From an uncultured Acidobacteriota bacterium (GTDB lineage: Bacteria > Acidobacteriota > Terriglobia > Acidiferrales > UBA7541): DNA of 64,000 nt. Both the position numbers and the translations under genes were made by a program. The DNA lies in contig CAWAYG010000005.1 in assembly GCA_963786205.1 (NCBI GenBank), positions 1,082,826-1,146,825 on the forward strand, written 5' to 3'. This document shows positions 1 to 64,000 of this stretch, piece by piece (within the stretch, counting starts at the first letter, position 1; each line of letters begins with the position of its first letter). A model generated the notes under the pieces. It was not told the DNA's origin and did no database searches. It was given only the letters and a program-made list of their open reading frames with translations.

Positions 1-159
1 CACGCTGTGCTGCAGGGCGTCTTGCGCTCCGCCTCCGCCAAACTCCGTCGCCAATCGCGCTCCATGCGCGCCCCAGGCCGCGGCCGCACACGACAGCGCA
101 CCTACGAAAAGCAGCCGCAATCCCAACTGTCCACTCCCCAAGAGTTCCTCGCTTCGCAT
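1..159 (-). CDS. hypothetical exported protein, N-terminal fragment (continues beyond left edge)
   Basis: ATG at 157-159 (complement) with an open frame to position 1. The N-terminus MRSEELLGSGQLGLRLLFVGALSCAAAAWG looks like a signal peptide. It lies 42 nt downstream of the DUF72 gene on the same strand. It is not in the ORF track because no stop lies inside the window. Confidence 0.3.
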   Translation of the reverse strand, partial: MRSEELLGSGQLGLRLLFVGALSCAAAAWGAHGARLATEFGGGGAQDALQHSV

Positions 160-201
160 CAAGATAGAAAAATCACCCACGCCAACTTGCAGCGCGCCGA
201 A

Positions 202-912
202 TCACTTCTTCCGGACCTGCCGAAGCAACGCCTCCGCGTGCAACGCTCCCTCCGAGGTCTCCTCATGCTTGAAATAAACAAACACCTCCCCGCTTCGCGC
301 GAGCTTGCGCACCCTCTGCGCCACAGCCTTCCGCGAATATCTTTGTTTCCGCAGCCGCAGATAATGAAAATCAGCAGTCACCACTTCCGGCGTCTTCAAC
401 TCCTCGCTCTCCGCCAGACAAAGCGCCGCCCCAGCCTTCCGCAGCGCTGCATAAACTTCCTCGCTAAACCAGGACTCGTGCCGGAACTCGAACGCCGCGC
501 GCACCCAGGGCGGCAAGCCTGCCAAGAACTCGCGTAACCGCACGACATCGCATTTGAAATTCGGCGGTAATTGGAACAGCACTGGTCCAAGCTTCTTTGC
601 CTTGCGCACCGGTTTGAGCGAGGCCAGAAATTCCGCCGTGACCTCCGCCGCGTCACGCAGCCGTTTGATGTGCGTAATTCGCTGATGCGCCTTCACTGCA
701 AACCGGAAATCGGCAGGAGTCGCTTCCGCCCAGCGCAGCAGCAACTCTTCGCTCGCGATCTGGCGGAACGTATAATTCACTTCCACCGAATTCACCCGGC
801 TCGCATAGTGATTCAAAAACCGCGCCGCGCTTAGCTTCGCCGGATAAAAATCCGGCTTCCAGCTTCGGTAAGCCCACCCCGATGTCCCAGTGTATATGCC
901 TCCCATATGCAC
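202..912 (-). CDS. DUF72 (UPF0759, YecE-like) family protein
   Basis: 236-aa ORF. GTSGWAYRSWKPDFYP near the N-terminus and FEFRHESWF later are typical DUF72 motifs. The start could also be the ATG at 906. Confidence 0.85.
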   Translation of the reverse strand: MHMGGIYTGTSGWAYRSWKPDFYPAKLSAARFLNHYASRVNSVEVNYTFRQIASEELLLRWAEATPADFRFAVKAHQRITHIKRLRDAAEVTAEFLASLKPVRKAKKLGPVLFQLPPNFKCDVVRLREFLAGLPPWVRAAFEFRHESWFSEEVYAALRKAGAALCLAESEELKTPEVVTADFHYLRLRKQRYSRKAVAQRVRKLARSGEVFVYFKHEETSEGALHAEALLRQVRKK

Positions 913-1041
913 GACATTCTAATCGTTCATCGAAAACTTGCGCGCACAATCTGCTCCGCATACAGAAATCACCGCATACTCGCGGCGGCTGGCAAAGTGC
1001 TAGAATCGCAATCCGCAGGCAGGCAAGCCGCAGCTGCGGTA

Positions 1042-1545
1042 ATGAATTCAGCTAGCCCCGAGGCCCTGATGGCTCCGCCACTCGAACTAGTGGTCAATGA
1101 CCAGAAATACCCGGTCCACTCCGATCCCGATACCCGCCTGCTCACCGTCCTGCGCGATGAGCTCGGCCTCACCGGCACAAAATACGGCTGCGGAGAAGGG
1201 CAGTGCGGCGCATGCACGGTCCTGATCGGCGGCTCGCCCCGGCGTTCGTGCCAAGTCCTCCTCGGCGAAGTAGTGCAACCGGTCACCACCATCGAGGGCC
1301 TCGAAAAAGATGGCCATCTCCATCCCGTCCAGCAAGCCTTCCTCGATCTCGATGCCTTTCAATGCGCTTACTGCACCTCCGGGATGATCATCAGCAGCGT
1401 CGCGCTCCTCACGCAGAAGCCGGATCCATCGCCCACTGAAATCGTGCAATTCATGCAAGGAAATATCTGCCGCTGTGGCACCTACCCGCGCATCGTGGAC
1501 GCGATTCAACAAGCCGCGAAATCCATGGAGAAGCAACCGCGATGA
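1042..1545 (+). CDS. (2Fe-2S)-binding small subunit of a molybdenum hydroxylase (xanthine dehydrogenase/aldehyde oxidoreductase family)
   Basis: Cysteine clusters CGEGQCGACTV, CAYCTSG and CRCGTY for two [2Fe-2S] centres. I prefer the ATG at 1042 over the ORF-track start at 907. The stop overlaps the next gene (ATGA at 1542-1545). Confidence 0.9.
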   Translation: MNSASPEALMAPPLELVVNDQKYPVHSDPDTRLLTVLRDELGLTGTKYGCGEGQCGACTVLIGGSPRRSCQVLLGEVVQPVTTIEGLEKDGHLHPVQQAFLDLDAFQCAYCTSGMIISSVALLTQKPDPSPTEIVQFMQGNICRCGTYPRIVDAIQQAAKSMEKQPR

Positions 1546-3698
1546 GCACCCTTGTGAACAAATTTACGCGCGAGCCTGAGCTCGAACCCGAGCGCTACGA
1601 ATTCCGCGAAGCCCCAATCCACCACTTCGCACTCGACCGCCGCGATTTCTTCAAGTTTTTCGGCGCAGGCATCATGGTATTTGCTGCCGCGAAAGAAGTG
1701 CTGGCCCAGCAGGAATCAGGAGGCAACCGTCGAAATCATTCCGACGCGCTGCCCAAGGAAATTACAGCGTGGCTGCACATCGGCGAAGACGGTAGCGTCA
1801 CTGCCTTCACCGGAAAAGTCGAGATCGGCCAGAACATCCGCACCTCGCTCGCACAAAGCGTCGCCGATGAATTGCGCGTCCCCTTCGAAACCGTGCGCAT
1901 GGTGATGGGCGACACGCAACTAACACCTTTCGACATGGGCACATTTGGCAGCCGCACCACGCCCACCATGGCCCCGCAACTCCGCCGCGTAGCCTCCGCC
2001 GCGCGCGATCTTCTTCTGCAAACTGCAGCAAAGGAATGGAACACCGCACCTGAAAAGCTGCTAGCAGCGAACGCGAAAATCACAGACCCAGCTTCGGGGC
2101 GTAACACAACCTACGCGGACCTCGCGCACGGCAAAACGCTGGCACAAAGAATCCCCGACGAAGATCCAATGACGCCAGCATCCGAATGGACGATCGCCGG
2201 CAAATCCCTGCCGAAAGTAGACGGCCGCGCGTTCGTCACCGGCCGCCACCAATACACTTCGGATCTGCGCCCAGCAGGCCTCATGTACGGTAAAGTCCTG
2301 CGCGCACCGTCTTTCGGCGCGACGATGACCTCCTGCGATATAAGCGCCGCGCAAAAATTGCCAGCAGCAGTAATCGTCCACGACGGCGACTTCGTCGGCG
2401 CAGCCGCACCTAGCGAAAACGAAGCCGACGAAGCCATCGCGGCAATTCGCGCGGAATGGAAAGAAACTCCGCAGCCTTCCAGCAGCGAACTCTTTTCGTA
2501 TCTCAAGCAAAACGTAGACACCAGCGAGCGTAGCGACCTCACGCAATCCGGCTCCATCCCAGACGGTCTCGCGGCCGCCACGCATCGCCTCGACGCGACC
2601 TACTCCGTCGCCTACATCGCGCACGCGCCGCTGGAACCACGCGCCGCCGTGGCCGAATGGAAAGACGGCAAGGTAACCGTCCGGACCGGATCGCAACGCC
2701 CGTTCGCCACGCGTGACGCTCTCGCGGAAGCCTTCCACCTCGCCAAGGAAAACGTGCGCGTCATCGTGCCCGACACCGGCTCAGCCTACGGTGGAAAACA
2801 CACGCCCGACGCCGCGCTCGAAGCTGCAAGGCTTGCGCGTGCCGCAGGCAAGCCTGTCAAAATCGTCTGGACGCGCGAGGAAGAATTCACCTGGTCCTAT
2901 TTCCGTCCAGCCGGCGTGATTGAAATCAAGAGCGGTGTAGCCGCCGACGGCAAACTCACCGCGTGGGAATTCCATAATTACAATTCCGGCGCCGCGGGCA
3001 TCGGCACTCCATACACGGTCCCGAACCAGCACATCGAATTTCACCCAGTAAACTCGCCCCTGCGCCAAGGTTCGTATCGCGGCCTAGCCGCCACAGCCAA
3101 CCATTTCGCGCGCGAATCGCACATGGACGATCTCGCCCACGCCGCCGCGATGGACCCGCTCGATTTTCGCCTCAAGAACATTGCCGATCCGCGGCTGCGC
3201 GACGTCTTTCGAGCTGCTGCGAAATCCTTCGGTTGGCCGGCCAAGAAAACCAAGCCCAGTCAGGGTTTCGGCATCGGAGGCGGGATCGAAAAGGGCGGCT
3301 ACGTAGCGACCTGCGCTGAAATTTCCACCGACGACGCGCGCGGCGCCATTCGCGTCGTCCGCGTGGTCACTGCATTCGATTGCGGCGCAATCGTCAACCC
3401 CGACGGCCTGCGCAATCAGATCATGGGCGCAAATATCATGGGCCTGGGCGGCGCACTCTTCGAAGCGATGGCCTTCAACGGCGGCCGCATCACCAACGCG
3501 CGCTTTTCGCGCTATCGCGTCCCACGCTTTCGCGACGTCCCCGACATGGAAATCGTCCTGATGAATCGAAAAGACATTCCGTCAGCCGGCGCGGGTGAAA
3601 CCCCACTCGTGGGCTTGGCCCCAGCCATCGGCAACGCCATCTTTGATGCTACCGGCGTCCGTCGCACCACTCTCCCGCTAGCTCCGCGCGCCGAGTAA
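1542..3698 (+). CDS. molybdopterin-binding large subunit of a molybdenum hydroxylase (IorB/aldehyde oxidase-like)
   Basis: 718 aa with an N-terminal Tat-like segment (DRRDFFKFFGAGIMVFAAA). Family-typical stretches are EIGQNIRTSLAQSVADELRVPFETVRMVMGDTQLTPFDMGTFGSRTT and GAGETPLVGLAPAIGNAIFDATGVR. Translationally coupled to the Fe-S subunit. Confidence 0.85.
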   Translation: MSTLVNKFTREPELEPERYEFREAPIHHFALDRRDFFKFFGAGIMVFAAAKEVLAQQESGGNRRNHSDALPKEITAWLHIGEDGSVTAFTGKVEIGQNIRTSLAQSVADELRVPFETVRMVMGDTQLTPFDMGTFGSRTTPTMAPQLRRVASAARDLLLQTAAKEWNTAPEKLLAANAKITDPASGRNTTYADLAHGKTLAQRIPDEDPMTPASEWTIAGKSLPKVDGRAFVTGRHQYTSDLRPAGLMYGKVLRAPSFGATMTSCDISAAQKLPAAVIVHDGDFVGAAAPSENEADEAIAAIRAEWKETPQPSSSELFSYLKQNVDTSERSDLTQSGSIPDGLAAATHRLDATYSVAYIAHAPLEPRAAVAEWKDGKVTVRTGSQRPFATRDALAEAFHLAKENVRVIVPDTGSAYGGKHTPDAALEAARLARAAGKPVKIVWTREEEFTWSYFRPAGVIEIKSGVAADGKLTAWEFHNYNSGAAGIGTPYTVPNQHIEFHPVNSPLRQGSYRGLAATANHFARESHMDDLAHAAAMDPLDFRLKNIADPRLRDVFRAAAKSFGWPAKKTKPSQGFGIGGGIEKGGYVATCAEISTDDARGAIRVVRVVTAFDCGAIVNPDGLRNQIMGANIMGLGGALFEAMAFNGGRITNARFSRYRVPRFRDVPDMEIVLMNRKDIPSAGAGETPLVGLAPAIGNAIFDATGVRRTTLPLAPRAE

Positions 3699-3703
3699 GC
3701 CGC

Positions 3704-5995
3704 TCAGTCCGGATTTGCAGTCATGGACGCGCGGCGTCCCGTGGTAATTGAAAAATATTCCATCCACTGCTTCCGAATCCCGTTGGTTCGTTCCATCAGC
3801 TCGCTGCTGGGCTTGGCGCTGTGCTGAACGACCATAACCATCCCGGTGTTGAATCGCCGTTGCGATTTATCAACGTCCGGCACGCGCGGGCCTTCCGCCG
3901 CAATCACGTCTTGAATCGTCACTTTCGTTCTGTCCGCCTTGAAAATAGGACGCCCGCTCGCATCTTTTCCCGCGGGAACCAGATTGCGCAAAATAAAAAA
4001 GTCCGGAACTTCGGTAGGTGAAATCAACCCCATCAAATAGAGGTCGAGGTACGAATAACCCGTCGCGGGCACGTAGTAATCGTCGTCGCGCTGCGTGTAC
4101 GTGCCGTCGAAATTGTCCAGCCACACGCCGCCACCCATGATGGATGCTTCCGTCGGCCGCACGTACGGAAAGGGCACGACGGCCTGCAAGCCCCTTGCCC
4201 AGTGCGTCGGGCCGAGCGGAATTGTTTCATCGCCCACTTTTGCTGAAACGAACGCCGCCCAGCGATGCCCCATTTCGTGTGCGATCTGCGACATCGCATA
4301 CAAGTAAGGAGGCATTTTGCTGTCCTGAGAAATCTCCGCGAGCTGCTGCTGGTAGAAAGTGATGTCGCGATCGTTGCCCACTGGTGCATCCTGTGGCGGC
4401 CGCTCCTGCATTTGGTTCGAGCCCACGTAAACCGGCTGAATGTATTGCCACTGGAATCGGCCGGGTGTGCAGTAGCGGTCGAGTCCGCTCTGCTTCGCGC
4501 CGATTCCGGTGACGGCGCCCCCCACGGCTCCCAACGGACCGTCGCTCGGCGTGCCCGCTTCCTGGTTGTCCACGCGGAAGTCCGAGTAGTAAGCGAGGAA
4601 GTCGTACTGGTCGCCCAAAGTTTTGATCACGCTGCACGTCAAGTCGCGTGGATTCGGCAGCGCGTAGTAGTGGAAGGATTCATAGAGCAGCGGGAACGGG
4701 CCGTCATGCTGCGTGAGCGAAGAAAGATGCACTTCCGGATTGTGAATCGTGCCCAGCTCGACCGGCCGCGCGGGAATCCGCGCCACGGGCGTTTCCGAGC
4801 CGGCGGCGGAGCTTTCGGCAAACACCGCAAGCTGCGCGGTGCCGCGCAGTGCCGGCGGCAGGATTCCCTGAATCGAAATGGTATTTCCGTTGATCTTCAC
4901 CCCGTGCGAGACCCCCGGGCCGAATGCAACGTATCGCGATTTGCCCGCGCTCGCGCGGCGCGGCGCGAAGCCGCGAATCGTCCAGACCGCGTCGGCATCG
5001 GCGGCGCTGGCAGTCTCGCCGGAAACTTTGTGCGCGGCGAAGTAAAGGTGATAACCGATTCCGGAAACTCCCGGATCTCCCGCGGGCAGTATTGGGCCCG
5101 CCGTTTCGAACGTGACCTTCAGGAAAAATTCGTCCACCACCGAAAGTTTCACGTTCTTAACGTCCAGATTCGCCGGCATCGGCACGATGCTGGACGAAGA
5201 AGAGGGCGGGTTTTTCAAGCCGTTCAGCGTGGCCAGCGCCCTTTCCACTCCGCCGGAAATCAGCGGATATAAGCCGACGATCGCGTCCTTGGCCGCAAGC
5301 TCTTGGTACGACATTTCAATTGCACCATCTTTGTGCAGCACGGCCTGGAACCGGTTGACCGTCTTGGTCCAAGTAAAATCCTGAATGTTGCCCCACGGTT
5401 CCGTTACGTCCCACGTCACCACCACGCGATCCGCAAGCTCCTTCACGAATTCATTGCCGGACATCCGCGGCTTGAAAAATACGCAAATCGCCGGAACCGT
5501 ATTCAGCAGGTTCGCGGCCCCTTCGCTGAGCGCGTCGAACCGCCCGATCGAGACTCCTCCTTCATCGCTGCGCGGTGGCGCGCCCCATTCACCAGTCTCG
5601 TAGGATTTGTCGCCGAACCGGATGGATCCCGTAACGCCCATCGAAAACGAATTCCAGCTCTTCCCCGAAAAAGGAAATGTGAAATTTTTCAGCGTCACAT
5701 CGTGCTCGCTCAGCGGCTGGCCAAAATCGGCATCCCAGTTCAACGGAAGATTCTCCACGCTGTACCCCGTGCCCGCGGGCGTAAAACGCAGGGTGCGCTG
5801 GCCCAAGTCGAAGAGTTTCTGCTGTCCGAGCGCGCCCTCGTCCAGCTCCAGCAAAATCAAATTCCCGGCAACGGAGACTTTTCCAATGGGCTTCCCGGGC
5901 GCCTCCCAGTCTTGAGCGAGTGCAGCGGTTCCCGGCAGAACAACGGCGCAAAACAGCAGCAACAGTCGGAAGACAAGGCAATTAGGTTGAGTCAC
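3704..5995 (-). CDS. secreted protein with HExxH zinc-metallopeptidase motif, family unassigned
   Basis: 763 aa with signal peptide MTQPNCLVFRLLLLFCAVVLPGTAALAQ. A single HExxH (SQIAHEMGHRWAAF) sits in the C-terminal third. I recognise no family by eye. Confidence 0.6.
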   Translation of the reverse strand: MTQPNCLVFRLLLLFCAVVLPGTAALAQDWEAPGKPIGKVSVAGNLILLELDEGALGQQKLFDLGQRTLRFTPAGTGYSVENLPLNWDADFGQPLSEHDVTLKNFTFPFSGKSWNSFSMGVTGSIRFGDKSYETGEWGAPPRSDEGGVSIGRFDALSEGAANLLNTVPAICVFFKPRMSGNEFVKELADRVVVTWDVTEPWGNIQDFTWTKTVNRFQAVLHKDGAIEMSYQELAAKDAIVGLYPLISGGVERALATLNGLKNPPSSSSSIVPMPANLDVKNVKLSVVDEFFLKVTFETAGPILPAGDPGVSGIGYHLYFAAHKVSGETASAADADAVWTIRGFAPRRASAGKSRYVAFGPGVSHGVKINGNTISIQGILPPALRGTAQLAVFAESSAAGSETPVARIPARPVELGTIHNPEVHLSSLTQHDGPFPLLYESFHYYALPNPRDLTCSVIKTLGDQYDFLAYYSDFRVDNQEAGTPSDGPLGAVGGAVTGIGAKQSGLDRYCTPGRFQWQYIQPVYVGSNQMQERPPQDAPVGNDRDITFYQQQLAEISQDSKMPPYLYAMSQIAHEMGHRWAAFVSAKVGDETIPLGPTHWARGLQAVVPFPYVRPTEASIMGGGVWLDNFDGTYTQRDDDYYVPATGYSYLDLYLMGLISPTEVPDFFILRNLVPAGKDASGRPIFKADRTKVTIQDVIAAEGPRVPDVDKSQRRFNTGMVMVVQHSAKPSSELMERTNGIRKQWMEYFSITTGRRASMTANPD

Positions 5996-6100
5996 TGTGC
6001 CTCCTCAAGGTTAGGGCGCACCGTATGTATACAATATCCAGTGGCCGAAGCGAACGCATTTAATGTACTCGCCGCGCCCGGTCTCTCCGCAGCAAAGCTT

Positions 6101-8210
6101 CTATCGCACCAATTCCACTTCCTTGACCTCCGTCGTCTGAAACGGCAGCCGCACCGGAAACGTCGTCCCTTTACCCATTTCCGTCACGAAATTAAGCGTC
6201 CCCCCGTGATTATCAACCACCACCGCGCGCGCCAGCGCCAACCCCTGGCCCGTTCCTTTGCCGACTTCCTTCGTGGTGAAAAACGGGTCAAACATTTTGT
6301 CGCGCACTTCTTCCGGTATTCCAGTCCCGGAATCCGTAATGGCGATTTCCACCCAGTCTCCGTCGGCGCGCGTCACGATGCGTATCACGCCCCGCGCTTC
6401 CGTGCCCTTCACCACGTCCCCGATCGCATGCGCCGCGAGCAGTACTCGCCTGGAAAACTATCGCCATTTTTCCGCCAGAAAGTTTCTTCGATGAGGTGCG
6501 CATCGTTGCCGGTGCGCAGGCTGGCGAATACGGGGCAATCCTCCAGTCGGTAAGGCGTGCCGTCGGCGCGCGTGCGATGGATCAGGCCATGAATTTTCTT
6601 GCCGAGAATTTCTTCCGCATCGTCGTAACCCAGCAAGCGCAGCGCCGCGGGATTACAAAACGTGCAATTCGCCTCGAAATCGATTCCGTACATCGCGCCG
6701 GGCGTAGAATCCAGCAGCAGTTTCACCAATTCGCCGCGTTCTGCAAGTTCCGCCGTGCGTTGCGCCACCCGCTCTTCCGGGTCGGTTTGCGCCTCGCGCA
6801 GCGCCTCTTCGGTGCGCTTGAACTCGGTGGCGTCTTCGGTGAGACCCGCGATTTGCTTCAGCAGGCCGCTTTCGTCGCGCAACGGAAAGGTTCGTTCCCA
6901 CAGCCAGCGCACCTCGCCGTTTGGCCGCACAATGCGGAATTGTGTGCCGGTCGCGATGCCGCCGAACTGCTCGGAAATCGCGTGTGCCGCGAGCATCCGA
7001 TCCTCCGGATGCAGCAGTTCGAGCAAACTTCGCGGGTTCGCCGCTAGCGCGTCCCCAGATTTTCGCGAACGCGCTGCTGGCGTAATCGTACGCGCCCGAT
7101 TTCGCGTCGCGAATCCAGCATGCTTGGTCGATATTTTCCGCGATCAGCAGCACTTGCTTCTGGCTTTTTTGCAGCTTCCCCAACATGCCGTCGATGGAGT
7201 TTCCCAGGATGGTCAGCTCATCCCGCCCGCTCACATGGACGCGTTCATCTATCGCGTTGCGCTGCCCGATGCTGTGCACCTCGCGGCTCAGCCCGCCGAT
7301 GCGCGACAAAATAAACTTCTGCATGAAGAAAATAATCGCCAGCGAAAAAATTACCGACCCGCCCAATATCGTTGCAAACAAGTAGAGCCGGCTCAGCTTG
7401 CCGGGCTCATAGATCGGGCGCGGTGTCGCCACCCTCATCAGCAGTAGCGGCTTGCGGAAGCTGTCCGCCAGCATCACGTAGCCCGCGACCGTCTTTTCTG
7501 AGAGTGCCTGGATCGCAAAGTCCTCGTTCCCACCCAAGCTCTTGCGCGCCTGGAGAAAATCCCCGGGGCAGCGACGGCGAATCGATTTGCTCCAATGTGA
7601 TGGTGGTGCGTGTCAGCTCCGCCAGCCGGTCGATTTCTGCTTCGTCGAACTTGCGCGCCAGCATGAACACCCCGCGCGAATCCCCACCTCGTTGCGAAGT
7701 CAAGATCGGGCGCGTGGGTACGATGTACGGTCCATCCGCGAATTCCACGATTCCGTCTTGCGGCATCACGGCCACGGCCGCCGGTTCCAATTGTTGGCGC
7801 GAAAATATCCCCCGTAGAAATTCCGCTGGTACTTCCGCCCGTTGGTGTTTCTGGCGGTCGTAAGCGCGGGCAAATACGATCTTGCCGCGCACGTCCCGGA
7901 TGACTACCAGTTTGAATCCCAGCTGCTCCATCTCCTTGTCTTCAAATTCTGTCCGGATATCCGCTTTGGCCGGCGTTACGATGAATTCGCACATGCGATC
8001 CCAGTACGCATAATCGTCGGTGCTCTCCGCCAGGTTCCGAAAATCCAGATCCAGCACCGCCGTCGCGAATTCCACGTTCCGCTTTATCTGTTCGTCTTCC
8101 AGCTGCCGGAAACTTGCCAGCACCATCTCGCGCGATACCACCTACACGATCGCCGTGCCGATGGCCAGCGTCACCGCGAAAATCAGCAGCATTCTCTGTC
8201 GCAATCTCAC
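6101..8210 (-). pseudogene. sensor histidine kinase (TM - CHASE4-like - HAMP - PAS - PAS - HATPase_c), disrupted
   Basis: Four ORF-track pieces (7407-8141, 6653-7537, 6409-7026, 6101-6415) join into one kinase. An in-frame TAG sits at 8142-8144, after MLLIFAVTLAIGTAIV. The frame changes near 7530-7545 and at the C4 run 7053-7056. The second PAS domain ([13 protein letters not shown]) abuts the ATP-binding N-box remnant ([11 protein letters not shown]) at 6437-6441, with no HisKA domain between them. The G-boxes DSGTGIP and GKGTGQGLA are intact. Confidence 0.8.
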
Positions 8211-8403
8211 CGACGCTCCCGCGCGCAAATGCACACACCCACAAGAATCTAATCGTCGGAAAACGAACGAAGTTTAGCTTGGGGCAGGGAACTCACGAGG
8301 GTTCCGCTCTTCCTAAGAATGCCAAGGAGGGAGCAATTTCCTCAGCCACAACTTTCCGCCTGCGCGAAAGTGGGTTTTGCGAATGAAGGATTCTGCGAAT
8401 AAA

Positions 8404-8477
8404 TGGAGCGGGCGATGGGAATCGAACCCACGTCCGAAGCTTGGGAAGCTTCTATACTGCCATTGTACGACGCCCGC
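8404..8477 (-). tRNA. tRNA-Gly (anticodon CCC)
   Basis: The complement reads GCGGGCG-TC-GTAC-AATGGCA-GTAT-A-GAAGC-TTCCCAA-GCTTC-GGAC-GTGGG-TTCGATT-CCCAT-CGCCCGC-T-CCA. It has a 7-bp acceptor stem, a D arm with GG, a 5-bp anticodon stem with loop TT-CCC-AA, a TTCGATT T-loop, discriminator U and an encoded CCA. Confidence 0.95.
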
Positions 8478-8496
8478 TCATCTCTTTCGCCGGTCG

Positions 8497-8526
8497 ATTA
8501 TACATAACCAAGCGAGGTCAGGTCTA
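8497..8526 (-). promoter_or_regulatory. candidate sigma70-type promoter for tRNA-Gly
   Basis: On the complement there is a perfect TATAAT (8497-8502) about 20 nt upstream of the tRNA 5' end. TAGACC (8521-8526) lies 18 nt further upstream. Confidence 0.35.
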
Positions 8527-8722
8527 GACTCGCCATTTTCCGACAGTTTGCCACTTTCCGAAACCTGCGTTTTCGTCGCGGCAGAATCGTTTGGCCAGCG
8601 CCACCGAAACGCGAGGGACGCGATGGGGTAGCTGAGTGCGAAACCGGTGCTAATCTCGTACTTGGCGCGCGGGGCTGCTTACGTTAGGCTAAGTCGAATT
8701 TGTCGCCAAGGAGACGTGCCCA

Positions 8723-9334
8723 ATGACTCAACAGGCTCCAACGCAGCAAGTTTTGGCGTGTGCGCAATGCGGAAAGACGTTCGGACAATCGGATCTGGTG
8801 CCGATCGCCGGGAATTGGGTTTGCGGCGCTTGCAAGCCGGCTTTTTTGAGCAGGGTCGTAGCGGGCGGACCTGCTGTGGCCTCGTCGCTCCGTTACGCGG
8901 GTGTCGGCATTCGATTCGGCGCCCGCTTCATTGACGGTTTGGTGTTTATGGTTCCCTTTGCGATCGTCGCATTCCTGCTTCTGCCAGGCATGCTGCGAAC
9001 GGCGGGCAACAAGGCGCCTACTATATTCAACGGAACCTTTGTGTTGGTTGCCCTCGTTTTCGGTGTGTTTTATGAAGTCCTGATGCTGCGCTACTGGGGA
9101 GCAACGCTCGGGAAAATGGCCTGTGGGCTTAAAGTCGTACGCTCGGACGGAAGCAGCCTGGACTGGGGCGTTTCGTTTGGCCGCTACTTTATGTACAACG
9201 TGGTAATCTCCGCTGTCCCGTTTGTGAACTGGATCTTGCTCATCACCACAGCCATTATGGCCGGCACGGACGAGCAAAGGCGTGGACTGCATGACCGGGT
9301 ATGTGACACGCGTGTGATCTACACACGGAGCTAG
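8723..9334 (+). CDS. RDD family membrane protein with N-terminal C4 zinc ribbon
   Basis: 203 aa. The zinc ribbon is CAQC-x17-CGAC. The RDD-type core follows (YAGVGIRFGARFIDGLV ... GATLGKMACGLKVVRSDG ... GLHDRVCDTRV) with three hydrophobic segments. AAGGAG lies 9 nt upstream of the ATG. Confidence 0.8.
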   Translation: MTQQAPTQQVLACAQCGKTFGQSDLVPIAGNWVCGACKPAFLSRVVAGGPAVASSLRYAGVGIRFGARFIDGLVFMVPFAIVAFLLLPGMLRTAGNKAPTIFNGTFVLVALVFGVFYEVLMLRYWGATLGKMACGLKVVRSDGSSLDWGVSFGRYFMYNVVISAVPFVNWILLITTAIMAGTDEQRRGLHDRVCDTRVIYTRS

Positions 9335-9336
9335 GA

Positions 9337-10008
9337 TTGAGTCTGAATCTAAACCTGTTCACTGCTGCGCCGAGCAATTCCGAATCGGCCGGCTTCGCAA
9401 CACGTGCGGCCACGGATCTGCCGCAAGCTGCGCCAGGAAGCGTTGCATGCCCCAGCTGCGGCGGGGCTGTTCCGTCCACAGAGCTGCCGAGCGGGTGGCA
9501 GAGCTGTCCCTACTGCGACAAGCGACTGCGGATTCGGGTCTGGCCTGTTGCGCGGCAGAAAACGAATACAGTTTCCGCTATGCCGGAGCACGCGACATGT
9601 TTCTTTCACCCAGAGAAGGCATTTGAGGCTTGCTGCCAGAGGTGCGGCCGGTTTGTGTGCGCGCTGTGCGACTTGCAGCTCGGAGCGGAGCACGTTTGCC
9701 CCACGTGCTTCGAGCGCGGGCGCACCGATACTGGGCTGCAGGGCGGCGCAGCGGAATGGCGCCATCGTGACGTACTCTATGATTCAATCGCGCTGACGAT
9801 CGGGTGGGGCTGGATTTTGGTTTGGCCGTTCATTGTCGCTGCGCTCCCGGCGACGATCGTTTTGCACGTCAAGTTTCGGAAGGCGCCGCGTGCGTATTTG
9901 ATTCCGCGCTCGGGCTGGCGCTTCTGGGTGGCATACGTCGGGTTAGTCTGGCTGCCGTTGCTGATTGCCGGATCCATCTTCATGGCGCGGATGGCGGGGA
10001 GACACTGA
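9337..10008 (+). CDS. membrane protein with C4 zinc ribbon and B-box-type zinc finger
   Basis: 223 aa, TTG start 2 nt after the upstream stop. It has CPSC-x15-CPYC, then C-x2-H-x8-C-x2-C-x4-C-x2-C-x9-C-x2-C (CFFHPEKAFEACCQRCGRFVCALCDLQLGAEHVCPTC), then two hydrophobic helices. Exact start uncertain. Confidence 0.6.
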   Translation: MSLNLNLFTAAPSNSESAGFATRAATDLPQAAPGSVACPSCGGAVPSTELPSGWQSCPYCDKRLRIRVWPVARQKTNTVSAMPEHATCFFHPEKAFEACCQRCGRFVCALCDLQLGAEHVCPTCFERGRTDTGLQGGAAEWRHRDVLYDSIALTIGWGWILVWPFIVAALPATIVLHVKFRKAPRAYLIPRSGWRFWVAYVGLVWLPLLIAGSIFMARMAGRH

Positions 10009-10554
10009 TTGCCCACAGCATTCCGCAAAATATCGCGCATCGGCAGCCTGACGGGTGCGACGAAGTGGTATCTGAGCGAGGACTGTCTGCTAGCCGCCAA
10101 GCGCGTGATGTACGCGGTCGAGTACCGGCGGTTTTACTTGCGCGACCTGGAATCCATTGTGGTCTGGCACAGCCGCACGTGGCTATTGCGGCCGGCCATT
10201 CCCGGCGTGCTGCTGCTCGCGCTCGGTGCTGTGCTGTGGCAATCGGTGAATTTCACGGCTGGGGTGATTGCTGCGGGCGCGGGCCTGGCGTGGGCTGCCT
10301 TGGAACTGGCGCTCGGGCCGACGGCGCAGTCGCGCATTCAGACGACGGGAGCAAGCGTTGACATGCCGATCGTGAAGCGAACGCGTGGCGCCCGCAAGGT
10401 CCTCGCCAAGATTGATGCCGCAGTTCTCGCCACTCGGGGTGGCGCGATGGAGCAGCCGACCGCTGCCATAGACCAGCCCCGACTAGCCACGCCCGCCGGC
10501 CAAACAAAATCCGAATCAGCTCCCTCAGCCGCCCCCATCGGGGATGTAACGTAA
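10009..10554 (+). CDS. hypothetical membrane protein
   Basis: 181 aa. The TTG start directly abuts the upstream TGA. Two hydrophobic segments are visible (LLRPAIPGVLLLALGAVLW, VIAAGAGLAWAALELAL). No family recognised. Coding is supported mainly by its tight packing in the operon. Confidence 0.5.
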   Translation: MPTAFRKISRIGSLTGATKWYLSEDCLLAAKRVMYAVEYRRFYLRDLESIVVWHSRTWLLRPAIPGVLLLALGAVLWQSVNFTAGVIAAGAGLAWAALELALGPTAQSRIQTTGASVDMPIVKRTRGARKVLAKIDAAVLATRGGAMEQPTAAIDQPRLATPAGQTKSESAPSAAPIGDVT

Positions 10555-10558
10555 GCGA

Positions 10559-10936
10559 ATGGCTCCTGACACGCCAGCCGTGCCCTCTGCCGCACTCGCC
10601 GTGTTGCGCTTGCGCCATGCGCGCTGCTTGTTTCATCCGCTGCGTGAGGCGGCGGCGAGGTGCCCGCACTGCGGAGGAACGTTTTGCCGCGAATGCGTTA
10701 CCGACGAGGATGACAAGCTCGCCTGCCCGCCTTGCCTGCGCCGCATGACGCGTCCGCCCGCGCCGAAACCGTCACTGGCGCGCCAGTTCCGTCAGGTCCT
10801 GGCTGGATTTATAGCGCTCGCCTGTCTGATGACACTATTTTTTTCATTGCTCCAGTGGCGCGCGAATAGGCCCGAAATGCATCTGAACTTCGACGGCGCT
10901 ACCGATTCTCGCTTGCCCGGGCCAGCTCATGAGTGA
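10559..10936 (+). CDS. membrane-anchored B-box-type zinc finger protein
   Basis: 125 aa. CLFHPLREAAARCPHCGGTFCRECVTDEDDKLACPPC has the same Cys/His spacing as the finger in 9337-10008. One C-terminal TM helix follows (VLAGFIALACLMTLFFSLL). Confidence 0.6.
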   Translation: MAPDTPAVPSAALAVLRLRHARCLFHPLREAAARCPHCGGTFCRECVTDEDDKLACPPCLRRMTRPPAPKPSLARQFRQVLAGFIALACLMTLFFSLLQWRANRPEMHLNFDGATDSRLPGPAHE

Positions 10937-12689
10937 AGCGGCGGTGGCTACGCTCGCTCCGCAACGTGGACGCTCGATCGTTGCGCGTGCGCGCCGGAGC
11001 CGCCTTAGCGCGCTCGAAGCGCTGGAAGGCGGATTCGCGCTGTTTCGGTCTACATTCGGGCGCGAGGCGTGGCGTTATTATGCCGGCGCGGCGCCGCTCG
11101 CCATATGTTTCATTCCGACGTGGGTGGTTAACGCGCAGGTGCGCGTATCCAGCGGCGGACTGCTCATGGAGGCGCTGATACTTGCCGCGGCGTATCTGCT
11201 GCGCGTGTGGGCGGTCGCCCGCTACATGCAAGGCGTTCGTGAGCGCGCGTTCGGCGTGCCGATAGCGAAACGCGCGGATCGTGCCGCGAAGGCTGCGGCG
11301 TTGGGACGCCTGCTGGCGTGGAAAATCACTTTGAGCGCCGCTGCTTTGGTGACGCTGCCCACCGTCGCAGGCGCGTCGTGGCTCTACAGCGCTTGCCAAT
11401 TCGCAAGTCTCGAGGCTTCAGAGGACTCGGCTGAGCGACATTCCGTTCGCGGCTGCCTGGCGCTTGCGGGCGAATGGTTCGGCGGCGGGCTGCTACTATT
11501 TCTCATGCTTTTCCCTCTGTGGATTGCCGTGTGGCTGAACTGCTTGCTCCTGGCGATAGTCGTGCCGCAACTGCTGCACTCAATTTTTGGGGTAGATACC
11601 CTTTTGTCGACGCAAATGGGCGCCTACTCGCTAGGTAGCAGTTCCGCGTTCTGGCTTTCGCTTTTCGGGGGGGCGTGGCTGGCGCTCGATCCGGTCGTCA
11701 AGTGTACGTACGTGGTCGTTTATCAGCATTTGCGTTCGCGGCGCGAAGGAGACGACCTGCGCGGGTTACTCGCAAGCCTGCCAAGCCAGCAGAAAAAGAA
11801 AGCAGAGATGATTGGATCCGCCGGAGTTGGGCGCGGCGCGGGGCTCGGTTGGTTGGTCATCCTTGCCACGATTCTGCTTGGCCCTTCGCAAATAGCCGCG
11901 CGCTCTACGCAAGCGCCGCCAAGCCGCAGCATCGCAGAAACAGCCGCCGATCCAGCGCGCCAGGAGCGCGTGCAAGAATTGCGTCAAGCCCTTGATGCGG
12001 AATCGCAGCGCGCGATTTATCGCTGGCATGACACCGAGCATCCGAGCCCGCCCACTTGGTTCGACAAGGCGCTCGCCAGGATTGGACATGCCATCGAGAG
12101 TGTCTGGGACGCGTTCTTGAATTTCCTGAAGAAACTTTGGCCACGCGGGTTGGATTTCTCGCCGGGGGCGAATGGTGGATGGCGGCTGAAAGACCTCCGC
12201 TTTTGGCTGGCGCTGGTGGTGGCGTTGACCTTGGCGGTGGGAGCGATGCTATTTTGGCTTCGGCGACGCCGCGATGCGCCCCAGATCTCCATTCCCGTCG
12301 CGGCAGCAGCGCTGTCCGACCTGCACGACGCGGCGGTTGCTAGCGAACGTTCGGAGGACGAATGGTTTGCGCTGGCAAACCGGTTGGAGGGCGAGGGCAA
12401 ATTGCGGCTGGCACTGCGTGCGGCGTACCTGGGCTTGCTCGCCGGATTGGCGCAACGCGCATGGCTGACGATTCGGCGCGATCGCACGAATCGCGAATAC
12501 CTCGATGAGTTTACGCGGCGGTGGCGGCGGCGTCCGCAAGCGGCGGTCGAGGCGCGTGCGGAAATTCCTGAGAAAGTGCGCGGTAGCCTGCGGCAGTTCG
12601 ATCGCGTGTGGTATGGATCTCATGCGCTGACGCCAGCTTCGGTCGCGTCGTACTGCCAAGATCAGCGTGAGTTGCTCACCCATGTCTGA
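10929..12689 (+). CDS. polytopic membrane protein with C-terminal DUF4129 domain
   Basis: 586 aa with many hydrophobic segments in the N-terminal half. The C-terminus (EWFALANRLEGEGKLRLALRAAYLGLLAGLAQRAWLTIRRDRTNREYLDEF) matches the DUF4129 pattern. The start overlaps the upstream stop (ATGAGTGA). Confidence 0.7.
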   Translation: MSEAAVATLAPQRGRSIVARARRSRLSALEALEGGFALFRSTFGREAWRYYAGAAPLAICFIPTWVVNAQVRVSSGGLLMEALILAAAYLLRVWAVARYMQGVRERAFGVPIAKRADRAAKAAALGRLLAWKITLSAAALVTLPTVAGASWLYSACQFASLEASEDSAERHSVRGCLALAGEWFGGGLLLFLMLFPLWIAVWLNCLLLAIVVPQLLHSIFGVDTLLSTQMGAYSLGSSSAFWLSLFGGAWLALDPVVKCTYVVVYQHLRSRREGDDLRGLLASLPSQQKKKAEMIGSAGVGRGAGLGWLVILATILLGPSQIAARSTQAPPSRSIAETAADPARQERVQELRQALDAESQRAIYRWHDTEHPSPPTWFDKALARIGHAIESVWDAFLNFLKKLWPRGLDFSPGANGGWRLKDLRFWLALVVALTLAVGAMLFWLRRRRDAPQISIPVAAAALSDLHDAAVASERSEDEWFALANRLEGEGKLRLALRAAYLGLLAGLAQRAWLTIRRDRTNREYLDEFTRRWRRRPQAAVEARAEIPEKVRGSLRQFDRVWYGSHALTPASVASYCQDQRELLTHV

Positions 12690-13953
12690 GAATAATTCTA
12701 GCGAAAGCACGGGGCTCAACTGGCGAGGTCCGCTGCTGGCTGCTGCGATTTTCGCGGCTGTATTCGCCGTTCTGTTGCTCATGGCGCATCAGAATCAGGC
12801 GAATACGAGTGACATGGGATCCAGCCTCCGGCAGGACCCTTACGGCACCAGCCTGCTATTCGACGCCTATGAGCGCGCTGGGTACCATGTCGATCGCAGC
12901 CAGGATCAGGACGCGCTCGCCGATCAGAACGCGTCGCGGACGACTGCGTTCTTTATCGGTGGCTATCCCTCTGGCGATTGGGAAATGGAAAATGGAAAGC
13001 CTCGCACCGGACCGAAATTTCTGGGGCGACTGGAGAATTTTCTAGCCCGCGGCGGGCGCGTCGTCTTGGTCCAGCCTGCTTGGAGACTAAGCTCCGAGTC
13101 TCAAGGCTGGGAAGTGGAGAACAAGTGGATCCAAGGACAACAGGTGTCGGATCCAGCCTGGGTCTCTCCCGATCTCCGCGTCATGCCGGCTGGCAGCGAG
13201 AGCATGTATCTCACCGCTAGGGCCCCGTGGCTGAAAACCGACGCCCACTGGACAACGCTCTATGGGGCGCCGGTGGACCCCGGTGCCAACGCTGACTCCT
13301 CTGCGCGTGTTTATCTTGCAATGCTGCGAGTCGGGAAAGGCGAACTGGTCGCGGCGAGCCAGGAATCCTTCTTGCTGAACGAAGCGATCAAGATGCGTCC
13401 GAATCCGGTGCTGCTGGATTTTCTCGCGGGCGGACGGCCGGTGATTTGGGTAGATGAAACACTGCACGGATTGCACCAGGATCAGGGCGCGCTCTGGCTG
13501 GTGCAGCGCTATCGGCTGCAAGCGGCGCTACTGCTTTTCTGGGCCGCTTTGCTAACACTGCTCTGGAGTCTGAGTGGCGATTTGGTGCGGCGTCCGCCGC
13601 GCGACTGGAGGGCGGAGGTCGTCCGCAATGGCGAGAGCGCTGGCGTGGCCGGGCAACGCCTGCTGCAACGGAGTATTTCGACCGAGCGGGCTGTGGCGGA
13701 ATGTTGGGAGCAGTTCAACCGTCGCTCGCCACAGGATGCGAAGGTCATCAGCACCGACCCTCGTTGGGGCTCTCGACTGCGCGCTGCGCTCGCGAAGGCC
13801 CCTTTGCCGGGGTACAAGGAATTGACGGAACTGATCGGCGAACGGCGCGCGACTGCGAAGGGCCTGCGACACCTGGCTCAAGCTGACAGTGGACGGTCGG
13901 ATAGAGATTCCGTTTCGCCGAAGACGACTCCCGAGGAGGCACGAATCGCATGA
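12682..13953 (+). CDS. DUF4350-like protein with N-terminal membrane anchor
   Basis: The ATG at 12682 overlaps the upstream stop (ATGTCTGA). An N-terminal TM helix ([16 protein letters not shown]) is followed by [19 protein letters not shown], typical of DUF4350, and there is a late TM helix ([17 protein letters not shown]). The family call rests partly on its conserved position next to MoxR/DUF58. Confidence 0.6.
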
Positions 13954-14978
13954 ACGAGGAACCCGTACTGGATTCAGACTTGCCGGCGCGGTCCGCGAGC
14001 GCGGAAACGCAACCGCAGGCCGCGCTCGCAACGGTCACCAGCGGCGCGCGGCGCGTCAGAGAGAAGCTGGGCCGCGTGATTGTCGGCCAAGACGAAGCGA
14101 TTGATCTAGCGCTGGTGACGCTGCTCGCTGGCGGTCATGCGTTGATCGAAGGCGTTCCCGGAGTGGGGAAAACGCTGCTGGCGAAGGCGCTGGCGCGCGC
14201 GGTAGGCGGCGAATTTCAGCGCATTCAGTTCACGCCAGACCTGATGCCCGCAGATATCACCGGGACGAGCGTCTTCGACCTGAAGACGCAAGAATTCCGC
14301 TTGGTGCGCGGGCCCATATTCACGAACTTCTTATTAGGAGACGAAATCAATCGCGCACCGGCGAAAACGCAATCGGCTCTGCTGGAAGCCATGCAAGAGC
14401 GGCAGGTGACGATCGATCGCGCGAGCTACGCGCTGCCGCCGGTATTCGTCGTTTTCGCAACGCAAAACCCGATCGAGCATCAGGGCACGTATCCGCTTCC
14501 AGAGGCGCAGAAGGACCGCTTTCTCGTAAAAATTCGCATGGGCTATCCGGCGGTGGAAGACGAAAACGAGCTGGCGCGGCTGGTGGCGGCAGGCGAAGCG
14601 CCGGAGCGCCGTCTGACGGAGGAACTGCGCGCGCCAGTTTTGCGGCCGGGCGAACTGGATCAGTTGCGCGCGACGACGGCGCGTGTGCGAGTCAGCGAGG
14701 CCGTAAGCACCTACATAGTCAGTTTGGTTCGGCAGATACGGCAGCACGCGGCGGTATGGGTTGGCGCCGGGCCGCGGGCGACGCTCGCGCTGTTGTCGGC
14801 GTCGCGGGCGCTCGCGGCGCTGGAGGAGCGCGATTTCGTGCTGCCCGAGGACGTAAAGACGCTGGCTGCGCCCGTGCTAGAGCATCGCATGCTGCTGCGG
14901 CCGGAGTTCGAGATGGAAGGTGTCGAGCGGCGTGAAGTCATCAACGCAGTGCTGGAGGCCGTTGAAGTGCCGCGGTAG
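13950..14978 (+). CDS. MoxR family AAA+ ATPase
   Basis: 342 aa with Walker A GVPGVGKT and Walker [32 protein letters not shown] is typical of the MoxR/AAA_3 subfamily. ATGA overlap with the upstream gene. Confidence 0.9.
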
Positions 14979-15027
14979 GCAGCGAGCCGCGTAGCCGATG
15001 CGGACACGGTAAAGAGGCAAGCGAATC

Positions 15028-16617
15028 ATGACGGCGATGAATGAGAACTCAAGCGACGTTGCTGTGCCGGGCGCGGCAGCTATGGTCGCGGTGATCGAAT
15101 CGACAGCGAAGCCGACGAGCCACGCTCTACAATCGCGCGACAATTCGGTTGAGCGGATCGCATTTCAGCCGTCGCGAACGCTGTTGAGCCCGGCGGCAGC
15201 ATTGCCGTGGTTGCTAGGATCGCTGGGCGTCGCCGCGTGCATCGCACCATGGCTGACGCGCGGATGGCAGTGGCTCGATCTGATTGCCGCCACCGTGATT
15301 CTGGCGGGGTGTTACGACGCATTTGCGCTCTGGTTTGCGCGCAAAGAATTCGTGCCCGTCCTGCTGTCGTCGAAGGAAGGACTTCGCGGACGCGAAGGGC
15401 AGAGCATCCAGATTCCGCTTGCGCTTGCAGGCTCTGGACGGCGCCCATCGCGCAGCGAAGTTCGGCTTGCAATCATGACCGCCACGCGAGAGAGCGAGAC
15501 CGCCATATCGGTAAATAGCGGTCCTCAACGTGTGAGGCTTGAGCGCTCGGAACCAGCCGAGGGACGATCGGGCTCAGCCAGCAACGCGCTCGTCCACCTC
15601 TGGCCTTGGACCCCGCAGGTCGCGTTGCTGCGGCGCGGCCTGTGGCCTGCGCCGCGCGTCGGAATCGAGCGGCTCTCGCGCTTCGGGATTTGGCGCTTGC
15701 GTCAATGGTTCGATTCACCGGCGCTGTTGCGGATCGATGCAGATTTGCGGCCTGGGCGGCGCGCAATCTTGCGCAGCCCCGTTTACCGCGCGCTGGCGGC
15801 GGCGCGGCAGTTTCCTTGGATCGGGCACGGGCGCGAGTTCGAGCGCTTGCGCGAATATCAAGCGGGCGACAACTACGCCGAAATCGCGTGGAAATCCACG
15901 GCGCGACGCGGCGTTCCAGTTACACGGCTGTTCCAGTGGGAGCAGAAGCAGGAAGTATATTTCGTGGTCGACCAATCGCGCGCTTTGGCGTTGCCTATCG
16001 ATCCGGCATTGGAAAGCGACGCCAACATCCCGCAGGCACAAGCGCCGAGGCGGCTGCTGGATCTAGCCGTCGAAACAGCGCTGGTGGGCGCGACCGTTGC
16101 CTTGGAATTGGGCGACGAATTCGGACTTGTAACCTACGCGGACGAACCGAAAACCTGGTTGCGGGCGGGAAGCGGCCAATTCCAATTTCGCCAATTCCGC
16201 GAGCGGCTTCTGAATTTGGAACCTCTGCCGACGACCGCGGATTACGAGGCGCTTTTTAGCAAAATTCGGCTGCAGCTGCGGCGGCGCGCTTACCTGGTGC
16301 TGCTGGCCGACTTGGCGGAGCGCTCGATTTCAGATTCGATGCGACGCGGAGTCGCGCTGCTCCACACCTCGCACGTCGTTTTGATGACGAGTGTTCTGCC
16401 CGCTCACGCGCGCCCGGCATTTTCACCAGGGGAGCAGCCTCGGACCGATCAGGATGTGTACGCGGCGCTGGCGGGAGAAAAGGAAAACCAGCGCCTGGCA
16501 GCGCTCGCACGTCAATTGCGCCAATTGGGCGCGGAATTGCGTTTTGTCCCGCCCGAGAATTTTCTGCGAACGGCCGTGGAAGGTTACCTCGAAAGCAAGC
16601 GGGAGCAACGGGTGTGA
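15028..16617 (+). CDS. DUF58 domain protein (MoxR partner, VWA-like fold)
   Basis: 529 aa with two N-terminal hydrophobic segments. It carries the DUF58 signature REYQAGDNYAEIAWKSTARRGVPVTRLFQWEQ. Confidence 0.85.
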   Translation: MTAMNENSSDVAVPGAAAMVAVIESTAKPTSHALQSRDNSVERIAFQPSRTLLSPAAALPWLLGSLGVAACIAPWLTRGWQWLDLIAATVILAGCYDAFALWFARKEFVPVLLSSKEGLRGREGQSIQIPLALAGSGRRPSRSEVRLAIMTATRESETAISVNSGPQRVRLERSEPAEGRSGSASNALVHLWPWTPQVALLRRGLWPAPRVGIERLSRFGIWRLRQWFDSPALLRIDADLRPGRRAILRSPVYRALAAARQFPWIGHGREFERLREYQAGDNYAEIAWKSTARRGVPVTRLFQWEQKQEVYFVVDQSRALALPIDPALESDANIPQAQAPRRLLDLAVETALVGATVALELGDEFGLVTYADEPKTWLRAGSGQFQFRQFRERLLNLEPLPTTADYEALFSKIRLQLRRRAYLVLLADLAERSISDSMRRGVALLHTSHVVLMTSVLPAHARPAFSPGEQPRTDQDVYAALAGEKENQRLAALARQLRQLGAELRFVPPENFLRTAVEGYLESKREQRV

Positions 16618-17645
16618 TTCTCGACCTCCAACGGTTTCAGGCGCAAGAGCAGCCGCGCTGGGACAAACTCGAATGGCTGCTCGCCCAGCTGGAAAGCCGG
16701 CCGGATCGGCGTCTGAAACCCGGCGAAGCCGAACTGCTGCAAGAGCTCTACGCCCAAACTGCCGCGGATTTGAATCGCGTCATACACGGCGCGTTGGCAC
16801 CCGACTTAAGGCAATATCTCGAACGGCTGGTGGCGCGGGCTTACGCGGATATTTACTACGCTCAACCGACACGCTCCGAACTCTGGCAGCCCCGCCGCTG
16901 GCTGCGGATTTTCACGGCATTTCCGGAGGCCTTCCGGCGGCAGTCCCGCTATTTCGCGCTCGCCGTCCTGATCACTATTTTGGGCTGTGCTTTCGGAGGC
17001 TTGGCGGTGCGCTACGACCCAGCGTCCGTGGATGTGCTGCTTCCCGCCGATTACCTGCGCAATCCGAGTCTACGCGTGCAGCAAGAGGAGAAAGGGCAGA
17101 ACCGGCATCTGGACTCTGCGCAGACGGAGGCGCAATTCTCAGCGCAACTGATCACACACAATATTCAGGTCGCGCTGCTGGCGGCGGCGCTTGGCGTAAC
17201 GTTTGGCATTGGGACGGCGTTACTGCTTTTCGAAAATGGCTTGCTGCTCGGCGCCGTGGCGGTTCGTTACACGCAGCAAGGCTTCGGATTATTCGTTACG
17301 GCATGGCTGCTGCCGCATGGCGCGTTCGAGATCCCGTCCATCCTGATTGCTGGGCAAGCTGGATTCTATCTGGCGCGCTTGCTGCTGCGGCGGCGCGAGG
17401 ACCGCAACGTGCGTCAATCCATGCGCGAATGGTTGCTGCTGATCGCGGGGCTGGCGATGATGCTGGTCTGGGCCGGAACTATGGAGGCGTTTTTTTCGCA
17501 GCATCAGGCTCCGGTGTTGCCGTATGGGTTCAAGGTCGCGGTTGGCGCGGCGGAGCTGGTGCTCCTGACCATCTATCTGCTGCTGATTGGGCGAAGCGAC
17601 ACCGGCGCGGTTGCACCCGCGAGCCTGCCAGCGGAGAGTAAATGA
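16614..17645 (+). CDS. SpoIIM-like (stage II sporulation protein M family, formerly DUF95) membrane protein
   Basis: 343 aa, GTGA overlap with DUF58. Soluble N-terminal part, then about six TM helices. LLPHGAFEIPSILIAGQAG is characteristic of the family. Confidence 0.75.
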   Translation: MILDLQRFQAQEQPRWDKLEWLLAQLESRPDRRLKPGEAELLQELYAQTAADLNRVIHGALAPDLRQYLERLVARAYADIYYAQPTRSELWQPRRWLRIFTAFPEAFRRQSRYFALAVLITILGCAFGGLAVRYDPASVDVLLPADYLRNPSLRVQQEEKGQNRHLDSAQTEAQFSAQLITHNIQVALLAAALGVTFGIGTALLLFENGLLLGAVAVRYTQQGFGLFVTAWLLPHGAFEIPSILIAGQAGFYLARLLLRRREDRNVRQSMREWLLLIAGLAMMLVWAGTMEAFFSQHQAPVLPYGFKVAVGAAELVLLTIYLLLIGRSDTGAVAPASLPAESK

Positions 17646-18436
17646 AGAATTCTCAGCCAAACCGTTTGCCCACGATTGCCGAACTGACAATCGCGACTCC
17701 AGAAGGCGTGCTCTTTCGATTGCCGCTGGCCGGTCCCGCGGCGCGGCTTTACGCGATGCTGCTCGATATCGCAATCGTGCTGGCGGGGATAAACGGGCTC
17801 GGTTACCTGGTTTACTTGATTCTTGCGAAAGCACCCGGATTCGCGGCGATGACCATCACGCTCGCGGAATTCGCCATCGGGTTTGCCTATGGCGCATTGC
17901 TGGAAGGATTTTGGAATGGCCAGACAATCGGGAAACGCCTGTTCCACTTACGTGTAATTGACCAGTCAGGGCTTCCGCTACGGATCGAACAGGCGTGGGT
18001 ACGCAATCTGATGCGCACGGTTGATGCGTTGCCGCTGGCGTACCTGGTCGGAGGGGTTTCCGCGCTGAGCAGCCCGATTATGCAGCGTTTCGGCGACCGC
18101 GTGGCTGGAACCCTGGTTGTCCGCGAAACCCCTCTAGCTGCTCCGGCGGAGGAAGCCTCGAGCCGTCAGAAGTACAACTCCTTCACGGACTATCCTGTGA
18201 TTGCCATGCGTCTGCGCCGAGCAGCGACGCCGGAGCTAGCCGGTCTCATCCAGGATGCGTTACGCCGCCGCAACGAGCTGGCACCCTACGCGCGGCGGGA
18301 AATTTATCGCGAGCTGGCGACCTACCTACAGAGCGAGATCGCTCCATTTCCCGACGAACTGGTTGAGATGCTAAGCGACGAGCAGTATTTGACGAATGCG
18401 GCCGGCGTGCTCCTCGCCAGTCAACGTGCCTGGTAG
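17642..18436 (+). CDS. RDD family membrane protein
   Basis: 264 aa, ATGA overlap with the upstream gene. RDD-type core ARLYAMLLDIAIVLAG ... GQTIGKRLFHLRVIDQSG ... RFGDRVAGTLVV, with a soluble C-terminal extension. Confidence 0.8.
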   Translation: MKNSQPNRLPTIAELTIATPEGVLFRLPLAGPAARLYAMLLDIAIVLAGINGLGYLVYLILAKAPGFAAMTITLAEFAIGFAYGALLEGFWNGQTIGKRLFHLRVIDQSGLPLRIEQAWVRNLMRTVDALPLAYLVGGVSALSSPIMQRFGDRVAGTLVVRETPLAAPAEEASSRQKYNSFTDYPVIAMRLRRAATPELAGLIQDALRRRNELAPYARREIYRELATYLQSEIAPFPDELVEMLSDEQYLTNAAGVLLASQRAW

Positions 18437-18590
18437 GTGGTGGCACCCCTCCGTGGTAGAGACCCTGCGAGACTCGGCAAGTCTCGTATCGCAACCTGAA
18501 TGGTCGAGGAAGGCGCCGCAAATGGCCGCGGCTCACTCCTGTTCAGTACGCTGAAGAGCACATCGCGCGGATCTTGTAGGAAACACAAAT

Positions 18591-18899
18591 TCAAGCAATC
18601 CCGCGCGCCGCTCCCACCCTCATCGGACAAAACTCAAAAGTATTCATCCCTGCCCTGATCGAAGGGTCCTCTTCGCCAAACTTCTGCACGTCCGCGGCAT
18701 CATTCATCTCCAGCACCGCGATTCCGAAAGCTCCGCCGCTCGCCATCACCGGCCCGTAAATCAAAATCTTCCCCGCGTCGAACGCCTCGCGGGTATATGC
18801 CACATGCTGCTGCATCAGCGCCCTCTCTTCGGCGGTCATATCCGCGCCAAACGTAGGCCGCGGCGGGATCAGTTTAAAGTAGAAATGTTGTTTGCTCAT
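18591..18899 (-). CDS. YciI family protein
   Basis: Starting from MSKQHFYFKLIPPRPTF gives a 102-aa protein of the size and pattern of the YciI-like fold (ERALMQQHVAYTREAFDAGKILIYGPV). I prefer this ATG over the ORF-track start at 18941. Confidence 0.75.
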   Translation of the reverse strand: MSKQHFYFKLIPPRPTFGADMTAEERALMQQHVAYTREAFDAGKILIYGPVMASGGAFGIAVLEMNDAADVQKFGEEDPSIRAGMNTFEFCPMRVGAARGIA

Positions 18900-19020
18900 C
18901 GAGTGGTGTTGCCCCTTGTTACCGCGCGAGATTTTCCACAACCGTGCATGAACGCGAACGCGAAGGCCGCGAAATCATACAGCCGTTCCACCGCAAAATC
19001 CCATAAGGATTTTCCAAATC

Positions 19021-20021
19021 TTGGCGATGATTCCACTGTGGCGTTTCAATTTGCTACTTGCAGGTACATCCGCGCCAAAAACCTGCGCGCCCACGACAGT
19101 GGCATTGAAATTGCCCGCACTGCCACGATGTCGGCAGATTTATCTAGCGCCACTTGCCGGATGTCGCTACACCCGGATTTCACGCTCGGAGGCTCTTGCT
19201 ATGGCCGATAAATGAATAATCGTTAATGGCGCCAAGGGCGGCGTCGCAACCACCACCGTCGCCGTCAAGCTGACGGTGCAATTGGGCCATCGTACTGGCA
19301 AGCGCATAGCGCGCTGCTCGAATTCGCGCGCCCCTTCGGCCAGATCAGCCTAATGCTCGACTTCAGCCCCCGCTTCACTCTGCTGGACGCCCTCGAACGA
19401 GTGAATCGCCTCGACGTGGCCCTCCTCGCCAGTATGCTCACCCGCCACAAGTCCGGCATTGAGATCCTCACAGGAAACCCGCACGCGGCGCTGCGCGCCG
19501 AACAGCGGCAGTCCATCACCATCGAGGCTTTGCTGCGGGTTCTAGCATTGGCATGTGAAGCATTCGACATGGTAGTCGTGGATCTCGGTTACGTAAACGC
19601 CGCCGAGTGGGCCGCTATCCTGAAAATGGCAGATACTCCCTTACTGATCACCGAGCCCACCGAGCTCGCCATGGGCATGCTCAATCGCGATCTCGATGCC
19701 GTTGATTCCAGCGGCATTGATCGCACTCATTTTCAGATTGTGATTAATCGCGCGCTCTGCAGCGAGGAAGACTCCGCCGCCTCATCGGACAAGACCCCAA
19801 AACCAACGTTCTTTGCGCGCCTGCCCAGCGATTTCCGTCAAGTCAGCGAAGCGGTAACTCTGGGAATCCCGCTCCTCACCAGTGCCAAAACTGCGCTCGT
19901 CGGCCGCTACCGCGCTATGGCCGCGCGCCTGCTCGCGCAGCCACCCAAAAACGAAATTGTCAGCGCCGATTCTCCCGCCGGCTCTCGCGCCAACCACACC
20001 GTCGCCGTTGCAGCAAAATAG
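19021..20021 (+). pseudogene. CpaE/TadZ-like (ParA/MinD-type) pilus assembly ATPase remnant
   Basis: An in-frame TGA at 19213-19215 is followed by the P-loop segment IIVNGAKGGVATTTVAV. The frame changes inside GCGCGC at 19309-19314 (GKRIA / LLEFARPFGQISLMLDF). The C-terminal 222 aa (19353-20021) are intact and CpaE-like (MVVVDLGYV ... LLITEPTELA). No other tad/cpa genes are nearby. Confidence 0.6.
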
Positions 20022-20199
20022 CCGCCCGTTTGGCGGACTTCGCGCACTCCGCGCCTGGGTCTTGGTATTTGATTTTCTCTGCGAACTCCGCCTGTCCTCT
20101 GTGACCTCGGTGTTAAATCTTTTGAATTTCTCTCCCAACTTCAACCGCCCGACCCTCCATGCTAAAGTGGCAAAGCCAATACCGACAGCGGGAGGGGAA

Positions 20200-21666
20200 G
20201 TGGCGCACCGAGATCTCCGCGATTTCATCCACAAACTGGAAAAGCAAAACGAGCTAGGCCGCATTCAGCTCGAGGTAGACCCCATCCTGGAAATCACAGA
20301 AATTTCCGACCGCACCGTAAAAGCGCAAGGCCCCGCGCTACTCTTCGAACGCCCCAAAGGCTCGCGCATTCCGGTAGTCACCAATCTTGTCGGCACCGAG
20401 CGCCGTATGTGCCTGGCCCTTGAAGTTGACTCCCTCGAAGAAGTCGCCGCCCGCATCAGCTCCTTCCTCGACCTCCAATCACCCCAAGGCATCCTGGAAA
20501 AAGTGAAGATGCTCCCGAAGCTCGCCGAGATCGGCTCCTTTTTTCCAAAGTCCGTTCGCAGCGGCGCCTGCCAGGAAGTCGTCCTAACCGATAATTTCTC
20601 GCTCGACGCGTTTCCAATCCTGAAATGTTGGCCCCTGGACGGCGGCCGCTACATCACCTGGCCAATGGTAATCACCAAGAATCCGGAAAACGGAAAACGC
20701 AATGTCGGCTGTTACCGCATGCAGGTCTACGACTCCCGCACCACCGGCATGCACTGGCAGACGCAAAAGCACGGCGCCGATCACTACCGCAGCAGCCGCG
20801 CGAAAAATCCCACTGGCAAGCTGGAAGTCGCCGTCGCGATCGGCGCCGACCCCGCCACCGCTCTCGCCGGCATCCTCCCCGTTCCGCCCGACATGGACGA
20901 ATTCATGTTCTCCGGCTTCCTACGCAAAGACCCGGTAAATCTGGTCGCGTGCAAAACCGTGGACCTCGAAGTCCCGGCCAACGCCGAAATCGTCCTCGAA
21001 GGCTACGTCGAAATCGGCGAGATGCGCACCGAAGGCCCCTTCGGTGACCACACCGGCTTCTACTCGCTCGAAGGCCAGTTTCCCGTATTCCACGTGCAGT
21101 GCATCACGCACCGCAAAGACCCGCTGTATCTCACCACCATCGTCGGCCCGCCTCCGCAGGAAGACTATTTTATGGGCCACGCCATCGAGCGCGTGTTCAT
21201 GCCCGTGATCAAAATGCAGTATCCGGAAATTGTGGACGTCGCCATGCCCGCTGAAGGTATTTTTCAAAATCTGATGATCGTTTCCATCCGCAAAAGCTAC
21301 CCTGGCCAAGCGCGCAAAATCATGAATGCGATCTGGTCGCTCGGTCAGGCGATGTTCACCAAGGTAGTCGTCGTCGTTGATCACGACGTGGACGTGCAGA
21401 ACTCCAGTGAGGTCGTCTGGAAAGCGCTCTGCGCCATCGATCCCGAGCGCGATATCCAGTTCGTTCTCGGTCCGCTGGACACTCTGGACCACGCCGCGCG
21501 CCGCCAGGATTTCGGCTCCAAGATGGGTGTGGACGCCACGCGCAAATGGCCCGAAGAAGGTTTCTCCGGCCGCTGGCCCGACGAAATAAAAATGGACCAA
21601 GCCACAAAAAAGCGCGTGGACGCAATATGGCACCAAATTAAGCTGACGCCCACGAACAAAAAGTAA
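20200..21666 (+). CDS. UbiD family decarboxylase
   Basis: A GTG at 20200 lies 4 nt after GGGAGGGG and gives MAHRDLRDFIHKLEKQNELGRI, a typical UbiD N-terminus. Conserved stretches include RNVGCYRMQV and EGPFGDHTGFY. The ORF-track start at 19882 overlaps the cpaE remnant and is rejected. Confidence 0.85.
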   Translation: MAHRDLRDFIHKLEKQNELGRIQLEVDPILEITEISDRTVKAQGPALLFERPKGSRIPVVTNLVGTERRMCLALEVDSLEEVAARISSFLDLQSPQGILEKVKMLPKLAEIGSFFPKSVRSGACQEVVLTDNFSLDAFPILKCWPLDGGRYITWPMVITKNPENGKRNVGCYRMQVYDSRTTGMHWQTQKHGADHYRSSRAKNPTGKLEVAVAIGADPATALAGILPVPPDMDEFMFSGFLRKDPVNLVACKTVDLEVPANAEIVLEGYVEIGEMRTEGPFGDHTGFYSLEGQFPVFHVQCITHRKDPLYLTTIVGPPPQEDYFMGHAIERVFMPVIKMQYPEIVDVAMPAEGIFQNLMIVSIRKSYPGQARKIMNAIWSLGQAMFTKVVVVVDHDVDVQNSSEVVWKALCAIDPERDIQFVLGPLDTLDHAARRQDFGSKMGVDATRKWPEEGFSGRWPDEIKMDQATKKRVDAIWHQIKLTPTNKK

Positions 21667-21671
21667 ACCTC

Positions 21672-21699
21672 AGGCGAACCCCCAAAGTGTTCGCCTTTT
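21672..21699 (+). terminator. rho-independent terminator candidate after the UbiD-family gene
   Basis: The stem AGGCGAAC (21672-21679) pairs with GTTCGCCT (21689-21696) across a 9-nt loop and is followed by TTT. Confidence 0.55.
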
Positions 21700-21823
21700 C
21701 GGCCCTTTCCCGCAATGTTTCAGGCCTTTAGCGCCACCCCACCTGTCCTTTTTACCTGTCCTTTTCGCCTACCTGTACTTCCGGACTGTGTTTAACCAAT
21801 AGCACACCATCGGAACACGTTGC

Positions 21824-21851
21824 TTGACACTCTGTGCTGCGGATGTAATAA
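21824..21851 (+). promoter_or_regulatory. candidate sigma70-type promoter for the pilMNOPQ operon
   Basis: TTGACA (21824-21829), a 16-nt spacer, then TAATAA (21846-21851) preceded by TG. This would give a leader of about 190 nt before pilM. Confidence 0.3.
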
Positions 21852-22041
21852 ACGGAGAAAGAGGAAAGGTACCGGGCGTAGCAGTACTGACGGTCCTCTC
21901 CAGTCTCAGCGCCGTTGCCGGGGTGATGTGGCGAAGCAGTGAGCAGGTTTTGGGGATTTTTTCCAAGAAAATTTTTACGCACCAGATGATGCCGTGCCCG
22001 TCCTGCGAAGCGGGATGGGGTGAGGAGTGAGGGGCCGCGCG

Positions 22042-23094
22042 ATGTTCAATCTGGGTAAAACGAAATCTTTGATCGGCCTGGACATCGGCTCGAGTTCTGT
22101 CAAGGCAGTCGAGCTGAAGAAAACGAAGTCCGGCTACGAGCTGGTCAGTTACGGCATCGAAACCCTCGCCCAGGATACCGTCGTGGACGGCGCCATCATG
22201 GACGCTCCTTCGGTCGCCGAGAAGATCATCTCGATCTTCGACACTCAAAAAATAAAGACGAAAGATGTGGCCACTTCTGTGTCAGGCCACTCCGTGATCG
22301 TCAAGCGCGTCAGCATGCCGCTGATGACGGAAGACGAACTCTTCGATCGCGTTCAGGCAGAAGCCAGCCAGCACATTCCTTTCGACATCGCCGACGTGAA
22401 CCTCAGCCATCAGTTGCTCGAGGCCACCGAGAATCAGATGGACGTGCTGCTGGTCGCCGTCAAGAAAGACAAGATTCTGAACCACACCAACGTGCTGGCC
22501 CAAGCGGGGAAGGCGCCGGTGGTCGTGGACATCGACGCCTTCGCCCTGCAGAACTGCTTCGAGGTCAATTACGAACCCGATCCTTCGCAAGTGGTCGCGT
22601 TGCTCAACGTCGGCGCCAGCGTCATGAACATCAACATCGTTCGCGGCTGGACCCCATTGTTCACCCGCGACGTTTCCGTCGGCGGCAATCAGTACACCGA
22701 CGCGTTGCAGAAGGAACTGGACCTGAGTTTCGAAGACGCCGAAAAATTGAAACAGGGCGGCACTCTCGCCGGCGTCAACGAAGAGCAGCGCACTGCCATT
22801 TTGCGCTCCGTCTCCGACATCTTGATCCTGGAAATTCAGAAGACCTTCGACTTCTTCCGCGCGACTGCCAGCGGTGAAAATATCCGCCGCATTTACGTCG
22901 CCGGCGGCACGGCTCGCGTTCCCGGCTTGCTGGACCTGCTCAAAGAGGAATTTGCCATGCCGGTCGAGGAGCTCTATCCGTTCCGTAAAATCGCAATCAA
23001 TCCTGGGCGTCACGATGAAACCCAGATCCGTGAGTTGGCGCCGCGCCTGGCGATCGCTGTGGGCCTGGCGCTGAGGAGCTTCGACACGCCATGA
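22042..23094 (+). CDS. pilM: type IV pilus assembly protein PilM
   Basis: MFNLGKTKSLIGLDIGSSSVKAVEL is an actin-like ATPase N-terminus typical of PilM. It is the first gene of a pilMNOPQ array. Confidence 0.9.
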   Translation: MFNLGKTKSLIGLDIGSSSVKAVELKKTKSGYELVSYGIETLAQDTVVDGAIMDAPSVAEKIISIFDTQKIKTKDVATSVSGHSVIVKRVSMPLMTEDELFDRVQAEASQHIPFDIADVNLSHQLLEATENQMDVLLVAVKKDKILNHTNVLAQAGKAPVVVDIDAFALQNCFEVNYEPDPSQVVALLNVGASVMNINIVRGWTPLFTRDVSVGGNQYTDALQKELDLSFEDAEKLKQGGTLAGVNEEQRTAILRSVSDILILEIQKTFDFFRATASGENIRRIYVAGGTARVPGLLDLLKEEFAMPVEELYPFRKIAINPGRHDETQIRELAPRLAIAVGLALRSFDTP

Positions 23095-23744
23095 TCCGCA
23101 TTAACTTACTGGGCCAGATACGTCCCAAGGCCACCAAGCAATCCGTGCCGCTGGAGTCTACACTCCAGATTTTGCTCGGCGTCGCCGCTGTGGCCATCGC
23201 GCTCATCGTGCTCTCCGTCACTTACTATTCGCAGAAGCACCAGCTCGACGACACCAACGCGCGCATCGCCTCTCTCAAGGCCGAAAAGGCCAACTTGCAG
23301 CAGATCAAGCAGGACGTTGACCGTTTCGAAGCGCAGAAGGCCGCCCTGCAGACACAGATTGGCGTCATCGAAACCTTGCAGAAAAATCGTACCGGTGCTC
23401 AAGAGTTGCTCCAGATGGTCGCCAACACAGTCGTGCGCGTCGATCAGCTCTGGCTCACCTCACTGGACCGCACCGGCGACACTCTGCATATCGCTGGCGA
23501 GGCTGGCAGCGTCAACTCCGTCGCTAACTTCATTACGCAGATGAAACGCTCCGGCTATTTCGACAAGATCGAGATCGAGGAAGCGAAAGAGGACGATGTG
23601 GCTAAGTCCGTCACCACTTACGGCTTTACCATGTCGGCCGCTGTCGCCCAGGCGGCGCCCGCTACGGGTCAGCCCCAGGCGAAGCCCGCTTCTGGAACCA
23701 GCACCACCACGCCCCCGCAGCCCGCGGCTAAGGGGAGGAGTTAG
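23091..23744 (+). CDS. pilN: type IV pilus assembly protein PilN
   Basis: The MIRINLLG start is typical of PilN. One TM helix and a coiled-coil follow. ATGA overlap with pilM. Confidence 0.85.
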   Translation: MIRINLLGQIRPKATKQSVPLESTLQILLGVAAVAIALIVLSVTYYSQKHQLDDTNARIASLKAEKANLQQIKQDVDRFEAQKAALQTQIGVIETLQKNRTGAQELLQMVANTVVRVDQLWLTSLDRTGDTLHIAGEAGSVNSVANFITQMKRSGYFDKIEIEEAKEDDVAKSVTTYGFTMSAAVAQAAPATGQPQAKPASGTSTTTPPQPAAKGRS

Positions 23745-23746
23745 CG

Positions 23747-24382
23747 ATGGCTACCGCTTTTCGAGATTGGCCCTGGCCACTTCAGGCTCTGTTCTTCCTG
23801 GGGCTCGCCGTTATCTTGATCGCCGCAGGTTTCTACATGCCCGGTTCTCCGGTCGCCAGCGTCCGCACCGAGCTGGAAGCCGCTCAGCAGGAAGAAAAGC
23901 CGCTGGAAGCGGATGTTGCCAGCCTGCGGGTTTACAAACAGCGCCGTGCCGAGCTGCAATCCGAAATGGATGCGCTTTCCAAGCAGCTCGCCACTCTGCA
24001 AACCATCGTTCCGGAAGACAAGAAGGTGGACGAATTCATCCTCATGGTCCAAAGCGCGGCCGCCAGCTCCGGTGTCTCCATTCGCCACCTCAAGGCGTTG
24101 CCCGTCGCCCCGAAGCAGTTCTACTTCGAGGTGCCATTTGAAATTGACTGCGACGGACCCTATTTCGCCGTGCTGGATTTCTTTGCCAAGCTCGGCAGGC
24201 TCTCGCGCATCATCAACGTCGGCGATATGAAGCTCACCAGCGCGGCCTCGAAAGCGGGCACCACTTATCGCATGACTCCCGGCACTTCCGTTGCCGGCGT
24301 CTTGACCGTTACCACTTTCTTTTCGAAGCCGGCAGACGCTTCGGCTCCCTCGACGGCAACGCCTGCGTCGGCAAAGCGATAG
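23747..24382 (+). CDS. pilO: type IV pilus assembly protein PilO
   Basis: 211 aa with one TM helix, a coiled-coil, then a ferredoxin-like C-terminal part. Position between pilN and pilP. Confidence 0.8.
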   Translation: MATAFRDWPWPLQALFFLGLAVILIAAGFYMPGSPVASVRTELEAAQQEEKPLEADVASLRVYKQRRAELQSEMDALSKQLATLQTIVPEDKKVDEFILMVQSAAASSGVSIRHLKALPVAPKQFYFEVPFEIDCDGPYFAVLDFFAKLGRLSRIINVGDMKLTSAASKAGTTYRMTPGTSVAGVLTVTTFFSKPADASAPSTATPASAKR

Positions 24383-24389
24383 GACGACA

Positions 24390-24923
24390 ATGATGAGACT
24401 GCCAAAGGCATTCAACATACTCCTTACCGCGCTGGCACTGTCCGTTTGCCTCGTCCCCGTAACCTGGGCTCAGGGGCAGGCTCAGACGCAGCAAGCCAGC
24501 CCGGCGAAAAAATCCGCGCACAAAGCGAAAGCGGCGGCACCGAAGGCCGCTCCGGAGGCTAACGCCGCGGCACCCAATCCGGCCGTAGTCAAAGTGGCCG
24601 AGCGCGATCCTTTCGTCCCGCTGGTCAATGAACACAAACCCGGCGGCGGCCCACCGCTTCCTCCAGGCAAAGCAGGCCTGGTGGTCGCTACCATCCGCGT
24701 GGACGGCGCCGTGCGCTCGCCCAACGGCATGTTCGCGGTCGTCACCAATCCCGATCAGCGCGTTTATTTCCTTCGTGAAGGCGACCAGCTCTACGACGGC
24801 GATGTGGAAAAGATTGGCCTGGACGGTGTCACGTTCAAGGAAGTTTCTAAAGATGCTTTCGGGAAATCAGTCGAAAAAATTGTTACGAAACGAATCTACC
24901 CGAGTGCAGGAGAGCAGCAATGA
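24390..24923 (+). CDS. pilP: type IV pilus assembly protein PilP-like
   Basis: 177 aa with a signal peptide, an Ala/Lys-rich linker, an RDPF motif and a C-terminal beta domain (VYFLREGDQLYDGDVEKIGLDGVTF). Position before pilQ. Confidence 0.7.
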   Translation: MMRLPKAFNILLTALALSVCLVPVTWAQGQAQTQQASPAKKSAHKAKAAAPKAAPEANAAAPNPAVVKVAERDPFVPLVNEHKPGGGPPLPPGKAGLVVATIRVDGAVRSPNGMFAVVTNPDQRVYFLREGDQLYDGDVEKIGLDGVTFKEVSKDAFGKSVEKIVTKRIYPSAGEQQ

Positions 24924-27379
24924 GGATTATGCGGAGGGCGTGGGGCCTGACTGCGTTCGTGGCGGCAGCCCTGATGTTGACGAATGGAGCTCTATCGGCC
25001 AGTGATGCGCCGGTGGTGCATGTAAAGGCCGTGGTGAAAGACGGCGCCGTGACCCTGGATGCTCAGGCCAACGGCCCCTTCGAGTACACCACGTACCGCC
25101 CCAGCGAGAGCCTCTATGTGCTCGACCTGTCCGGCGTCTCGGCCGGCGACACTTCCGGCGCGCGCGTGGTGCCCTCGGAGCTCGTCAAGAGCTACCGCCT
25201 CACCACTTACTCCGCGGGTCAAAAGCCCGTGGTGCGCTTGGAGATCCTGCTGCGGCCCGGCATTACTCCGCGCCTCGCGCGCAATGGCAATCAGGAGCTC
25301 ACGCTCTTCGTTTCCGCGAACGGTAACGCCGACGCTTCTGTCGAGCCCGTGGCGATCACGGCCGCGTCGGCAACGAAATCTGCAGAGGGCAAGCCCACTC
25401 CCGCAGCGTTGAAGCCCATCGCCGCGAAGCCTTCGGACACGAAGACCACCGCTTCCGACTTTCAAAACATCGAACAGGTGAACCTCGCGCAGGTTGGCGC
25501 GCAAACCGAAGTCAACGTGGTCGGCAACGCCAAGCTCACCTATCACGTCAGCCGCCTGCACAATCCCGATCGCATCGTGCTCGATTTTTCCGGCGCGCAC
25601 CTGAAGACCACCGAAAAGCAAATCGCCAGCAATCTCGATCCCGTGAAGGAAATTCGCCTCGCTCAATTCACGCCGCAGGTTTCGCGCATTGTAATTGATC
25701 TGCGCACGCCCGCCCGCTACAACGTGAATGCTTCCGGCAACGCCGTCACTGTCGCTTTCCGCGCCGATGCCCCGACGCCTGCTTCCGGCGGCGCCAGTAA
25801 CTCCGCTCCGGCCGCGAACAGCGAACCTTCCGACGTCACCACTACCAAGGCAATCAGCGCCCCCGTAGTTCCGACGGCCGCTCCGGAAGATATTCCGGCG
25901 CCCGCGGCTACTCTCCCCACGGCCTTGACGCAGACCTCCGCCGCCCTCGCCGTGCCGGTTGCGCCCGTACACCAGCCCGAACCCGCCGCTGCCAAACCGC
26001 TCGCCGTGAACACGGGCTACACTGAAATCAGTGATAGCAACGCGGCCCCCACGCCAGCCGCTCCGGCGTCGTCTCCCGCAACTGCCGCCGCGGCGCAGCA
26101 GGCGCCCACACCCGCTCCCGCCGGGCACTATTCCGGTGAACCGATTTCCGTTAACTTGAAAGATGTTGACCTGCGCGATTTCTTCCGCCTCATTCACGAA
26201 ATCAGCGGCCTCAACGTCGTCGTGGACCCCGCCGTAAAGGGCAGCCTCACGATCGTTCTCGATGATGTACCGTGGGATCAAGCCCTGGACATCGTTCTCA
26301 AGAACAACGATCTCGATAAACAGCTCGACGGCAACGTTCTGCGCATCGCCACCAAGGAAACCCTGAAGCGCGAAGCCGAACAGAACCGGGATCTCGCCAA
26401 GGCGCAGGCCGAGTCAGCAGACGTGGTCACCACCACGCGCGTCCTCAGCTACGCCAAGGCCGCGGACATGGTCCCCACGCTGAAGAAGTTCCTGTCTTCG
26501 CGCGGCGATATCCTGGCCGATAGCCGCTCCAACACCTTGATCATCCGCGACATTCCCACAGTTCTGCCGGTGCTCGATAACCTCCTGCGCCAGCTCGACC
26601 GCAAATCGCAACAGGTCGAAATCGAAGCGCGCGTCGTCGCCGCCAACCGTTCGTTCTCTCGTGAAATCGGCACTCAGTTCGGTCTAGGACTCGGCGCGCA
26701 CGGCAGCACCATCGGTGGTGCGACCGCTGTCGGGACCAGCACGGTCATCAACACTCCGGCTCCGCCCTTGGCGGTAGGCACTCCGCCGCTCACGTCCGGT
26801 TCCGTCCCGCTGCTTACCAACCTGGGCGCGGCCACTCCGACCAGCGGCTTTACCTACTCGTTCGCGAACGCCAATTTCGCGCTCGATATGGTCATCACCG
26901 CGGCGGAAGATCGCGGCGTCGGCAAACTCATTTCCAAGCCGAAGATCGTCGCGCAGAACAACCAGAAATCAATCGTGAAGCAAGGTACCAAGATTCCGGT
27001 GCAGACCATCGTGAACAACACCGTCTCGGTCCAATTCGTGGACGCGGTGCTGGAGCTTGACGTCACCCCTCAGATCACCTCGGAGGGAACCATCTACATG
27101 GACGTGGACGTCAAGAACGACCAGATCGACTCTTCCATCCCGCGCGTCCAGGGCATTCCGGCCATTGACACGCAGGAAGCCACTTCCAAAGTCCTGGTCG
27201 CGGATGGCGCCACCATGGTCATCGGTGGTGTGATCGTCACCCAGCAGCGCACCGACATTCAAACCGTTCCGATACTCGGCAGCTTGCCCGTCATCGGCAA
27301 CCTGTTCAAGCACACAACGGTCAGCTCCACGGCCCAGGAACTCCTCTTCTTCCTAACCCCGCGCATTCTGCCGGGATAG
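24920..27379 (+). CDS. pilQ: type IV pilus secretin PilQ
   Basis: 819 aa with a signal peptide, two AMIN-like repeats, an Ala/Pro-rich linker and N0/N1 domains. The secretin C-terminus is present (GKLISKPKIVAQNNQKSIVKQGTKIPVQT ... VPILGSLPVIGNLFKH). Confidence 0.9.
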   Translation: MRIMRRAWGLTAFVAAALMLTNGALSASDAPVVHVKAVVKDGAVTLDAQANGPFEYTTYRPSESLYVLDLSGVSAGDTSGARVVPSELVKSYRLTTYSAGQKPVVRLEILLRPGITPRLARNGNQELTLFVSANGNADASVEPVAITAASATKSAEGKPTPAALKPIAAKPSDTKTTASDFQNIEQVNLAQVGAQTEVNVVGNAKLTYHVSRLHNPDRIVLDFSGAHLKTTEKQIASNLDPVKEIRLAQFTPQVSRIVIDLRTPARYNVNASGNAVTVAFRADAPTPASGGASNSAPAANSEPSDVTTTKAISAPVVPTAAPEDIPAPAATLPTALTQTSAALAVPVAPVHQPEPAAAKPLAVNTGYTEISDSNAAPTPAAPASSPATAAAAQQAPTPAPAGHYSGEPISVNLKDVDLRDFFRLIHEISGLNVVVDPAVKGSLTIVLDDVPWDQALDIVLKNNDLDKQLDGNVLRIATKETLKREAEQNRDLAKAQAESADVVTTTRVLSYAKAADMVPTLKKFLSSRGDILADSRSNTLIIRDIPTVLPVLDNLLRQLDRKSQQVEIEARVVAANRSFSREIGTQFGLGLGAHGSTIGGATAVGTSTVINTPAPPLAVGTPPLTSGSVPLLTNLGAATPTSGFTYSFANANFALDMVITAAEDRGVGKLISKPKIVAQNNQKSIVKQGTKIPVQTIVNNTVSVQFVDAVLELDVTPQITSEGTIYMDVDVKNDQIDSSIPRVQGIPAIDTQEATSKVLVADGATMVIGGVIVTQQRTDIQTVPILGSLPVIGNLFKHTTVSSTAQELLFFLTPRILPG

Positions 27380-27414
27380 TCGCAGTAGGCAAGAGAGAGG
27401 TTCGCAGGTAGGAC

Positions 27415-28518
27415 GTGGCCCAAAAAACTGTGCACGCGAAATCAGCCCGGAGCCGGATCCATCGGCTCCGGCTTTCTTTTTCCGCTCTCAATTCCGACGC
27501 GCTGCTCGTCACCCATCTTCCCAACGTCCGTTACCTCTGCGGCTTCACCGGCAGCGCCGGAATCCTGTTAGTCGATCACTCGCGCGCCGCTCTGTTCACC
27601 GACAGCCGCTACACCCTGCAAGCTCGCCAGGAAGTTTACGACGCCACGACGGTCATCGCGCCGCACGGCTTGGTTCGCGCCGTGGGAGAAGCCCTGAAAG
27701 CCCGCCGCGGTACCATCCGCCTCGCCTTTGCGCCGGCGCAGCTCACTGTCGCCCAGAAAACCGCGTTCCAGCTCGCCGCAGGCGCGCGCTTGCGCTGGCT
27801 CGCCGCGCCAGACCTGATCGAACGTCTGCGCGCAGTAAAGGACGCAGACGAGCTCTCCCGCATGCGCCAAGCCGCGCGCCTTGTCAGTGACGTCTGGACC
27901 GCCGCAGTGCGCAACGTCAGGCCCGGAGTCTCCGAACGAGCCGTCGCTGCCGATATCGAACGCTCCATGAAACTCCAGGGAGCCAGTGGCCCCTCCTTCG
28001 AATCCATCGTAGCCTCAGGACCGCGCTCCGCCTGGCCCCACGCCCGCCCCACGCCCAAGCTCCTCAGGAAAAACGAGTTGGTCGTCCTTGATCAGGGTGC
28101 TATACTGCGCGACTACTGTAGCGACATGACTCGTACCGTCTTCCTGGGACGGTCCACTAACAGAGTGCGTTCGCTTTACGACGCAGTTCTGCACGCCCAG
28201 GAAGTCGCGATATCCGCCATCCGGCCGGGAGTTTCGGCTGCATCCGTGGACGCTGCAGCGCGCAAAGTTTTCAAGCAATCGGGCCTGGAACGATACTTCA
28301 CTCACAGCACCGGGCATGGCTTGGGCCTCGAAATCCACGAGATGCCCCGGCTGGGCCGCGGAGAGGAAACCTTGCTCGAAGAGGGTATGGTCGTAACCGT
28401 CGAGCCGGGCGTCTATGTTGAACGCCTGGGCGGTATTCGAATCGAAGATGAAGTGCTGGTGACCGCGCAAGGCGCGGAAGTTTTGACCAGCGCTTCCCGG
28501 GAATTTCTAGAACTCTAA
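27415..28518 (+). CDS. M24 family Xaa-Pro aminopeptidase
   Basis: 367 aa, GTG start. Metal-ligand motifs are DQGAILRDYCSDMTRT, HSTGHGLGLEIHE and VEPGVY...GGIRIEDEV. Confidence 0.85.
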   Translation: MAQKTVHAKSARSRIHRLRLSFSALNSDALLVTHLPNVRYLCGFTGSAGILLVDHSRAALFTDSRYTLQARQEVYDATTVIAPHGLVRAVGEALKARRGTIRLAFAPAQLTVAQKTAFQLAAGARLRWLAAPDLIERLRAVKDADELSRMRQAARLVSDVWTAAVRNVRPGVSERAVAADIERSMKLQGASGPSFESIVASGPRSAWPHARPTPKLLRKNELVVLDQGAILRDYCSDMTRTVFLGRSTNRVRSLYDAVLHAQEVAISAIRPGVSAASVDAAARKVFKQSGLERYFTHSTGHGLGLEIHEMPRLGRGEETLLEEGMVVTVEPGVYVERLGGIRIEDEVLVTAQGAEVLTSASREFLEL

Positions 28519-29091
28519 ATGGCGAAAAAACAGACTCTCCAAGCATCATCCAGCTCGCCCGCTCACGGCGTGGACCTCCCCGAAATCGAAAAGCTACTGG
28601 AGTTCATGCGCAAGCATGGCCTCGAAGAATTCGAATACGAGCGCCAGGGCTTCCGCATCCGGCTGAAGAAGCCGTCTTCGCCCGCGTACGCCTTTTCGCC
28701 GGGCCAAGCTCCGGAAATTGTAGTAGCTTCCGCCGCGCCGCACGCGAGTCATGCGCCGTCCGCAGCGTCTGCCGCAGGCTCTGGCGCCGCGCCCGCCGCC
28801 GCACAGCGCGAATCGGCCGCAGACACCATGCGCGCCGAAGACCTCCACATCGTGAAGTCGCCGATCGTCGGCACGTTCTACGTGGCCGCCGGCCCCGACG
28901 CAGACCCGTTCGTCTCGATCGGCTCGAAAGTCGAAACCGGCCAGGTTCTCTGCATCATCGAAGCCATGAAATTAATGAACGAAATCGAATCCGACGCAGC
29001 CGGCGAAATCGTCCGCATCTTCGTCGAAAACGGTCATCCGGTGGAGTACGGCGAAGCCCTATTCGGCATCCGCCCCCACCGGAAGAAATAA
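28519..29091 (+). CDS. accB: acetyl-CoA carboxylase biotin carboxyl carrier protein
   Basis: 190 aa with an Ala/Pro-rich linker and the biotinylation motif CIIEAMKLMNEIE. Confidence 0.9.
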   Translation: MAKKQTLQASSSSPAHGVDLPEIEKLLEFMRKHGLEEFEYERQGFRIRLKKPSSPAYAFSPGQAPEIVVASAAPHASHAPSAASAAGSGAAPAAAQRESAADTMRAEDLHIVKSPIVGTFYVAAGPDADPFVSIGSKVETGQVLCIIEAMKLMNEIESDAAGEIVRIFVENGHPVEYGEALFGIRPHRKK

Positions 29092-29105
29092 TGGTTCGCG
29101 GCTGT

Positions 29106-29130
29106 CGTAGGGGCACGGCATGCCGTGCCC
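29106..29130. repeat. perfect 20-nt palindrome in the accB-accC spacer (CGTAGGGGC-hairpin family)
   Basis: GGGCACGGCA|TGCCGTGCCC (29111-29130) preceded by CGTAG. The same CGTAGGGGC-plus-hairpin design recurs at 33102-33128 and, inverted, at 43071-43096. Confidence 0.7.
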
Positions 29131-29169
29131 GCTGTTCGTAACCGGCGCTTTGAATTTTCTCCGAGGCCC

Positions 29170-30519
29170 ATGTTCCGAAAAATCCTAATCGCCAATCGCG
29201 GCGAAATCGCCCTGCGCATCCTCTCCGCCTGCCGTGAACTCGGCGTAAAAACCGTCGCCGTCTATTCCGAGGCCGACCGCAACTCGCTGCACGTCCGCTT
29301 CGCCGACGAAGCGATCTGCATCGGCCCGCCGCGCAGCAGCGAAAGCTACCTCAACATTCCGCAAGTAATCAGCGCCGCCGAAATCGCCAACGTGGACGCC
29401 ATCCACCCCGGCTACGGCTTCCTCTCGGAAAACGCCAATTTCGCCGAAGTCTGCGAAGCTTCCCACATCACCTTCATCGGCCCCGCGCCAGACGCCATCC
29501 GCCTGATGGGCGAAAAAGACAAAGCACGCGAAGCCATGGCCGCCGCCGGTCTCCCCATAATTCCCGGCAGCGCCGGCGTCGTTCCCGACGAGGACGCCGC
29601 CAAGAAAATCGCCGCAGAAATCGGCTACCCAGTAATGATCAAAGCCGCCGAAGGCGGTGGCGGACGCGGCATGCGCATCGTGCGTCACGCCCGCGAGCTG
29701 ATTCCCCTGTTTCAAACAGCCAAGGCCGAAGCCCAGCAAGCCTTCGGCAGCCCCAACGTGTATATCGAAAAATTAATCGAGCACCCGCGCCACATCGAAT
29801 TCCAGGTTCTCGGCGATAAGCACGGCAACGTAGTCCACCTGGGCGAACGCGAATGCTCCCTGCAACGCCGCCACCAGAAAGTCCTGGAAGAATCGCCCTC
29901 GTTAGCGATGGACGCCGCCACGCGCAAACGCATCGGCAAACAAGTAGTCGACGCGCTGAAAAAACTAGGCTACTCCAGTGCCGGCACCGTCGAATTCCTG
30001 CGCGAAGAATCCGGCAACCTCTTCTTCATCGAAATGAACGCGCGCATTCAGGTCGAACATCCCGTCACTGAAATGGTCACCGGCGTCGACCTGGTAAAAT
30101 CGCAAATCCGCGTAGCCGCCGGCGAAAAACTCACCGACCTCCTAGGCCCGATCGAATTTCGCGGCCACGCAATCGAATGCCGCGTCAATGCCGAAGACCC
30201 CGAAACCTTCGTCCCCAGCGCCGGACGCATCACTGCGTTCCGCGTGCCCGGAGGCCCGGGCATAAGAGTGGACACGGCAAGCTATTCCGACGCCGTAATT
30301 CCACCCTACTACGATTCCCTGATCGCGAAGATAATCGCCCACGGCAATGACCGCGCCGAAGCCATAGCCCGCATGAATTGCGCCCTCGACGGCTTCGTGG
30401 TCGAAGGTATCAAAACCACCATCCCGCTCCACAAAAAAATTCTAGCCGACAAAGATTTCATAGCCGGCAAATTCGACACCCACTTTCTCGATCGCGCCCT
30501 AGCAGTAGCAGCCAAGTAA
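29170..30519 (+). CDS. accC: acetyl-CoA carboxylase biotin carboxylase subunit
   Basis: [17 protein letters not shown] is a typical AccC N-terminus, and ATP-grasp motifs are present throughout. I prefer the ATG at 29170 over the GTG at 29125, which lies inside the palindrome. Confidence 0.95.
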
Positions 30520-30635
30520 TTCGCAACTGCGGTTGCCTCTGACGATGTAGCGGTCGCCGTGTCCCGCGCCTCTCGGGACACAGCGGGCATCTTGGTTTGG
30601 TTCTGAATCTGTGTTCCACTGCGACTGAGGCTCAC

Positions 30636-31280
30636 ATGTTTCCCGCCCTCTACGCCATCCTCGACGCCACACCCAACCAACCCGCTGACGCGCTCCTGTC
30701 CCTCGCCGATAAACTCGCCGACGCCGGCGTCCAACTGGTCCAACTCCGCGCCAAACACATACCCCCGCGCCAATTCCAGGAAATCGCAAACGCCCTGATC
30801 ACCGCCGCTCCGGCCAACCTCAAAATCATAATCAACGATCGCCCCGACATCGCCAGCATCGCAAAAGCAGCAGGCGTCCACGTAGGCCAGGAAGATCTCC
30901 CGGTAGAAGCAGCCCGCCAAATCTGTCCGAGCCCACAATGGGTTGGAATTTCGACACACAATCTCGAACAACTCCGCGCCGCCAATGACACTTCGGCGGA
31001 CTATATAGCCGTGGGCCCCATCTACCCGACAGCCACCAAAGAAAATCCCGACCCGGTAGTAGGCCTCGACCTAATCCGCGCAGCCAGAAAACTGACGCGC
31101 AAGCCCCTGGTAGCCATCGGCGGCATCACCATAAACTCCGCCAACGAAGTCTTCCGCGCTGGCGCCGATTCCGTAGCCATAATCAGCGACCTGCGAAACG
31201 CGCCCGACCCAGCCCAACGCGCCCGCGAATATCTAGCCGTGGCAGCGCAAGCCATCGCCGCGCGCAGCGCGAGAACGTGA
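30636..31280 (+). CDS. thiE: thiamine-phosphate synthase
   Basis: MFPALYAILD..., LVQLRAKH, INDRPDIA, GISTHN and YIAVGPIYPTATK are ThiE motifs. Confidence 0.85.
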   Translation: MFPALYAILDATPNQPADALLSLADKLADAGVQLVQLRAKHIPPRQFQEIANALITAAPANLKIIINDRPDIASIAKAAGVHVGQEDLPVEAARQICPSPQWVGISTHNLEQLRAANDTSADYIAVGPIYPTATKENPDPVVGLDLIRAARKLTRKPLVAIGGITINSANEVFRAGADSVAIISDLRNAPDPAQRAREYLAVAAQAIAARSART

Positions 31281-31471
31281 CTCGAATTGGCGCACAGCGA
31301 CGATTTAGTAGTTGCTACCTCGCGGCTCTGTGCTATTTTGCATCCGCGTTTGCCGCAGGCCATATTGGTCTGCGCTTGAATGATCAGCGCCGTTATCTGC
31401 GTTAATCAGTGTTCATCAGTGGTGCCTTTGACTTTCTGCCAAAGCGCCAAACCAACGGAGGGACGGACCGC

Positions 31472-33070
31472 ATGAGCAACCCGCTGTTCAAAAAGAAGCC
31501 CATGGATATGCTGCTGCGCGAAGCGGCGGACACCGGCGAGCACACCCTGAAACGCACGCTCGGCCCGCTCTCGCTCACCGCGCTAGGCGTCGGCGCAGTA
31601 ATCGGCGCCGGAATTTTCGTGATGACCGGCCTCGGCGCCACCTACGCCGGACCAGCGCTCACCATATCCTTCATCGTTTCGGGTTTCGGATGCGTCCTGG
31701 CGGGTTTGTGCTACGCGGAATTCGCCGCGATGATTCCGCTGGCGGGAAGCGCGTACACCTACGCGTACGCCGCGCTGGGAGAACTGCTAGCCTGGATCAT
31801 CGGCTGGGACCTGACCTTGGAATATGCCATGGGCGCCAGCACCGTCTCCTCAGGCTGGTCAAACCACTTCGTCGAATTACTCCAGATTTTTCACTTGAAG
31901 ATGCCGCTCTGGCTCGCTTACGACCACTGGACCGCGCTCGCCACCGCGGAAAACATAGTAGCGCGCGCCCAGATCCACGCCGCTGACCCCTCTCTCGGCA
32001 TCACCACGAAATTGTTCGTCGAGCGCGTGGCGCAGATTCTCGCCGCGCCCTCGCCGGATCTGCTCCGCCAAGCGCATGATCTTGTCGGCGCGCCGCGCAT
32101 TTTCGGTTTCGACTTTGGCTTCAACCTGCCTGCCTTCGTGATCGCGCTCATCATCACCGCCGTCCTGGTGGTGGGCATCAAGGAAAGCGCCAACTTTAAC
32201 GCCACCATCGTGGTCATCAAAGTCGGCGTCGTCCTTTTCGTCATCATCCTGGGTCTGAAGTACGTGGACAGCACAAACATCGGCCACAGCTGGACCGAAT
32301 TCGCGCCCATGGGCGTCGGCGGCATATGGAAAGCCGCCGCCTACATCTTCTTCGCCTACATCGGATTCGACGCCGTTTCCACCACCGCGCAGGAAGCCAA
32401 GAATCCACAACGCGATTTGCCCATCGGCATCATCGCCTCGCTGGTTGCCTGCACCATCCTTTATATCCTCGTGGCATTCGTGCTCACCGGCATGGTGCCT
32501 TGGAAGTCCATCAATATTGAGGCGCCGCTGGCCGTTGCGTTTCTCGATCACGGCCTCAGAACAGCTTCCACCGTAATCACCGCCGGCGCGCTAGCCGGAC
32601 TCACCAGCGTCATGCTCGTGATGTTGCTTGGCCAAACGCGCGTGCTCTACTCCATGGCCAACGACGGCCTGCTCCCGCGCAAATTCTTCGCCGCCATTCA
32701 TCCCAAGTTCCGCACGCCCTACAAAACCACAATCCTCGTCGGCCTGCTGGCCGCGATCGTCGGCAGCATCACCCCTATTGACCAACTCGGCAAAATGGTC
32801 AACATCGGCACGCTGCTAGCCTTCGTGATCGTCTGCATGGCGGTAATCGTTCTGCGCCGCACCAATCCCAATCAGCCTCGCCCATTCCGCACGCCGCTCG
32901 TCCCGCTGATCCCGGCGCTGGGCGTAGCCATCAACGTCTACATGATGGTCAATCTAGGCTGGGTCAACTGGGCCCGCTTGGTCATCTGGCTGGCAATCGG
33001 CCTAATAGTCTATTTCGCCTACAGCCGCCACCATAGCCGCGTCCAACAAATCGATCGCAACTCGATGTAG
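31472..33070 (+). CDS. APC superfamily amino acid permease (cationic amino acid transporter-like)
   Basis: About 530 aa with at least 12 hydrophobic helices. The N-terminal LKRTLGPLSLTALGVGAVIGAGIFV motif is typical. I prefer the ATG at 31472 over the ORF-track start, which lies in a repeat. Confidence 0.85.
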   Translation: MSNPLFKKKPMDMLLREAADTGEHTLKRTLGPLSLTALGVGAVIGAGIFVMTGLGATYAGPALTISFIVSGFGCVLAGLCYAEFAAMIPLAGSAYTYAYAALGELLAWIIGWDLTLEYAMGASTVSSGWSNHFVELLQIFHLKMPLWLAYDHWTALATAENIVARAQIHAADPSLGITTKLFVERVAQILAAPSPDLLRQAHDLVGAPRIFGFDFGFNLPAFVIALIITAVLVVGIKESANFNATIVVIKVGVVLFVIILGLKYVDSTNIGHSWTEFAPMGVGGIWKAAAYIFFAYIGFDAVSTTAQEAKNPQRDLPIGIIASLVACTILYILVAFVLTGMVPWKSINIEAPLAVAFLDHGLRTASTVITAGALAGLTSVMLVMLLGQTRVLYSMANDGLLPRKFFAAIHPKFRTPYKTTILVGLLAAIVGSITPIDQLGKMVNIGTLLAFVIVCMAVIVLRRTNPNQPRPFRTPLVPLIPALGVAINVYMMVNLGWVNWARLVIWLAIGLIVYFAYSRHHSRVQQIDRNSM

Positions 33071-33101
33071 CGCGTTCGAGCAAGATTGCCCCGGGCCGAT
33101 C

Positions 33102-33128
33102 CGTAGGGGCGGGTCTCAGACCCGTCCC
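33102..33128 (+). repeat. CGTAGGGGC-hairpin family repeat
   Basis: CGTAGGGGCGGGTCTCAGACCCGTCCC, an imperfect hairpin (GGGCGGGTC / GACCCGTCC) 32 nt after the permease stop. It may act as a terminator. Confidence 0.55.
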
Positions 33129-33209
33129 GCTTAGATTTACGCCCGCCCTCCGCCCACCTTCCCTAACGCCCACTCCTCAGCTATTCTTCTATCGCTCGAA
33201 ACCAAACCA

Positions 33210-35207
33210 GTGAACCGACTCTCCCCTCGCCGCCTAATCATCTTCCTACGGCACGCCTCGCCGCTGGACATAATCGCGCTCGCAATCATCATCCTCTACG
33301 CACTAGCTCGCGCAGCACTCGCACTAAACGCCAAAATCCCGTTCGCTGGATTCCTCGGCTTCTTAGCCTTCCTCGCAATCGTCTACCTCTTCGTCCGCCT
33401 GATCCCCTGGCTCCGCAACCGCTTCATGTGGACCCTCCGCAATCGCCTGGTCGTCACCTACGTTTTCATCGGAGTAGTCCCAGTAATCCTCCTCCTCTCC
33501 ATGGCCGGCCTGGCCACCTACGGCCTCTACCTCCAACTAGGCGCCCACCTCTTCCACGACGATCTGCAACAACGCATCAACACCATCGCTGCCGATGCCG
33601 ACGCCCTGGCCGGCGCAGTGGAAATGGAAGCAGCCCACGGCGCCGAGCCCACAAACGAAACAATCCTGCAGCGCCCGGGCGTCGCGAATCTAATCGAAGC
33701 GGAACGCCGCGAATGGCCCGATCTCCGCGTCTTCCCCAATCGCGGCCAGCGCCTGATCCAATCTCAATCCGAAGACGGCCAACACTTCGGTGGCCTGGTA
33801 GAAATTGACAAAAAAATCTGGATCGCCGCAGCCGTGCGCAAGAACGGCCCCGCTGGCCCGTTCGATCTAGTAGTCGCGACGCCACTAAACCCCGCGTTCC
33901 TGGACAGCTTCGCCTCCGAATTCGGCCCGATCGCAATCATCCCGCTCCGTCCCGGCAGCGAAAATAATCCTCCCAACATCTCGCTCAATTTCAACGGCCA
34001 CGTCTTCATTCCCGGCGAACAGATCGCCAGCCGCCGCCGCACTCTCGGACCCCCGCAAAACTGGGCCGACGTGCGCATCAACGGCGTCTCCACCATCGAG
34101 CTAGCTCACGTCGGCCCGCAGCCTCCCGACGCGCCCGCTGCCGTCTTCGCGTCCTTCGGCATCCGCGCCTCAGCCCTCAGCCGCCGACTGTTCACTTCGG
34201 TCGGCGACGTCGGCCCCGTGCTGGAAATTCTCCTAATCGCCGCCGCCGTAATTTTCCTGCTTCTCGGCATCGCGGGCCTCGCCACCGGCTTCGTCCTAAC
34301 CCGCACCATCACCACCTCCGTCGATGATCTCTACAAAGCCACGCTCCACGTCCGCCGCGGCGATTTCACCCAGCGCGTCCGCGTTCATCAACGCGACCAG
34401 CTCGGCGCCCTGGGCGAATCCTTCAACGAAATGACCAGCTCCATTGCCGAACTAATCGAAGAACAAAGCAAGCGCCAAAAACTGGAAAACGAAATCGTAA
34501 TCGCCCGCGAAGTTCAGTCGCAGCTTTTCCCACAGGTGCTTCCAACGCTTCCCGGCCTGGAACTCGCCGCCATCTGCCGCCCCGCCCGCGTAGTCAGCGG
34601 CGACTACTACGATTTCATCCGCACCGGCAACAACACAGTAGGCATCGCGCTCGCCGACATCAGCGGTAAAGGCATCTTCGCCGCCCTGCTGATGGCCAGT
34701 CTGCAAGCCACGTTGCGCAGCCACGCCGGCTTCGACGGCCTAACCGGCACAGCCGAGCTAGTAGCGCGCCTGAACAGGCATCTCTTCCGCAACACGTCAG
34801 ACGATCGCTACGCCACATTCTTCTACGCCGTCTACGACGTAGCGGCCCGCACCCTCACTTACACAAATGCCGGACATCTAGCCCCGTTTTTTGTGAATGG
34901 TTCCAACGTGCAGGAACTTAGCGAAGGCGGCACAGTAGTAGGCCTGATCGAAGACTGCAATTTCACCCAAGGCACAATCAAAGTAGAACCCGGCAGCCTC
35001 TTCGTAGCTTTCAGCGACGGCCTGACCGAGCCAGAAAATGTCTACGGCGAAGAATTCGGCGTCCATCGCCTGCGTGAAGAAGTCCTCCGCCAACGCAGCC
35101 TGCATCCGCAACCAATCGCCGAAAACCTAATAGCCGCGGCCGAACAATGGGCCGGCACAGCCGAACAAGCCGACGACATCACAGTCGTAGTAGCCCGCAT
35201 GGGCTAG
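33210..35207 (+). CDS. membrane sensor PP2C-type (SpoIIE/RsbU-like) serine phosphatase with HAMP domain
   Basis: 665 aa with TM helices flanking a roughly 240-aa extracytoplasmic region. A HAMP segment is present (TRTITTSVDDLYKATLHVRRGDFTQRV). PP2C motifs are SGDYYDF, ADISGKG and FSDGLTE. Confidence 0.85.
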   Translation: MNRLSPRRLIIFLRHASPLDIIALAIIILYALARAALALNAKIPFAGFLGFLAFLAIVYLFVRLIPWLRNRFMWTLRNRLVVTYVFIGVVPVILLLSMAGLATYGLYLQLGAHLFHDDLQQRINTIAADADALAGAVEMEAAHGAEPTNETILQRPGVANLIEAERREWPDLRVFPNRGQRLIQSQSEDGQHFGGLVEIDKKIWIAAAVRKNGPAGPFDLVVATPLNPAFLDSFASEFGPIAIIPLRPGSENNPPNISLNFNGHVFIPGEQIASRRRTLGPPQNWADVRINGVSTIELAHVGPQPPDAPAAVFASFGIRASALSRRLFTSVGDVGPVLEILLIAAAVIFLLLGIAGLATGFVLTRTITTSVDDLYKATLHVRRGDFTQRVRVHQRDQLGALGESFNEMTSSIAELIEEQSKRQKLENEIVIAREVQSQLFPQVLPTLPGLELAAICRPARVVSGDYYDFIRTGNNTVGIALADISGKGIFAALLMASLQATLRSHAGFDGLTGTAELVARLNRHLFRNTSDDRYATFFYAVYDVAARTLTYTNAGHLAPFFVNGSNVQELSEGGTVVGLIEDCNFTQGTIKVEPGSLFVAFSDGLTEPENVYGEEFGVHRLREEVLRQRSLHPQPIAENLIAAAEQWAGTAEQADDITVVVARMG

Positions 35208-35250
35208 CCCAGTGATCCGTTGCCATGCGCTCCGCAACTCACCGGGCGCC

Positions 35251-35328
35251 GTCATCCTGAGCGGAGCGAAGGATCTCCATTCGTTTTTCTCGTTGCGCGC
35301 CTTTCTCTGTGGCTCTGTGCCTCTGTGG
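35251..35328 (+). repeat. composite intergenic repeat (GTCATCC-GA-CGGAG core plus CTCTGTG tandem motif)
   Basis: GTCATCCTGAGCGGAGCGAAGGATCTC (35251-35277) shares its first 16 nt (14/16) with the reverse complements of 43021-43044 and 45083-45106. CTTTCTCTGTGGCTCTGTGCCTCTGTGG (35301-35328) belongs to the CAGAG/CTCTG family seen at 53903-53963 and 59327-59377. Confidence 0.6.
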
Positions 35329-35408
35329 CCAATCCTTTCCCCCCACTCACCCGCCCAAATCCCAAAAAAATCCACTATACTTAGCGCACTCTAAACCCAG
35401 GAGCCACC

Positions 35409-36152
35409 GTGCCCTTACGCAATCGCGCCGCACTAATCACCGGCGGCAGCCGAGGTATCGGCAAAGGCATCGCCCAAGGACTAGCCCAGGAAGGCGTCCG
35501 CATCGCCATCTCCTACCGCACAAATAAAACTGCGGCGCAAAACACCCTCCGCACGCTGCAAGCCCAAGGCGCCGAATGCTTCGCGGTAGAAGCCGACGCC
35601 ACCGACCCAGAAAAAGTCCAATTCCTAATGGACGCCGTCCTCGAACGCTTCGGCCGCCTGGACATCCTCGTCAACAACGTCGGCGAATTTAACTGGAAAC
35701 TAGTAGCCGACACGAGCGCCGACGAATGGCAAAAAGTAATCGCCTCCAATCTCTACAGCGTCTTCCACGCCAGCAAAGCCGCATTACCAGCCATGCGCCG
35801 CCAGCACTGGGGCCGCATCATCAATCTAGGAGCCGTCGGCGCCGAACGCGCCTTCGGGCAGGGAACTATCTCAGCCTACGCCGCTGCCAAGGCCGCGGTC
35901 GTTTCCTTCTCCCGTTCGCTCGCCATCGAAGAAGCCAAAGCTGGCATCACCGTCAACGTAATCAACCCCTCCAACATCGACGAACGCGAGTTAACCGCCG
36001 ACGAGGCCCGCCGCATCCGCGACGCCCGCTCCCCCATGGGCCGCCCCCCCAGCTCCGAAGACGTAACCGCCGCCGTAAAATTCTTCGCCTCCGACACCGC
36101 CGACTACATCACCGGCCAGGTCATCAACGTAACCGGCGGCTGGATGCTGTAG
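35409..36152 (+). CDS. SDR family oxidoreductase (FabG-like)
   Basis: 247 aa, GTG start, with TGGSRGIGKGIA (cofactor site), NNVG and YAAAKAA (YxxxK). Confidence 0.85.
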   Translation: MPLRNRAALITGGSRGIGKGIAQGLAQEGVRIAISYRTNKTAAQNTLRTLQAQGAECFAVEADATDPEKVQFLMDAVLERFGRLDILVNNVGEFNWKLVADTSADEWQKVIASNLYSVFHASKAALPAMRRQHWGRIINLGAVGAERAFGQGTISAYAAAKAAVVSFSRSLAIEEAKAGITVNVINPSNIDERELTADEARRIRDARSPMGRPPSSEDVTAAVKFFASDTADYITGQVINVTGGWML

Positions 36153-36292
36153 CGGAGTTAGCGTAGGCCTGCCCGCCGCGAGAATCGCCAACCGGAGTAA
36201 GAGTTCGATGCGACGGCTGTAGAGACGCTGCATCTAAACCCGCACCCTTCAAGAACCGAAGGGATGCGGCACCTGGCTTTACAGGAGCCTGA

Positions 36293-37336
36293 ATGCAGAT
36301 TGGTATCGATAGTTTCGCGGCAGCCATCTCCGATCCCGCCACCGGTCTAACGCTCGCCCCCGTCGAGCGCATGCACCACCTCCTCGAAGAGATCGAGCTG
36401 GCCGATCGCGTCGGCCTGGACGTCTTCGGCATCGGCGAACATCACCGCGCGGAATTCCTGGACTCAGCTCCCGTCGTCATCCTCTCCGCCGCCGCCGCAC
36501 GCACGCAGAAAATTCGCCTCACCAGCGCCGTCACCGTTCTCAGCGCCGCCGATCCTGTTCGCGTCTTTCAGGAATTCGCCACGCTCGACCTCATCTCCCG
36601 GGGCCGCGCCGAAATTGTCGCTGGTCGCGGTTCGTTCATCGAGTCCTACCCGCTCTTCGGCCTGCGTCTGGGAGATTACGATTCGCTCTTCGCTGAGAAA
36701 CTCGATCTGCTCTTAGCAATTCGCGCTAGCACGGAAGTCCACTGGTCCGGTGAACATCGCCCCGCCCTCACCGGCCAATCCATCTACCCTCGCCCGCTGC
36801 AAAATCCGCTGCCCATATGGGTCGGTGTAGGCGGCACGCCCGAATCATTCGTTCGCGCCGGCATGCTCGGACTTCCTCTCATGGTCGCGATCATCGGCGG
36901 CGAGCCCATCCGTTTCCGCCCCCTCGTTGATCTCTACCGCGAAGCCGGACGTCGCGCCGGACATTCTCCCCAGCAACTCACCGTCGGTCTTCATTCCATC
37001 GGCTTTCTGGCAGACACTACCGACGAAGCCGCGGAAACTTTCTTTCCAGGCTATGCGCACACTTTTACCGAAATCGGCAAGGAACGCGGCTGGCCCGCCA
37101 CCACTCGCGCCCAATTCGATGCGCAGCGCGGACCGACAGGCGCGCTCCTGATCGGTGACGCCAAAACGGTGGCAAAAAAAATCCTTTATGTAAACGAAGC
37201 TCTCGGTGGCATCTCTCGCATCACTTTCCAAATGGGCGTCTCCACCCTCCCCCATCAGAAAATGTTGCACGCCATAGAAATCCTCGGCACCCAGGTCGCT
37301 CCCATCGTGAATCGCGCACAGCGCGATTCACCCTGA
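36293..37336 (+). CDS. LLM class (luciferase-like) flavin-dependent oxidoreductase
   Basis: 347 aa. MQIGIDSF..., [11 protein letters not shown] and LTSAVTVLS are typical of luciferase-like monooxygenases. Confidence 0.8.
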
Positions 37337-37410
37337 GAATTGGCAGTGCCGGTTCGAAGGGTCAGCCCGCAACGCGCTTCTGTCCTACGATTTTTTCTCC
37401 ATTGAAACTT

Positions 37411-38403
37411 ATGGAGGGCCTGTTCCGTAATAAGCAGTTGGGGGGCGCATCCATGCCAGATCCAGGAACGACAATGCGACATGATCCCCAGACCCCGCCA
37501 GCGGGCTCGACAACCAAGCGAATTTTCATTGGTCCGAATGGCTTGCGCGCGGGATGGCGCCTGCTCATCTTCATGGCGATGATAATGGCCATGTCGGCCG
37601 TAGCGCGAATGATCATTACGCGTTTCTTCCCGGCGGCGCTGGATCCGACGCAACTGACACCTATGAGAATCATCGCGCCGGATCTACTTGTCTGCTGCAT
37701 CTTGGCGGTTGCGGTCTCGATCATGAGCAAGATTGAAGGCCGCAGGCTGGGCCAATATGGCCTTCCCAGGAGCGAAGCGCTGAGGAAAAACTTTTGGGTA
37801 GGAGTATTGATAGGCCTGCTCGCTACCAGCAGTACGGTGCTGGCAATTTTCGCCCTGCATGGCATACGGTTCACAAGTGCGTCGATCCATGGCACCGCGA
37901 TTTTCACTGCAGCGGCCGCCTGGGGGCTGGCATTTTTGCTCGCCGGCTTGGCCGAGGAATTTTTATTTCGCGGATACACGCAGTTCACACTGACGACGGG
38001 CATGGGATTCTGGCCGTCCGCATTTTTGCTCTCGGGTTTATTCGGGCTGGTTCACGGCACCAATGGCGGAGAAACCGTTTTGGGAGATCTGTCGGTGGTT
38101 TCGTTCGGTTTGTTGTTGTGCCTGTTTCTCCGCCGGACCGGAGATTTATGGTGTGCGGTCGGCTTTCACCTGGGATATGACTGGGGTCAGACGTTCCTGT
38201 ACGGTGTTCCCAATAGCGGCTTACTACCCTCCCAGAATCTTCTCATCGCATCGTTTAGTGGGCCGCGCTGGCTGACCGGCGGAACGGTCGGGCCTGAGGC
38301 CAGCATCTTTTGCCCGATCGTCTTGGCCATCGTGGCAATCGTATTCAGCCTGAAATACCGCGACGCGCGATATCGACCGTTGAGTGCGCCGTCAGCTTCC
38401 TGA
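37411..38403 (+). CDS. CPBP family intramembrane glutamic endopeptidase
   Basis: Multi-TM protein with the catalytic motifs LAGLAEEFLFRGY and LSGLFGLVHG plus a later HLGYD. Start uncertain (TTG 37402, ATG 37411 or ATG 37453). Confidence 0.8.
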   Translation: MEGLFRNKQLGGASMPDPGTTMRHDPQTPPAGSTTKRIFIGPNGLRAGWRLLIFMAMIMAMSAVARMIITRFFPAALDPTQLTPMRIIAPDLLVCCILAVAVSIMSKIEGRRLGQYGLPRSEALRKNFWVGVLIGLLATSSTVLAIFALHGIRFTSASIHGTAIFTAAAAWGLAFLLAGLAEEFLFRGYTQFTLTTGMGFWPSAFLLSGLFGLVHGTNGGETVLGDLSVVSFGLLLCLFLRRTGDLWCAVGFHLGYDWGQTFLYGVPNSGLLPSQNLLIASFSGPRWLTGGTVGPEASIFCPIVLAIVAIVFSLKYRDARYRPLSAPSAS

Positions 38404-38506
38404 GTCGAGCCACGGAGAACGCAGAGCAAGGGTCCGCCACCCGCCGAAAAGTGCGTCGTCTATTGGGCTCTTAATTCCGGACACGTAGCCTCCGGTCTTG
38501 CGCTCG

Positions 38507-38558
38507 TACCACGAAGTTATGACGCCAGCGAGCTATGTTAGAATCGCGCCGAATCGAC
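38507..38558 (+). promoter_or_regulatory. promoter-like repeat, copy 1 (upstream of the DUF2934 gene)
   Basis: TACCACGAAGTTATGACGCCAGCGAGCTATGTTAGAATCGCGCCGAATCGAC matches 39631-39682 at about 44/52. It contains TAGAAT (38539-38544), 39 nt before the GTG at 38584. Confidence 0.45.
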
Positions 38559-38583
38559 GCCTAGCCATCGAGGGACAAATACC

Positions 38584-39129
38584 GTGTCCGACACACACCG
38601 GCAATCAGCCGATCAGCACGAGCTGGCGGCGCACGCTCATCGCACAGCCGCCGAACACAATGAAAATGAGAACAACGAGTTGGTAAACTGGCATTTGCAA
38701 CGGGCGATGGAATATTCCGATCACGCCTACAAACTCGCAAAAGACGCCCACTCTAAATCGGGCCAGATGGGGTCGCTTGAGGCGACGCCTGCCCTTCATG
38801 ACACTGAACCTCTTTACCAGAACCGAAAGCAGAACCACAACCGCGCCGCCGAATTACATGACCGTGCCGCAGAAGCCCATCGCGTTGCGCAAAAACATGA
38901 AAAAGGTGATGAGATAACAGGCCAAAAACATTCACACCAGGCGCTGTATCACTCACAAGCGGCTAACGAACTCACTAAAGCGATGGCGTCCGGATATGGC
39001 CTTACGACCTTCGCACACGACGAAATCGCGACCCTCGCCTACGAACTCTGGCAAGCCAGAGGTTGTCCGTACGGATCACCGGAGGAAGATTGGTCGCGTG
39101 CCGAGAGTGAGCTACGCGCCCGCCAATGA
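38584..39129 (+). CDS. DUF2934 domain protein (His/Glu-rich, stress-protein-like)
   Basis: 181 aa, GTG start. The C-terminal IATLAYELWQARGCPYGSPEEDWSRAESELRAR is the DUF2934 motif. The N-terminal part has repeated AAEHxxxAxxH-type helices. Confidence 0.7.
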   Translation: MSDTHRQSADQHELAAHAHRTAAEHNENENNELVNWHLQRAMEYSDHAYKLAKDAHSKSGQMGSLEATPALHDTEPLYQNRKQNHNRAAELHDRAAEAHRVAQKHEKGDEITGQKHSHQALYHSQAANELTKAMASGYGLTTFAHDEIATLAYELWQARGCPYGSPEEDWSRAESELRARQ

Positions 39130-39145
39130 ATACGATAAAGAACTT

Positions 39146-39577
39146 TCAGGAGCGAGCGGCGGCGGCCATAGCAAGCTGCTGCTGCATCGCCAGCTGATCC
39201 CAATTGTCCCAGCCTCGCACAATCTTGCCGTGCTCGATCTGTGCGATTGTAATGCCGGTAATCTTGATTCGCTTATTCGTTGCCGGTAACCCGAGTCCGT
39301 CGCCCGTGTGGGTCATATCCGCAGACCAGCGCACTACCACCTTGTCGTCCGCTCCGAATGTGTCTTCCACTGTAATCTTGATGTCTGGAAACGCGCCGTG
39401 AAGTCGATTGAAAAGGGCCACGAAATCGCGAGGGCCGTGAATCACCTTACCCGGCTCGTCTTGTCCCACGCCAATCGCGTTTTCATGCATCAGATCGTAA
39501 ATAGTTTGAACCCGCGCTTCATTCCAAACCTCTTTGAACCACCGCCGCATCAACACAACATTTTCTTCGACGGACAT
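39146..39577 (-). CDS. SnoaL-like ester cyclase family protein
   Basis: MSVEENVVLMRRWFKEVWNE... plus the C-terminal GKIVRGWDNWD are typical of the ester cyclase/SnoaL fold. I prefer the ATG at 39577. Confidence 0.75.
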   Translation of the reverse strand: MSVEENVVLMRRWFKEVWNEARVQTIYDLMHENAIGVGQDEPGKVIHGPRDFVALFNRLHGAFPDIKITVEDTFGADDKVVVRWSADMTHTGDGLGLPATNKRIKITGITIAQIEHGKIVRGWDNWDQLAMQQQLAMAAAARS

Positions 39578-39630
39578 GCGACACCTTCCTCTCAAGCAAC
39601 ACGTCAGCTCGATGCAATGCAGACTTGGTA

Positions 39631-39682
39631 TACCACGAAGTTACGACGCCAGCCAGCTATGCTAGACTCGCGTCGGTTCGGC
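39631..39682 (+). promoter_or_regulatory. promoter-like repeat, copy 2
   Basis: TACCACGAAGTTACGACGCCAGCCAGCTATGCTAGACTCGCGTCGGTTCGGC. TAGACT (39663-39668) lies 39 nt before an ATG at 39708, the same spacing as in copy 1. Confidence 0.4.
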
Positions 39683-39729
39683 CCCCGAGCCAGTCATTCT
39701 TCAATTTATGAAATCGGGACTTGCCAATA

Positions 39730-39822
39730 TTGCCGAAGGGAGGGTGGTCAATCCTTCGGCAACACCGGAACCGACGCCTTTGTTTTTGCGGGTGGCGCAT
39801 CCTCGCCGTAGGCGAGGGTGCG
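39730..39822 (+). other. two strong hairpins downstream of promoter-like repeat copy 2 (candidate structured small RNA)
   Basis: Hairpin 1 is TTGCCGAAGG (39730-39739) paired with CCTTCGGCAA (39753-39762), a perfect 10-bp stem with a 13-nt loop. Hairpin 2 spans 39796-39822, a 12-bp stem with one G-U pair around the loop GTA. Confidence 0.35.
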
Positions 39823-39897
39823 GATCTTGACTTTGCACGGGTCGAACTTGCGCGACATTTTCAGTGACTAGCGCGCGCGGGTTATGTATGTTCTTCC

Positions 39898-40254
39898 TCA
39901 GCTGAGTTTTTCCAGGATGGATTCGGTGGAAATCTCTCCCTCAATTTTCGGCATCGCTTCTGCGGCTTGGCCGACGGGTGCTGCGACGGTCCGCACGGGC
40001 GGCGCCGTGTACCCCGCCTCACCTGCAAACGCGAATTCCTTGCGGTCGAGCCCGCGGATCATCCGCCCATCGGCGCACTCCACGGAGAGGGTCAGCACTT
40101 TGCCAATCGTTTCGACGGCCGTGACCACGCCGTGCGTGCCCGACGCTCGGTGCATCACTTTGTCACCGGGCTGCGCGATGCTTTCCTTCACTTCCGGCTC
40201 TTCGGGCACCGCGTTCTGCACCTTCGTCGAAATCTTCTCCCAAAGTTTGCTCAT
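39898..40254 (-). CDS. hypothetical protein
   Basis: 118 aa from MSKLWEKISTKVQNAVPEEPEVKE. No family recognised. I prefer the ATG at 40254 over the ORF-track start at 40437. Confidence 0.5.
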   Translation of the reverse strand: MSKLWEKISTKVQNAVPEEPEVKESIAQPGDKVMHRASGTHGVVTAVETIGKVLTLSVECADGRMIRGLDRKEFAFAGEAGYTAPPVRTVAAPVGQAAEAMPKIEGEISTESILEKLS

Positions 40255-40472
40255 AACCGTTGCTCCTCGATACTCGAATCGATTCCGAAATTGAGGTGTC
40301 GGGTGCAGAACGCGAGCGATCAACGCACAGAGTTCCACCTGCGAATGCCAGCTTGAGCCCAAGCAACTCTTCGCCCAGCATACGTGCTTTTCACCGTGCG
40401 CCTCGCGTTTTCGCGGCATTTCGTCCGTAACAAGCAACCTCGTCGCGACTGAGACTGCGCGGCAACAGGTGC

Positions 40473-40520
40473 AAAAAAAACGCCCATCCTTCCCGGGAGG
40501 AGCTTTGGGAAGGATGGGCG
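40473..40520 (-). terminator. rho-independent terminator of the Gly-rich protein gene
   Basis: A perfect 14-bp stem, CGCCCATCCTTCCC (40481-40494) with GGGAAGGATGGGCG (40507-40520). On the complement strand it is followed by T8 (A8 at 40473-40480). It lies 48 nt downstream of the stop at 40568. Confidence 0.85.
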
Positions 40521-40567
40521 TTGTGTCGTGCTCAGTACTGTTCGAGGCTTGCAGTTACGGCAGCGGA

Positions 40568-41029
40568 TTAGCGATGGCCGCCGCCGTGACCGCCGCCACC
40601 ACCGTGGAAGCCGCCACCGCCGCCGTGGACTCCAGCGCTACCGTGGAAACCGCCACCGCCACGCACCGCGCCACCGCGGAAACCGCCGCCAACCGCGCCG
40701 CGTCCTGCGAAGCCACCGCGACCGTCGAAGCCGTTACCGTGCCAGCCGTATCCGCCGCCCCAACCACGTCCGCCCCAACCGCCGTGGAACCACGGGCCCG
40801 CGCCGATGAACAGGCCACCGGAGAAGTAGCTAGGGCCGTAGTAGCCGTAAGGCGCGCATGCGTACGGGTAATAGCCGTAGTAGCCGTAGGCGCAGACGGG
40901 AGCCGGACCGACATAGCCTGGGCCAACGCCCACGCCTACCGCGAAGCGCTGAGCGCTGGCGTTTGGCGCGAGTGCCAACGCCGTTCCAAGTACCGCAAAA
41001 ACCATGAGATATTTCACGAGGTGTTTCAT
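40568..41029 (-). CDS. secreted Gly/Tyr/His-rich low-complexity protein
   Basis: 153 aa from MKHLVKYLMVFAVLGTALALAPNASAQ (signal peptide). A Tyr/Pro/Cys-rich block (VCAYGYYGYYPYACAPYGYYGPSYF) is followed by GGGFHGGGG repeats ending in GGGHGGGHR. A strong terminator lies downstream. Confidence 0.7.
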   Translation of the reverse strand: MKHLVKYLMVFAVLGTALALAPNASAQRFAVGVGVGPGYVGPAPVCAYGYYGYYPYACAPYGYYGPSYFSGGLFIGAGPWFHGGWGGRGWGGGYGWHGNGFDGRGGFAGRGAVGGGFRGGAVRGGGGFHGSAGVHGGGGGFHGGGGGHGGGHR

Positions 41030-41446
41030 ATTTGGGCCCCTTCTGAGCCCGTAAAGCCTGTCTAAAAGTTGCAGCCTTCGGACGCCTCCCGAATACCTTC
41101 GGTGGCGTCTGATAGTGAAACACGCCTTGCGGTGGAAAGTTGCGGTGGGGGCGAAGAGGAGGCAAAGTATGGAGGAATAGGGGCTTAGCGCAAAACGAAC
41201 AGGCTTGCGAGAGGCGAGTCTTAAATGGTGCTCCGTCGCCAGCGGCGTGCAAAAGTCAACGGCGGAGGCCAAAGCGCGGTCAAGTTTCATCCAGCAGCGC
41301 AGCCAAGAGTGGCTCTGAGACGAAGATGAGGATGCGTTGACGAGGCGCTTGGGGGCTTGTTACTCTGAATCTCCGGCGACAGCGCGGCATCGAATGGCGA
41401 TACCGAAAAAATTGCGGCGGACGACTGATATTAGGGAGGAATGCGC

Positions 41447-42948
41447 ATGGCAACCCCAGCTAGGCCCAAGGTTTTCAAGAACTTCGTCAATGGAGAATGG
41501 ATCGAGGCCCGCAGCGGCAAGGCGATCGAGAATCGCAATCCGGCGAACACGGCGGAACTGGTGGGAATGTTCCCAGCGTCGACCGAAGAGGACGTAAACC
41601 TGGCGATCGACGCCGCGAAAGGCGCCTACGACAAGTGGCGGCTGACGCCTGCGCCGAAGCGCGCGGAAATTCTGTATCGCGCGGCGGAGATTTTGATCGA
41701 GCGCAAGGAAGATTATTCGCGCGATATGACGCGCGAGATGGGCAAGGTGCTGGCAGAAACGCGCGGCGACGTGCAGGAAGCCATCGACATGACCTACCTG
41801 ATGGCCGGGGAGGGAAGGCGTCAGTTTGGGCAAACCACGCCGTCAGAACTGCCGAACAAATTTGCGATGTCGGTGCGCACGCCGGTGGGGGTAGCAGGCC
41901 TCATTTGTCCCTGGAATTTTCCGATGGCGATCCCTTCGTGGAAAGCGATGCCGGCGCTGGTGACGGGAAATACGGTGGTGATTAAGCCGGCGGAAGATAC
42001 GCCGCTCTCCACCTACAATTTGATGCAGGTGCTGAGCGAGGCCGGATTACCTCGCGGAGTGATGAACGTGGTGTTCGGCGATGGTCCGGAAGCGGGCGCG
42101 CCGCTGCTGAAGCATAAGGATATCAACCTGGTCAGTTTTACAGGGTCCACCGAAGTGGGGCGAATCGTGAGCCAGGCTTGCGCGCCAACTTTCAAGAAGT
42201 GCCATCTGGAAATGGGCGGCAAGAACATCATCATCGTGATGGACGATGCGAATCTGGATCTGGCGGTGGACGGCGCGGTATGGGGCGGGTTTGGGACGAG
42301 CGGCCAGCGTTGCACGGCGGCGAGTCGCGTGGCGGTACACAAGAAAGTTTACAGCGAATTCGTCGAGAAATTTGTAGCGCGCGTGAAAGCGCTGAAAGTC
42401 GGGGACGGTCTGGATCCGTCCACGGACATGGGGCCGTGCATCAACGAGCAGCAACTGAAGACGGTGATGAAGTACGTGCAGATCGGCAAGGATGAGACGC
42501 GAAGCTCGCGACGGGCGGAAATCGACTGGAAAGCGGAGCGTGGGGACGCGGCTGGTTCCACGAGCCGACCGTGTTTACCGATTGCGACCCGAAGATGCGC
42601 ATCGCGCAGGAAGAAATTTTTGGGCCGGTGGTAGCAGTGATTCCGTTTGAGGATTTCGACGAAGCGCTGGATATTGCGAACGGTGTGCAGTACGGCTTGT
42701 CGGCATCGATTTACACGCGCAATGTGAACAATGCGTTCCGCGCGCAGCGCGATTTGCAGACCGGGATTGTTTATGTGAACGCGCCCACGATCGGCGCGGA
42801 AACGCATCTGCCGTTTGGCGGGATCAAGAATACGGGCAACGGGCATCGCGAATCGGGCGAGGCGGCGCTGGATTTTTATTCGGAGTGGAAGACGGTTTAC
42901 ATTGATTATTCGGACCGGTTGCAGCGGGCGCAGATTGATAACGCGTAG
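41447..42948 (+). pseudogene. NAD(P)-dependent aldehyde dehydrogenase, interrupted by one frameshift
   Basis: ORFs 41441-42634 and 42571-42948 together make a full ALDH, with [15 protein letters not shown], the catalytic ELGG-type [15 protein letters not shown] and EEIFGPV. The frame changes at about 42494-42498: ...VQIGKDE reads on as [30 protein letters not shown] in the next frame, consistent with loss of one G. This could be an assembly indel rather than a true pseudogene. Confidence 0.8.
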
Positions 42949-42963
42949 GTTGTAGCGTTGGAC

Positions 42964-43047
42964 GAAAAGCCGATCCCTCTCTCCGTCCCGCGCCCGCCAG
43001 ACTGCGGCGGGAATGAAAAAGCGCGGGACTCCGTTCGGGATGACAGC
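42964..43047 (+). repeat. ~85-nt intergenic repeat, copy A (3' side of the MutS-related gene)
   Basis: GAAAAGCCGATCCCTCTCTCCGTCCCGCGCCCGCCAGACTGCGGCGGGAATGAAAAAGCGCGGGACTCCGTTCGGGATGACAGCG is about 85% identical, with small indels, to 45022-45109 in the same orientation. Confidence 0.75.
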
Positions 43048-43070
43048 GTTTGCTTGGCGTGCGGCGTTTC

Positions 43071-43096
43071 AGGGCGAGTCGAAGACTCGCCCCTAC
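43071..43096 (-). repeat. CGTAGGGGC-hairpin family repeat (inverted copy)
   Basis: The complement reads GTAGGGGCGAGTCTTCGACTCGCCCT, with stem GGGCGAGTC / GACTCGCCC. It sits 14 nt past the MutS-related stop and may serve as its terminator. Confidence 0.55.
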
Positions 43097-43109
43097 CATC
43101 TCAAATCCA

Positions 43110-44903
43110 CTACACCCTCAGGCCGATCAGGCGCATCAGCTCTAGCGCGTTGCTCTTGGCTACTACACCGTCGCGGAGTTTGTGATCGAAGCGCATTTTT
43201 CCTTCCTCTACGTAATCCTGAAAATGTACGTTGCGCACGGCGTTGGGCAATACTTGCGCGATTTCTGTTAACGCTAGATCGTGCGTGGTGACGATTCCCA
43301 TCGCGTCGCGGTCTAGTAACGCGCGCAGCAAACCTTGCGAGCCAATCCGGCGATCGTTCGAGTTTGTGCCCTCCAGCAGCTCATCGAACAGGAACAGCAC
43401 GCGCGCACTGCCTTCCGCTAATTCGAACACATCGCGGATGCGCAGGATTTCTGTGTAGAAACTGGAGCGGTGTTCTTGCAGCGAATCCACGCGGCGAATG
43501 CTGGTGCCGAGCAGGATGGGCGTCATGCGCAGCGACTTGCCGCGAATCGGCGCGCCAGCTAGCGCGAGCACCGCGTTGATTCCCGCCGTGCGCAGATACG
43601 TGCTTTTTCCGGACATGTTGGAGCCGCTCACCAATAGCACGCGCGATTGCGGATCAAGCCGCACGGTGTTACGCACGCATTCTGCTGATGGAATCAGGGG
43701 ATGGCCGAGCTCTTCGCCGAGGAAGATTGCGGGCGCGTTGGGAATTTCTTCTACGAATTCTGGGAAGGGATCGTCGGGATGCTCGTAGGAATAGCTGGCG
43801 AGCGAGAGCAGCGCTTCCATTTCGGCGGCGATGTCGACCCAGGTGCGCAGCTTGCCGCCGTGACGCTTGCACCATGCTTCCGCCGCGAATGCGCATTGTA
43901 TCGTGTAGAGCATTGGCAATTCGAGCAGCCGGCCGAGCAAATCTTCGCGCGCATCAATCCAGTAAACGATGTTTGCGAGTTGGCGCACGGACTGCGAGGC
44001 TGCTCGGGGGCGGGTCTTTAGCTCCGTCGCGAATCCTTGCAAGCGAGGAGAAGCAAATGGCTCCCGTTCGAGCCGCTGCAGAATGTCCGCGAACAGGCCC
44101 AGGCCTTCGGCGTTGCACGCGAGAGTCGAGACCACTTTCTCAGCGCGTATGCGCAGCCAGAGCAGGACGATGACTTCGAGCGCCAGAACAACTGCCAGCG
44201 GCCAGAGTCTCAGCGTAGCCAGCAAGTATATCGTCGTGGCCGCGGCGGAAATCGCCAGCAGCGCGGAGACGATTCGCCACGCGCCCGCGGGAAGTAGCCG
44301 CGGCGCTTCCGCCCAGTTTTCCAGCGAGCGTGGATCGAGGCGCACTTTCAGGTCCTCGCCCAGCGGCGCGAGCTCTTCACGCAAATCCAGTTTGTCGCGC
44401 AGTTCGACGATAACCGTTTGTCTTTCGTGAATTTCCGGCACCGGTGACGCGGCGCTGAGCCATTGCGCGAGGCGCTCTTCGCCCATCGGAAGGCGCGCGG
44501 TCGAGAGAAGTTCGAAGAGGCAGCCGGTGCCGAATAAGTCGAGATCATCCGCGTACACGTGCTTGGGATTGCGAAAACGCTCGCCGGTTGCACCGGTTCC
44601 GGCCCAGCGGTCTTCCATGCGCGCGAGGCTACGCTCGTAAAACGCGACGGCGGTGCGGGCGTGAGCTAGGGTGCGCAGTGCGAATTCGTGCGCTACGGCC
44701 AGGCTCGCGTAGACCACGATCGGAATCGCGAGCCAGTATGCGGAGATTACTTCGTCTTTGAGCGAAAGCCACAGGAGGACGATCGTGACGATGACCGTTG
44801 CGAGCTTCGCATTTCCGATCTGTTTGTGCAGGGCGTCTTTTGCGGCGACGGTTTGCTTGCGAGCTGCGAGGCGTTGTGTGTACTCGGCGTGTGGCTGAGA
44901 CAA
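43110..44903 (-). CDS. MutS-related membrane-anchored ABC-type ATPase (MutS domain V only)
   Basis: A TTG at 44903 lies 7 nt after GGAGG and gives MSQPHAEYTQRLAARKQ. There are four hydrophobic helices. The C-terminal MutS ATPase motifs are LVSGSNMSGKSTYLR (Walker A), FLFDELLEGTNSNDR and TTHDLAL. No mismatch-binding domain is visible. The ORF-track N-terminal extension to 45170 runs through repeat copy B and is rejected. Confidence 0.75.
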   Translation of the reverse strand: MSQPHAEYTQRLAARKQTVAAKDALHKQIGNAKLATVIVTIVLLWLSLKDEVISAYWLAIPIVVYASLAVAHEFALRTLAHARTAVAFYERSLARMEDRWAGTGATGERFRNPKHVYADDLDLFGTGCLFELLSTARLPMGEERLAQWLSAASPVPEIHERQTVIVELRDKLDLREELAPLGEDLKVRLDPRSLENWAEAPRLLPAGAWRIVSALLAISAAATTIYLLATLRLWPLAVVLALEVIVLLWLRIRAEKVVSTLACNAEGLGLFADILQRLEREPFASPRLQGFATELKTRPRAASQSVRQLANIVYWIDAREDLLGRLLELPMLYTIQCAFAAEAWCKRHGGKLRTWVDIAAEMEALLSLASYSYEHPDDPFPEFVEEIPNAPAIFLGEELGHPLIPSAECVRNTVRLDPQSRVLLVSGSNMSGKSTYLRTAGINAVLALAGAPIRGKSLRMTPILLGTSIRRVDSLQEHRSSFYTEILRIRDVFELAEGSARVLFLFDELLEGTNSNDRRIGSQGLLRALLDRDAMGIVTTHDLALTEIAQVLPNAVRNVHFQDYVEEGKMRFDHKLRDGVVAKSNALELMRLIGLRV

Positions 44904-45021
44904 AACCGGCCTCCATGTGGCGGATGATAGTTTACTACTCGAATGGGTGCCAATTGATGTGGTGAGTGCGCTCCTGCTCTCGAGCGCGATCTGGCAACGA
45001 GGAACCACGCGGCTCTGGTGC

Positions 45022-45109
45022 GAAAAGCGGATCCCTCTCTCTGCGCCCCGCGCCCGCCAAAATGCGGCGGGAAAGAAAAAGCGCGCGGGACTCCGTTCGG
45101 GATGACAGT
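45022..45109 (+). repeat. ~85-nt intergenic repeat, copy B (5' side of the MutS-related gene)
   Basis: GAAAAGCGGATCCCTCTCTCTGCGCCCCGCGCCCGCCAAAATGCGGCGGGAAAGAAAAAGCGCGCGGGACTCCGTTCGGGATGACAGTG. See copy A. Confidence 0.75.
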
Positions 45110-45242
45110 GGTTGTGCTTTTTTCGCGGGCTGCGTGTGGGTTGCCGCGCGCCGAGAAAAGCGCGCAGCAACGGCTGCCCGGTTCGATGAAGCCGAACCGG
45201 CCGCTACAAACGCGAAAGCAAAGTCAAGGGCGCCCAGCTAAA

Positions 45243-46619
45243 GAGCCTGTGTGGCAATTTGCGCTGACTTTGTGTTTCCGGGGCTGTGGCATGCCGACCT
45301 CAGCCCGGTGGCGGTCGATGCTGTTCGACCGGCTGCGCTCGCGCTGATATCAGGCGGCCCGCTGCTTCCACAGGCGCGTCAGATTGTAGGCGATTGCGGC
45401 TAAGCTGAACTCCACCGCCACGCGCGCCAACCCGCGCCGCCGAAACTGCCGCATTCCTCGCTGTTGCTTCAGCACTCCAAACACCGGTTCCACAATCGCT
45501 TTGCGTCGCCCATACACCGCGCGTCCCGCCGGACTGCGCAGCTTGGCGCGCAAGCGCCGATGCACCGGATCATGCGCTCGTCCATGAAAGCCTCCGCGCC
45601 CGCGCCCGTTCAGTTCGCGCGCGCTGTTAGTGTCGGGCACATAGGCATCGATCCCCACCGCTGCCATCTGACGCACATTCGCAATCGTGAAAAATCCGCT
45701 GTCCGCCAACACGCGCTGCGGCCGTTCCCCACACTCTCGCTCCACCGCCTGCACCAGCGGCAGCAACAACCCGTGGTCCGTCGTCTCCTGATTCACCTGC
45801 TGCGCCACAATCAGATGATCCTCGCTCACCGCCACCGTGGCCGTATATCCCAGCACGAATCCTTTTCGTTCGCGCAGAAAGCGGCTCTCCTCATCCGTCC
45901 GCGACAGCCGCTGCACTCCCGCCTTCTGCAGCCGCTCCATCCGCCGCGGAATCTCGGCCAACCGCTCTTGCAACCGCTGCATCTGCTCGGCTCCCAACTC
46001 CGTTCCCGGTGCTTCGTTCGGATCGTCGGCAGCGCATTGCTTCTGCCAACGCCGAATCTCGCGCCGAATCTTGGCCCGCTCCGCGCGCAGTCTCTGGATC
46101 GTCTCGGTCGAATCCGCCGCGGCGTTCGCCGCCACGCGCGTCGAATCAATCGCCACGTGTCCCAATCGTCCCATCCCCGCCGCGCGCGCCGTCTCCACCA
46201 CTTGCGTAAACACCTGGTTGATCGCCCGCCCCTGGCGCTTGCGAAATTCGTTCAAAGCCCAGTAATCCGGCGTCGCGCCGCCGGCCAAATAACGAAAGGC
46301 CAGATCTTCCCGAATGCGTTGCTCCAGGCGCCGCGCGCTCGTCACCCCCAGCGCATAGGCGTACAGCCAGACCTTCAACATCAGCAACGGGTGGTACGCC
46401 GGATGTCCTTCCTCGCTGTAGCTGCGCTCGAGCTCGCTCAGCTCCAAGCGCTCTACGACGCCACTCACGAAAAAACACAAATGGTTCTCTCCCAATACAT
46501 CCCGCACGCTCGGCGGCAGCAGATAAGCTTGCTCCGGGTTGTAATCGTAAAAGCTAGGCATCGCGCACCTCTCACCCGCAGTATACGAGACGCGTCAACC
46601 CCAGTTGCCACACAGACTC
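45243..46619 (-). mobile_element. IS5/IS1182-like insertion sequence (1377 bp by the TAAA-duplication reading)
   Basis: The terminal inverted repeats are GAGCCTGTGTGGCAATTTGCGCTGAC (45243-) and the complement of the right end, GAGTCTGTGTGGCAACTGGGGTTGAC (-46619), matching 21/26. TAAA flanks both ends (45239-42 and 46620-23). It contains a single DDE transposase gene. Confidence 0.8.
45350..46561 (-). CDS. IS5/IS1182 family DDE transposase
   Basis: 403 aa. The N-terminal InsH-like region is YDYNPEQAYLLPPSVRDVL and HPAYHPLLMLKVWLYAYALGVTSARRLEQRIREDLAFRYLAGG. The C-terminal VEPVFGVLKQQRGMRQFRRRGLARV is typical of this transposase group. Confidence 0.85.
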   Translation of the reverse strand: MPSFYDYNPEQAYLLPPSVRDVLGENHLCFFVSGVVERLELSELERSYSEEGHPAYHPLLMLKVWLYAYALGVTSARRLEQRIREDLAFRYLAGGATPDYWALNEFRKRQGRAINQVFTQVVETARAAGMGRLGHVAIDSTRVAANAAADSTETIQRLRAERAKIRREIRRWQKQCAADDPNEAPGTELGAEQMQRLQERLAEIPRRMERLQKAGVQRLSRTDEESRFLRERKGFVLGYTATVAVSEDHLIVAQQVNQETTDHGLLLPLVQAVERECGERPQRVLADSGFFTIANVRQMAAVGIDAYVPDTNSARELNGRGRGGFHGRAHDPVHRRLRAKLRSPAGRAVYGRRKAIVEPVFGVLKQQRGMRQFRRRGLARVAVEFSLAAIAYNLTRLWKQRAA

Positions 46620-46660
46620 TAAAGCTGGCCACTACAAAGGCAAAATCAACATTGCCCAGC

Positions 46661-47599
46661 TTACGGTTGCGGCTCGGCGGCGACTGGCATGTACATTGGA
46701 GCTGGCGGCGGAGTCCACGCCGATACCGGGACCCGATTCGCCTGGTAATCGCGATACCAGATTGCTTCGCTGGCTCTTTGCCAGAGGCGCGTGCCGAGCC
46801 AAATCAGAATCATTAGTTGGCTGAGCAGAAATGCGGCGACGTTGGATTGCGGGCTCAGGCGGAACATCCAGATGTACAGGCCGAACGCGAACAGCACCCA
46901 CGTGATGATGCTGACGCGCAGGTAGAGCCAGAGGAGCGAGAAAAAATTGCGGCGCAGCAAACCGAACGCACGGCGCAGGGCGCGATGCATCTTCTTCTCA
47001 TCATCGGCGACGGCGATCACTTGTGCCATGTCAAAGCAGAGGCGCACGATAATCAAGAGCAGCAAGATTACGACGGCAGCCGCTTCGACGAAATGATCGC
47101 CAGGGTAGGGAGAAATGGATTGCTCCTCAATGTGCATGTGCATCGAGCTGGTGAGGGCGGCGAGCCCAGCGATCGGCAGCAGCACGATGGCGAGATAAAT
47201 CAGCAGGCGGAAAAAACGCCAGAAGTGATGGCCAGCAGCCTCAAAGAACGCCGTGGTGGTGGGTTTTTCATCGAGCACGTAGGCGGCAAGAATGCCACCC
47301 GTCGCGAAAAGCATGAAGACTACGAAGAGCGCCGAGAAATGAAAAATATTGGGGCTGTGAATCTCCAGCGGCGAATCCCGCAACTGCTGGAGCATGATGA
47401 TCGCCGAGAAGTCGAAACCATTTACCAGACGCTGCGCGGCGGCGCTGTGATCGAGCAGCAAATTCGCGCGTTCCGTCATTCCGTGCGTCGAGAAAAACCC
47501 GAAAATCAGGCCGACGGCGAAAATCCACCAGACCAGGCGCTGCCATTGCCATACCAGCCCGGCGCCTGAAAAAAACGTCCCTCGATTCGATGCAGCCAT
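46661..47599 (-). CDS. hypothetical polytopic membrane protein
   Basis: 312 aa with about seven hydrophobic helices and a Pro-rich C-terminus. No family recognised. Confidence 0.6.
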   Translation of the reverse strand: MAASNRGTFFSGAGLVWQWQRLVWWIFAVGLIFGFFSTHGMTERANLLLDHSAAAQRLVNGFDFSAIIMLQQLRDSPLEIHSPNIFHFSALFVVFMLFATGGILAAYVLDEKPTTTAFFEAAGHHFWRFFRLLIYLAIVLLPIAGLAALTSSMHMHIEEQSISPYPGDHFVEAAAVVILLLLIIVRLCFDMAQVIAVADDEKKMHRALRRAFGLLRRNFFSLLWLYLRVSIITWVLFAFGLYIWMFRLSPQSNVAAFLLSQLMILIWLGTRLWQRASEAIWYRDYQANRVPVSAWTPPPAPMYMPVAAEPQP

Positions 47600-47620
47600 T
47601 CCGTTGCTCCTTCGATGCCG

Positions 47621-49615
47621 TTACGTGAGCCAGGCCAGCAATTGCGACAGCCATTCGCTGGCGAAGACCCAGATGGTTCTGAGCTTGTGCGCCGCGCGCG
47701 GATCGGGTTCTTCCGTGAAACTGTTGTTGAACGGATCGCGATCCAGCGGGATCTGGTTGCGCGCGTCAATTTGGGCAGATTCGATTTTGGCTTTGCGATC
47801 GTACTGGTAGCGCACCCAGCGGTCCTGGCCGTCCCAGTGCTCGACGGCGGTCGAACCATCGTCGAATTTAATATCCACGTCCAGCGGGAACACGAAATCG
47901 CCCTTGCGCACCACGGTGACGTAGGTTCGATACACTTCGTCCTTGTCGTTTTTCTTGGAGGCGTGGGCCGGAGTGTCCCACCACTTCAGCGGATCGGAGT
48001 GGGCGTCGGCGAGCGAATAGTTCAGGACTTGCGTGCCGTAGATTGCTTGATTGAAATACCAGCGCAGCTCTTTGCCGGAGACTTCCTCGATCGTTTTCAG
48101 AAAATCTTCGCCGGTGGGATGCGTGAACCGGTAACGCATGAAATAGGTGTGCAGGGCCTGGCGCAAAGTGTCTTCGCCGATCACTTTTTCCAGGGTGAGC
48201 AGCACGAGGGCGGTCTTGCCGTAGGTGATGTCAGCGTAAGAATCGCTATTTATGAATTTCCAGGCGAAGCGCGCGATGGGGTCCTTGTCTGGATCCGTAA
48301 AATAGCCGGTCTGCTGCAAGCCTGTTTCGCCCATCTGCGCGAACGGAAACTTCACTGCCGAGGTGTTTTTGCCGTAGAGCTCGTCCATCACTTTCACTTC
48401 GGTGTAACTGTTGATGCCTTCGTCGAGCCACGCTTCCTCGAACTCGTTAGTGGCGACCATGCCGTACCAATACTGGTGGCCGAACTCGTGCTCGGTGACA
48501 ATTTCTGGAGCCAGTACGCCTTGAGGCATGTGCACAGAGGTTCCCAGTGTAATTAAGGTGGGATATTCCATGCCGCCGGCGTCGATGCCGCCGTGCGGTG
48601 GGTCAACCATGGTGATGCGGTCGTACGGATAAGGGCCATACCATTGATCGAAAAGGCGCAGCGAGCCTTTCTCTGCGTAAATGTATCGTTGAGCCGACGC
48701 CATGTGTCCGGGCGACATCAGCAGGTGAATTTTTACGGGGCCTTGGCTGCCGGTCCAGGAGTCTTCGACGACGGTGAAGCTGGGGCTGGCGGTCCAGGAA
48801 AAATCGTGGACGTCTTCGGAATGATAGGTGAGCGTTTTCGTTCCGTCGGAATTATTCTGGGTGGATACCAGATCGCCGCCGGCGCCGACGATTTCGTTTT
48901 GCGGGACGGTGATTTTCACGTCGAAGGTGCCGAAGTCCGCGAAGAATTCTGTGGTGGCGTGGAATTGATGGCAGTTCCAGGCATTCTTCCACCACACGCC
49001 GACTTTGGGGAACCACTGGCCGACCATATCGAAGTCGTGGACGTAGCCGGTGCGCTCGACGACTTTGGGAAGCACGTCGCGGAAGACAATGTGGAATTGA
49101 ACGGAGGCGCCGGGGGCGATTGGTTTCGGCAGCGTGACTTGGAATACCGTGCGGTCTTCGGTGTTGTTATCGTCGGGATGGATGAATTCGATTTTATTAG
49201 TGAGGTCACCGGCGCCTTCGACTTCCAGTTTATCTACCGTGATCGAGCCTAAATGTTTGGGATCCCACTCGGAGTCCGGACCGTTGCCGCGCGTTCCGGC
49301 GAGGCGGACTTCGGTCATGAAAGTGGATTGCGGTTGGAAGGCGTTCATATAGAGATGGAAGGGGAAAGTTTGCTGCGGTTGGCCGGTCAGGTTTTTATAC
49401 GTGAGAGTTTCGCTGGCGGCGATGGTGTGCTTGGTCGGGTCGAGCTTGGCTTCGATCTGGTAGGCGACGATGCGGGTCGAGAGCGGTTTCGCTACCGTGT
49501 CGGCTGATGCGGCGGTGGGCTTTGCTTCCTGCGTCGGTGCGGGGGCTTGAGAAAAAACTGGGCCGCAGAAAATCGCTACGCCTGCGGCGAGTGCAAACAC
49601 TTTCGTCAATCTCAT
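47621..49615 (-). CDS. secreted M1 family metallopeptidase (aminopeptidase N-like)
   Basis: The ATG at 49615 gives MRLTKVFALAAGVAIFCGPVFSQ (signal peptide). It has the exopeptidase-type GGMEYP motif and HEFGHQYW-x17-WLDEG (HExxH...E). The 265-codon upstream extension in the ORF track overlaps hrcA and is rejected. Confidence 0.85.
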   Translation of the reverse strand: MRLTKVFALAAGVAIFCGPVFSQAPAPTQEAKPTAASADTVAKPLSTRIVAYQIEAKLDPTKHTIAASETLTYKNLTGQPQQTFPFHLYMNAFQPQSTFMTEVRLAGTRGNGPDSEWDPKHLGSITVDKLEVEGAGDLTNKIEFIHPDDNNTEDRTVFQVTLPKPIAPGASVQFHIVFRDVLPKVVERTGYVHDFDMVGQWFPKVGVWWKNAWNCHQFHATTEFFADFGTFDVKITVPQNEIVGAGGDLVSTQNNSDGTKTLTYHSEDVHDFSWTASPSFTVVEDSWTGSQGPVKIHLLMSPGHMASAQRYIYAEKGSLRLFDQWYGPYPYDRITMVDPPHGGIDAGGMEYPTLITLGTSVHMPQGVLAPEIVTEHEFGHQYWYGMVATNEFEEAWLDEGINSYTEVKVMDELYGKNTSAVKFPFAQMGETGLQQTGYFTDPDKDPIARFAWKFINSDSYADITYGKTALVLLTLEKVIGEDTLRQALHTYFMRYRFTHPTGEDFLKTIEEVSGKELRWYFNQAIYGTQVLNYSLADAHSDPLKWWDTPAHASKKNDKDEVYRTYVTVVRKGDFVFPLDVDIKFDDGSTAVEHWDGQDRWVRYQYDRKAKIESAQIDARNQIPLDRDPFNNSFTEEPDPRAAHKLRTIWVFASEWLSQLLAWLT

Positions 49616-49772
49616 CCATCCTCCCACGCGAAGTACGCTCTGAGGGGTGTTCACCAGCGGCGACAGCCCGTACACAGTATGATACGAGGCTAAGGGCGCG
49701 CAAGTTTCCTTTCTGGCGGTGGCACTTGTGTATGTGGATGTGCGTATTGCGCGACTGCTTTTTTGGGTCAAG

Positions 49773-49819
49773 TTGACGGCTTGCGGCGCAGCGTCTACAC
49801 TAAAATCAGATGGTAGTGT
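49773..49819 (+). promoter_or_regulatory. candidate hrcA promoter with overlapping inverted repeat
   Basis: TTGACG (49773-49778), a 17-nt spacer, then TACACT (49796-49801). The inverted repeat ACACTA (49797-49802) - N11 - TAGTGT (49814-49819) overlaps the -10 box. Confidence 0.35.
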
Positions 49820-49868
49820 TGCGGCGCGCCTGTGATCATGGTCGCCGGCTTCGTTTCGGTGGAAACTC

Positions 49869-50912
49869 ATGAGTCCAACGGTTTTACAACAGAAACGCCA
49901 CCAGCAGATTTTAACGGACGTGGTGCGCGCGTACATCGAGACGGGCGAGCCGGTCTCTTCGCGCAGCATTGTGCATCGGCATATTGAGCCGCTCAGTTCG
50001 GCTACGGTACGCAATGTGATGGCGGACCTGGAGGACGCTGGTCTGCTGTTCCAGCCGCACACTTCTGCTGGTCGCGTTCCGACGGCGGCGGCATATCGCT
50101 TTTTTGTGGAGCAAGTGGCCGCGCAGGCAACGGCCAGTCCCGCGGACCTGCTGTGGATTCGTCGCGAGCTTGCGGCGGCGCAGACTCCAGAAGCCGTGAT
50201 GGAGCGCGCGAGCCACGTGCTGGCCGCGGTTTCGCGCGGGCTGGGAATTTTTATCGCGCCGCCGTTGGCGCGCAGCGTCGTCGAACATTTGCGTTTTCTG
50301 CTGCTGCCGGACGGGCGCGTGCTGGTGATTCTGATTTCCGGTGGGGGAGTGACGCGCGACAAACTGATTCGGCCGGAGAAGCCATTTCTGCAGGCGGATT
50401 TGGATCGCACGTCGGAATATTTGAACCGGCATTACATCGGCTGGACGCTGGAGGCGATGCGCGCCGATTTGCGCAAGCAGTTGGAAGAGGACCGCGAGCA
50501 GTACGGGCAACTGGCGGGCACCGCGCTGATTCTCTGCGATCCGAGCGTGCTGGGCGATGTGGCCGACAGAAAAATTTATGTGGATGGCGCGGCGCAGATC
50601 GCTTCTTCGCCGGATTTTACCAATCCGGAGCAATTGCGCGAATTGCTCGAGGCCATTGAAGAGAAGGACCGCTTGATCGCGCTGCTCAGCGGCTGCATCG
50701 AATCGCCCGAGCCGGTGCACGTGGAGCTGGGACTGGACAAGATTTCGAATGCGGGAAAACATCTTGCCATCGTTTCCGCTTCCTATTCATCTAAAGATCA
50801 GGTGCAGGGTACTCTGGGCATCCTGGCACCGATGCGGATGCATTACGAGCGAGTGATTACCGCAGTGGCGTTCATGGCGCAATTTTTCTCTGAAGAGCAA
50901 GAGGGAGGCTGA
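49869..50912 (+). CDS. hrcA: heat-inducible transcription repressor HrcA
   Basis: 347 aa. The N-terminal winged-helix ILTDVVRAYIETGEPVSSRSI, LEDAGLL..PHTSAGRVPT and the position before grpE support the call. Confidence 0.9.
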   Translation: MSPTVLQQKRHQQILTDVVRAYIETGEPVSSRSIVHRHIEPLSSATVRNVMADLEDAGLLFQPHTSAGRVPTAAAYRFFVEQVAAQATASPADLLWIRRELAAAQTPEAVMERASHVLAAVSRGLGIFIAPPLARSVVEHLRFLLLPDGRVLVILISGGGVTRDKLIRPEKPFLQADLDRTSEYLNRHYIGWTLEAMRADLRKQLEEDREQYGQLAGTALILCDPSVLGDVADRKIYVDGAAQIASSPDFTNPEQLRELLEAIEEKDRLIALLSGCIESPEPVHVELGLDKISNAGKHLAIVSASYSSKDQVQGTLGILAPMRMHYERVITAVAFMAQFFSEEQEGG

Positions 50913-50917
50913 TTTCT

Positions 50918-51508
50918 TTGGCGTCGCACAAACAACATAAAGATAGAGATTTTGGGGACAAGGGCTTTGCGGCAGCAGCCGGTCCAGCGGAGGGCACCGT
51001 GGAGGACCAGTCTGCGCCGGATTCTTTGCCTGCGGGCGATGGATCGGCTGCCGAACAGATTGAGAAGCTCGTCGCTGAAAAACAGGATTTGCAGAATACC
51101 CTGGTGCGGCGGCAAGCGGATTTTGAGAATTACCGCAAGCGCGTCGAGCGTGAGCGCCAGCAGGAGCGGCATCGCGGCGCGGAGCAACTGATCGAGCAGG
51201 TGCTGCCTGTGCTGGATGCTTTCGACCTGGCGCTTTCCGGCCAATCAGGCGCGGCCAGTCCTGAATACCGCAAAGGATTCGAAATTATTCGCGCACAGTT
51301 GTGGAATGCGCTGGCGAAGCAGGGGCTGCAGCCGATCGAAGCAGTGGGGAAGCCGTTCGATCCGCATTTGCATCACGCGATTGAAAATGTGCCGACCGCG
51401 GACAAGCCGGAGGGCACGGTAATTGGGGAGATGCAGACGGGGTACATGTTTCACGATCGCGTGCTGCGGCCGGCGATGGTACGCGTGGCGACGGCGCCTT
51501 CGAACTAA
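50918..51508 (+). CDS. grpE: nucleotide exchange factor GrpE
   Basis: 196 aa, TTG start. It has a coiled-coil with RRQADFENYRKRVERE, then FDPHLHHAI and VLRPAMVRV. Confidence 0.9.
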   Translation: MASHKQHKDRDFGDKGFAAAAGPAEGTVEDQSAPDSLPAGDGSAAEQIEKLVAEKQDLQNTLVRRQADFENYRKRVERERQQERHRGAEQLIEQVLPVLDAFDLALSGQSGAASPEYRKGFEIIRAQLWNALAKQGLQPIEAVGKPFDPHLHHAIENVPTADKPEGTVIGEMQTGYMFHDRVLRPAMVRVATAPSN

Positions 51509-51602
51509 GACGCACGCGTGGCGCAAGCGGTACGGCGTGAGCGGAATGCGAGCAGCGATTCTCGCAGTACATCAATTTTAATTACCCGGAGAGATAAGAA
51601 CG

Positions 51603-52748
51603 ATGGCGGCCAGCAACGGCAATGATTTTTACGAAGTTTTGGGTGTGGAGCGTGGTGCTACGCCCGAGCAGATTAAATCCGCATATCGCAAGGCGGCTCT
51701 GAAGTGGCATCCCGACCGCAATCCTGAGAAGAAAGAAGAGGCCGAGCACAATTTTCGCGCGGCTTCCGAAGCCTATGCCGTACTTTCCGACGAACAGAAG
51801 CGTTCGGTGTACGACCGCTACGGAGCTGCTGGGCTGGGGAATCGCGGGTTCGATTCCGGCTTTAATTCGACGATCTTCGAGGAATTTCAGGATATTCTCG
51901 GCGATCTTTTCGGCTTCGATGAAGTGCTGGGCGGCGGGCGTCGCCGCGGTGGACGTGGCGGGGCACGAGGGCAGCGCGGCGCGGATTTGCGTTACGACAT
52001 GTCGCTAAGTTTCGAAGAGGCTGCCGCGGGCATCACCAGCAAGATTCAACTGTCGCGGCACGAACTTTGCGAAGCGTGCAAGGGCACGGGCGCAAAACCG
52101 GGCACGGGCATGTCCACTTGCACGACGTGCGCCGGGCGCGGGCAGCTGGCCTATTCGCAGGGATTTTTTTCCATCACGCGGACTTGCCCGGCGTGTCAGG
52201 GAGCGGGTCAGACGATCAAGGACGCTTGCGCGAGCTGCCGCGGCGTGGGGCGCATCGAACGCGAACGCACATTGGAAGTGGGCATTCCGGCGGGAGTGGA
52301 TTCCGGGACGCGTCTGCGCATGACGGGCCAGGGTGAGCCGGGAACGAACGGCGGCGGGCCGGGCGACCTTTACATTTTTCTCGAAGTGAAAGAGCACGCG
52401 TTCTTCGAGCGGCGGGGTTCCGATCTGATCTGCGAGATTCCCATCAGCTTTTCGCAAGCGGCACTGGGCGACAAGATCAAAGTACAGACGCTGAAGGGCG
52501 AGGAAGAGCTCGAGATTCCTGAAGGCACGCAGTCCGGGCAGATTTTTCGCAAGAAGGGCAAGGGCTTGCCCAATCCGCACGGCGGCCGCGGCGATCTGTA
52601 CATCAGCATCCGCGTGGTGATTCCGGCGAAAGTGTCGCGCGACCAGCGGCGGCTGCTGGAGCAATTGGGGCAGACGCTGAAAGTGGAAAACAAGGCGGCA
52701 GAGCGGAATTCCACATTCTTCGATAAGGTGAAGGATATTTTTGGTTAG
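51603..52748 (+). CDS. dnaJ: molecular chaperone DnaJ
   Basis: J-domain DFYEVLGVERGATPEQIKSAYRKAALKWHPDRNP, a G/F-rich region and four CxxCxGxG zinc motifs. Confidence 0.95.
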   Translation: MAASNGNDFYEVLGVERGATPEQIKSAYRKAALKWHPDRNPEKKEEAEHNFRAASEAYAVLSDEQKRSVYDRYGAAGLGNRGFDSGFNSTIFEEFQDILGDLFGFDEVLGGGRRRGGRGGARGQRGADLRYDMSLSFEEAAAGITSKIQLSRHELCEACKGTGAKPGTGMSTCTTCAGRGQLAYSQGFFSITRTCPACQGAGQTIKDACASCRGVGRIERERTLEVGIPAGVDSGTRLRMTGQGEPGTNGGGPGDLYIFLEVKEHAFFERRGSDLICEIPISFSQAALGDKIKVQTLKGEEELEIPEGTQSGQIFRKKGKGLPNPHGGRGDLYISIRVVIPAKVSRDQRRLLEQLGQTLKVENKAAERNSTFFDKVKDIFG

Positions 52749-52846
52749 GTAGAGTTGGCGCGGAACGCGCCCTTCACCAGGCGAGTGTTGAAATCAAAGG
52801 AGCTGTCAGGAAGGAACTGCAAGGCCAGCTGCAAAATCTTCGGCCT

Positions 52847-53068
52847 GTGCTGCTAACCGCACGCGATCGGTCGTTGCTGGAGCTGTTCGACGAGTTCGTG
52901 GGGCAAGACGAGTTTGAATTGGCGGTCCATGTGGTGTGCGACTTCATCGTTGATTCAGATTCTCCGCAAGTCAGCAAATCAATTCTCGATCAGATTCAGA
53001 ACTTGCACTCGGCGATGAAAATAGACGATGGCTGTGTCCAGATCCTGCCAAGGCCTAGGCCAGCATGA
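52847..53068 (+). CDS. small hypothetical protein, MafI-type immunity-protein-like
   Basis: 73 aa, GTG start. LLELFDEFVGQDEFELAVHVVCDFIVDSDSPQVSKSILDQIQNLHSAMKID resembles the helical MafI immunity family pattern (E-W/F-x-L-A-x-E-x-L-C-D). This is a by-eye call only. Confidence 0.4.
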   Translation: MLLTARDRSLLELFDEFVGQDEFELAVHVVCDFIVDSDSPQVSKSILDQIQNLHSAMKIDDGCVQILPRPRPA

Positions 53069-53161
53069 TGTGCTGACATCCTCCAGGTCTTCCTTCGACA
53101 CCGATTTTTCAATTATCAACCGATTGGGCTGATTTATGCGTCGCAGGGTACAATTCAACTC

Positions 53162-53893
53162 ATGCGACGGCGATTTTTCGTTGATAAATTCGAGGATGCC
53201 ACTGCTACCGTGCGCGGCGATACCGCTGAGCATTTGGGGCGCGTATTGCGTGCCGAGCCAGGGCAGCTTTACGAATTGAGCGATGGGGAACGGGTGTGGC
53301 TGGCGCGCGTTGAAAGCGTGGGGTTGCGGAAGCGCGGCGACAATCGCGTGGAATTTTCGCTGGTTGAACCGATCGAAGCGCGCGACCCGGCGCTGCATCT
53401 GCATTTGCTAATTGCGTTGGTGAAATTCGATCGGTTCGAGTGGTGTTTGGAGAAGGCTACTGAGCTGGGCGTGAGCGAAATCACTCCGTTGATTGCTGCG
53501 CGGACCGACAAGGCGTTGGTTGCCGCAGCAGCGAAGAGGTACGCGCGCTGGGAGAGGATTGTATTGGAATCGGCGCAGCAATCGAGGCGTTTGCGGCCGC
53601 CGAAGATTGCGGAGGCTATTGCGCTCGAGAAGGCCTATCGGGCTTCGAGTGCGGAGTGCAAGATTTTGCTTTCGGAGCGCAGCGATGCGCCGCCTATTAA
53701 TGATGTGTTGCGGGATGTCACGGCGAAGTCGGCGGAGATTTCGATTGGTCCCGAGGGTGGCTGGACCGACGCCGAGCTTGACGCCGCCCGCGCTGCCGGA
53801 TTTATGGAAGCGTCCTTGGGCGAGTTGGTCTTGCGTACCGAGACGGCGGTGCTCGCGTCGCTAGCGATTCTGCATTTTGCGTTGGACGCGTGA
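53162..53893 (+). CDS. rsmE: 16S rRNA (uracil1498-N3)-methyltransferase RsmE
   Basis: 243 aa. MRRFFVD..., the PUA-like N-terminus and the SPOUT C-terminus (IGPEGGWTDAEL ... LGELVLRTETA) support the call. Confidence 0.85.
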   Translation: MRRRFFVDKFEDATATVRGDTAEHLGRVLRAEPGQLYELSDGERVWLARVESVGLRKRGDNRVEFSLVEPIEARDPALHLHLLIALVKFDRFEWCLEKATELGVSEITPLIAARTDKALVAAAAKRYARWERIVLESAQQSRRLRPPKIAEAIALEKAYRASSAECKILLSERSDAPPINDVLRDVTAKSAEISIGPEGGWTDAELDAARAAGFMEASLGELVLRTETAVLASLAILHFALDA

Positions 53894-53902
53894 AGAAAGG
53901 CG

Positions 53903-53963
53903 CACCGCAGAGGCGCAGAGGACGCAGAGAAAGTCAAAAGACTTACACAGAGGACACAGAGGA
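53903..53963 (+). repeat. CAGAGG tandem-motif repeat
   Basis: CACCGCAGAGGCGCAGAGGACGCAGAGAAAG...CACAGAGGACACAGAGGAA. The reverse-orientation relative is at 59327-59377 (TTCTCTGCGTCTCTGCGGTG...CTCTGTGTACTCTGTG) and a short copy is at 35301-35328. Confidence 0.6.
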
Positions 53964-54154
53964 ATGGCGGAGGAAAATCTGCGAAAGACAAAGGCGCTTG
54001 CCACTTTGATTTTGGTTAATCTGTGTTCATCGGTGGTGGTTTTGCCTTTGCAGTTGCTTTTGCAACCGCTCGCGCGGGCATCGCATCTTAACCACGCAAA
54101 CGGCGCGCACTTGGCGCGCGCTATCTTGCCGTGTTATAAACATTTGAGAGCGGA

Positions 54155-54757
54155 ATGACGGAAAACACTCAGCCCGAGCCGCAAGAACCGCAGAACAACT
54201 CGACTTTGCCGCGTTTGCGGCACGAATTGCGCAGCTGGACGCGCGATTTGGCCGTCGCACTGGGTCTGGCGCTGGTCATCATCATCTTCCTGTATCAACC
54301 CGTAAAAGTGGAAGGCACCAGCATGGCGCCGCTGCTGAGCGATCAGGAGCGGATCTTCATCAATAAGTTTGTGTATCGTTTCGAGCCGATCGAACGCGGC
54401 GACGTGGTGGTTTTCTGGTATCCTCTGGACCATTCGAAATCGTTTATCAAACGCGTGATCGGATTGCCGGGCGAAACGATCGAATTGCGCGCCAGTCATT
54501 TGTATGTGAACGGCAGGGAGTTGACGGAACCGTACGTTCCGCCGAGCTATCTGGACGGTTCCAGTTACGGCCCGGTGCAGATTCCGGATGGAAATTATTT
54601 TGTGATGGGCGATCACCGCGACAGCTCGAATGATTCGCGCGTGTTCGGGCCCGTCAGCCGGCCATATATTTACGGCAAGGCGGTTTTCGCGTATTGGCCG
54701 GTGGATCATTTCGGCTCGCTTTCTTCTTCGTACACGGTGAACGCGGCATCGCGATGA
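54155..54757 (+). CDS. lepB: signal peptidase I
   Basis: 200 aa with a TM anchor, the catalytic GTSMAPLL (Ser) and IKRVIGLPGE (Lys), and GDHRDSSNDSR. Confidence 0.9.
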   Translation: MTENTQPEPQEPQNNSTLPRLRHELRSWTRDLAVALGLALVIIIFLYQPVKVEGTSMAPLLSDQERIFINKFVYRFEPIERGDVVVFWYPLDHSKSFIKRVIGLPGETIELRASHLYVNGRELTEPYVPPSYLDGSSYGPVQIPDGNYFVMGDHRDSSNDSRVFGPVSRPYIYGKAVFAYWPVDHFGSLSSSYTVNAASR

Positions 54758-54775
54758 AATATTCTGGAGGATACA

Positions 54776-55978
54776 CTGACGGAGCAGCCCGCAGCTCGCG
54801 CGACCCTCGCGCTGGAAGACGGACGAACATTTAGCGGCCGTGCCGCGGGTGCGCGCACCCGGCGGGGCGGCGAAGTCGTTTTTAATACCTCTCTCACTGG
54901 CTACCAGGAAGTTTTCACCGACCCCAGTTATTCCGGGCAGATCGTGTGCCTGACTTATCCGCACATTGGAAATGTGGGCGCGAATCTCGAGGACGAAGAA
55001 TCCGCTCGTCCGTATATTGAAGCGCTGATCGTGCGCGAATTTTCTCCTTTGGCTTCGAACTGGCGGTCGAGTGAATCAGCGCAGCAGTATTTGGAGCGTT
55101 ATGGCGTGCCGGTGATTTGGGATTTGGATACGCGCGCGCTGGTGCGGCATTTGCGGGACGTGGGAGCGTTGCGCGGAGTGGTTTCAACGGATGGGACGCC
55201 GGCGCAAAGACTAGTGGCAGAGGCGCGGGCTCTGCCGACGATGGCGGGGCTGGAACTGGCGGGGCGAGTTACTTGCGCGAAATCGTATGGATGGACGCAG
55301 GGATCGATTGATTTGGCTGCGCCGGTTGCTTCCGGTGCCGGCGTCGCGGCGGGAGCTGTCGCGAGTGGCGCGGCCACTAAGGCGGCTGCCGATGCGGGGG
55401 CGAAAGCGCAGCGCCGCGTGGTCGCTTACGATTTTGGGATTAAGCAGAATATTTTGCGGCTGCTGGTGGACCACGGTTGCGAAGTTACGGTGGTTCCGGC
55501 GCGCACTTCCGCTGCGGATGTGCTGGCGCTGAAACCGGACGGCGTGTTTTTGTCGAATGGGCCGGGAGATCCTGAGCCGGTCGACTACGCGGTCGAAAAT
55601 ATTCGCAAGTTGCTGGGGCGCGTTCCGATCTTTGGGATTTGCTTGGGACATCAGCTCTGCAGCCTCGCGCTGGGCGGGCGCACATTCAAATTAAAATTTG
55701 GGCATCATGGGTCGAATCATCCGGTGAAGAATTTGCGGACGGAGAAGGTGGAGATTACCGCGCAGAATCACGGATTTTGCGTCGACCCGGATTCGTTGCC
55801 GGCAAGCGACGTCGAAATCACGCACGTGAATTTGAACGATCACACCAATGAGGGCATGCGCCATCGGTCGTTGCCACTGTTCAGCGTACAGTATCATCCG
55901 GAGGCGTCGCCGGGGCCGCACGATGCACGATATTTGTTCGATGAATTTGTGACGATGATGGATGGGGCGCGACGATGA
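54776..55978 (+). CDS. carA: carbamoyl-phosphate synthase small (glutamine amidotransferase) subunit
   Basis: The CarA frame is open from the lepB stop. It reads [17 protein letters not shown]...[35 protein letters not shown], and the GATase catalytic GICLGHQL is present. There is no in-frame ATG/GTG/TTG before the GTG at 54944, which would remove about 55 conserved residues. I provisionally use the CTG at 54776, 5 nt after GGAGG. See findings. Confidence 0.8.
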
Positions 55979-56040
55979 GGGACGGGAGAGACGGATTGGT
56001 TTTGTTGGCGACGCGGAAAATGGGATCGTAACGAGAGCGA

Positions 56041-59000
56041 ATGCCGAAACGGACTGACATCAAGAAGATTATGATCATCGGCTCGGGGCCGATCATTATT
56101 GGGCAGGCCTGCGAGTTCGATTACTCGGGGACGCAAGCGTGCAAGGCTCTGCGTTCCGAGGGCTACGAGGTCGTCCTGGTGAATTCGAATCCAGCCACGA
56201 TCATGACGGACCCGGAAATTGCGGACCGCACTTATATTGAGCCACTCGCGAAAGAATATCTGGAAGCGATCATTGCGGCGGAGCGGCCGGACGCGCTGCT
56301 GCCGACTGTGGGTGGACAGACTGGGTTGAATCTTGCTGTGGAGCTGGCAGAAGCCGGCATCCTTGCGAAATATGACGTGGAACTGATTGGCGCGTCGCTT
56401 GCCGCGATTAAAATCGCCGAGGATCGGCTGCTGTTCAAGGAAGTTTGCCGCAAGATTGGGCTCGAGGTTCCGGCGTCCGAAGTTGTGACGAGCGTTCCGG
56501 AAGCGATACAGCTTGCCGACCAGCTCGGGTATCCCGTGGTGATTCGCCCGTCGTTCACGCTGGGCGGCACCGGCGGATCGATTGCTTACAACCATGAAGA
56601 ATTTGCGGACTTGATCGCGCGGGCGCTGGATGCGAGCCCGGCGCATCAGGCCTTGATCGAAGAATCGGTGCTCGGCTGGAAGGAATTCGAGCTGGAAGTG
56701 ATGCGCGACCACCGCGACAACTTCGTGGTGATCTGCTCGATCGAAAATTTTGACCCGATGGGGATTCACACCGGCGATTCGATCACGGTGGCGCCGGCGC
56801 AGACGCTTACGGACAAGGAATATCAGCGCATGCGCGACGCGGCCGCTGCGATTATTCGCGCAGTGGGAGTTGAGACCGGTGGGTCCAACATACAATTCGC
56901 GGTGGACCCGGCATCGGGGCGCATGACCGTGATCGAAATGAATCCGCGGGTTTCGCGCAGTTCGGCGCTCGCGAGCAAGGCGACCGGTTTTCCGATCGCG
57001 AAAATTGCGGCGAAACTGGCCGTGGGCATGACGCTCGACGAAATCCCTAACGACATCACCAAGAAGACCCCGTGCTCTTTTGAGCCGACTATTGATTACG
57101 TGGTGGCGAAAATTCCGAAGTGGCAATTCGAAAAATTTCCCGGCAGCGATACGACACTCACCACGCAGATGAAATCCGTGGGCGAAGTGATGGCTATCGG
57201 CCGCAACTTCCAGGAAGCTCTGTGCAAGGCGATTCGGTCGCTCGAGCCGAGTTCGGCGTGGCGCCCTCCGGCGGAAGTGACGACCGTGCTGCTGCGCGAA
57301 AAATTGCACGTGCCGGGGCCAGACCGTTTGCACTGGCTGTTTGAGGCGCTGGAGCGAGGGATGTCCAGCGAAGAAGTTTGCGATCTCACCAAGATTGATC
57401 CGTGGTTCATCCGGCAGTTGCAGGAAATGCTGGCGGTCGATCAGCGTGTGGCGGCGACGACGCTGGGCAAATGTTCGCCGGAATTGCTGTTGGAATCGAA
57501 GCGTTCGGGCGCGAGCGACGAAGAAATCGCGAAACTCTGGGGAGTGAAAGCGGCGAGCGTGCGCGCGCGGCGCAAAGAGTTGGGCGTGCAGCCCGTTTTC
57601 AAACGCGTGGATACGTGCGCGGCGGAATTCGAATCGTTTACGCCGTATCTTTATTCCACTTACGAAGAGGAAGACGAATCGGGAGCGGTGGATCGGCCGA
57701 AAGTAGTGATTCTGGGCAGCGGGCCGAATCGCATCGGGCAGGGAATTGAATTCGATTATTGCTGCTGCCACGCGGCGTTCGCGTTGAAAGAGGATGGCTA
57801 CGAAACGGTGATGGTGAATTGCAATCCGGAAACTGTTTCGACGGATTACGACACTTCCGACCGCCTTTATTTCGAGCCGCTAACTTTGGAAGATGTGCTG
57901 GCAATTCTCGACCGCGAAAAGCCGCAGGGCGTGATCGTGCAATTCGGTGGGCAGACGCCGTTGAACTTGGCGCTGGAGCTGAAGCAGAACGGCGCAAAGA
58001 TTATTGGCACCGCGCCGGAGTCAATTGACCTGGCGGAAGACCGCCGTCGCTTCGGTGGATTGCTGGACGAGTTGCGCATCCCGCAGCCGCGCAATGGTAC
58101 TGCGCTGGCGCCACAGGAAGCGGTGAAACTCGCGAGCGAAATTGGCTTGCCGGTGCTGGTGCGGCCGAGCTACGTGCTGGGCGGGCGTGCGATGGTGATT
58201 GCTTACGATTTGAAGACCGTCGAGGAATATGTGGCGCAAGCGGCGCTCATCGGTTCCGGCACCGATCCGAAGCGGCCGATTTTGATTGACCAATTTCTGG
58301 AGGACGCGACGGAAGTGGACGTGGACGCTCTCGCGGATGGCGAAGACGTGCTGATCGCGGGAATCATGGAGCACATCGAGGAGGCCGGGATTCACTCCGG
58401 CGATTCTTCGTGCGTGCTGCCGTCGGTGACGCTGAAGCCTTCGGTGCTGGAGCGCATACGCGATTACACTTCGCGGCTGGCGCGGGCGCTGAAAGTGGTG
58501 GGGCTGATGAACGTGCAGTATGCGATTCAGCGCGACACGGTTTACGTGCTCGAAGTGAATCCGCGGGCTTCGCGCACGATTCCGTATGTGAGCAAAGCGA
58601 CGGGAGTGCCGCTGGCGAAAGTGGCGGCGCGATTGATGACGGGGCGAAAGTTGCGCGATTTGCATTTGCCTTACACCGAAACCAACGGCATTAAGGAACT
58701 CGCAGTGCGGAATTTCTACGCGGTGAAGTCTCCCGTGTTTCCGTTCAACAAGTTTCGCGGGGTGGATACGATTCTGGGGCCGGAGATGCGCTCGACGGGC
58801 GAGGTCATGGGAATTTCCTCAACTTTTGGCTTGGCCTTTGCCAAAGCGCAACTTGCCGCGGGGCAGCGTTTGCCGCGTGAGGGGACGGTGTTCCTCAGCG
58901 TGAACGATCATGACAAGCGGCACGTGGCATTCGTCGTGCAGGATTTGCTCGCGGCAGGGTTGAAGGTCGTGGCCACGCGCGGGACGGCGGCGGCGCTTGC

Positions 59001-59307
59001 GAGCGCGGGGATCGAAGTGGAATCTGTGTACAAGGTGAATGAGGGGCGGCCGAACATTGTGGATTTGATCAAGACGGCGAAAGTGAATTTGGTGATCAAC
59101 ACGCCTTTGGGGCGCGAATCTTTTTACGACGAGAAATCCATTCGTCGCGCGGCGATTCGTTACAACATTCCGTGCATTACTACTCTCTCGGCGGCCAGTG
59201 CGGCGGCGCGGGGGATGCGGGCCGTGGCGGGGCACGGGGCGGATGTGGCGGCGCTACAGGATTTGCATCGACGGACCTCGGCGGCTTCTGCGCCCGCGGA
59301 GAAGTAG
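56041..59307 (+). CDS. carB: carbamoyl-phosphate synthase large subunit
   Basis: 1088 aa. [33 protein letters not shown], duplicated ATP-grasp halves and an MGS-like C-terminal domain. Confidence 0.97.
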
Positions 59308-59326
59308 TTCTGCGCGGGTTGTGGTT

Positions 59327-59377
59327 TTCTCTGCGTCTCTGCGGTGTATGCTTTTTCTTTCTCTGTGTACTCTGTGT
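59327..59377 (-). repeat. CAGAGG tandem-motif repeat (inverted copy)
   Basis: See 53903-53963. The two copies bracket lepB-carA-carB in inverted orientation. Confidence 0.6.
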
Positions 59378-59436
59378 TAAGGCTTTTCCGGAAGAGCTGT
59401 GTGTTTGCTCTTGGATGCTCCGGTGTTTGATATAAA

Positions 59437-60345
59437 ATGACCCTTATGAAACTTCACGGAATCTTTGCACCGCTTACCACGCCTTTTGACGCCGAGGGCA
59501 ACGTCGCGCTCGGCCAAGTCCGCAACAATGTGGCGCTTTACAACAAGACGAAGCTTGCGGGCTATGTGCCGAATGGCTCGACCAGCGAATCAGTCCTGCT
59601 GCTATGGGAAGAGGTTTACAAAGTCTGGGAAGCGGTGCGCGATGCCGCGGCACCCAACAAAATTCTGATCGCCGGCACCGGCGCGGAATCCACAGCGGAA
59701 ACCATCGAGCACACCAATCGCGCGGCACGAATTGGGTATTCGGTGGCACTGGTGCGCACGCCAAGCTTTTACAAGCCTTCGATCAACGACCACATGCTCG
59801 CCGAACACTATCTGCGTGTAGCGGACGCCGCGCGCATTCCGATGATGGTGTATTCGGTTCCGGTTTTCACGCACGTCACCGTGGAAGCTTCGCTCGTCGC
59901 GCGTGTGGCAAAGCACCCCAACATTATTGGTATGAAGGATAGCTCCGGCGATATGAAGGGCATTGCTGCGATCATCGCCGCGGCGCCCAAAGAATTTCAG
60001 ACGCTGACGGGCTCGGCGTCGACGCTCTACGAAGCGCTCGAATTGGGCGCGGTGGGCGCCATATTGGGGCTGGCGGACGTGTTCCCGGATCTGTGCGCGG
60101 AAATTTACGAAGCGGCCAGCGCGGGTGATCGCGCGAAGGCTCAGACGCTCGCGCAAAAGCTGGTGCCGCCAGCGAAAATGCTGCTGATGGATTACGGCAT
60201 CGGCGGGCTGAAATACGCGCAGGATCGCATGGGTTTCTTCGGCGGCCTGCCGCGGCTGCCACTGCAAGGCGTAAGCGACGAGGGCAAGCTGGAAATCGAC
60301 CAGATGTTGGCGAATCTTATCTCCCAGCCAGCGCATCATTTGTAG
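59437..60345 (+). CDS. dihydrodipicolinate synthase (DapA/NAL) family lyase
   Basis: 302 aa. GIFAPLTTPF, GSTSE, a TGAEST-like segment and the Schiff-base lysine context IIGMKDSSGD. Substrate not assignable by eye. Confidence 0.8.
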   Translation: MTLMKLHGIFAPLTTPFDAEGNVALGQVRNNVALYNKTKLAGYVPNGSTSESVLLLWEEVYKVWEAVRDAAAPNKILIAGTGAESTAETIEHTNRAARIGYSVALVRTPSFYKPSINDHMLAEHYLRVADAARIPMMVYSVPVFTHVTVEASLVARVAKHPNIIGMKDSSGDMKGIAAIIAAAPKEFQTLTGSASTLYEALELGAVGAILGLADVFPDLCAEIYEAASAGDRAKAQTLAQKLVPPAKMLLMDYGIGGLKYAQDRMGFFGGLPRLPLQGVSDEGKLEIDQMLANLISQPAHHL

Positions 60346-60546
60346 CAGCGATTTGCGGTTGCTTGGGGCGCGCTGGGAGGACGTTATTCGCACGATTTGC
60401 CCGAATGCAGGTTATTTGTGCGTAATTGCGCGGCCAAATTGGCGCTTCGTTTCGCGCTGTTGCTGTTGTCTGATCAAATTCTCCGCTGCTTGCATTCGTG
60501 ATTCTGCTTCCTTCGCCGATTGCTGCTTCTCAGGGCCGCGTGTATC

Positions 60547-62244
60547 ATGAACCCCTCGATGGAGTCTCTCTGTCTTTCCTTCCGCGATATTCCCCAGACA
60601 TCCAAAATATTCTCTACGTTCCTGGAGGATTTTGGCCGCGTGGCGAAGTATTACGGGCACGCGCCTTCGATTGGGGGCGTGACCGCAGCGGCGAAGGAAG
60701 TGGAGATTGATCCGTCGGTGCGCGCGGGTGTTGTGGAAGTGCTGCGCGAACAAAATCTGAAATTTGGCGGAGCGGCGACGCTGGACGCGGCGATCGCGCG
60801 CAACCTGGAACGACTGGCGAATGGCGCGGTGGCGATTGTTACCGGGCAGCAGGTGGGGCTTTTTACTGGGCCGGCTTACAGTTTGTATAAGGCGATCACG
60901 GCGGCGGCTTGTGCTGAAGAGCTTACCAGGCGCGGGGTAGACGCCGTGCCGGTCTTTTGGCTGGCGACCGAAGATCACGACCTTGCGGAAATCAATCACG
61001 CTTCGTGGACCACGCGCACGGGATTAGCGGAATTTATTTTGCCCGGCAAGCCGGAGGACGAAGGGCACCGCGTGGGAGAAATTGCGCTGGGTGCGCCAAT
61101 CACAGCGTCGGTGGTGACGGCGATGGATACTCTCGAAGGCCCTTACGCCGCCGAAGTGGCGCGGGCGCTGCGGGAATCTTACACGCCGGAAGATACGTAC
61201 GGCTCAGCTTTCGGGAAATTAATGACGCGGTTGGTCGCAGGTCGAGGAATCATTTTTCTCGATCCGCTGGATTCGCGATTGCATCAATTTGCGAGAGGGA
61301 TTTACAGGCGTGCGCTGGATGATGCCGAGCCGCTGGGCGATGCGCTGCTGGCGCGGTCGAAAGAGCTCGAACGCGGAGGATTTCACGCGCAGGTGAAAGT
61401 GACGCGCGAATCCACGCTGCTTTTTTACAATGTGGATGGCGTGCGCCAGCCGCTGCGGCGTCGCGGCGAGAAATTCCACGCCGGTGCGGCCAGCTTTTCG
61501 CTGGAGGAACTCCGCGCAGCGATTGAAAAAACGCCGGAAGCTTTCACGCCGAATGTGCTGCTGCGCCCGGTGGTACAGGACACGCTGCTGCCTACGGCTG
61601 CTTATGTCGGCGGGCCTGCCGAGATTGCTTATATGGCGCAAGTGCAGGTGGTTTACAAGGATTTGCTGGGGCGCATGCCTGCGATTTTGCCGCGGGCGAG
61701 TTTTACTTTAGTCGAGCCACCGATCGCGCGGCTCTTGAAAAAATACGGGCTGGATTTTCGCGATGTGATGCGCGGACGTCAGCACTTGCGCGGACGGATG
61801 GAAATGAAATCGTTGCCGCGCGCGCTGGCCGGACGTTTTGCGGCGGATGAAAAGGCGCTGGGTCGGCTGTTACAGGCTTACCGCAAGCCGCTTGTGCATC
61901 TGGACCGCACGTTGACCGGCGCACTCGAATCCGTCGAGAAGAAAATTCTGCATCAGTTTTTGAAGCTGAAGGGGAAGGCAGGGCGCGCAGAGAATTTTCG
62001 CACGGGGATTTTGGATCGGCACGAGCGGATCCTAGTGGACGCGCTTTACCCGCATCGCGATTTGCAGGAACGCATGCTTTCGTCATTGCCGGCGCTGGCT
62101 GCGTACGGGCCGGAGTTGCTGGATGATTTGGCCAGCGTGTCAGTGATCAGCGGATCGGACGTCGAGCCGGTTGTTAGCGCAGACGATGAAGCGCCGGCGA
62201 AGGCGCAGCCGTGCTCGCACCAGCATCATGTTTTGTTCATGTGA
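60547..62244 (+). CDS. bshC: bacillithiol biosynthesis cysteine-adding enzyme BshC
   Basis: About 565 aa. IVTGQQVGLFTGPAYSLYKAITAAA is the conserved BshC motif, and there is a C-terminal coiled-coil region. I prefer the ATG at 60547. Confidence 0.8.
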   Translation: MNPSMESLCLSFRDIPQTSKIFSTFLEDFGRVAKYYGHAPSIGGVTAAAKEVEIDPSVRAGVVEVLREQNLKFGGAATLDAAIARNLERLANGAVAIVTGQQVGLFTGPAYSLYKAITAAACAEELTRRGVDAVPVFWLATEDHDLAEINHASWTTRTGLAEFILPGKPEDEGHRVGEIALGAPITASVVTAMDTLEGPYAAEVARALRESYTPEDTYGSAFGKLMTRLVAGRGIIFLDPLDSRLHQFARGIYRRALDDAEPLGDALLARSKELERGGFHAQVKVTRESTLLFYNVDGVRQPLRRRGEKFHAGAASFSLEELRAAIEKTPEAFTPNVLLRPVVQDTLLPTAAYVGGPAEIAYMAQVQVVYKDLLGRMPAILPRASFTLVEPPIARLLKKYGLDFRDVMRGRQHLRGRMEMKSLPRALAGRFAADEKALGRLLQAYRKPLVHLDRTLTGALESVEKKILHQFLKLKGKAGRAENFRTGILDRHERILVDALYPHRDLQERMLSSLPALAAYGPELLDDLASVSVISGSDVEPVVSADDEAPAKAQPCSHQHHVLFM

Positions 62245-62257
62245 TCGCGCGTGCTCG

Positions 62258-63025
62258 TTACGGCACGAGGAACAGCCTCTTCAGCTGCTCGAGGTCTGCG
62301 TAGGCAGTGTCCGAGACCGCGGTGAAGGTAAAACCGTTTTGTTGCCAGGCTACCCAGTGATAACCCTGTAGTTCACCTGAACTATCCGACGCGTCGCCCG
62401 GCTGCGTCTTCGTTACGAACACATTCACGATGTGTTTTCTGCACCCGTAGACCAGCGCGGCTGCGGTGCGTCCGTCCAGCACGTCGAGGCGACCGCCGAC
62501 CAGCGGGAATCCATCGTTCGCAAAATCGCGGACGGGCGGCGCGAAATCGATTTTGCCGTCGAACCACGGCTTTACGGTGTGCTGGTCCGTCGAGATCACG
62601 TCTTCCAGGTGTCCGGGCTGCAGTGAGCGGAGATGTGCGTCCACGATCACGGCGGCCATGGCCTGTTGTTGCGAGTGGCGATTCAATTTTTCCATGTACT
62701 GCGTGCCGAGGAGCACGGCAAGGATCACCGAGGCCGCGATGGCGAGCCAACGCCAAGAATCTGCGGCCGAAGGCTTGGGATCCTTCAACGGAGGCGGCAC
62801 CGCAGCTTTTGGCAAACTGTTTTGCAGGCTTTTTCGCAAGTTTTCTGGCGCGCGCGAGTAGAGTTGCGCCCCGGCGAGTGCGGAACGAAGTTTTTCCTCG
62901 GTTGCCAGGCGTGTTTCGCAATCGGGACACGATTCCAGATGGCGCTCGAACTCAGCGGCGCCCATAGCGTCGAGTTCGCCGTCGAAATAAGCGTGCAGGC
63001 GCGTTTGCGAAAGCTCACAAGTCAC
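62258..63025 (-). CDS. membrane anti-sigma factor with zf-HC2 (H-x3-C-x2-C) domain
   Basis: 255 aa. LHAYFDGELDAMGAAEFERHLESCPDCETRL, one TM helix (WRWLAIAASVILAVLLG) and an extracytoplasmic domain. It overlaps the sigma gene by 11 nt. Confidence 0.85.
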   Translation of the reverse strand: MTCELSQTRLHAYFDGELDAMGAAEFERHLESCPDCETRLATEEKLRSALAGAQLYSRAPENLRKSLQNSLPKAAVPPPLKDPKPSAADSWRWLAIAASVILAVLLGTQYMEKLNRHSQQQAMAAVIVDAHLRSLQPGHLEDVISTDQHTVKPWFDGKIDFAPPVRDFANDGFPLVGGRLDVLDGRTAAALVYGCRKHIVNVFVTKTQPGDASDSSGELQGYHWVAWQQNGFTFTAVSDTAYADLEQLKRLFLVP

Positions 63026-63548
63026 GGTTGCCCCCCTTCGGAACAGGCTCGGTCAATAGAGTGCGCAATTGCTGACGCGCGCGAGCGAGCGCGGACATCA
63101 CCGTGCCGATCGGACGCGTAGTGATGGCGGCGATTTCTTTGTATGAGCAGCCTTCGAGTTCGCGCAGGACGATGATTTCGCGAAAATGCGCGGGCAAGTC
63201 TTCGAGCGCGCGTTGCAAGCGCTCGCGGTCGTGGATGGCCATCGCCAGCGATTCGGGATTTTCAGTTTTTCGCGGCATGGTCTGTTCGTCGAACTCCGTC
63301 ATTTCCTCAGCCACGTGATTCTGTTGCAGCCATGTGAAGCAACAATTGCGCACGATCTGCAGCAGCCAGGCGCGCGCGTTGCCCGTCTGAAACGCGCCGA
63401 AGGAACGGTACGCGCGCAGGAAGGCCTCCTGCGTCACGTCTTCAGCTTGCGCGCGGCCACGCAAGATCCAGCGCGCCAGATTGTAAGCGGCGTCGCGATG
63501 GGGCATTACGTCTGCCTCGAAGCGCGCGCGGTCTTCCCGCTCTAACAC
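63015..63548 (-). CDS. ECF-type RNA polymerase sigma-70 family factor
   Basis: 177 aa, GTG start. Region 2 is DVTQEAFLRAYRSF and region 4 is LRELEGCSYKEIAAITTRPIGTVMSALARAR. Confidence 0.9.
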   Translation of the reverse strand: MLEREDRARFEADVMPHRDAAYNLARWILRGRAQAEDVTQEAFLRAYRSFGAFQTGNARAWLLQIVRNCCFTWLQQNHVAEEMTEFDEQTMPRKTENPESLAMAIHDRERLQRALEDLPAHFREIIVLRELEGCSYKEIAAITTRPIGTVMSALARARQQLRTLLTEPVPKGGNRDL

Positions 63549-63598
63549 GTCCAGCCCTTTTTACAGCTCCACAATAGAGGTAACTGCGGTGGGAGTAA

Positions 63599-63680
63599 TT
63601 TTATTCCCACCGGAGGCGATTTTCTTAAAAAAGAATGGATCGTCTCGCCCGGGAATAAAACCGCCCTTGCGCTGGTCTTG
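63599..63680. promoter_or_regulatory. divergent ECF-type promoter pair
   Basis: GGGAATAAAA occurs on the complement at 63599-63608, followed by N14 then GTTAC, 31 nt before the sigma GTG. It also occurs on the + strand at 63651-63660, followed by N14 then GTCTT, about 125 nt before the ATG at 63804. Confidence 0.4.
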
Positions 63681-63803
63681 CACAGTGAACACGTCCACAG
63701 GTGGCGCGTTGCTCGAGTGCGAAGCGGGCGCGCGCCACTCTTAAGAGCGTGGGCGGTGCGGGACGCTAGAGGTTTTGCAGCCGAGGGGCTGAGGAGGCAG
63801 CAA

Positions 63804-64000
63804 ATGTCGCAAAACAAGAAGGATGAAATTTTGCACGACCATAACCACGACGGAATTGACCGGCGCGGCTTTCTGAAGTGCATGGCGTGGGCGGGAACCG
63901 GCGCGCTGTGCGTGATGCAGGGCGGGGTGCTGAAGTCTTACAGCATGAGCCGCGTGAACGAATGGAACGCCGCGAAGATGGCCGGCGAGTTGAGCTTCGC
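63804..64000 (+). CDS. Tat-signal exported protein, N-terminal fragment (continues beyond right edge), possibly a metallophosphoesterase
   Basis: The ATG lies 8 nt after GAGGAGG. MSQNKKDEILHDHNHDGIDRRGFLKCMAWAGTGALCV contains a twin-arginine motif. The frame stays open to the window end. The phosphoesterase guess rests only on the ...GELSF ending and is weak. Confidence 0.6.
   Translation, partial: MSQNKKDEILHDHNHDGIDRRGFLKCMAWAGTGALCVMQGGVLKSYSMSRVNEWNAAKMAGELSF

Follow-up and report, generated by a model that had tools for sequence, protein, structure and literature searches.

A ten-gene operon conserved across phyla, with a possible MoxR-driven two-module inner-membrane complex as its product

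Positions 8723–18436 of the window, the stretch of 64,000 nucleotides analysed as a whole, carry a real ten-gene operon whose order is kept in at least three bacterial phyla. The nine membrane proteins and one AAA+ ATPase encoded here (g1 to g10, Table 1) probably form an ATP-driven inner-membrane complex, and a complex that sits in the envelope and runs on ATP is still the most sensible interpretation; the fuller proposal, one operon for a two-module inner-membrane complex driven by the MoxR AAA+ ATPase, is held with a probability of about 0.4. Gene order, conservation, domains, a crude topology, intact ATPase motifs and purifying selection were observed. All contacts between the proteins, the direction in which coupling runs and the target in the envelope are inferred.

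Table 1 Features of the ten-gene region, in window coordinates
Feature	Position	Strand	Basis or value
Promoter-like element CTTGGCGCGCGGGGCTGCTTACGTTAGGCT	8661..8690	+	TTGGCG, 17 nt, TAGGCT; alignment of upstream regions
g1, zinc ribbon + RDD protein	8723..9334	+	Pfam RDD 1e-22; alignment with conserved Cys
g2, zinc-finger protein, TTG start	9337..10008	+	cross-phylum alignment, hydropathy
g3, conserved membrane protein, TTG start	10009..10554	+	alignment
g4, B-box-like zinc-finger protein	10559..10936	+	alignment, Pfam
g5, polytopic DUF4129 protein	10929..12689	+	Pfam DUF4129, residues 499-577
g6, DUF4350 protein	12682..13953	+	Pfam DUF4350 1.1e-9; hydropathy; alignment
g7, MoxR-type AAA+ ATPase	13950..14978	+	AAA_3 9.5e-63, full model; AAA_lid_2 5.9e-22
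g8, DUF58 protein	15028..16617	+	Pfam DUF58 7.5e-16; alignment; hydropathy
g9, SpoIIM-family membrane protein	16614..17645	+	Pfam SpoIIM 5e-36
g10, RDD protein	17642..18436	+	Pfam RDD 7.4e-16
Intergenic distances, g1 to g10		+	+2, 0, +4, -8, -8, -4, +49, -4, -4 nt

The ten ORFs were taken from an ORF listing and translation. The first-pass annotation had described them as tightly packed on one strand, and all the junction strings it quoted sit where it placed them, just as the quoted protein motifs, REYQAGDNYAEIAWKSTARRG included, were found in the translations. Hydropathy gives clear hydrophobic spans in nine products and none in MoxR, RDD proteins occupy both ends of the array (g1 and g10 each pass the Pfam threshold) and the six family assignments (RDD, DUF4129, DUF4350, MoxR/AAA_3, DUF58 and SpoIIM) all lie above Pfam thresholds, in agreement with that annotation. 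Its view of the ten genes as one unit is upheld by the tight packing, the order shared with other loci and purifying selection, which acts on all ten ORFs (dN/dS 0.07–0.35 against three relatives). Independent gene calls give equally tight packing in the relatives L003 and L087, and the ten-gene block is found again between differing flanks in other genomes. A chance neighbourhood of several unrelated small operons is barely conceivable: the 49-nt gap between g7 and g8 (14979–15027) could hold an internal start and sub-modules stand apart in some genomes, but the stop/start overlaps between genes, the one conserved upstream element for the whole cassette and the ten-gene order shared across phyla at 25–45% protein identity speak against it, and this cross-phylum conservation effectively refutes it. 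The upstream element, which may act as the promoter, lies 33 nt 5' of the g1 ATG, with an AAGGAGA Shine-Dalgarno sequence after it. In 40 Acidobacteriota loci and the window, an nhmmer profile of the element hits each locus once only, on the + strand and always directly 5' of the first cassette gene; the pattern CTTGGC-N12-TTGCG-N-TAGGCT has a single match in each of 25 loci, and the exact 30-mer a single match in the window. A consensus scan for promoters did not flag the element.

The same ten genes in the same order were found in 45 of the first 83 loci fetched. These span Acidobacteriota, Verrucomicrobiota and Desulfobacterota, and the order persists where identity between the DUF4129 proteins drops to 25–28%; two distant loci were checked independently by Pfam or by source gene calls. 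Loci whose g5 is at least 53% identical come from MAGs named mostly Acidobacteriota, with a few named for other phyla; Verrucomicrobiota, Desulfobacterota and unclassified MAGs account for the other ten-gene loci. In Acidobacteriota, about 50 species-level genomes yielded the cassette, most of them bearing the name Terriglobales or Candidatus Acidiferrales. The six core families do occur together in this order in other phyla, a point that the first-pass annotation had put up for checking. The cassette consists of two modules, a head (g1–g5) and a core (DUF4129-DUF4350-MoxR-DUF58-SpoIIM-RDD). The head is found by itself in candidate phylum KSB3 and other genomes, with L084 and L085 as examples, and together with g6 in L086; g3–g6 alone occur in L069, L072 and L074, and g1–g8 without g9–g10 in L075, L079 and L081. 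The core is found with other heads or none in mycobacteria (Rv3691-Rv3695) and on Rhizobium and Paracoccus replicons, where the order is DUF805, short DUF4129, DUF4350, MoxR, DUF58, SpoIIM, RDD. Since the SpoIIM-RDD pair and the head are each found away from MoxR-DUF58, they may have ATPase-independent functions. No neighbouring gene is conserved, no family occurring in more than 5 of the 123 flanking ORFs. A rhomboid gene lies directly 5' of g1 in L085 and L086, and an S49 (SppA-type) peptidase gene adjoins the L087 cassette.

In g1 an N-terminal C-x2-C...C-x2-C zinc ribbon precedes an RDD domain with three TM segments (dN/dS 0.21–0.29); outside Acidobacteriota the orthologues have a further GYF_2 domain at the N-terminus (GYF_2 3.5e-15 and RDD 1.5e-25 by Pfam in L065). 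The g2 protein (dN/dS about 0.3) has no Pfam match in the window; it carries a zinc ribbon and a binuclear zinc finger of B-box-like type ahead of a TM hairpin at the C-terminus, its alignment being invariant across phyla in C-x2-C..C-x2-C followed by C-x2-H-x9-C-x2-C-x4-C-x2-C..C-x2-C. In g3 (dN/dS 0.25–0.35) a cytosolic N-domain with the motif YKRFYFxDIQAI is followed by a TM hairpin and a GPTC..TAVQTE segment, and a long form with additional TM segments occurs in Desulfobacterales and Limisphaerales; none of 33 family members matches Pfam, and no PDB relative was found. The g4 finger, C-x2-H-x7-C-x2-C-x4-C-x2-C-x8/9-C-x2-C, is joined to one TM segment and a short tail across the membrane. 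Its match to ANCHR-like_BBOX is below threshold (E=0.009; 3.7e-4 in the L065 orthologue), and ANCHR-like_BBOX or zf-B_box is matched by 27 of 57 g2/g4 family members (best 2.3e-7). The zinc-finger head had been taken as an addition in this genome, which does not hold: g1–g4 are kept in order in Verrucomicrobiota and Desulfobacterota cassettes, with invariant Cys/His patterns, though g5 is there 25–28% identical. As g1–g5 are found without the MoxR part in some genomes, the head is an integral, separable module.

The g5 protein contributes to both modules. Its conserved N-terminal helical TM domain (about residues 25–295) matches no known family, two further TM segments flank a loop of ~100 residues with an invariant Trp-366, and the C-terminus is the DUF4129 helical bundle (4.5e-6, 27.1 bits against a cut-off of 24.8). 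Homologues fall into 1678 clusters (50% identity, E<=1e-3), the full-length ones being 24–38% identical. In an AlphaFold2 monomer built from 130 sequences (mean pLDDT 77.7), the DUF4129 and N-terminal domains are predicted to fold confidently, with values of about 90 over most of both, and the model has no PDB fold match at E<=1e-3. The g6 protein is anchored at its N-terminus; an extracytoplasmic domain of ~240 residues leads to a second TM segment, after which ~120 residues form a cytosolic tail. In the alignment the ectodomain invariants fall in the motifs SxLRxDPxG, SNEA and DETHxG, and DUF4350 has been assigned a GldG-like fold (PMC5898192).

The sole soluble product is g7 (dN/dS 0.09–0.11), which carries Walker A GVPGVGKT and Walker B LLGDE and has a secondary match to bpMoxR (2e-12). 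In g8 an N-terminal TM hairpin is followed by a middle domain and a vWA-like domain whose metal-binding MIDAS motif is reduced to D-x-S-R-[A/L]; the second serine is lost, so classical metal-mediated client binding may not apply. The g9 protein combines ~6 TM segments with a helical N-domain of ~110 residues on the cytosolic side, which newer Pfam releases name DUF8413 and which is also listed for orthologues. The protein is 42–46% identical across phyla, with many invariant polar residues. The g10 protein (37–41% identical across phyla; dN/dS 0.07–0.13) has a conserved soluble C-terminal domain of ~100 residues; Arg-35, Asp-42 and Asp-152 are among the invariant positions of the whole protein. 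A positive-inside tally, a crude hydropathy and charge count that is ambiguous for g1 and g2, places in the cytoplasm the large soluble domains of g3, g4 and g8, the g5 C-terminus, the g6 tail and the g9 N-terminus. The earlier statement that the families beside MoxR lack a defined role is slightly too strong, since RDD and SpoIIM have reported roles. SppI, an RDD protein, binds to the protease SppA and inhibits it (PMC7568657), Na+/H+ antiport has been reported for a different RDD protein (PMC5996927), and RDD has been proposed to contain a cytoplasm-facing binding site within the membrane and to couple lipid-linked events to signalling (PMC12419801); SpoIIM scaffolds engulfment hydrolases in Bacillus (reviewed in PMC5898192).

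The cassette belongs among known, uncharacterised MoxR-vWA membrane systems. The literature holds no experimental function for it, and no component has a studied relative that explains function, the MoxR/vWA pair excepted. The six-family cluster of mycobacteria (Rv3691-Rv3695, MAB_0386c-0392c) and of Rhizobium and Paracoccus replicons shares its Pfam families, the alphaproteobacterial DUF4129 and DUF4350 matches being below Pfam thresholds and hhalign against single sequences not significant. The alphaproteobacterial version also shares gene order and tight packing, and the cluster likewise has no characterised function in the literature; in M. chelonae its genes change expression together (PMC8191103). 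In contrast to the cassette, the cluster lacks the zinc-finger/GYF head (g1–g4), which in Rhizobium is replaced by a DUF805 protein, its DUF4129 protein is short (~245 aa) and without the N-terminal polytopic domain of g5, and the 'c' in Rv3694c implies that M. tuberculosis has its SpoIIM gene on the opposite strand. The archaeal arCOG01314 (DUF4350)-MoxR-vWA system, a prediction only (Makarova et al. 2015, PMC5898192), similarly places in one operon a COG0714 MoxR ATPase, a vWA/DUF58 protein and a DUF4350 protein whose extracytoplasmic domain is large and which has a C-terminal TM segment. However, the archaeal partners are S-layer-like Ig-domain membrane proteins (arCOG02884 and others), set against DUF4129, SpoIIM, RDD and zinc-finger proteins here, and the archaeal vWA protein is predicted to be secreted, whereas the soluble part of g8 is predicted to be cytosolic.

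Pfam describes the YebA/TgpA transglutaminase-like protein as having a TM segment and then DUF4129 at its end. Unlike it, g5 has no transglutaminase/peptidase domain and no catalytic Cys-His-Asp, and its N-terminal TM domain has no Pfam match, the TgpA N-terminal family included. RavA-ViaA, CbbQ-CbbO, NorQ-NorD and BchI-BchD each combine an AAA+ hexamer with a vWA adaptor bridging to a specific client, act on identified soluble or membrane enzymes and have, in most cases, an intact MIDAS. These pairs are the mechanistic template for the complex proposed here, in which, in contrast, no enzyme client is linked and the MIDAS is reduced. The MoxR-DUF58(vWA)-YebA/TgpA operon also joins MoxR and a vWA adaptor to a polytopic membrane protein (Zhang & Aravind 2012, PMC3495828), and the co-occurring polytopic transglutaminase-like protein and MoxR-vWA were predicted to act beside the membrane (PMC3495828). 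The bona fide SpoIIM-family protein g9 and the bona fide RDD proteins g1 and g10 recall the Bacillus DMP engulfment complex and the SppI-SppA complex, in each of which a membrane protein organises or regulates an extracytoplasmic hydrolase (PMC5898192; PMC7568657). In contrast to these, genes for SpoIID/SpoIIP or SppA are absent from the cassette and are not regular neighbours of it. Acidobacteriota, the name given to the source MAGs, are not known as spore formers.

The inner-membrane complex would comprise a widespread core (module B, from the C-terminal half of g5 to g10) and a set of membrane-tethered, cytosol-facing adaptor domains (module A, g1–g4 and the N-terminal domain of g5), namely a zinc ribbon (with GYF in front of it outside Acidobacteriota), a pair of B-box-like fingers and one domain without a known family. 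DUF58, its vWA-like domain hanging from the TM hairpin, would recruit a cytosolic MoxR hexamer to the membrane and, by analogy with RavA-ViaA, CbbQ-CbbO and NorQ-NorD, may serve as client-holding adaptor. The clients would be the co-encoded membrane proteins, with the cytosolic DUF4129 bundle of g5 and the cytosolic DUF4350 tail as likely docking points. Through this membrane-tethered adaptor, ATP hydrolysis by MoxR would remodel or assemble the complex, altering the state of the DUF4350 ectodomain and the g5 loop, the only sizeable extracytoplasmic parts, and of the highly conserved SpoIIM-RDD membrane pair. The net action would fall on the cell envelope, for example export, assembly or turnover of an envelope component, and the head may be a cytosolic input or substrate-recognition platform. 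DUF4129 partners MoxR-DUF58 repeatedly, in the window cassette, the Rhizobium cluster and, going by the Pfam description of YebA/TgpA, the MoxR-vWA-YebA/TgpA operons; an archaeal DUF4350-MoxR-vWA complex was predicted for secretion or membrane remodelling, and SpoIIM homologues adjoin vWA and COG0714 ATPase genes in bacteria (PMC5898192). Rv3694c (SpoIIM) and Rv3695 (RDD) co-purify with the divisome protein Rv0954 (PMC8093794). The envelope target is read only from topology and weak analogies (the GldG-like ectodomain, SpoIIM in engulfment), because envelope-biogenesis genes show no consistent linkage to the cassette.

A transmembrane sensing or signalling device, whose zinc- and Cys-rich cytosolic domains would be redox or zinc switches or anti-sigma-like tethers sensing envelope or redox stress together with RDD intramembrane ligand sites, and whose sensor MoxR would reset, is unlikely. 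The g4 layout of finger, single TM segment and short ecto-tail is typical of tethered regulators, and the proposed cytoplasm-facing RDD site (PMC12419801) and the block-wise expression change of the mycobacterial core cluster (PMC8191103) agree with it, but no sigma factor, kinase, cyclase or DNA-binding domain is present in the cassette or consistently adjacent, ten conserved structural genes are a big investment for a sensor, and the finger is B-box-like and not an HxxxCxxC anti-sigma motif. Slightly less probable is a membrane-protein extraction and quality-control machine, a functional analogue of ER-associated degradation and of the predicted MoxR-vWA-YebA membrane-proximal system, in which anchored B-box/RING-like fingers and GYF would recognise damaged or orphan membrane proteins and MoxR, via DUF58, would extract them for a protease encoded elsewhere. 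The B-box-like binuclear fingers are conserved and membrane-tethered, the AAA+ motor has an adaptor, and a degradation role was predicted for MoxR-vWA with a polytopic transglutaminase-like partner (PMC3495828); the rhomboid and S49 neighbours fit as well, the RDD protein SppI being a regulator of SppA (PMC7568657), but they occur in one or two lineages only and are not enriched. Nor does the cassette encode a protease, ubiquitin-like protein or conjugation enzyme. Moreover, MoxR-family ATPases are generally held to be remodelling chaperones and not threading unfoldases.

Cofactor or metal insertion is the experimentally established role of several MoxR/vWA pairs, and a chaperone of this kind, comparable to NorQ-NorD, CoxD or the chelatases and serving a membrane enzyme whose gene lies elsewhere, would suit the many Cys-rich metal-binding modules of the cassette. 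It is more doubtful again: in no lineage does the cassette contain or adjoin a gene for a candidate client enzyme, the MIDAS is degenerate and the conserved partners are polytopic proteins in which no redox or metal-enzyme domain can be recognised. Both the link to chelatases and the way it was reinterpreted have been discussed (PMC3495828, PMC5898192). A MoxR-vWA system for biological conflict (anti-phage defence or abortive infection), its effectors being the membrane proteins, is quite improbable. Core components of conflict systems include MoxR-vWA modules (PMC7159879), and the secondary bpMoxR match of g7, the differing genomic contexts and the modular variants point the same way, but PADLOC, searched for known defence systems, gives generic AAA matches only, and no nuclease, protease, TIR, caspase or other effector domains were found. 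The flanks are housekeeping genes and not defence or mobile ones, and the recovery from some 50 species-level Acidobacteriota genomes under strong purifying selection also argues against a conflict role.

Ten successive open reading frames on the + strand, named g1 to g10, occupy positions 8723-18436 of the window with spacings of +2, 0, +4, -8, -8, -4, +49, -4 and -4 nt; the ORF table and the translations bear out the tight packing described in the first-pass annotation, and each junction string quoted there lies where it had been placed. The start codon is TTG in g2 and g3 and GTG in g9, a clear Shine-Dalgarno sequence (AAGGAGA) precedes g1 and GGAG-like strings precede g2 and g3. All ten ORFs display dN/dS values of 0.07-0.35 against three relatives and, thus, g2, g3 and g4 are real genes despite their lack of Pfam support. 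The families previously assigned, namely RDD (g1 and g10, at both ends of the array as had been described), DUF4129 (g5), DUF4350 (g6), MoxR (g7), DUF58 (g8) and SpoIIM (g9), were all recovered in a profile search above the curated Pfam cut-offs; NCBIfam gives no specific names for the cassette proteins, nine of the ten being without a named family. In a hydropathy scan of the ten proteins MoxR is the one product without clear hydrophobic spans, in agreement with the earlier count of nine hydrophobic products.

The cassette is preceded by a short non-coding element, listed with the other mapped features in the table, that is better conserved than synonymous sites among close relatives. A profile of the element identifies one copy per locus in the window and in 40 Acidobacteriota loci, in each case directly 5' of the gene that opens the cassette, and its strict pattern gives a single match in each of 25 loci. 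The element is read as the putative promoter of the operon; a generic consensus promoter scan did not flag it, and scanning within the operon for consensus promoters and terminators was uninformative. In the closest relatives conservation upstream of g1 reaches approximately 150 nt (window 8576-8722) and includes repeated CGAAAC motifs, which could be candidate binding sites for a regulator. The flanks of the cassette are unrelated to it. The divergent tRNA-Gly(CCC) gene, the sole match in an Rfam search of the window, has a promoter-like site, TAGACC-18 nt-TATAAT, at 8526-8497, and no tRNA is present at the corresponding position of three related loci (L001-L003); thus, the cassette sits in varying contexts. 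The CHASE4 and HAMP ORFs beyond the tRNA overlap by approximately 130 nt in different frames and resemble a single sensor gene that a frameshift or sequencing error has interrupted. Two further long ORFs, at 3704-5995 (-) and 5303-6553 (+), overlap mutually and have no Pfam match. Downstream of the cassette lie a minus-strand YCII gene, a UbiD-family decarboxylase and PilM.

Features mapped at the cassette of the window and at three related loci (L085, L086 and L090)
Feature	Sequence	Coordinates	Strand	Remarks
Conserved non-coding element, TTGGCG-17 nt-TAGGCT	window	8661-8690	+	30 nt; 33 nt before the g1 ATG
tRNA-Gly, anticodon CCC	window	8404-8477	-	divergent from the cassette
CHASE4 ORF	window	7407-8141	-	sensor ORF beyond the tRNA, upstream of the cassette
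HAMP ORF	window	6653-7537	-	sensor ORF beyond the tRNA, upstream of the cassette
Rhomboid-family gene	L085	6353-7312		directly 5' of g1
GDSL lipase gene	L085	11792-13189		3' of g5
Rhomboid-family gene	L086	6087-7025		directly 5' of g1
GDSL lipase gene	L086	11891-13270		between g5 and the DUF4350 gene
RDD gene and 617-aa SpoIIM fusion	L090, Bernardetia replicon (Bacteroidota)	8067-10845		divergent pair

Named homologues of g5 belong to MAGs of Terriglobales and "Candidatus Acidiferrales" (Acidobacteriota), and the g5 family comprises 1678 clusters at 50% identity (E<=1e-3), its most distant full-length matches being 24% identical. A scan of species-representative genomes, based on a 24-sequence g5 alignment and its conserved C-terminal motif F[ED]RVWYGx[HY], gave 304 stretches, 282 of which encode g5 relatives, and provided 80 loci. 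The loci were six-frame translated and searched with iterated profiles built from the ten proteins of the window. About 50 of the 80 form a close Acidobacteriota-type group, with g5 mostly 65-89% identical, and the remaining loci, with g5 25-34% identical, derive from Desulfobacterales, Verrucomicrobiota (Limisphaerales, Pedosphaera, Akkermansiaceae and Chthoniobacterales) and unclassified MAGs. Of the first 83 loci that were fetched, 45 retain the complete g1-g10 order, zinc-finger genes g2 and g4 included, and contig ends truncate most of the rest. The complete order extends to the distant loci L056, L059, L063, L065, L076, L078, L082 and L083. In L065, from Limisphaerales, Pfam identifies in succession GYF_2 plus RDD, a weak B-box, no family, a weak B-box, DUF4129, DUF4350, AAA_3, DUF58, SpoIIM and RDD. 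Similarly, the source gene calls and precomputed Pfam annotation of L087 present ten genes as in the window, with overlaps of -4, -20, -4 and -4 nt. The zinc-finger head was thus wrongly regarded as an addition in this genome. The six core families (DUF4129, DUF4350, MoxR, DUF58, SpoIIM and RDD) do co-occur in order elsewhere; they are adjacent and ordered in the window, L065, L087 and L089, matching the six-family core of mycobacteria and alphaproteobacteria.

Parts of the cassette also occur separately. Genes g1-g5 are found without g6-g10 in L084 (Candidatus Moduliflexus, candidate phylum KSB3) and L085, and in L086 a GDSL lipase gene stands between them and g6 (DUF4350); L085 and L086 come from related genomes, and the remaining MoxR, DUF58, SpoIIM and RDD genes are absent from both loci. 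Some Verrucomicrobiota loci contain partial cassettes consisting of g3-g6 only or of g1-g8. Rhizobium and Paracoccus replicons encode DUF805, a short DUF4129, DUF4350, MoxR, DUF58, SpoIIM and RDD in the same order, the DUF4129 and DUF4350 matches being weak, and hhalign comparison of the g5 and g6 profiles with the short single Rhizobium proteins was not significant. Since loci with the head only, with the core behind a different head and with parts of the cassette occur, the cassette combines two modules, a head (g1-g4 and the N-terminal domain of g5) and a widespread core of six families. The RDD/SpoIIM pair of the Bernardetia replicon has no MoxR or DUF58 alongside, and suggests that SpoIIM and RDD are a functional pair in their own right; its neighbours are glycosyltransferase, OstA-like and PorP/SprF genes.

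Cross-phylum alignment of g4 reveals an invariant C-x2-H-x7-C-x2-C-x4-C-x2-C-x8/9-C-x2-C arrangement followed by one TM helix, and g2 combines the same type of finger with an extra N-terminal C-x2-C...C-x2-C ribbon and a TM hairpin. The eight Cys/His ligands of both families, in the cross-brace C-x2-H-x7/9-C-x2-C-x4-C-x2-C-x8/9-C-x2-C, are invariant in 15 sequences per family and constitute a predicted zinc site. Window g4 matches ANCHR-like_BBOX below the Pfam threshold (E=0.009; 16.5 bits, cut-off 27) and window g2 has no match. Across the g2/g4 family, 27 of 57 members match ANCHR-like_BBOX at E<=0.01 (best 2.3e-7) and 27 of 57 match zf-B_box (best 3.5e-5); the B-box-like assignment is therefore sound at the family level, the window proteins being sub-threshold. 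In Acidobacteriota g1 consists of a zinc ribbon and an RDD domain (1e-22 in Pfam), and elsewhere of GYF_2, zinc ribbon and RDD. In the g3 protein a conserved N-domain is accompanied by a TM hairpin and by a GPTC..TAVQTE segment; the protein has no Pfam family and no PDB sequence relative in profile searches. Its long form (~350 aa), present in Desulfobacterales and Limisphaerales (L056, L059, L063, L065 and L082), has an added C-terminal block of several TM segments; the short form (~180 aa) is present in Acidobacteriota and some Verrucomicrobiota.

An AlphaFold2 model of g5 was built from 130 diverse homologues. With g5 in the query alignment the homologue search returned only relatives at least 64% identical to it (the close Acidobacteriota-type group), and g5 was left out to obtain the diverse set. 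The model has a mean pLDDT of 77.7, rising to ~90 over the greater part of two regions, the helical membrane domain at the N-terminus (residues 25-295) and the DUF4129 bundle at the C-terminus (470-586). Pfam, hydropathy and the model place a TM segment at 424-446 and then DUF4129 at 499-577, and window 12323-12686 (g5 466-586) is modelled with confidence as a bundle of helices. A Foldseek search of the PDB with the model gave no match at E<=1e-3; the only matches are weak ones (E>1) of the DUF4129 part to the HEPN-like four-helix bundles 2q00 and 1ufb. A HEPN RNase reading of DUF4129, prompted by the R-x5-H-like RVWYGxH motif (RVWYGSH in the window), was rejected because neither the Arg nor the His is invariant. 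No Transglut_core or related Pfam match is found in g5, even at E<=10 for the N-terminal 462 residues.

The DUF4350 protein g6 displays TM segments at approximately 15-37 and 279-301 and, between them, a large ectodomain with invariant motifs; its gene is adjoined by g7 and g8. The g7 product matches AAA_3 over model positions 1-131 of 131 (9.5e-63) and AAA_lid_2 (5.9e-22), both above the Pfam thresholds, its Walker A motif (GVPGVGKT) conforms to GxxGxGKT and its Walker B segment to hhhhDE. The g7 product has the full motif set of a MoxR AAA+ ATPase, and a hexameric, ATP-hydrolysing, chaperone-like activity is predicted for it; protein lookup retrieved no exact copy on record. The g8 gene begins 49 nt 3' of g7, a MoxR-DUF58 pairing found in all complete cassettes, and its product (DUF58, PF01882, 7.5e-16) has an N-terminal TM hairpin and a signature, REY-x-GD...W[KR]-x-[ST]A[RK], conserved across phyla. 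An intact D-x-S-x-S MIDAS is absent from g8, the second Ser being missing in 15 of 15 aligned sequences, and the motif is reduced to D-x-S-R-[A/L] (D-Q-S-R-A in the window, D-A-S-R-L in orthologues). The most conserved membrane components are g9 (SpoIIM, PF01944, 5e-36) and g10 (RDD, 7.4e-16), with 42-46% and 37-41% identity between phyla, respectively; both retain many invariant polar residues, including the conserved Arg and two Asp of g10 (R35, D42 and D152). Profile searches against PDB sequences gave nothing credible for g3, g6, g9 or g10, and the single-sequence AlphaFold2 model of g9 (mean pLDDT 48) is too low for use. A crude positive-inside count places most soluble domains in the cytoplasm and the g6 ectodomain outside, where loop 323-423 of g5 is probably also located.

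Annotated genomes already display the core neighbourhood, part of which had been predicted in 2015; the literature searched does not describe the ten-gene form, which has a long g5 and a conserved head with B-box, GYF and RDD domains. Makarova et al. predicted that DUF4350 (arCOG01314), MoxR and vWA form an archaeal secretion or membrane-remodelling complex, and also noted SpoIIM homologues beside vWA and COG0714 ATPase genes in bacteria (PMC5898192). The likeness to the archaeal system resides in g6, with its anchor, large ectodomain and C-terminal TM segment beside MoxR and DUF58 genes, but the S-layer-like Ig-domain proteins of that system (arCOG02884, arCOG03442) are absent from the ten products. 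Zhang and Aravind proposed a membrane-proximal degradation system made up of MoxR-vWA and a polytopic transglutaminase-like protein (PMC3495828). The g5 protein ends in a TM segment and then DUF4129, an ending that the Pfam description gives for the polytopic partner in MoxR-vWA-YebA/TgpA operons; in contrast, the transglutaminase-like catalytic domain of that partner is absent from g5. The Bat (Bacteroides aerotolerance) operon encodes, after MoxR-DUF58, the TM-vWA proteins BatA/BatB and the TPR protein BatC, whereas the cassette has no VWA or TPR Pfam match. The DMP engulfment machinery has the SpoIIM membrane domain in common with g9, but the peptidoglycan hydrolases SpoIID and SpoIIP with which it works are absent from the cassette and from recurrent flank families. 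The literature searched contains no functional study of the cassette or of the mycobacterial core. In M. chelonae and M. abscessus the genes annotated as DUF4350, MoxR, DUF58, SpoIIM and RDD, equivalent to Rv3691-Rv3695 of Mycobacterium tuberculosis, change expression together (published table, PMC8191103). Two of the M. tuberculosis proteins, Rv3694c and Rv3695, co-purify with Rv0954, a component of the divisome (PMC8093794). Among RDD proteins, SppI binds and inhibits SppA (PMC7568657), a Halobacillus member was reported as a cation/proton antiporter (PMC5996927), and a conserved, cytoplasm-facing intramembrane binding site was reported by the Aravind group (PMC12419801).

The cassette is one conserved operon of two separable modules without a linked client. 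Its products are a single soluble AAA+ motor, whose motifs are intact, a vWA-like adaptor tethered to the membrane and eight further membrane proteins; four of the eight (g1-g4) carry zinc or unknown soluble domains placed on the cytosolic side, with a GYF domain in addition outside Acidobacteriota. By analogy with studied MoxR/vWA pairs, DUF58 would bridge MoxR to the co-encoded membrane proteins, likeliest via DUF4129 and the DUF4350 tail, and ATP-driven remodelling would control the assembly or state of an envelope-acting complex; we give this tentative reading a probability of about 0.4. A sensing or signalling device is doubtful. It is likewise unlikely that the operon is a membrane-protein extraction or quality-control machine. 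A more specific mechanism, a previously unrecognised type of inner-membrane machine in which membrane-anchored B-box/RING-like fingers and GYF would select clients and MoxR, via the tethered vWA adaptor, would extract them from the membrane or translocate them across it through the SpoIIM-RDD-DUF4129 core, is also improbable; if true, it would be a functional counterpart, in prokaryotes, of ER-associated retrotranslocation or else a new secretion/insertion route, built from at least four families without a solved structure and three without family annotation.

Pfam analysis of 123 ORFs flanking 21 distant cassettes identified 124 families, none in more than 5 ORFs, the commonest being EngA-type GTPases and TPR proteins; thus, there is no conserved eleventh gene, co-encoded enzyme client or enrichment in defence or mobile genes. 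The census also found no envelope or defence context and, therefore, the anecdotal S49, rhomboid and polysaccharide neighbours are not taken as evidence. A cofactor-insertion chaperone would have to act on a distant client and is quite improbable. The likelihood of a conflict system is very low, as PADLOC defence models give only weak generic AAA matches to g7 (best 1.6e-5) and none to the other nine proteins, and the flanks are not enriched in defence or mobile genes. Chance juxtaposition of ten genes that recur in the same order is close to negligible.

Few AAA+ systems of bacteria and archaea are as common as the MoxR-proper ATPases that have DUF58 partners, yet these are not known to have an assigned client. 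The cassette provides an unusually complete, self-contained candidate partner set for MoxR, kept together across phyla. Solving its function would define a client for a MoxR ATPase and clarify together what RDD, non-sporulation SpoIIM, DUF4129, DUF4350 and the membrane-tethered B-box fingers of bacteria do; should it prove to be a device for export or extraction, it would establish a new class among envelope systems.

Acidobacteriota-like cassettes, with g5 65-74% identical to that of the window, are present in L017, L029, L030 and L039, whose MAGs are labelled Dormiibacterota, Candidatus Cybelea, Baltobacteraceae and Verrucomicrobiia, reflecting mis-binning or else a horizontal transfer of recent date. 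In several Acidobacteriota cassettes (L010, L011, L015, L017, L024, L026, L030 and L043) g1, the gene for the zinc ribbon and RDD, is present as a tandem pair upstream of g2. When the window is compared with L044 or L006, g1 also diverges more than any other cassette gene (dS ~1.2-1.3 vs ~0.35 for the others), which suggests that a paralogue has been exchanged, or that recombination has taken place, at the start of the operon.
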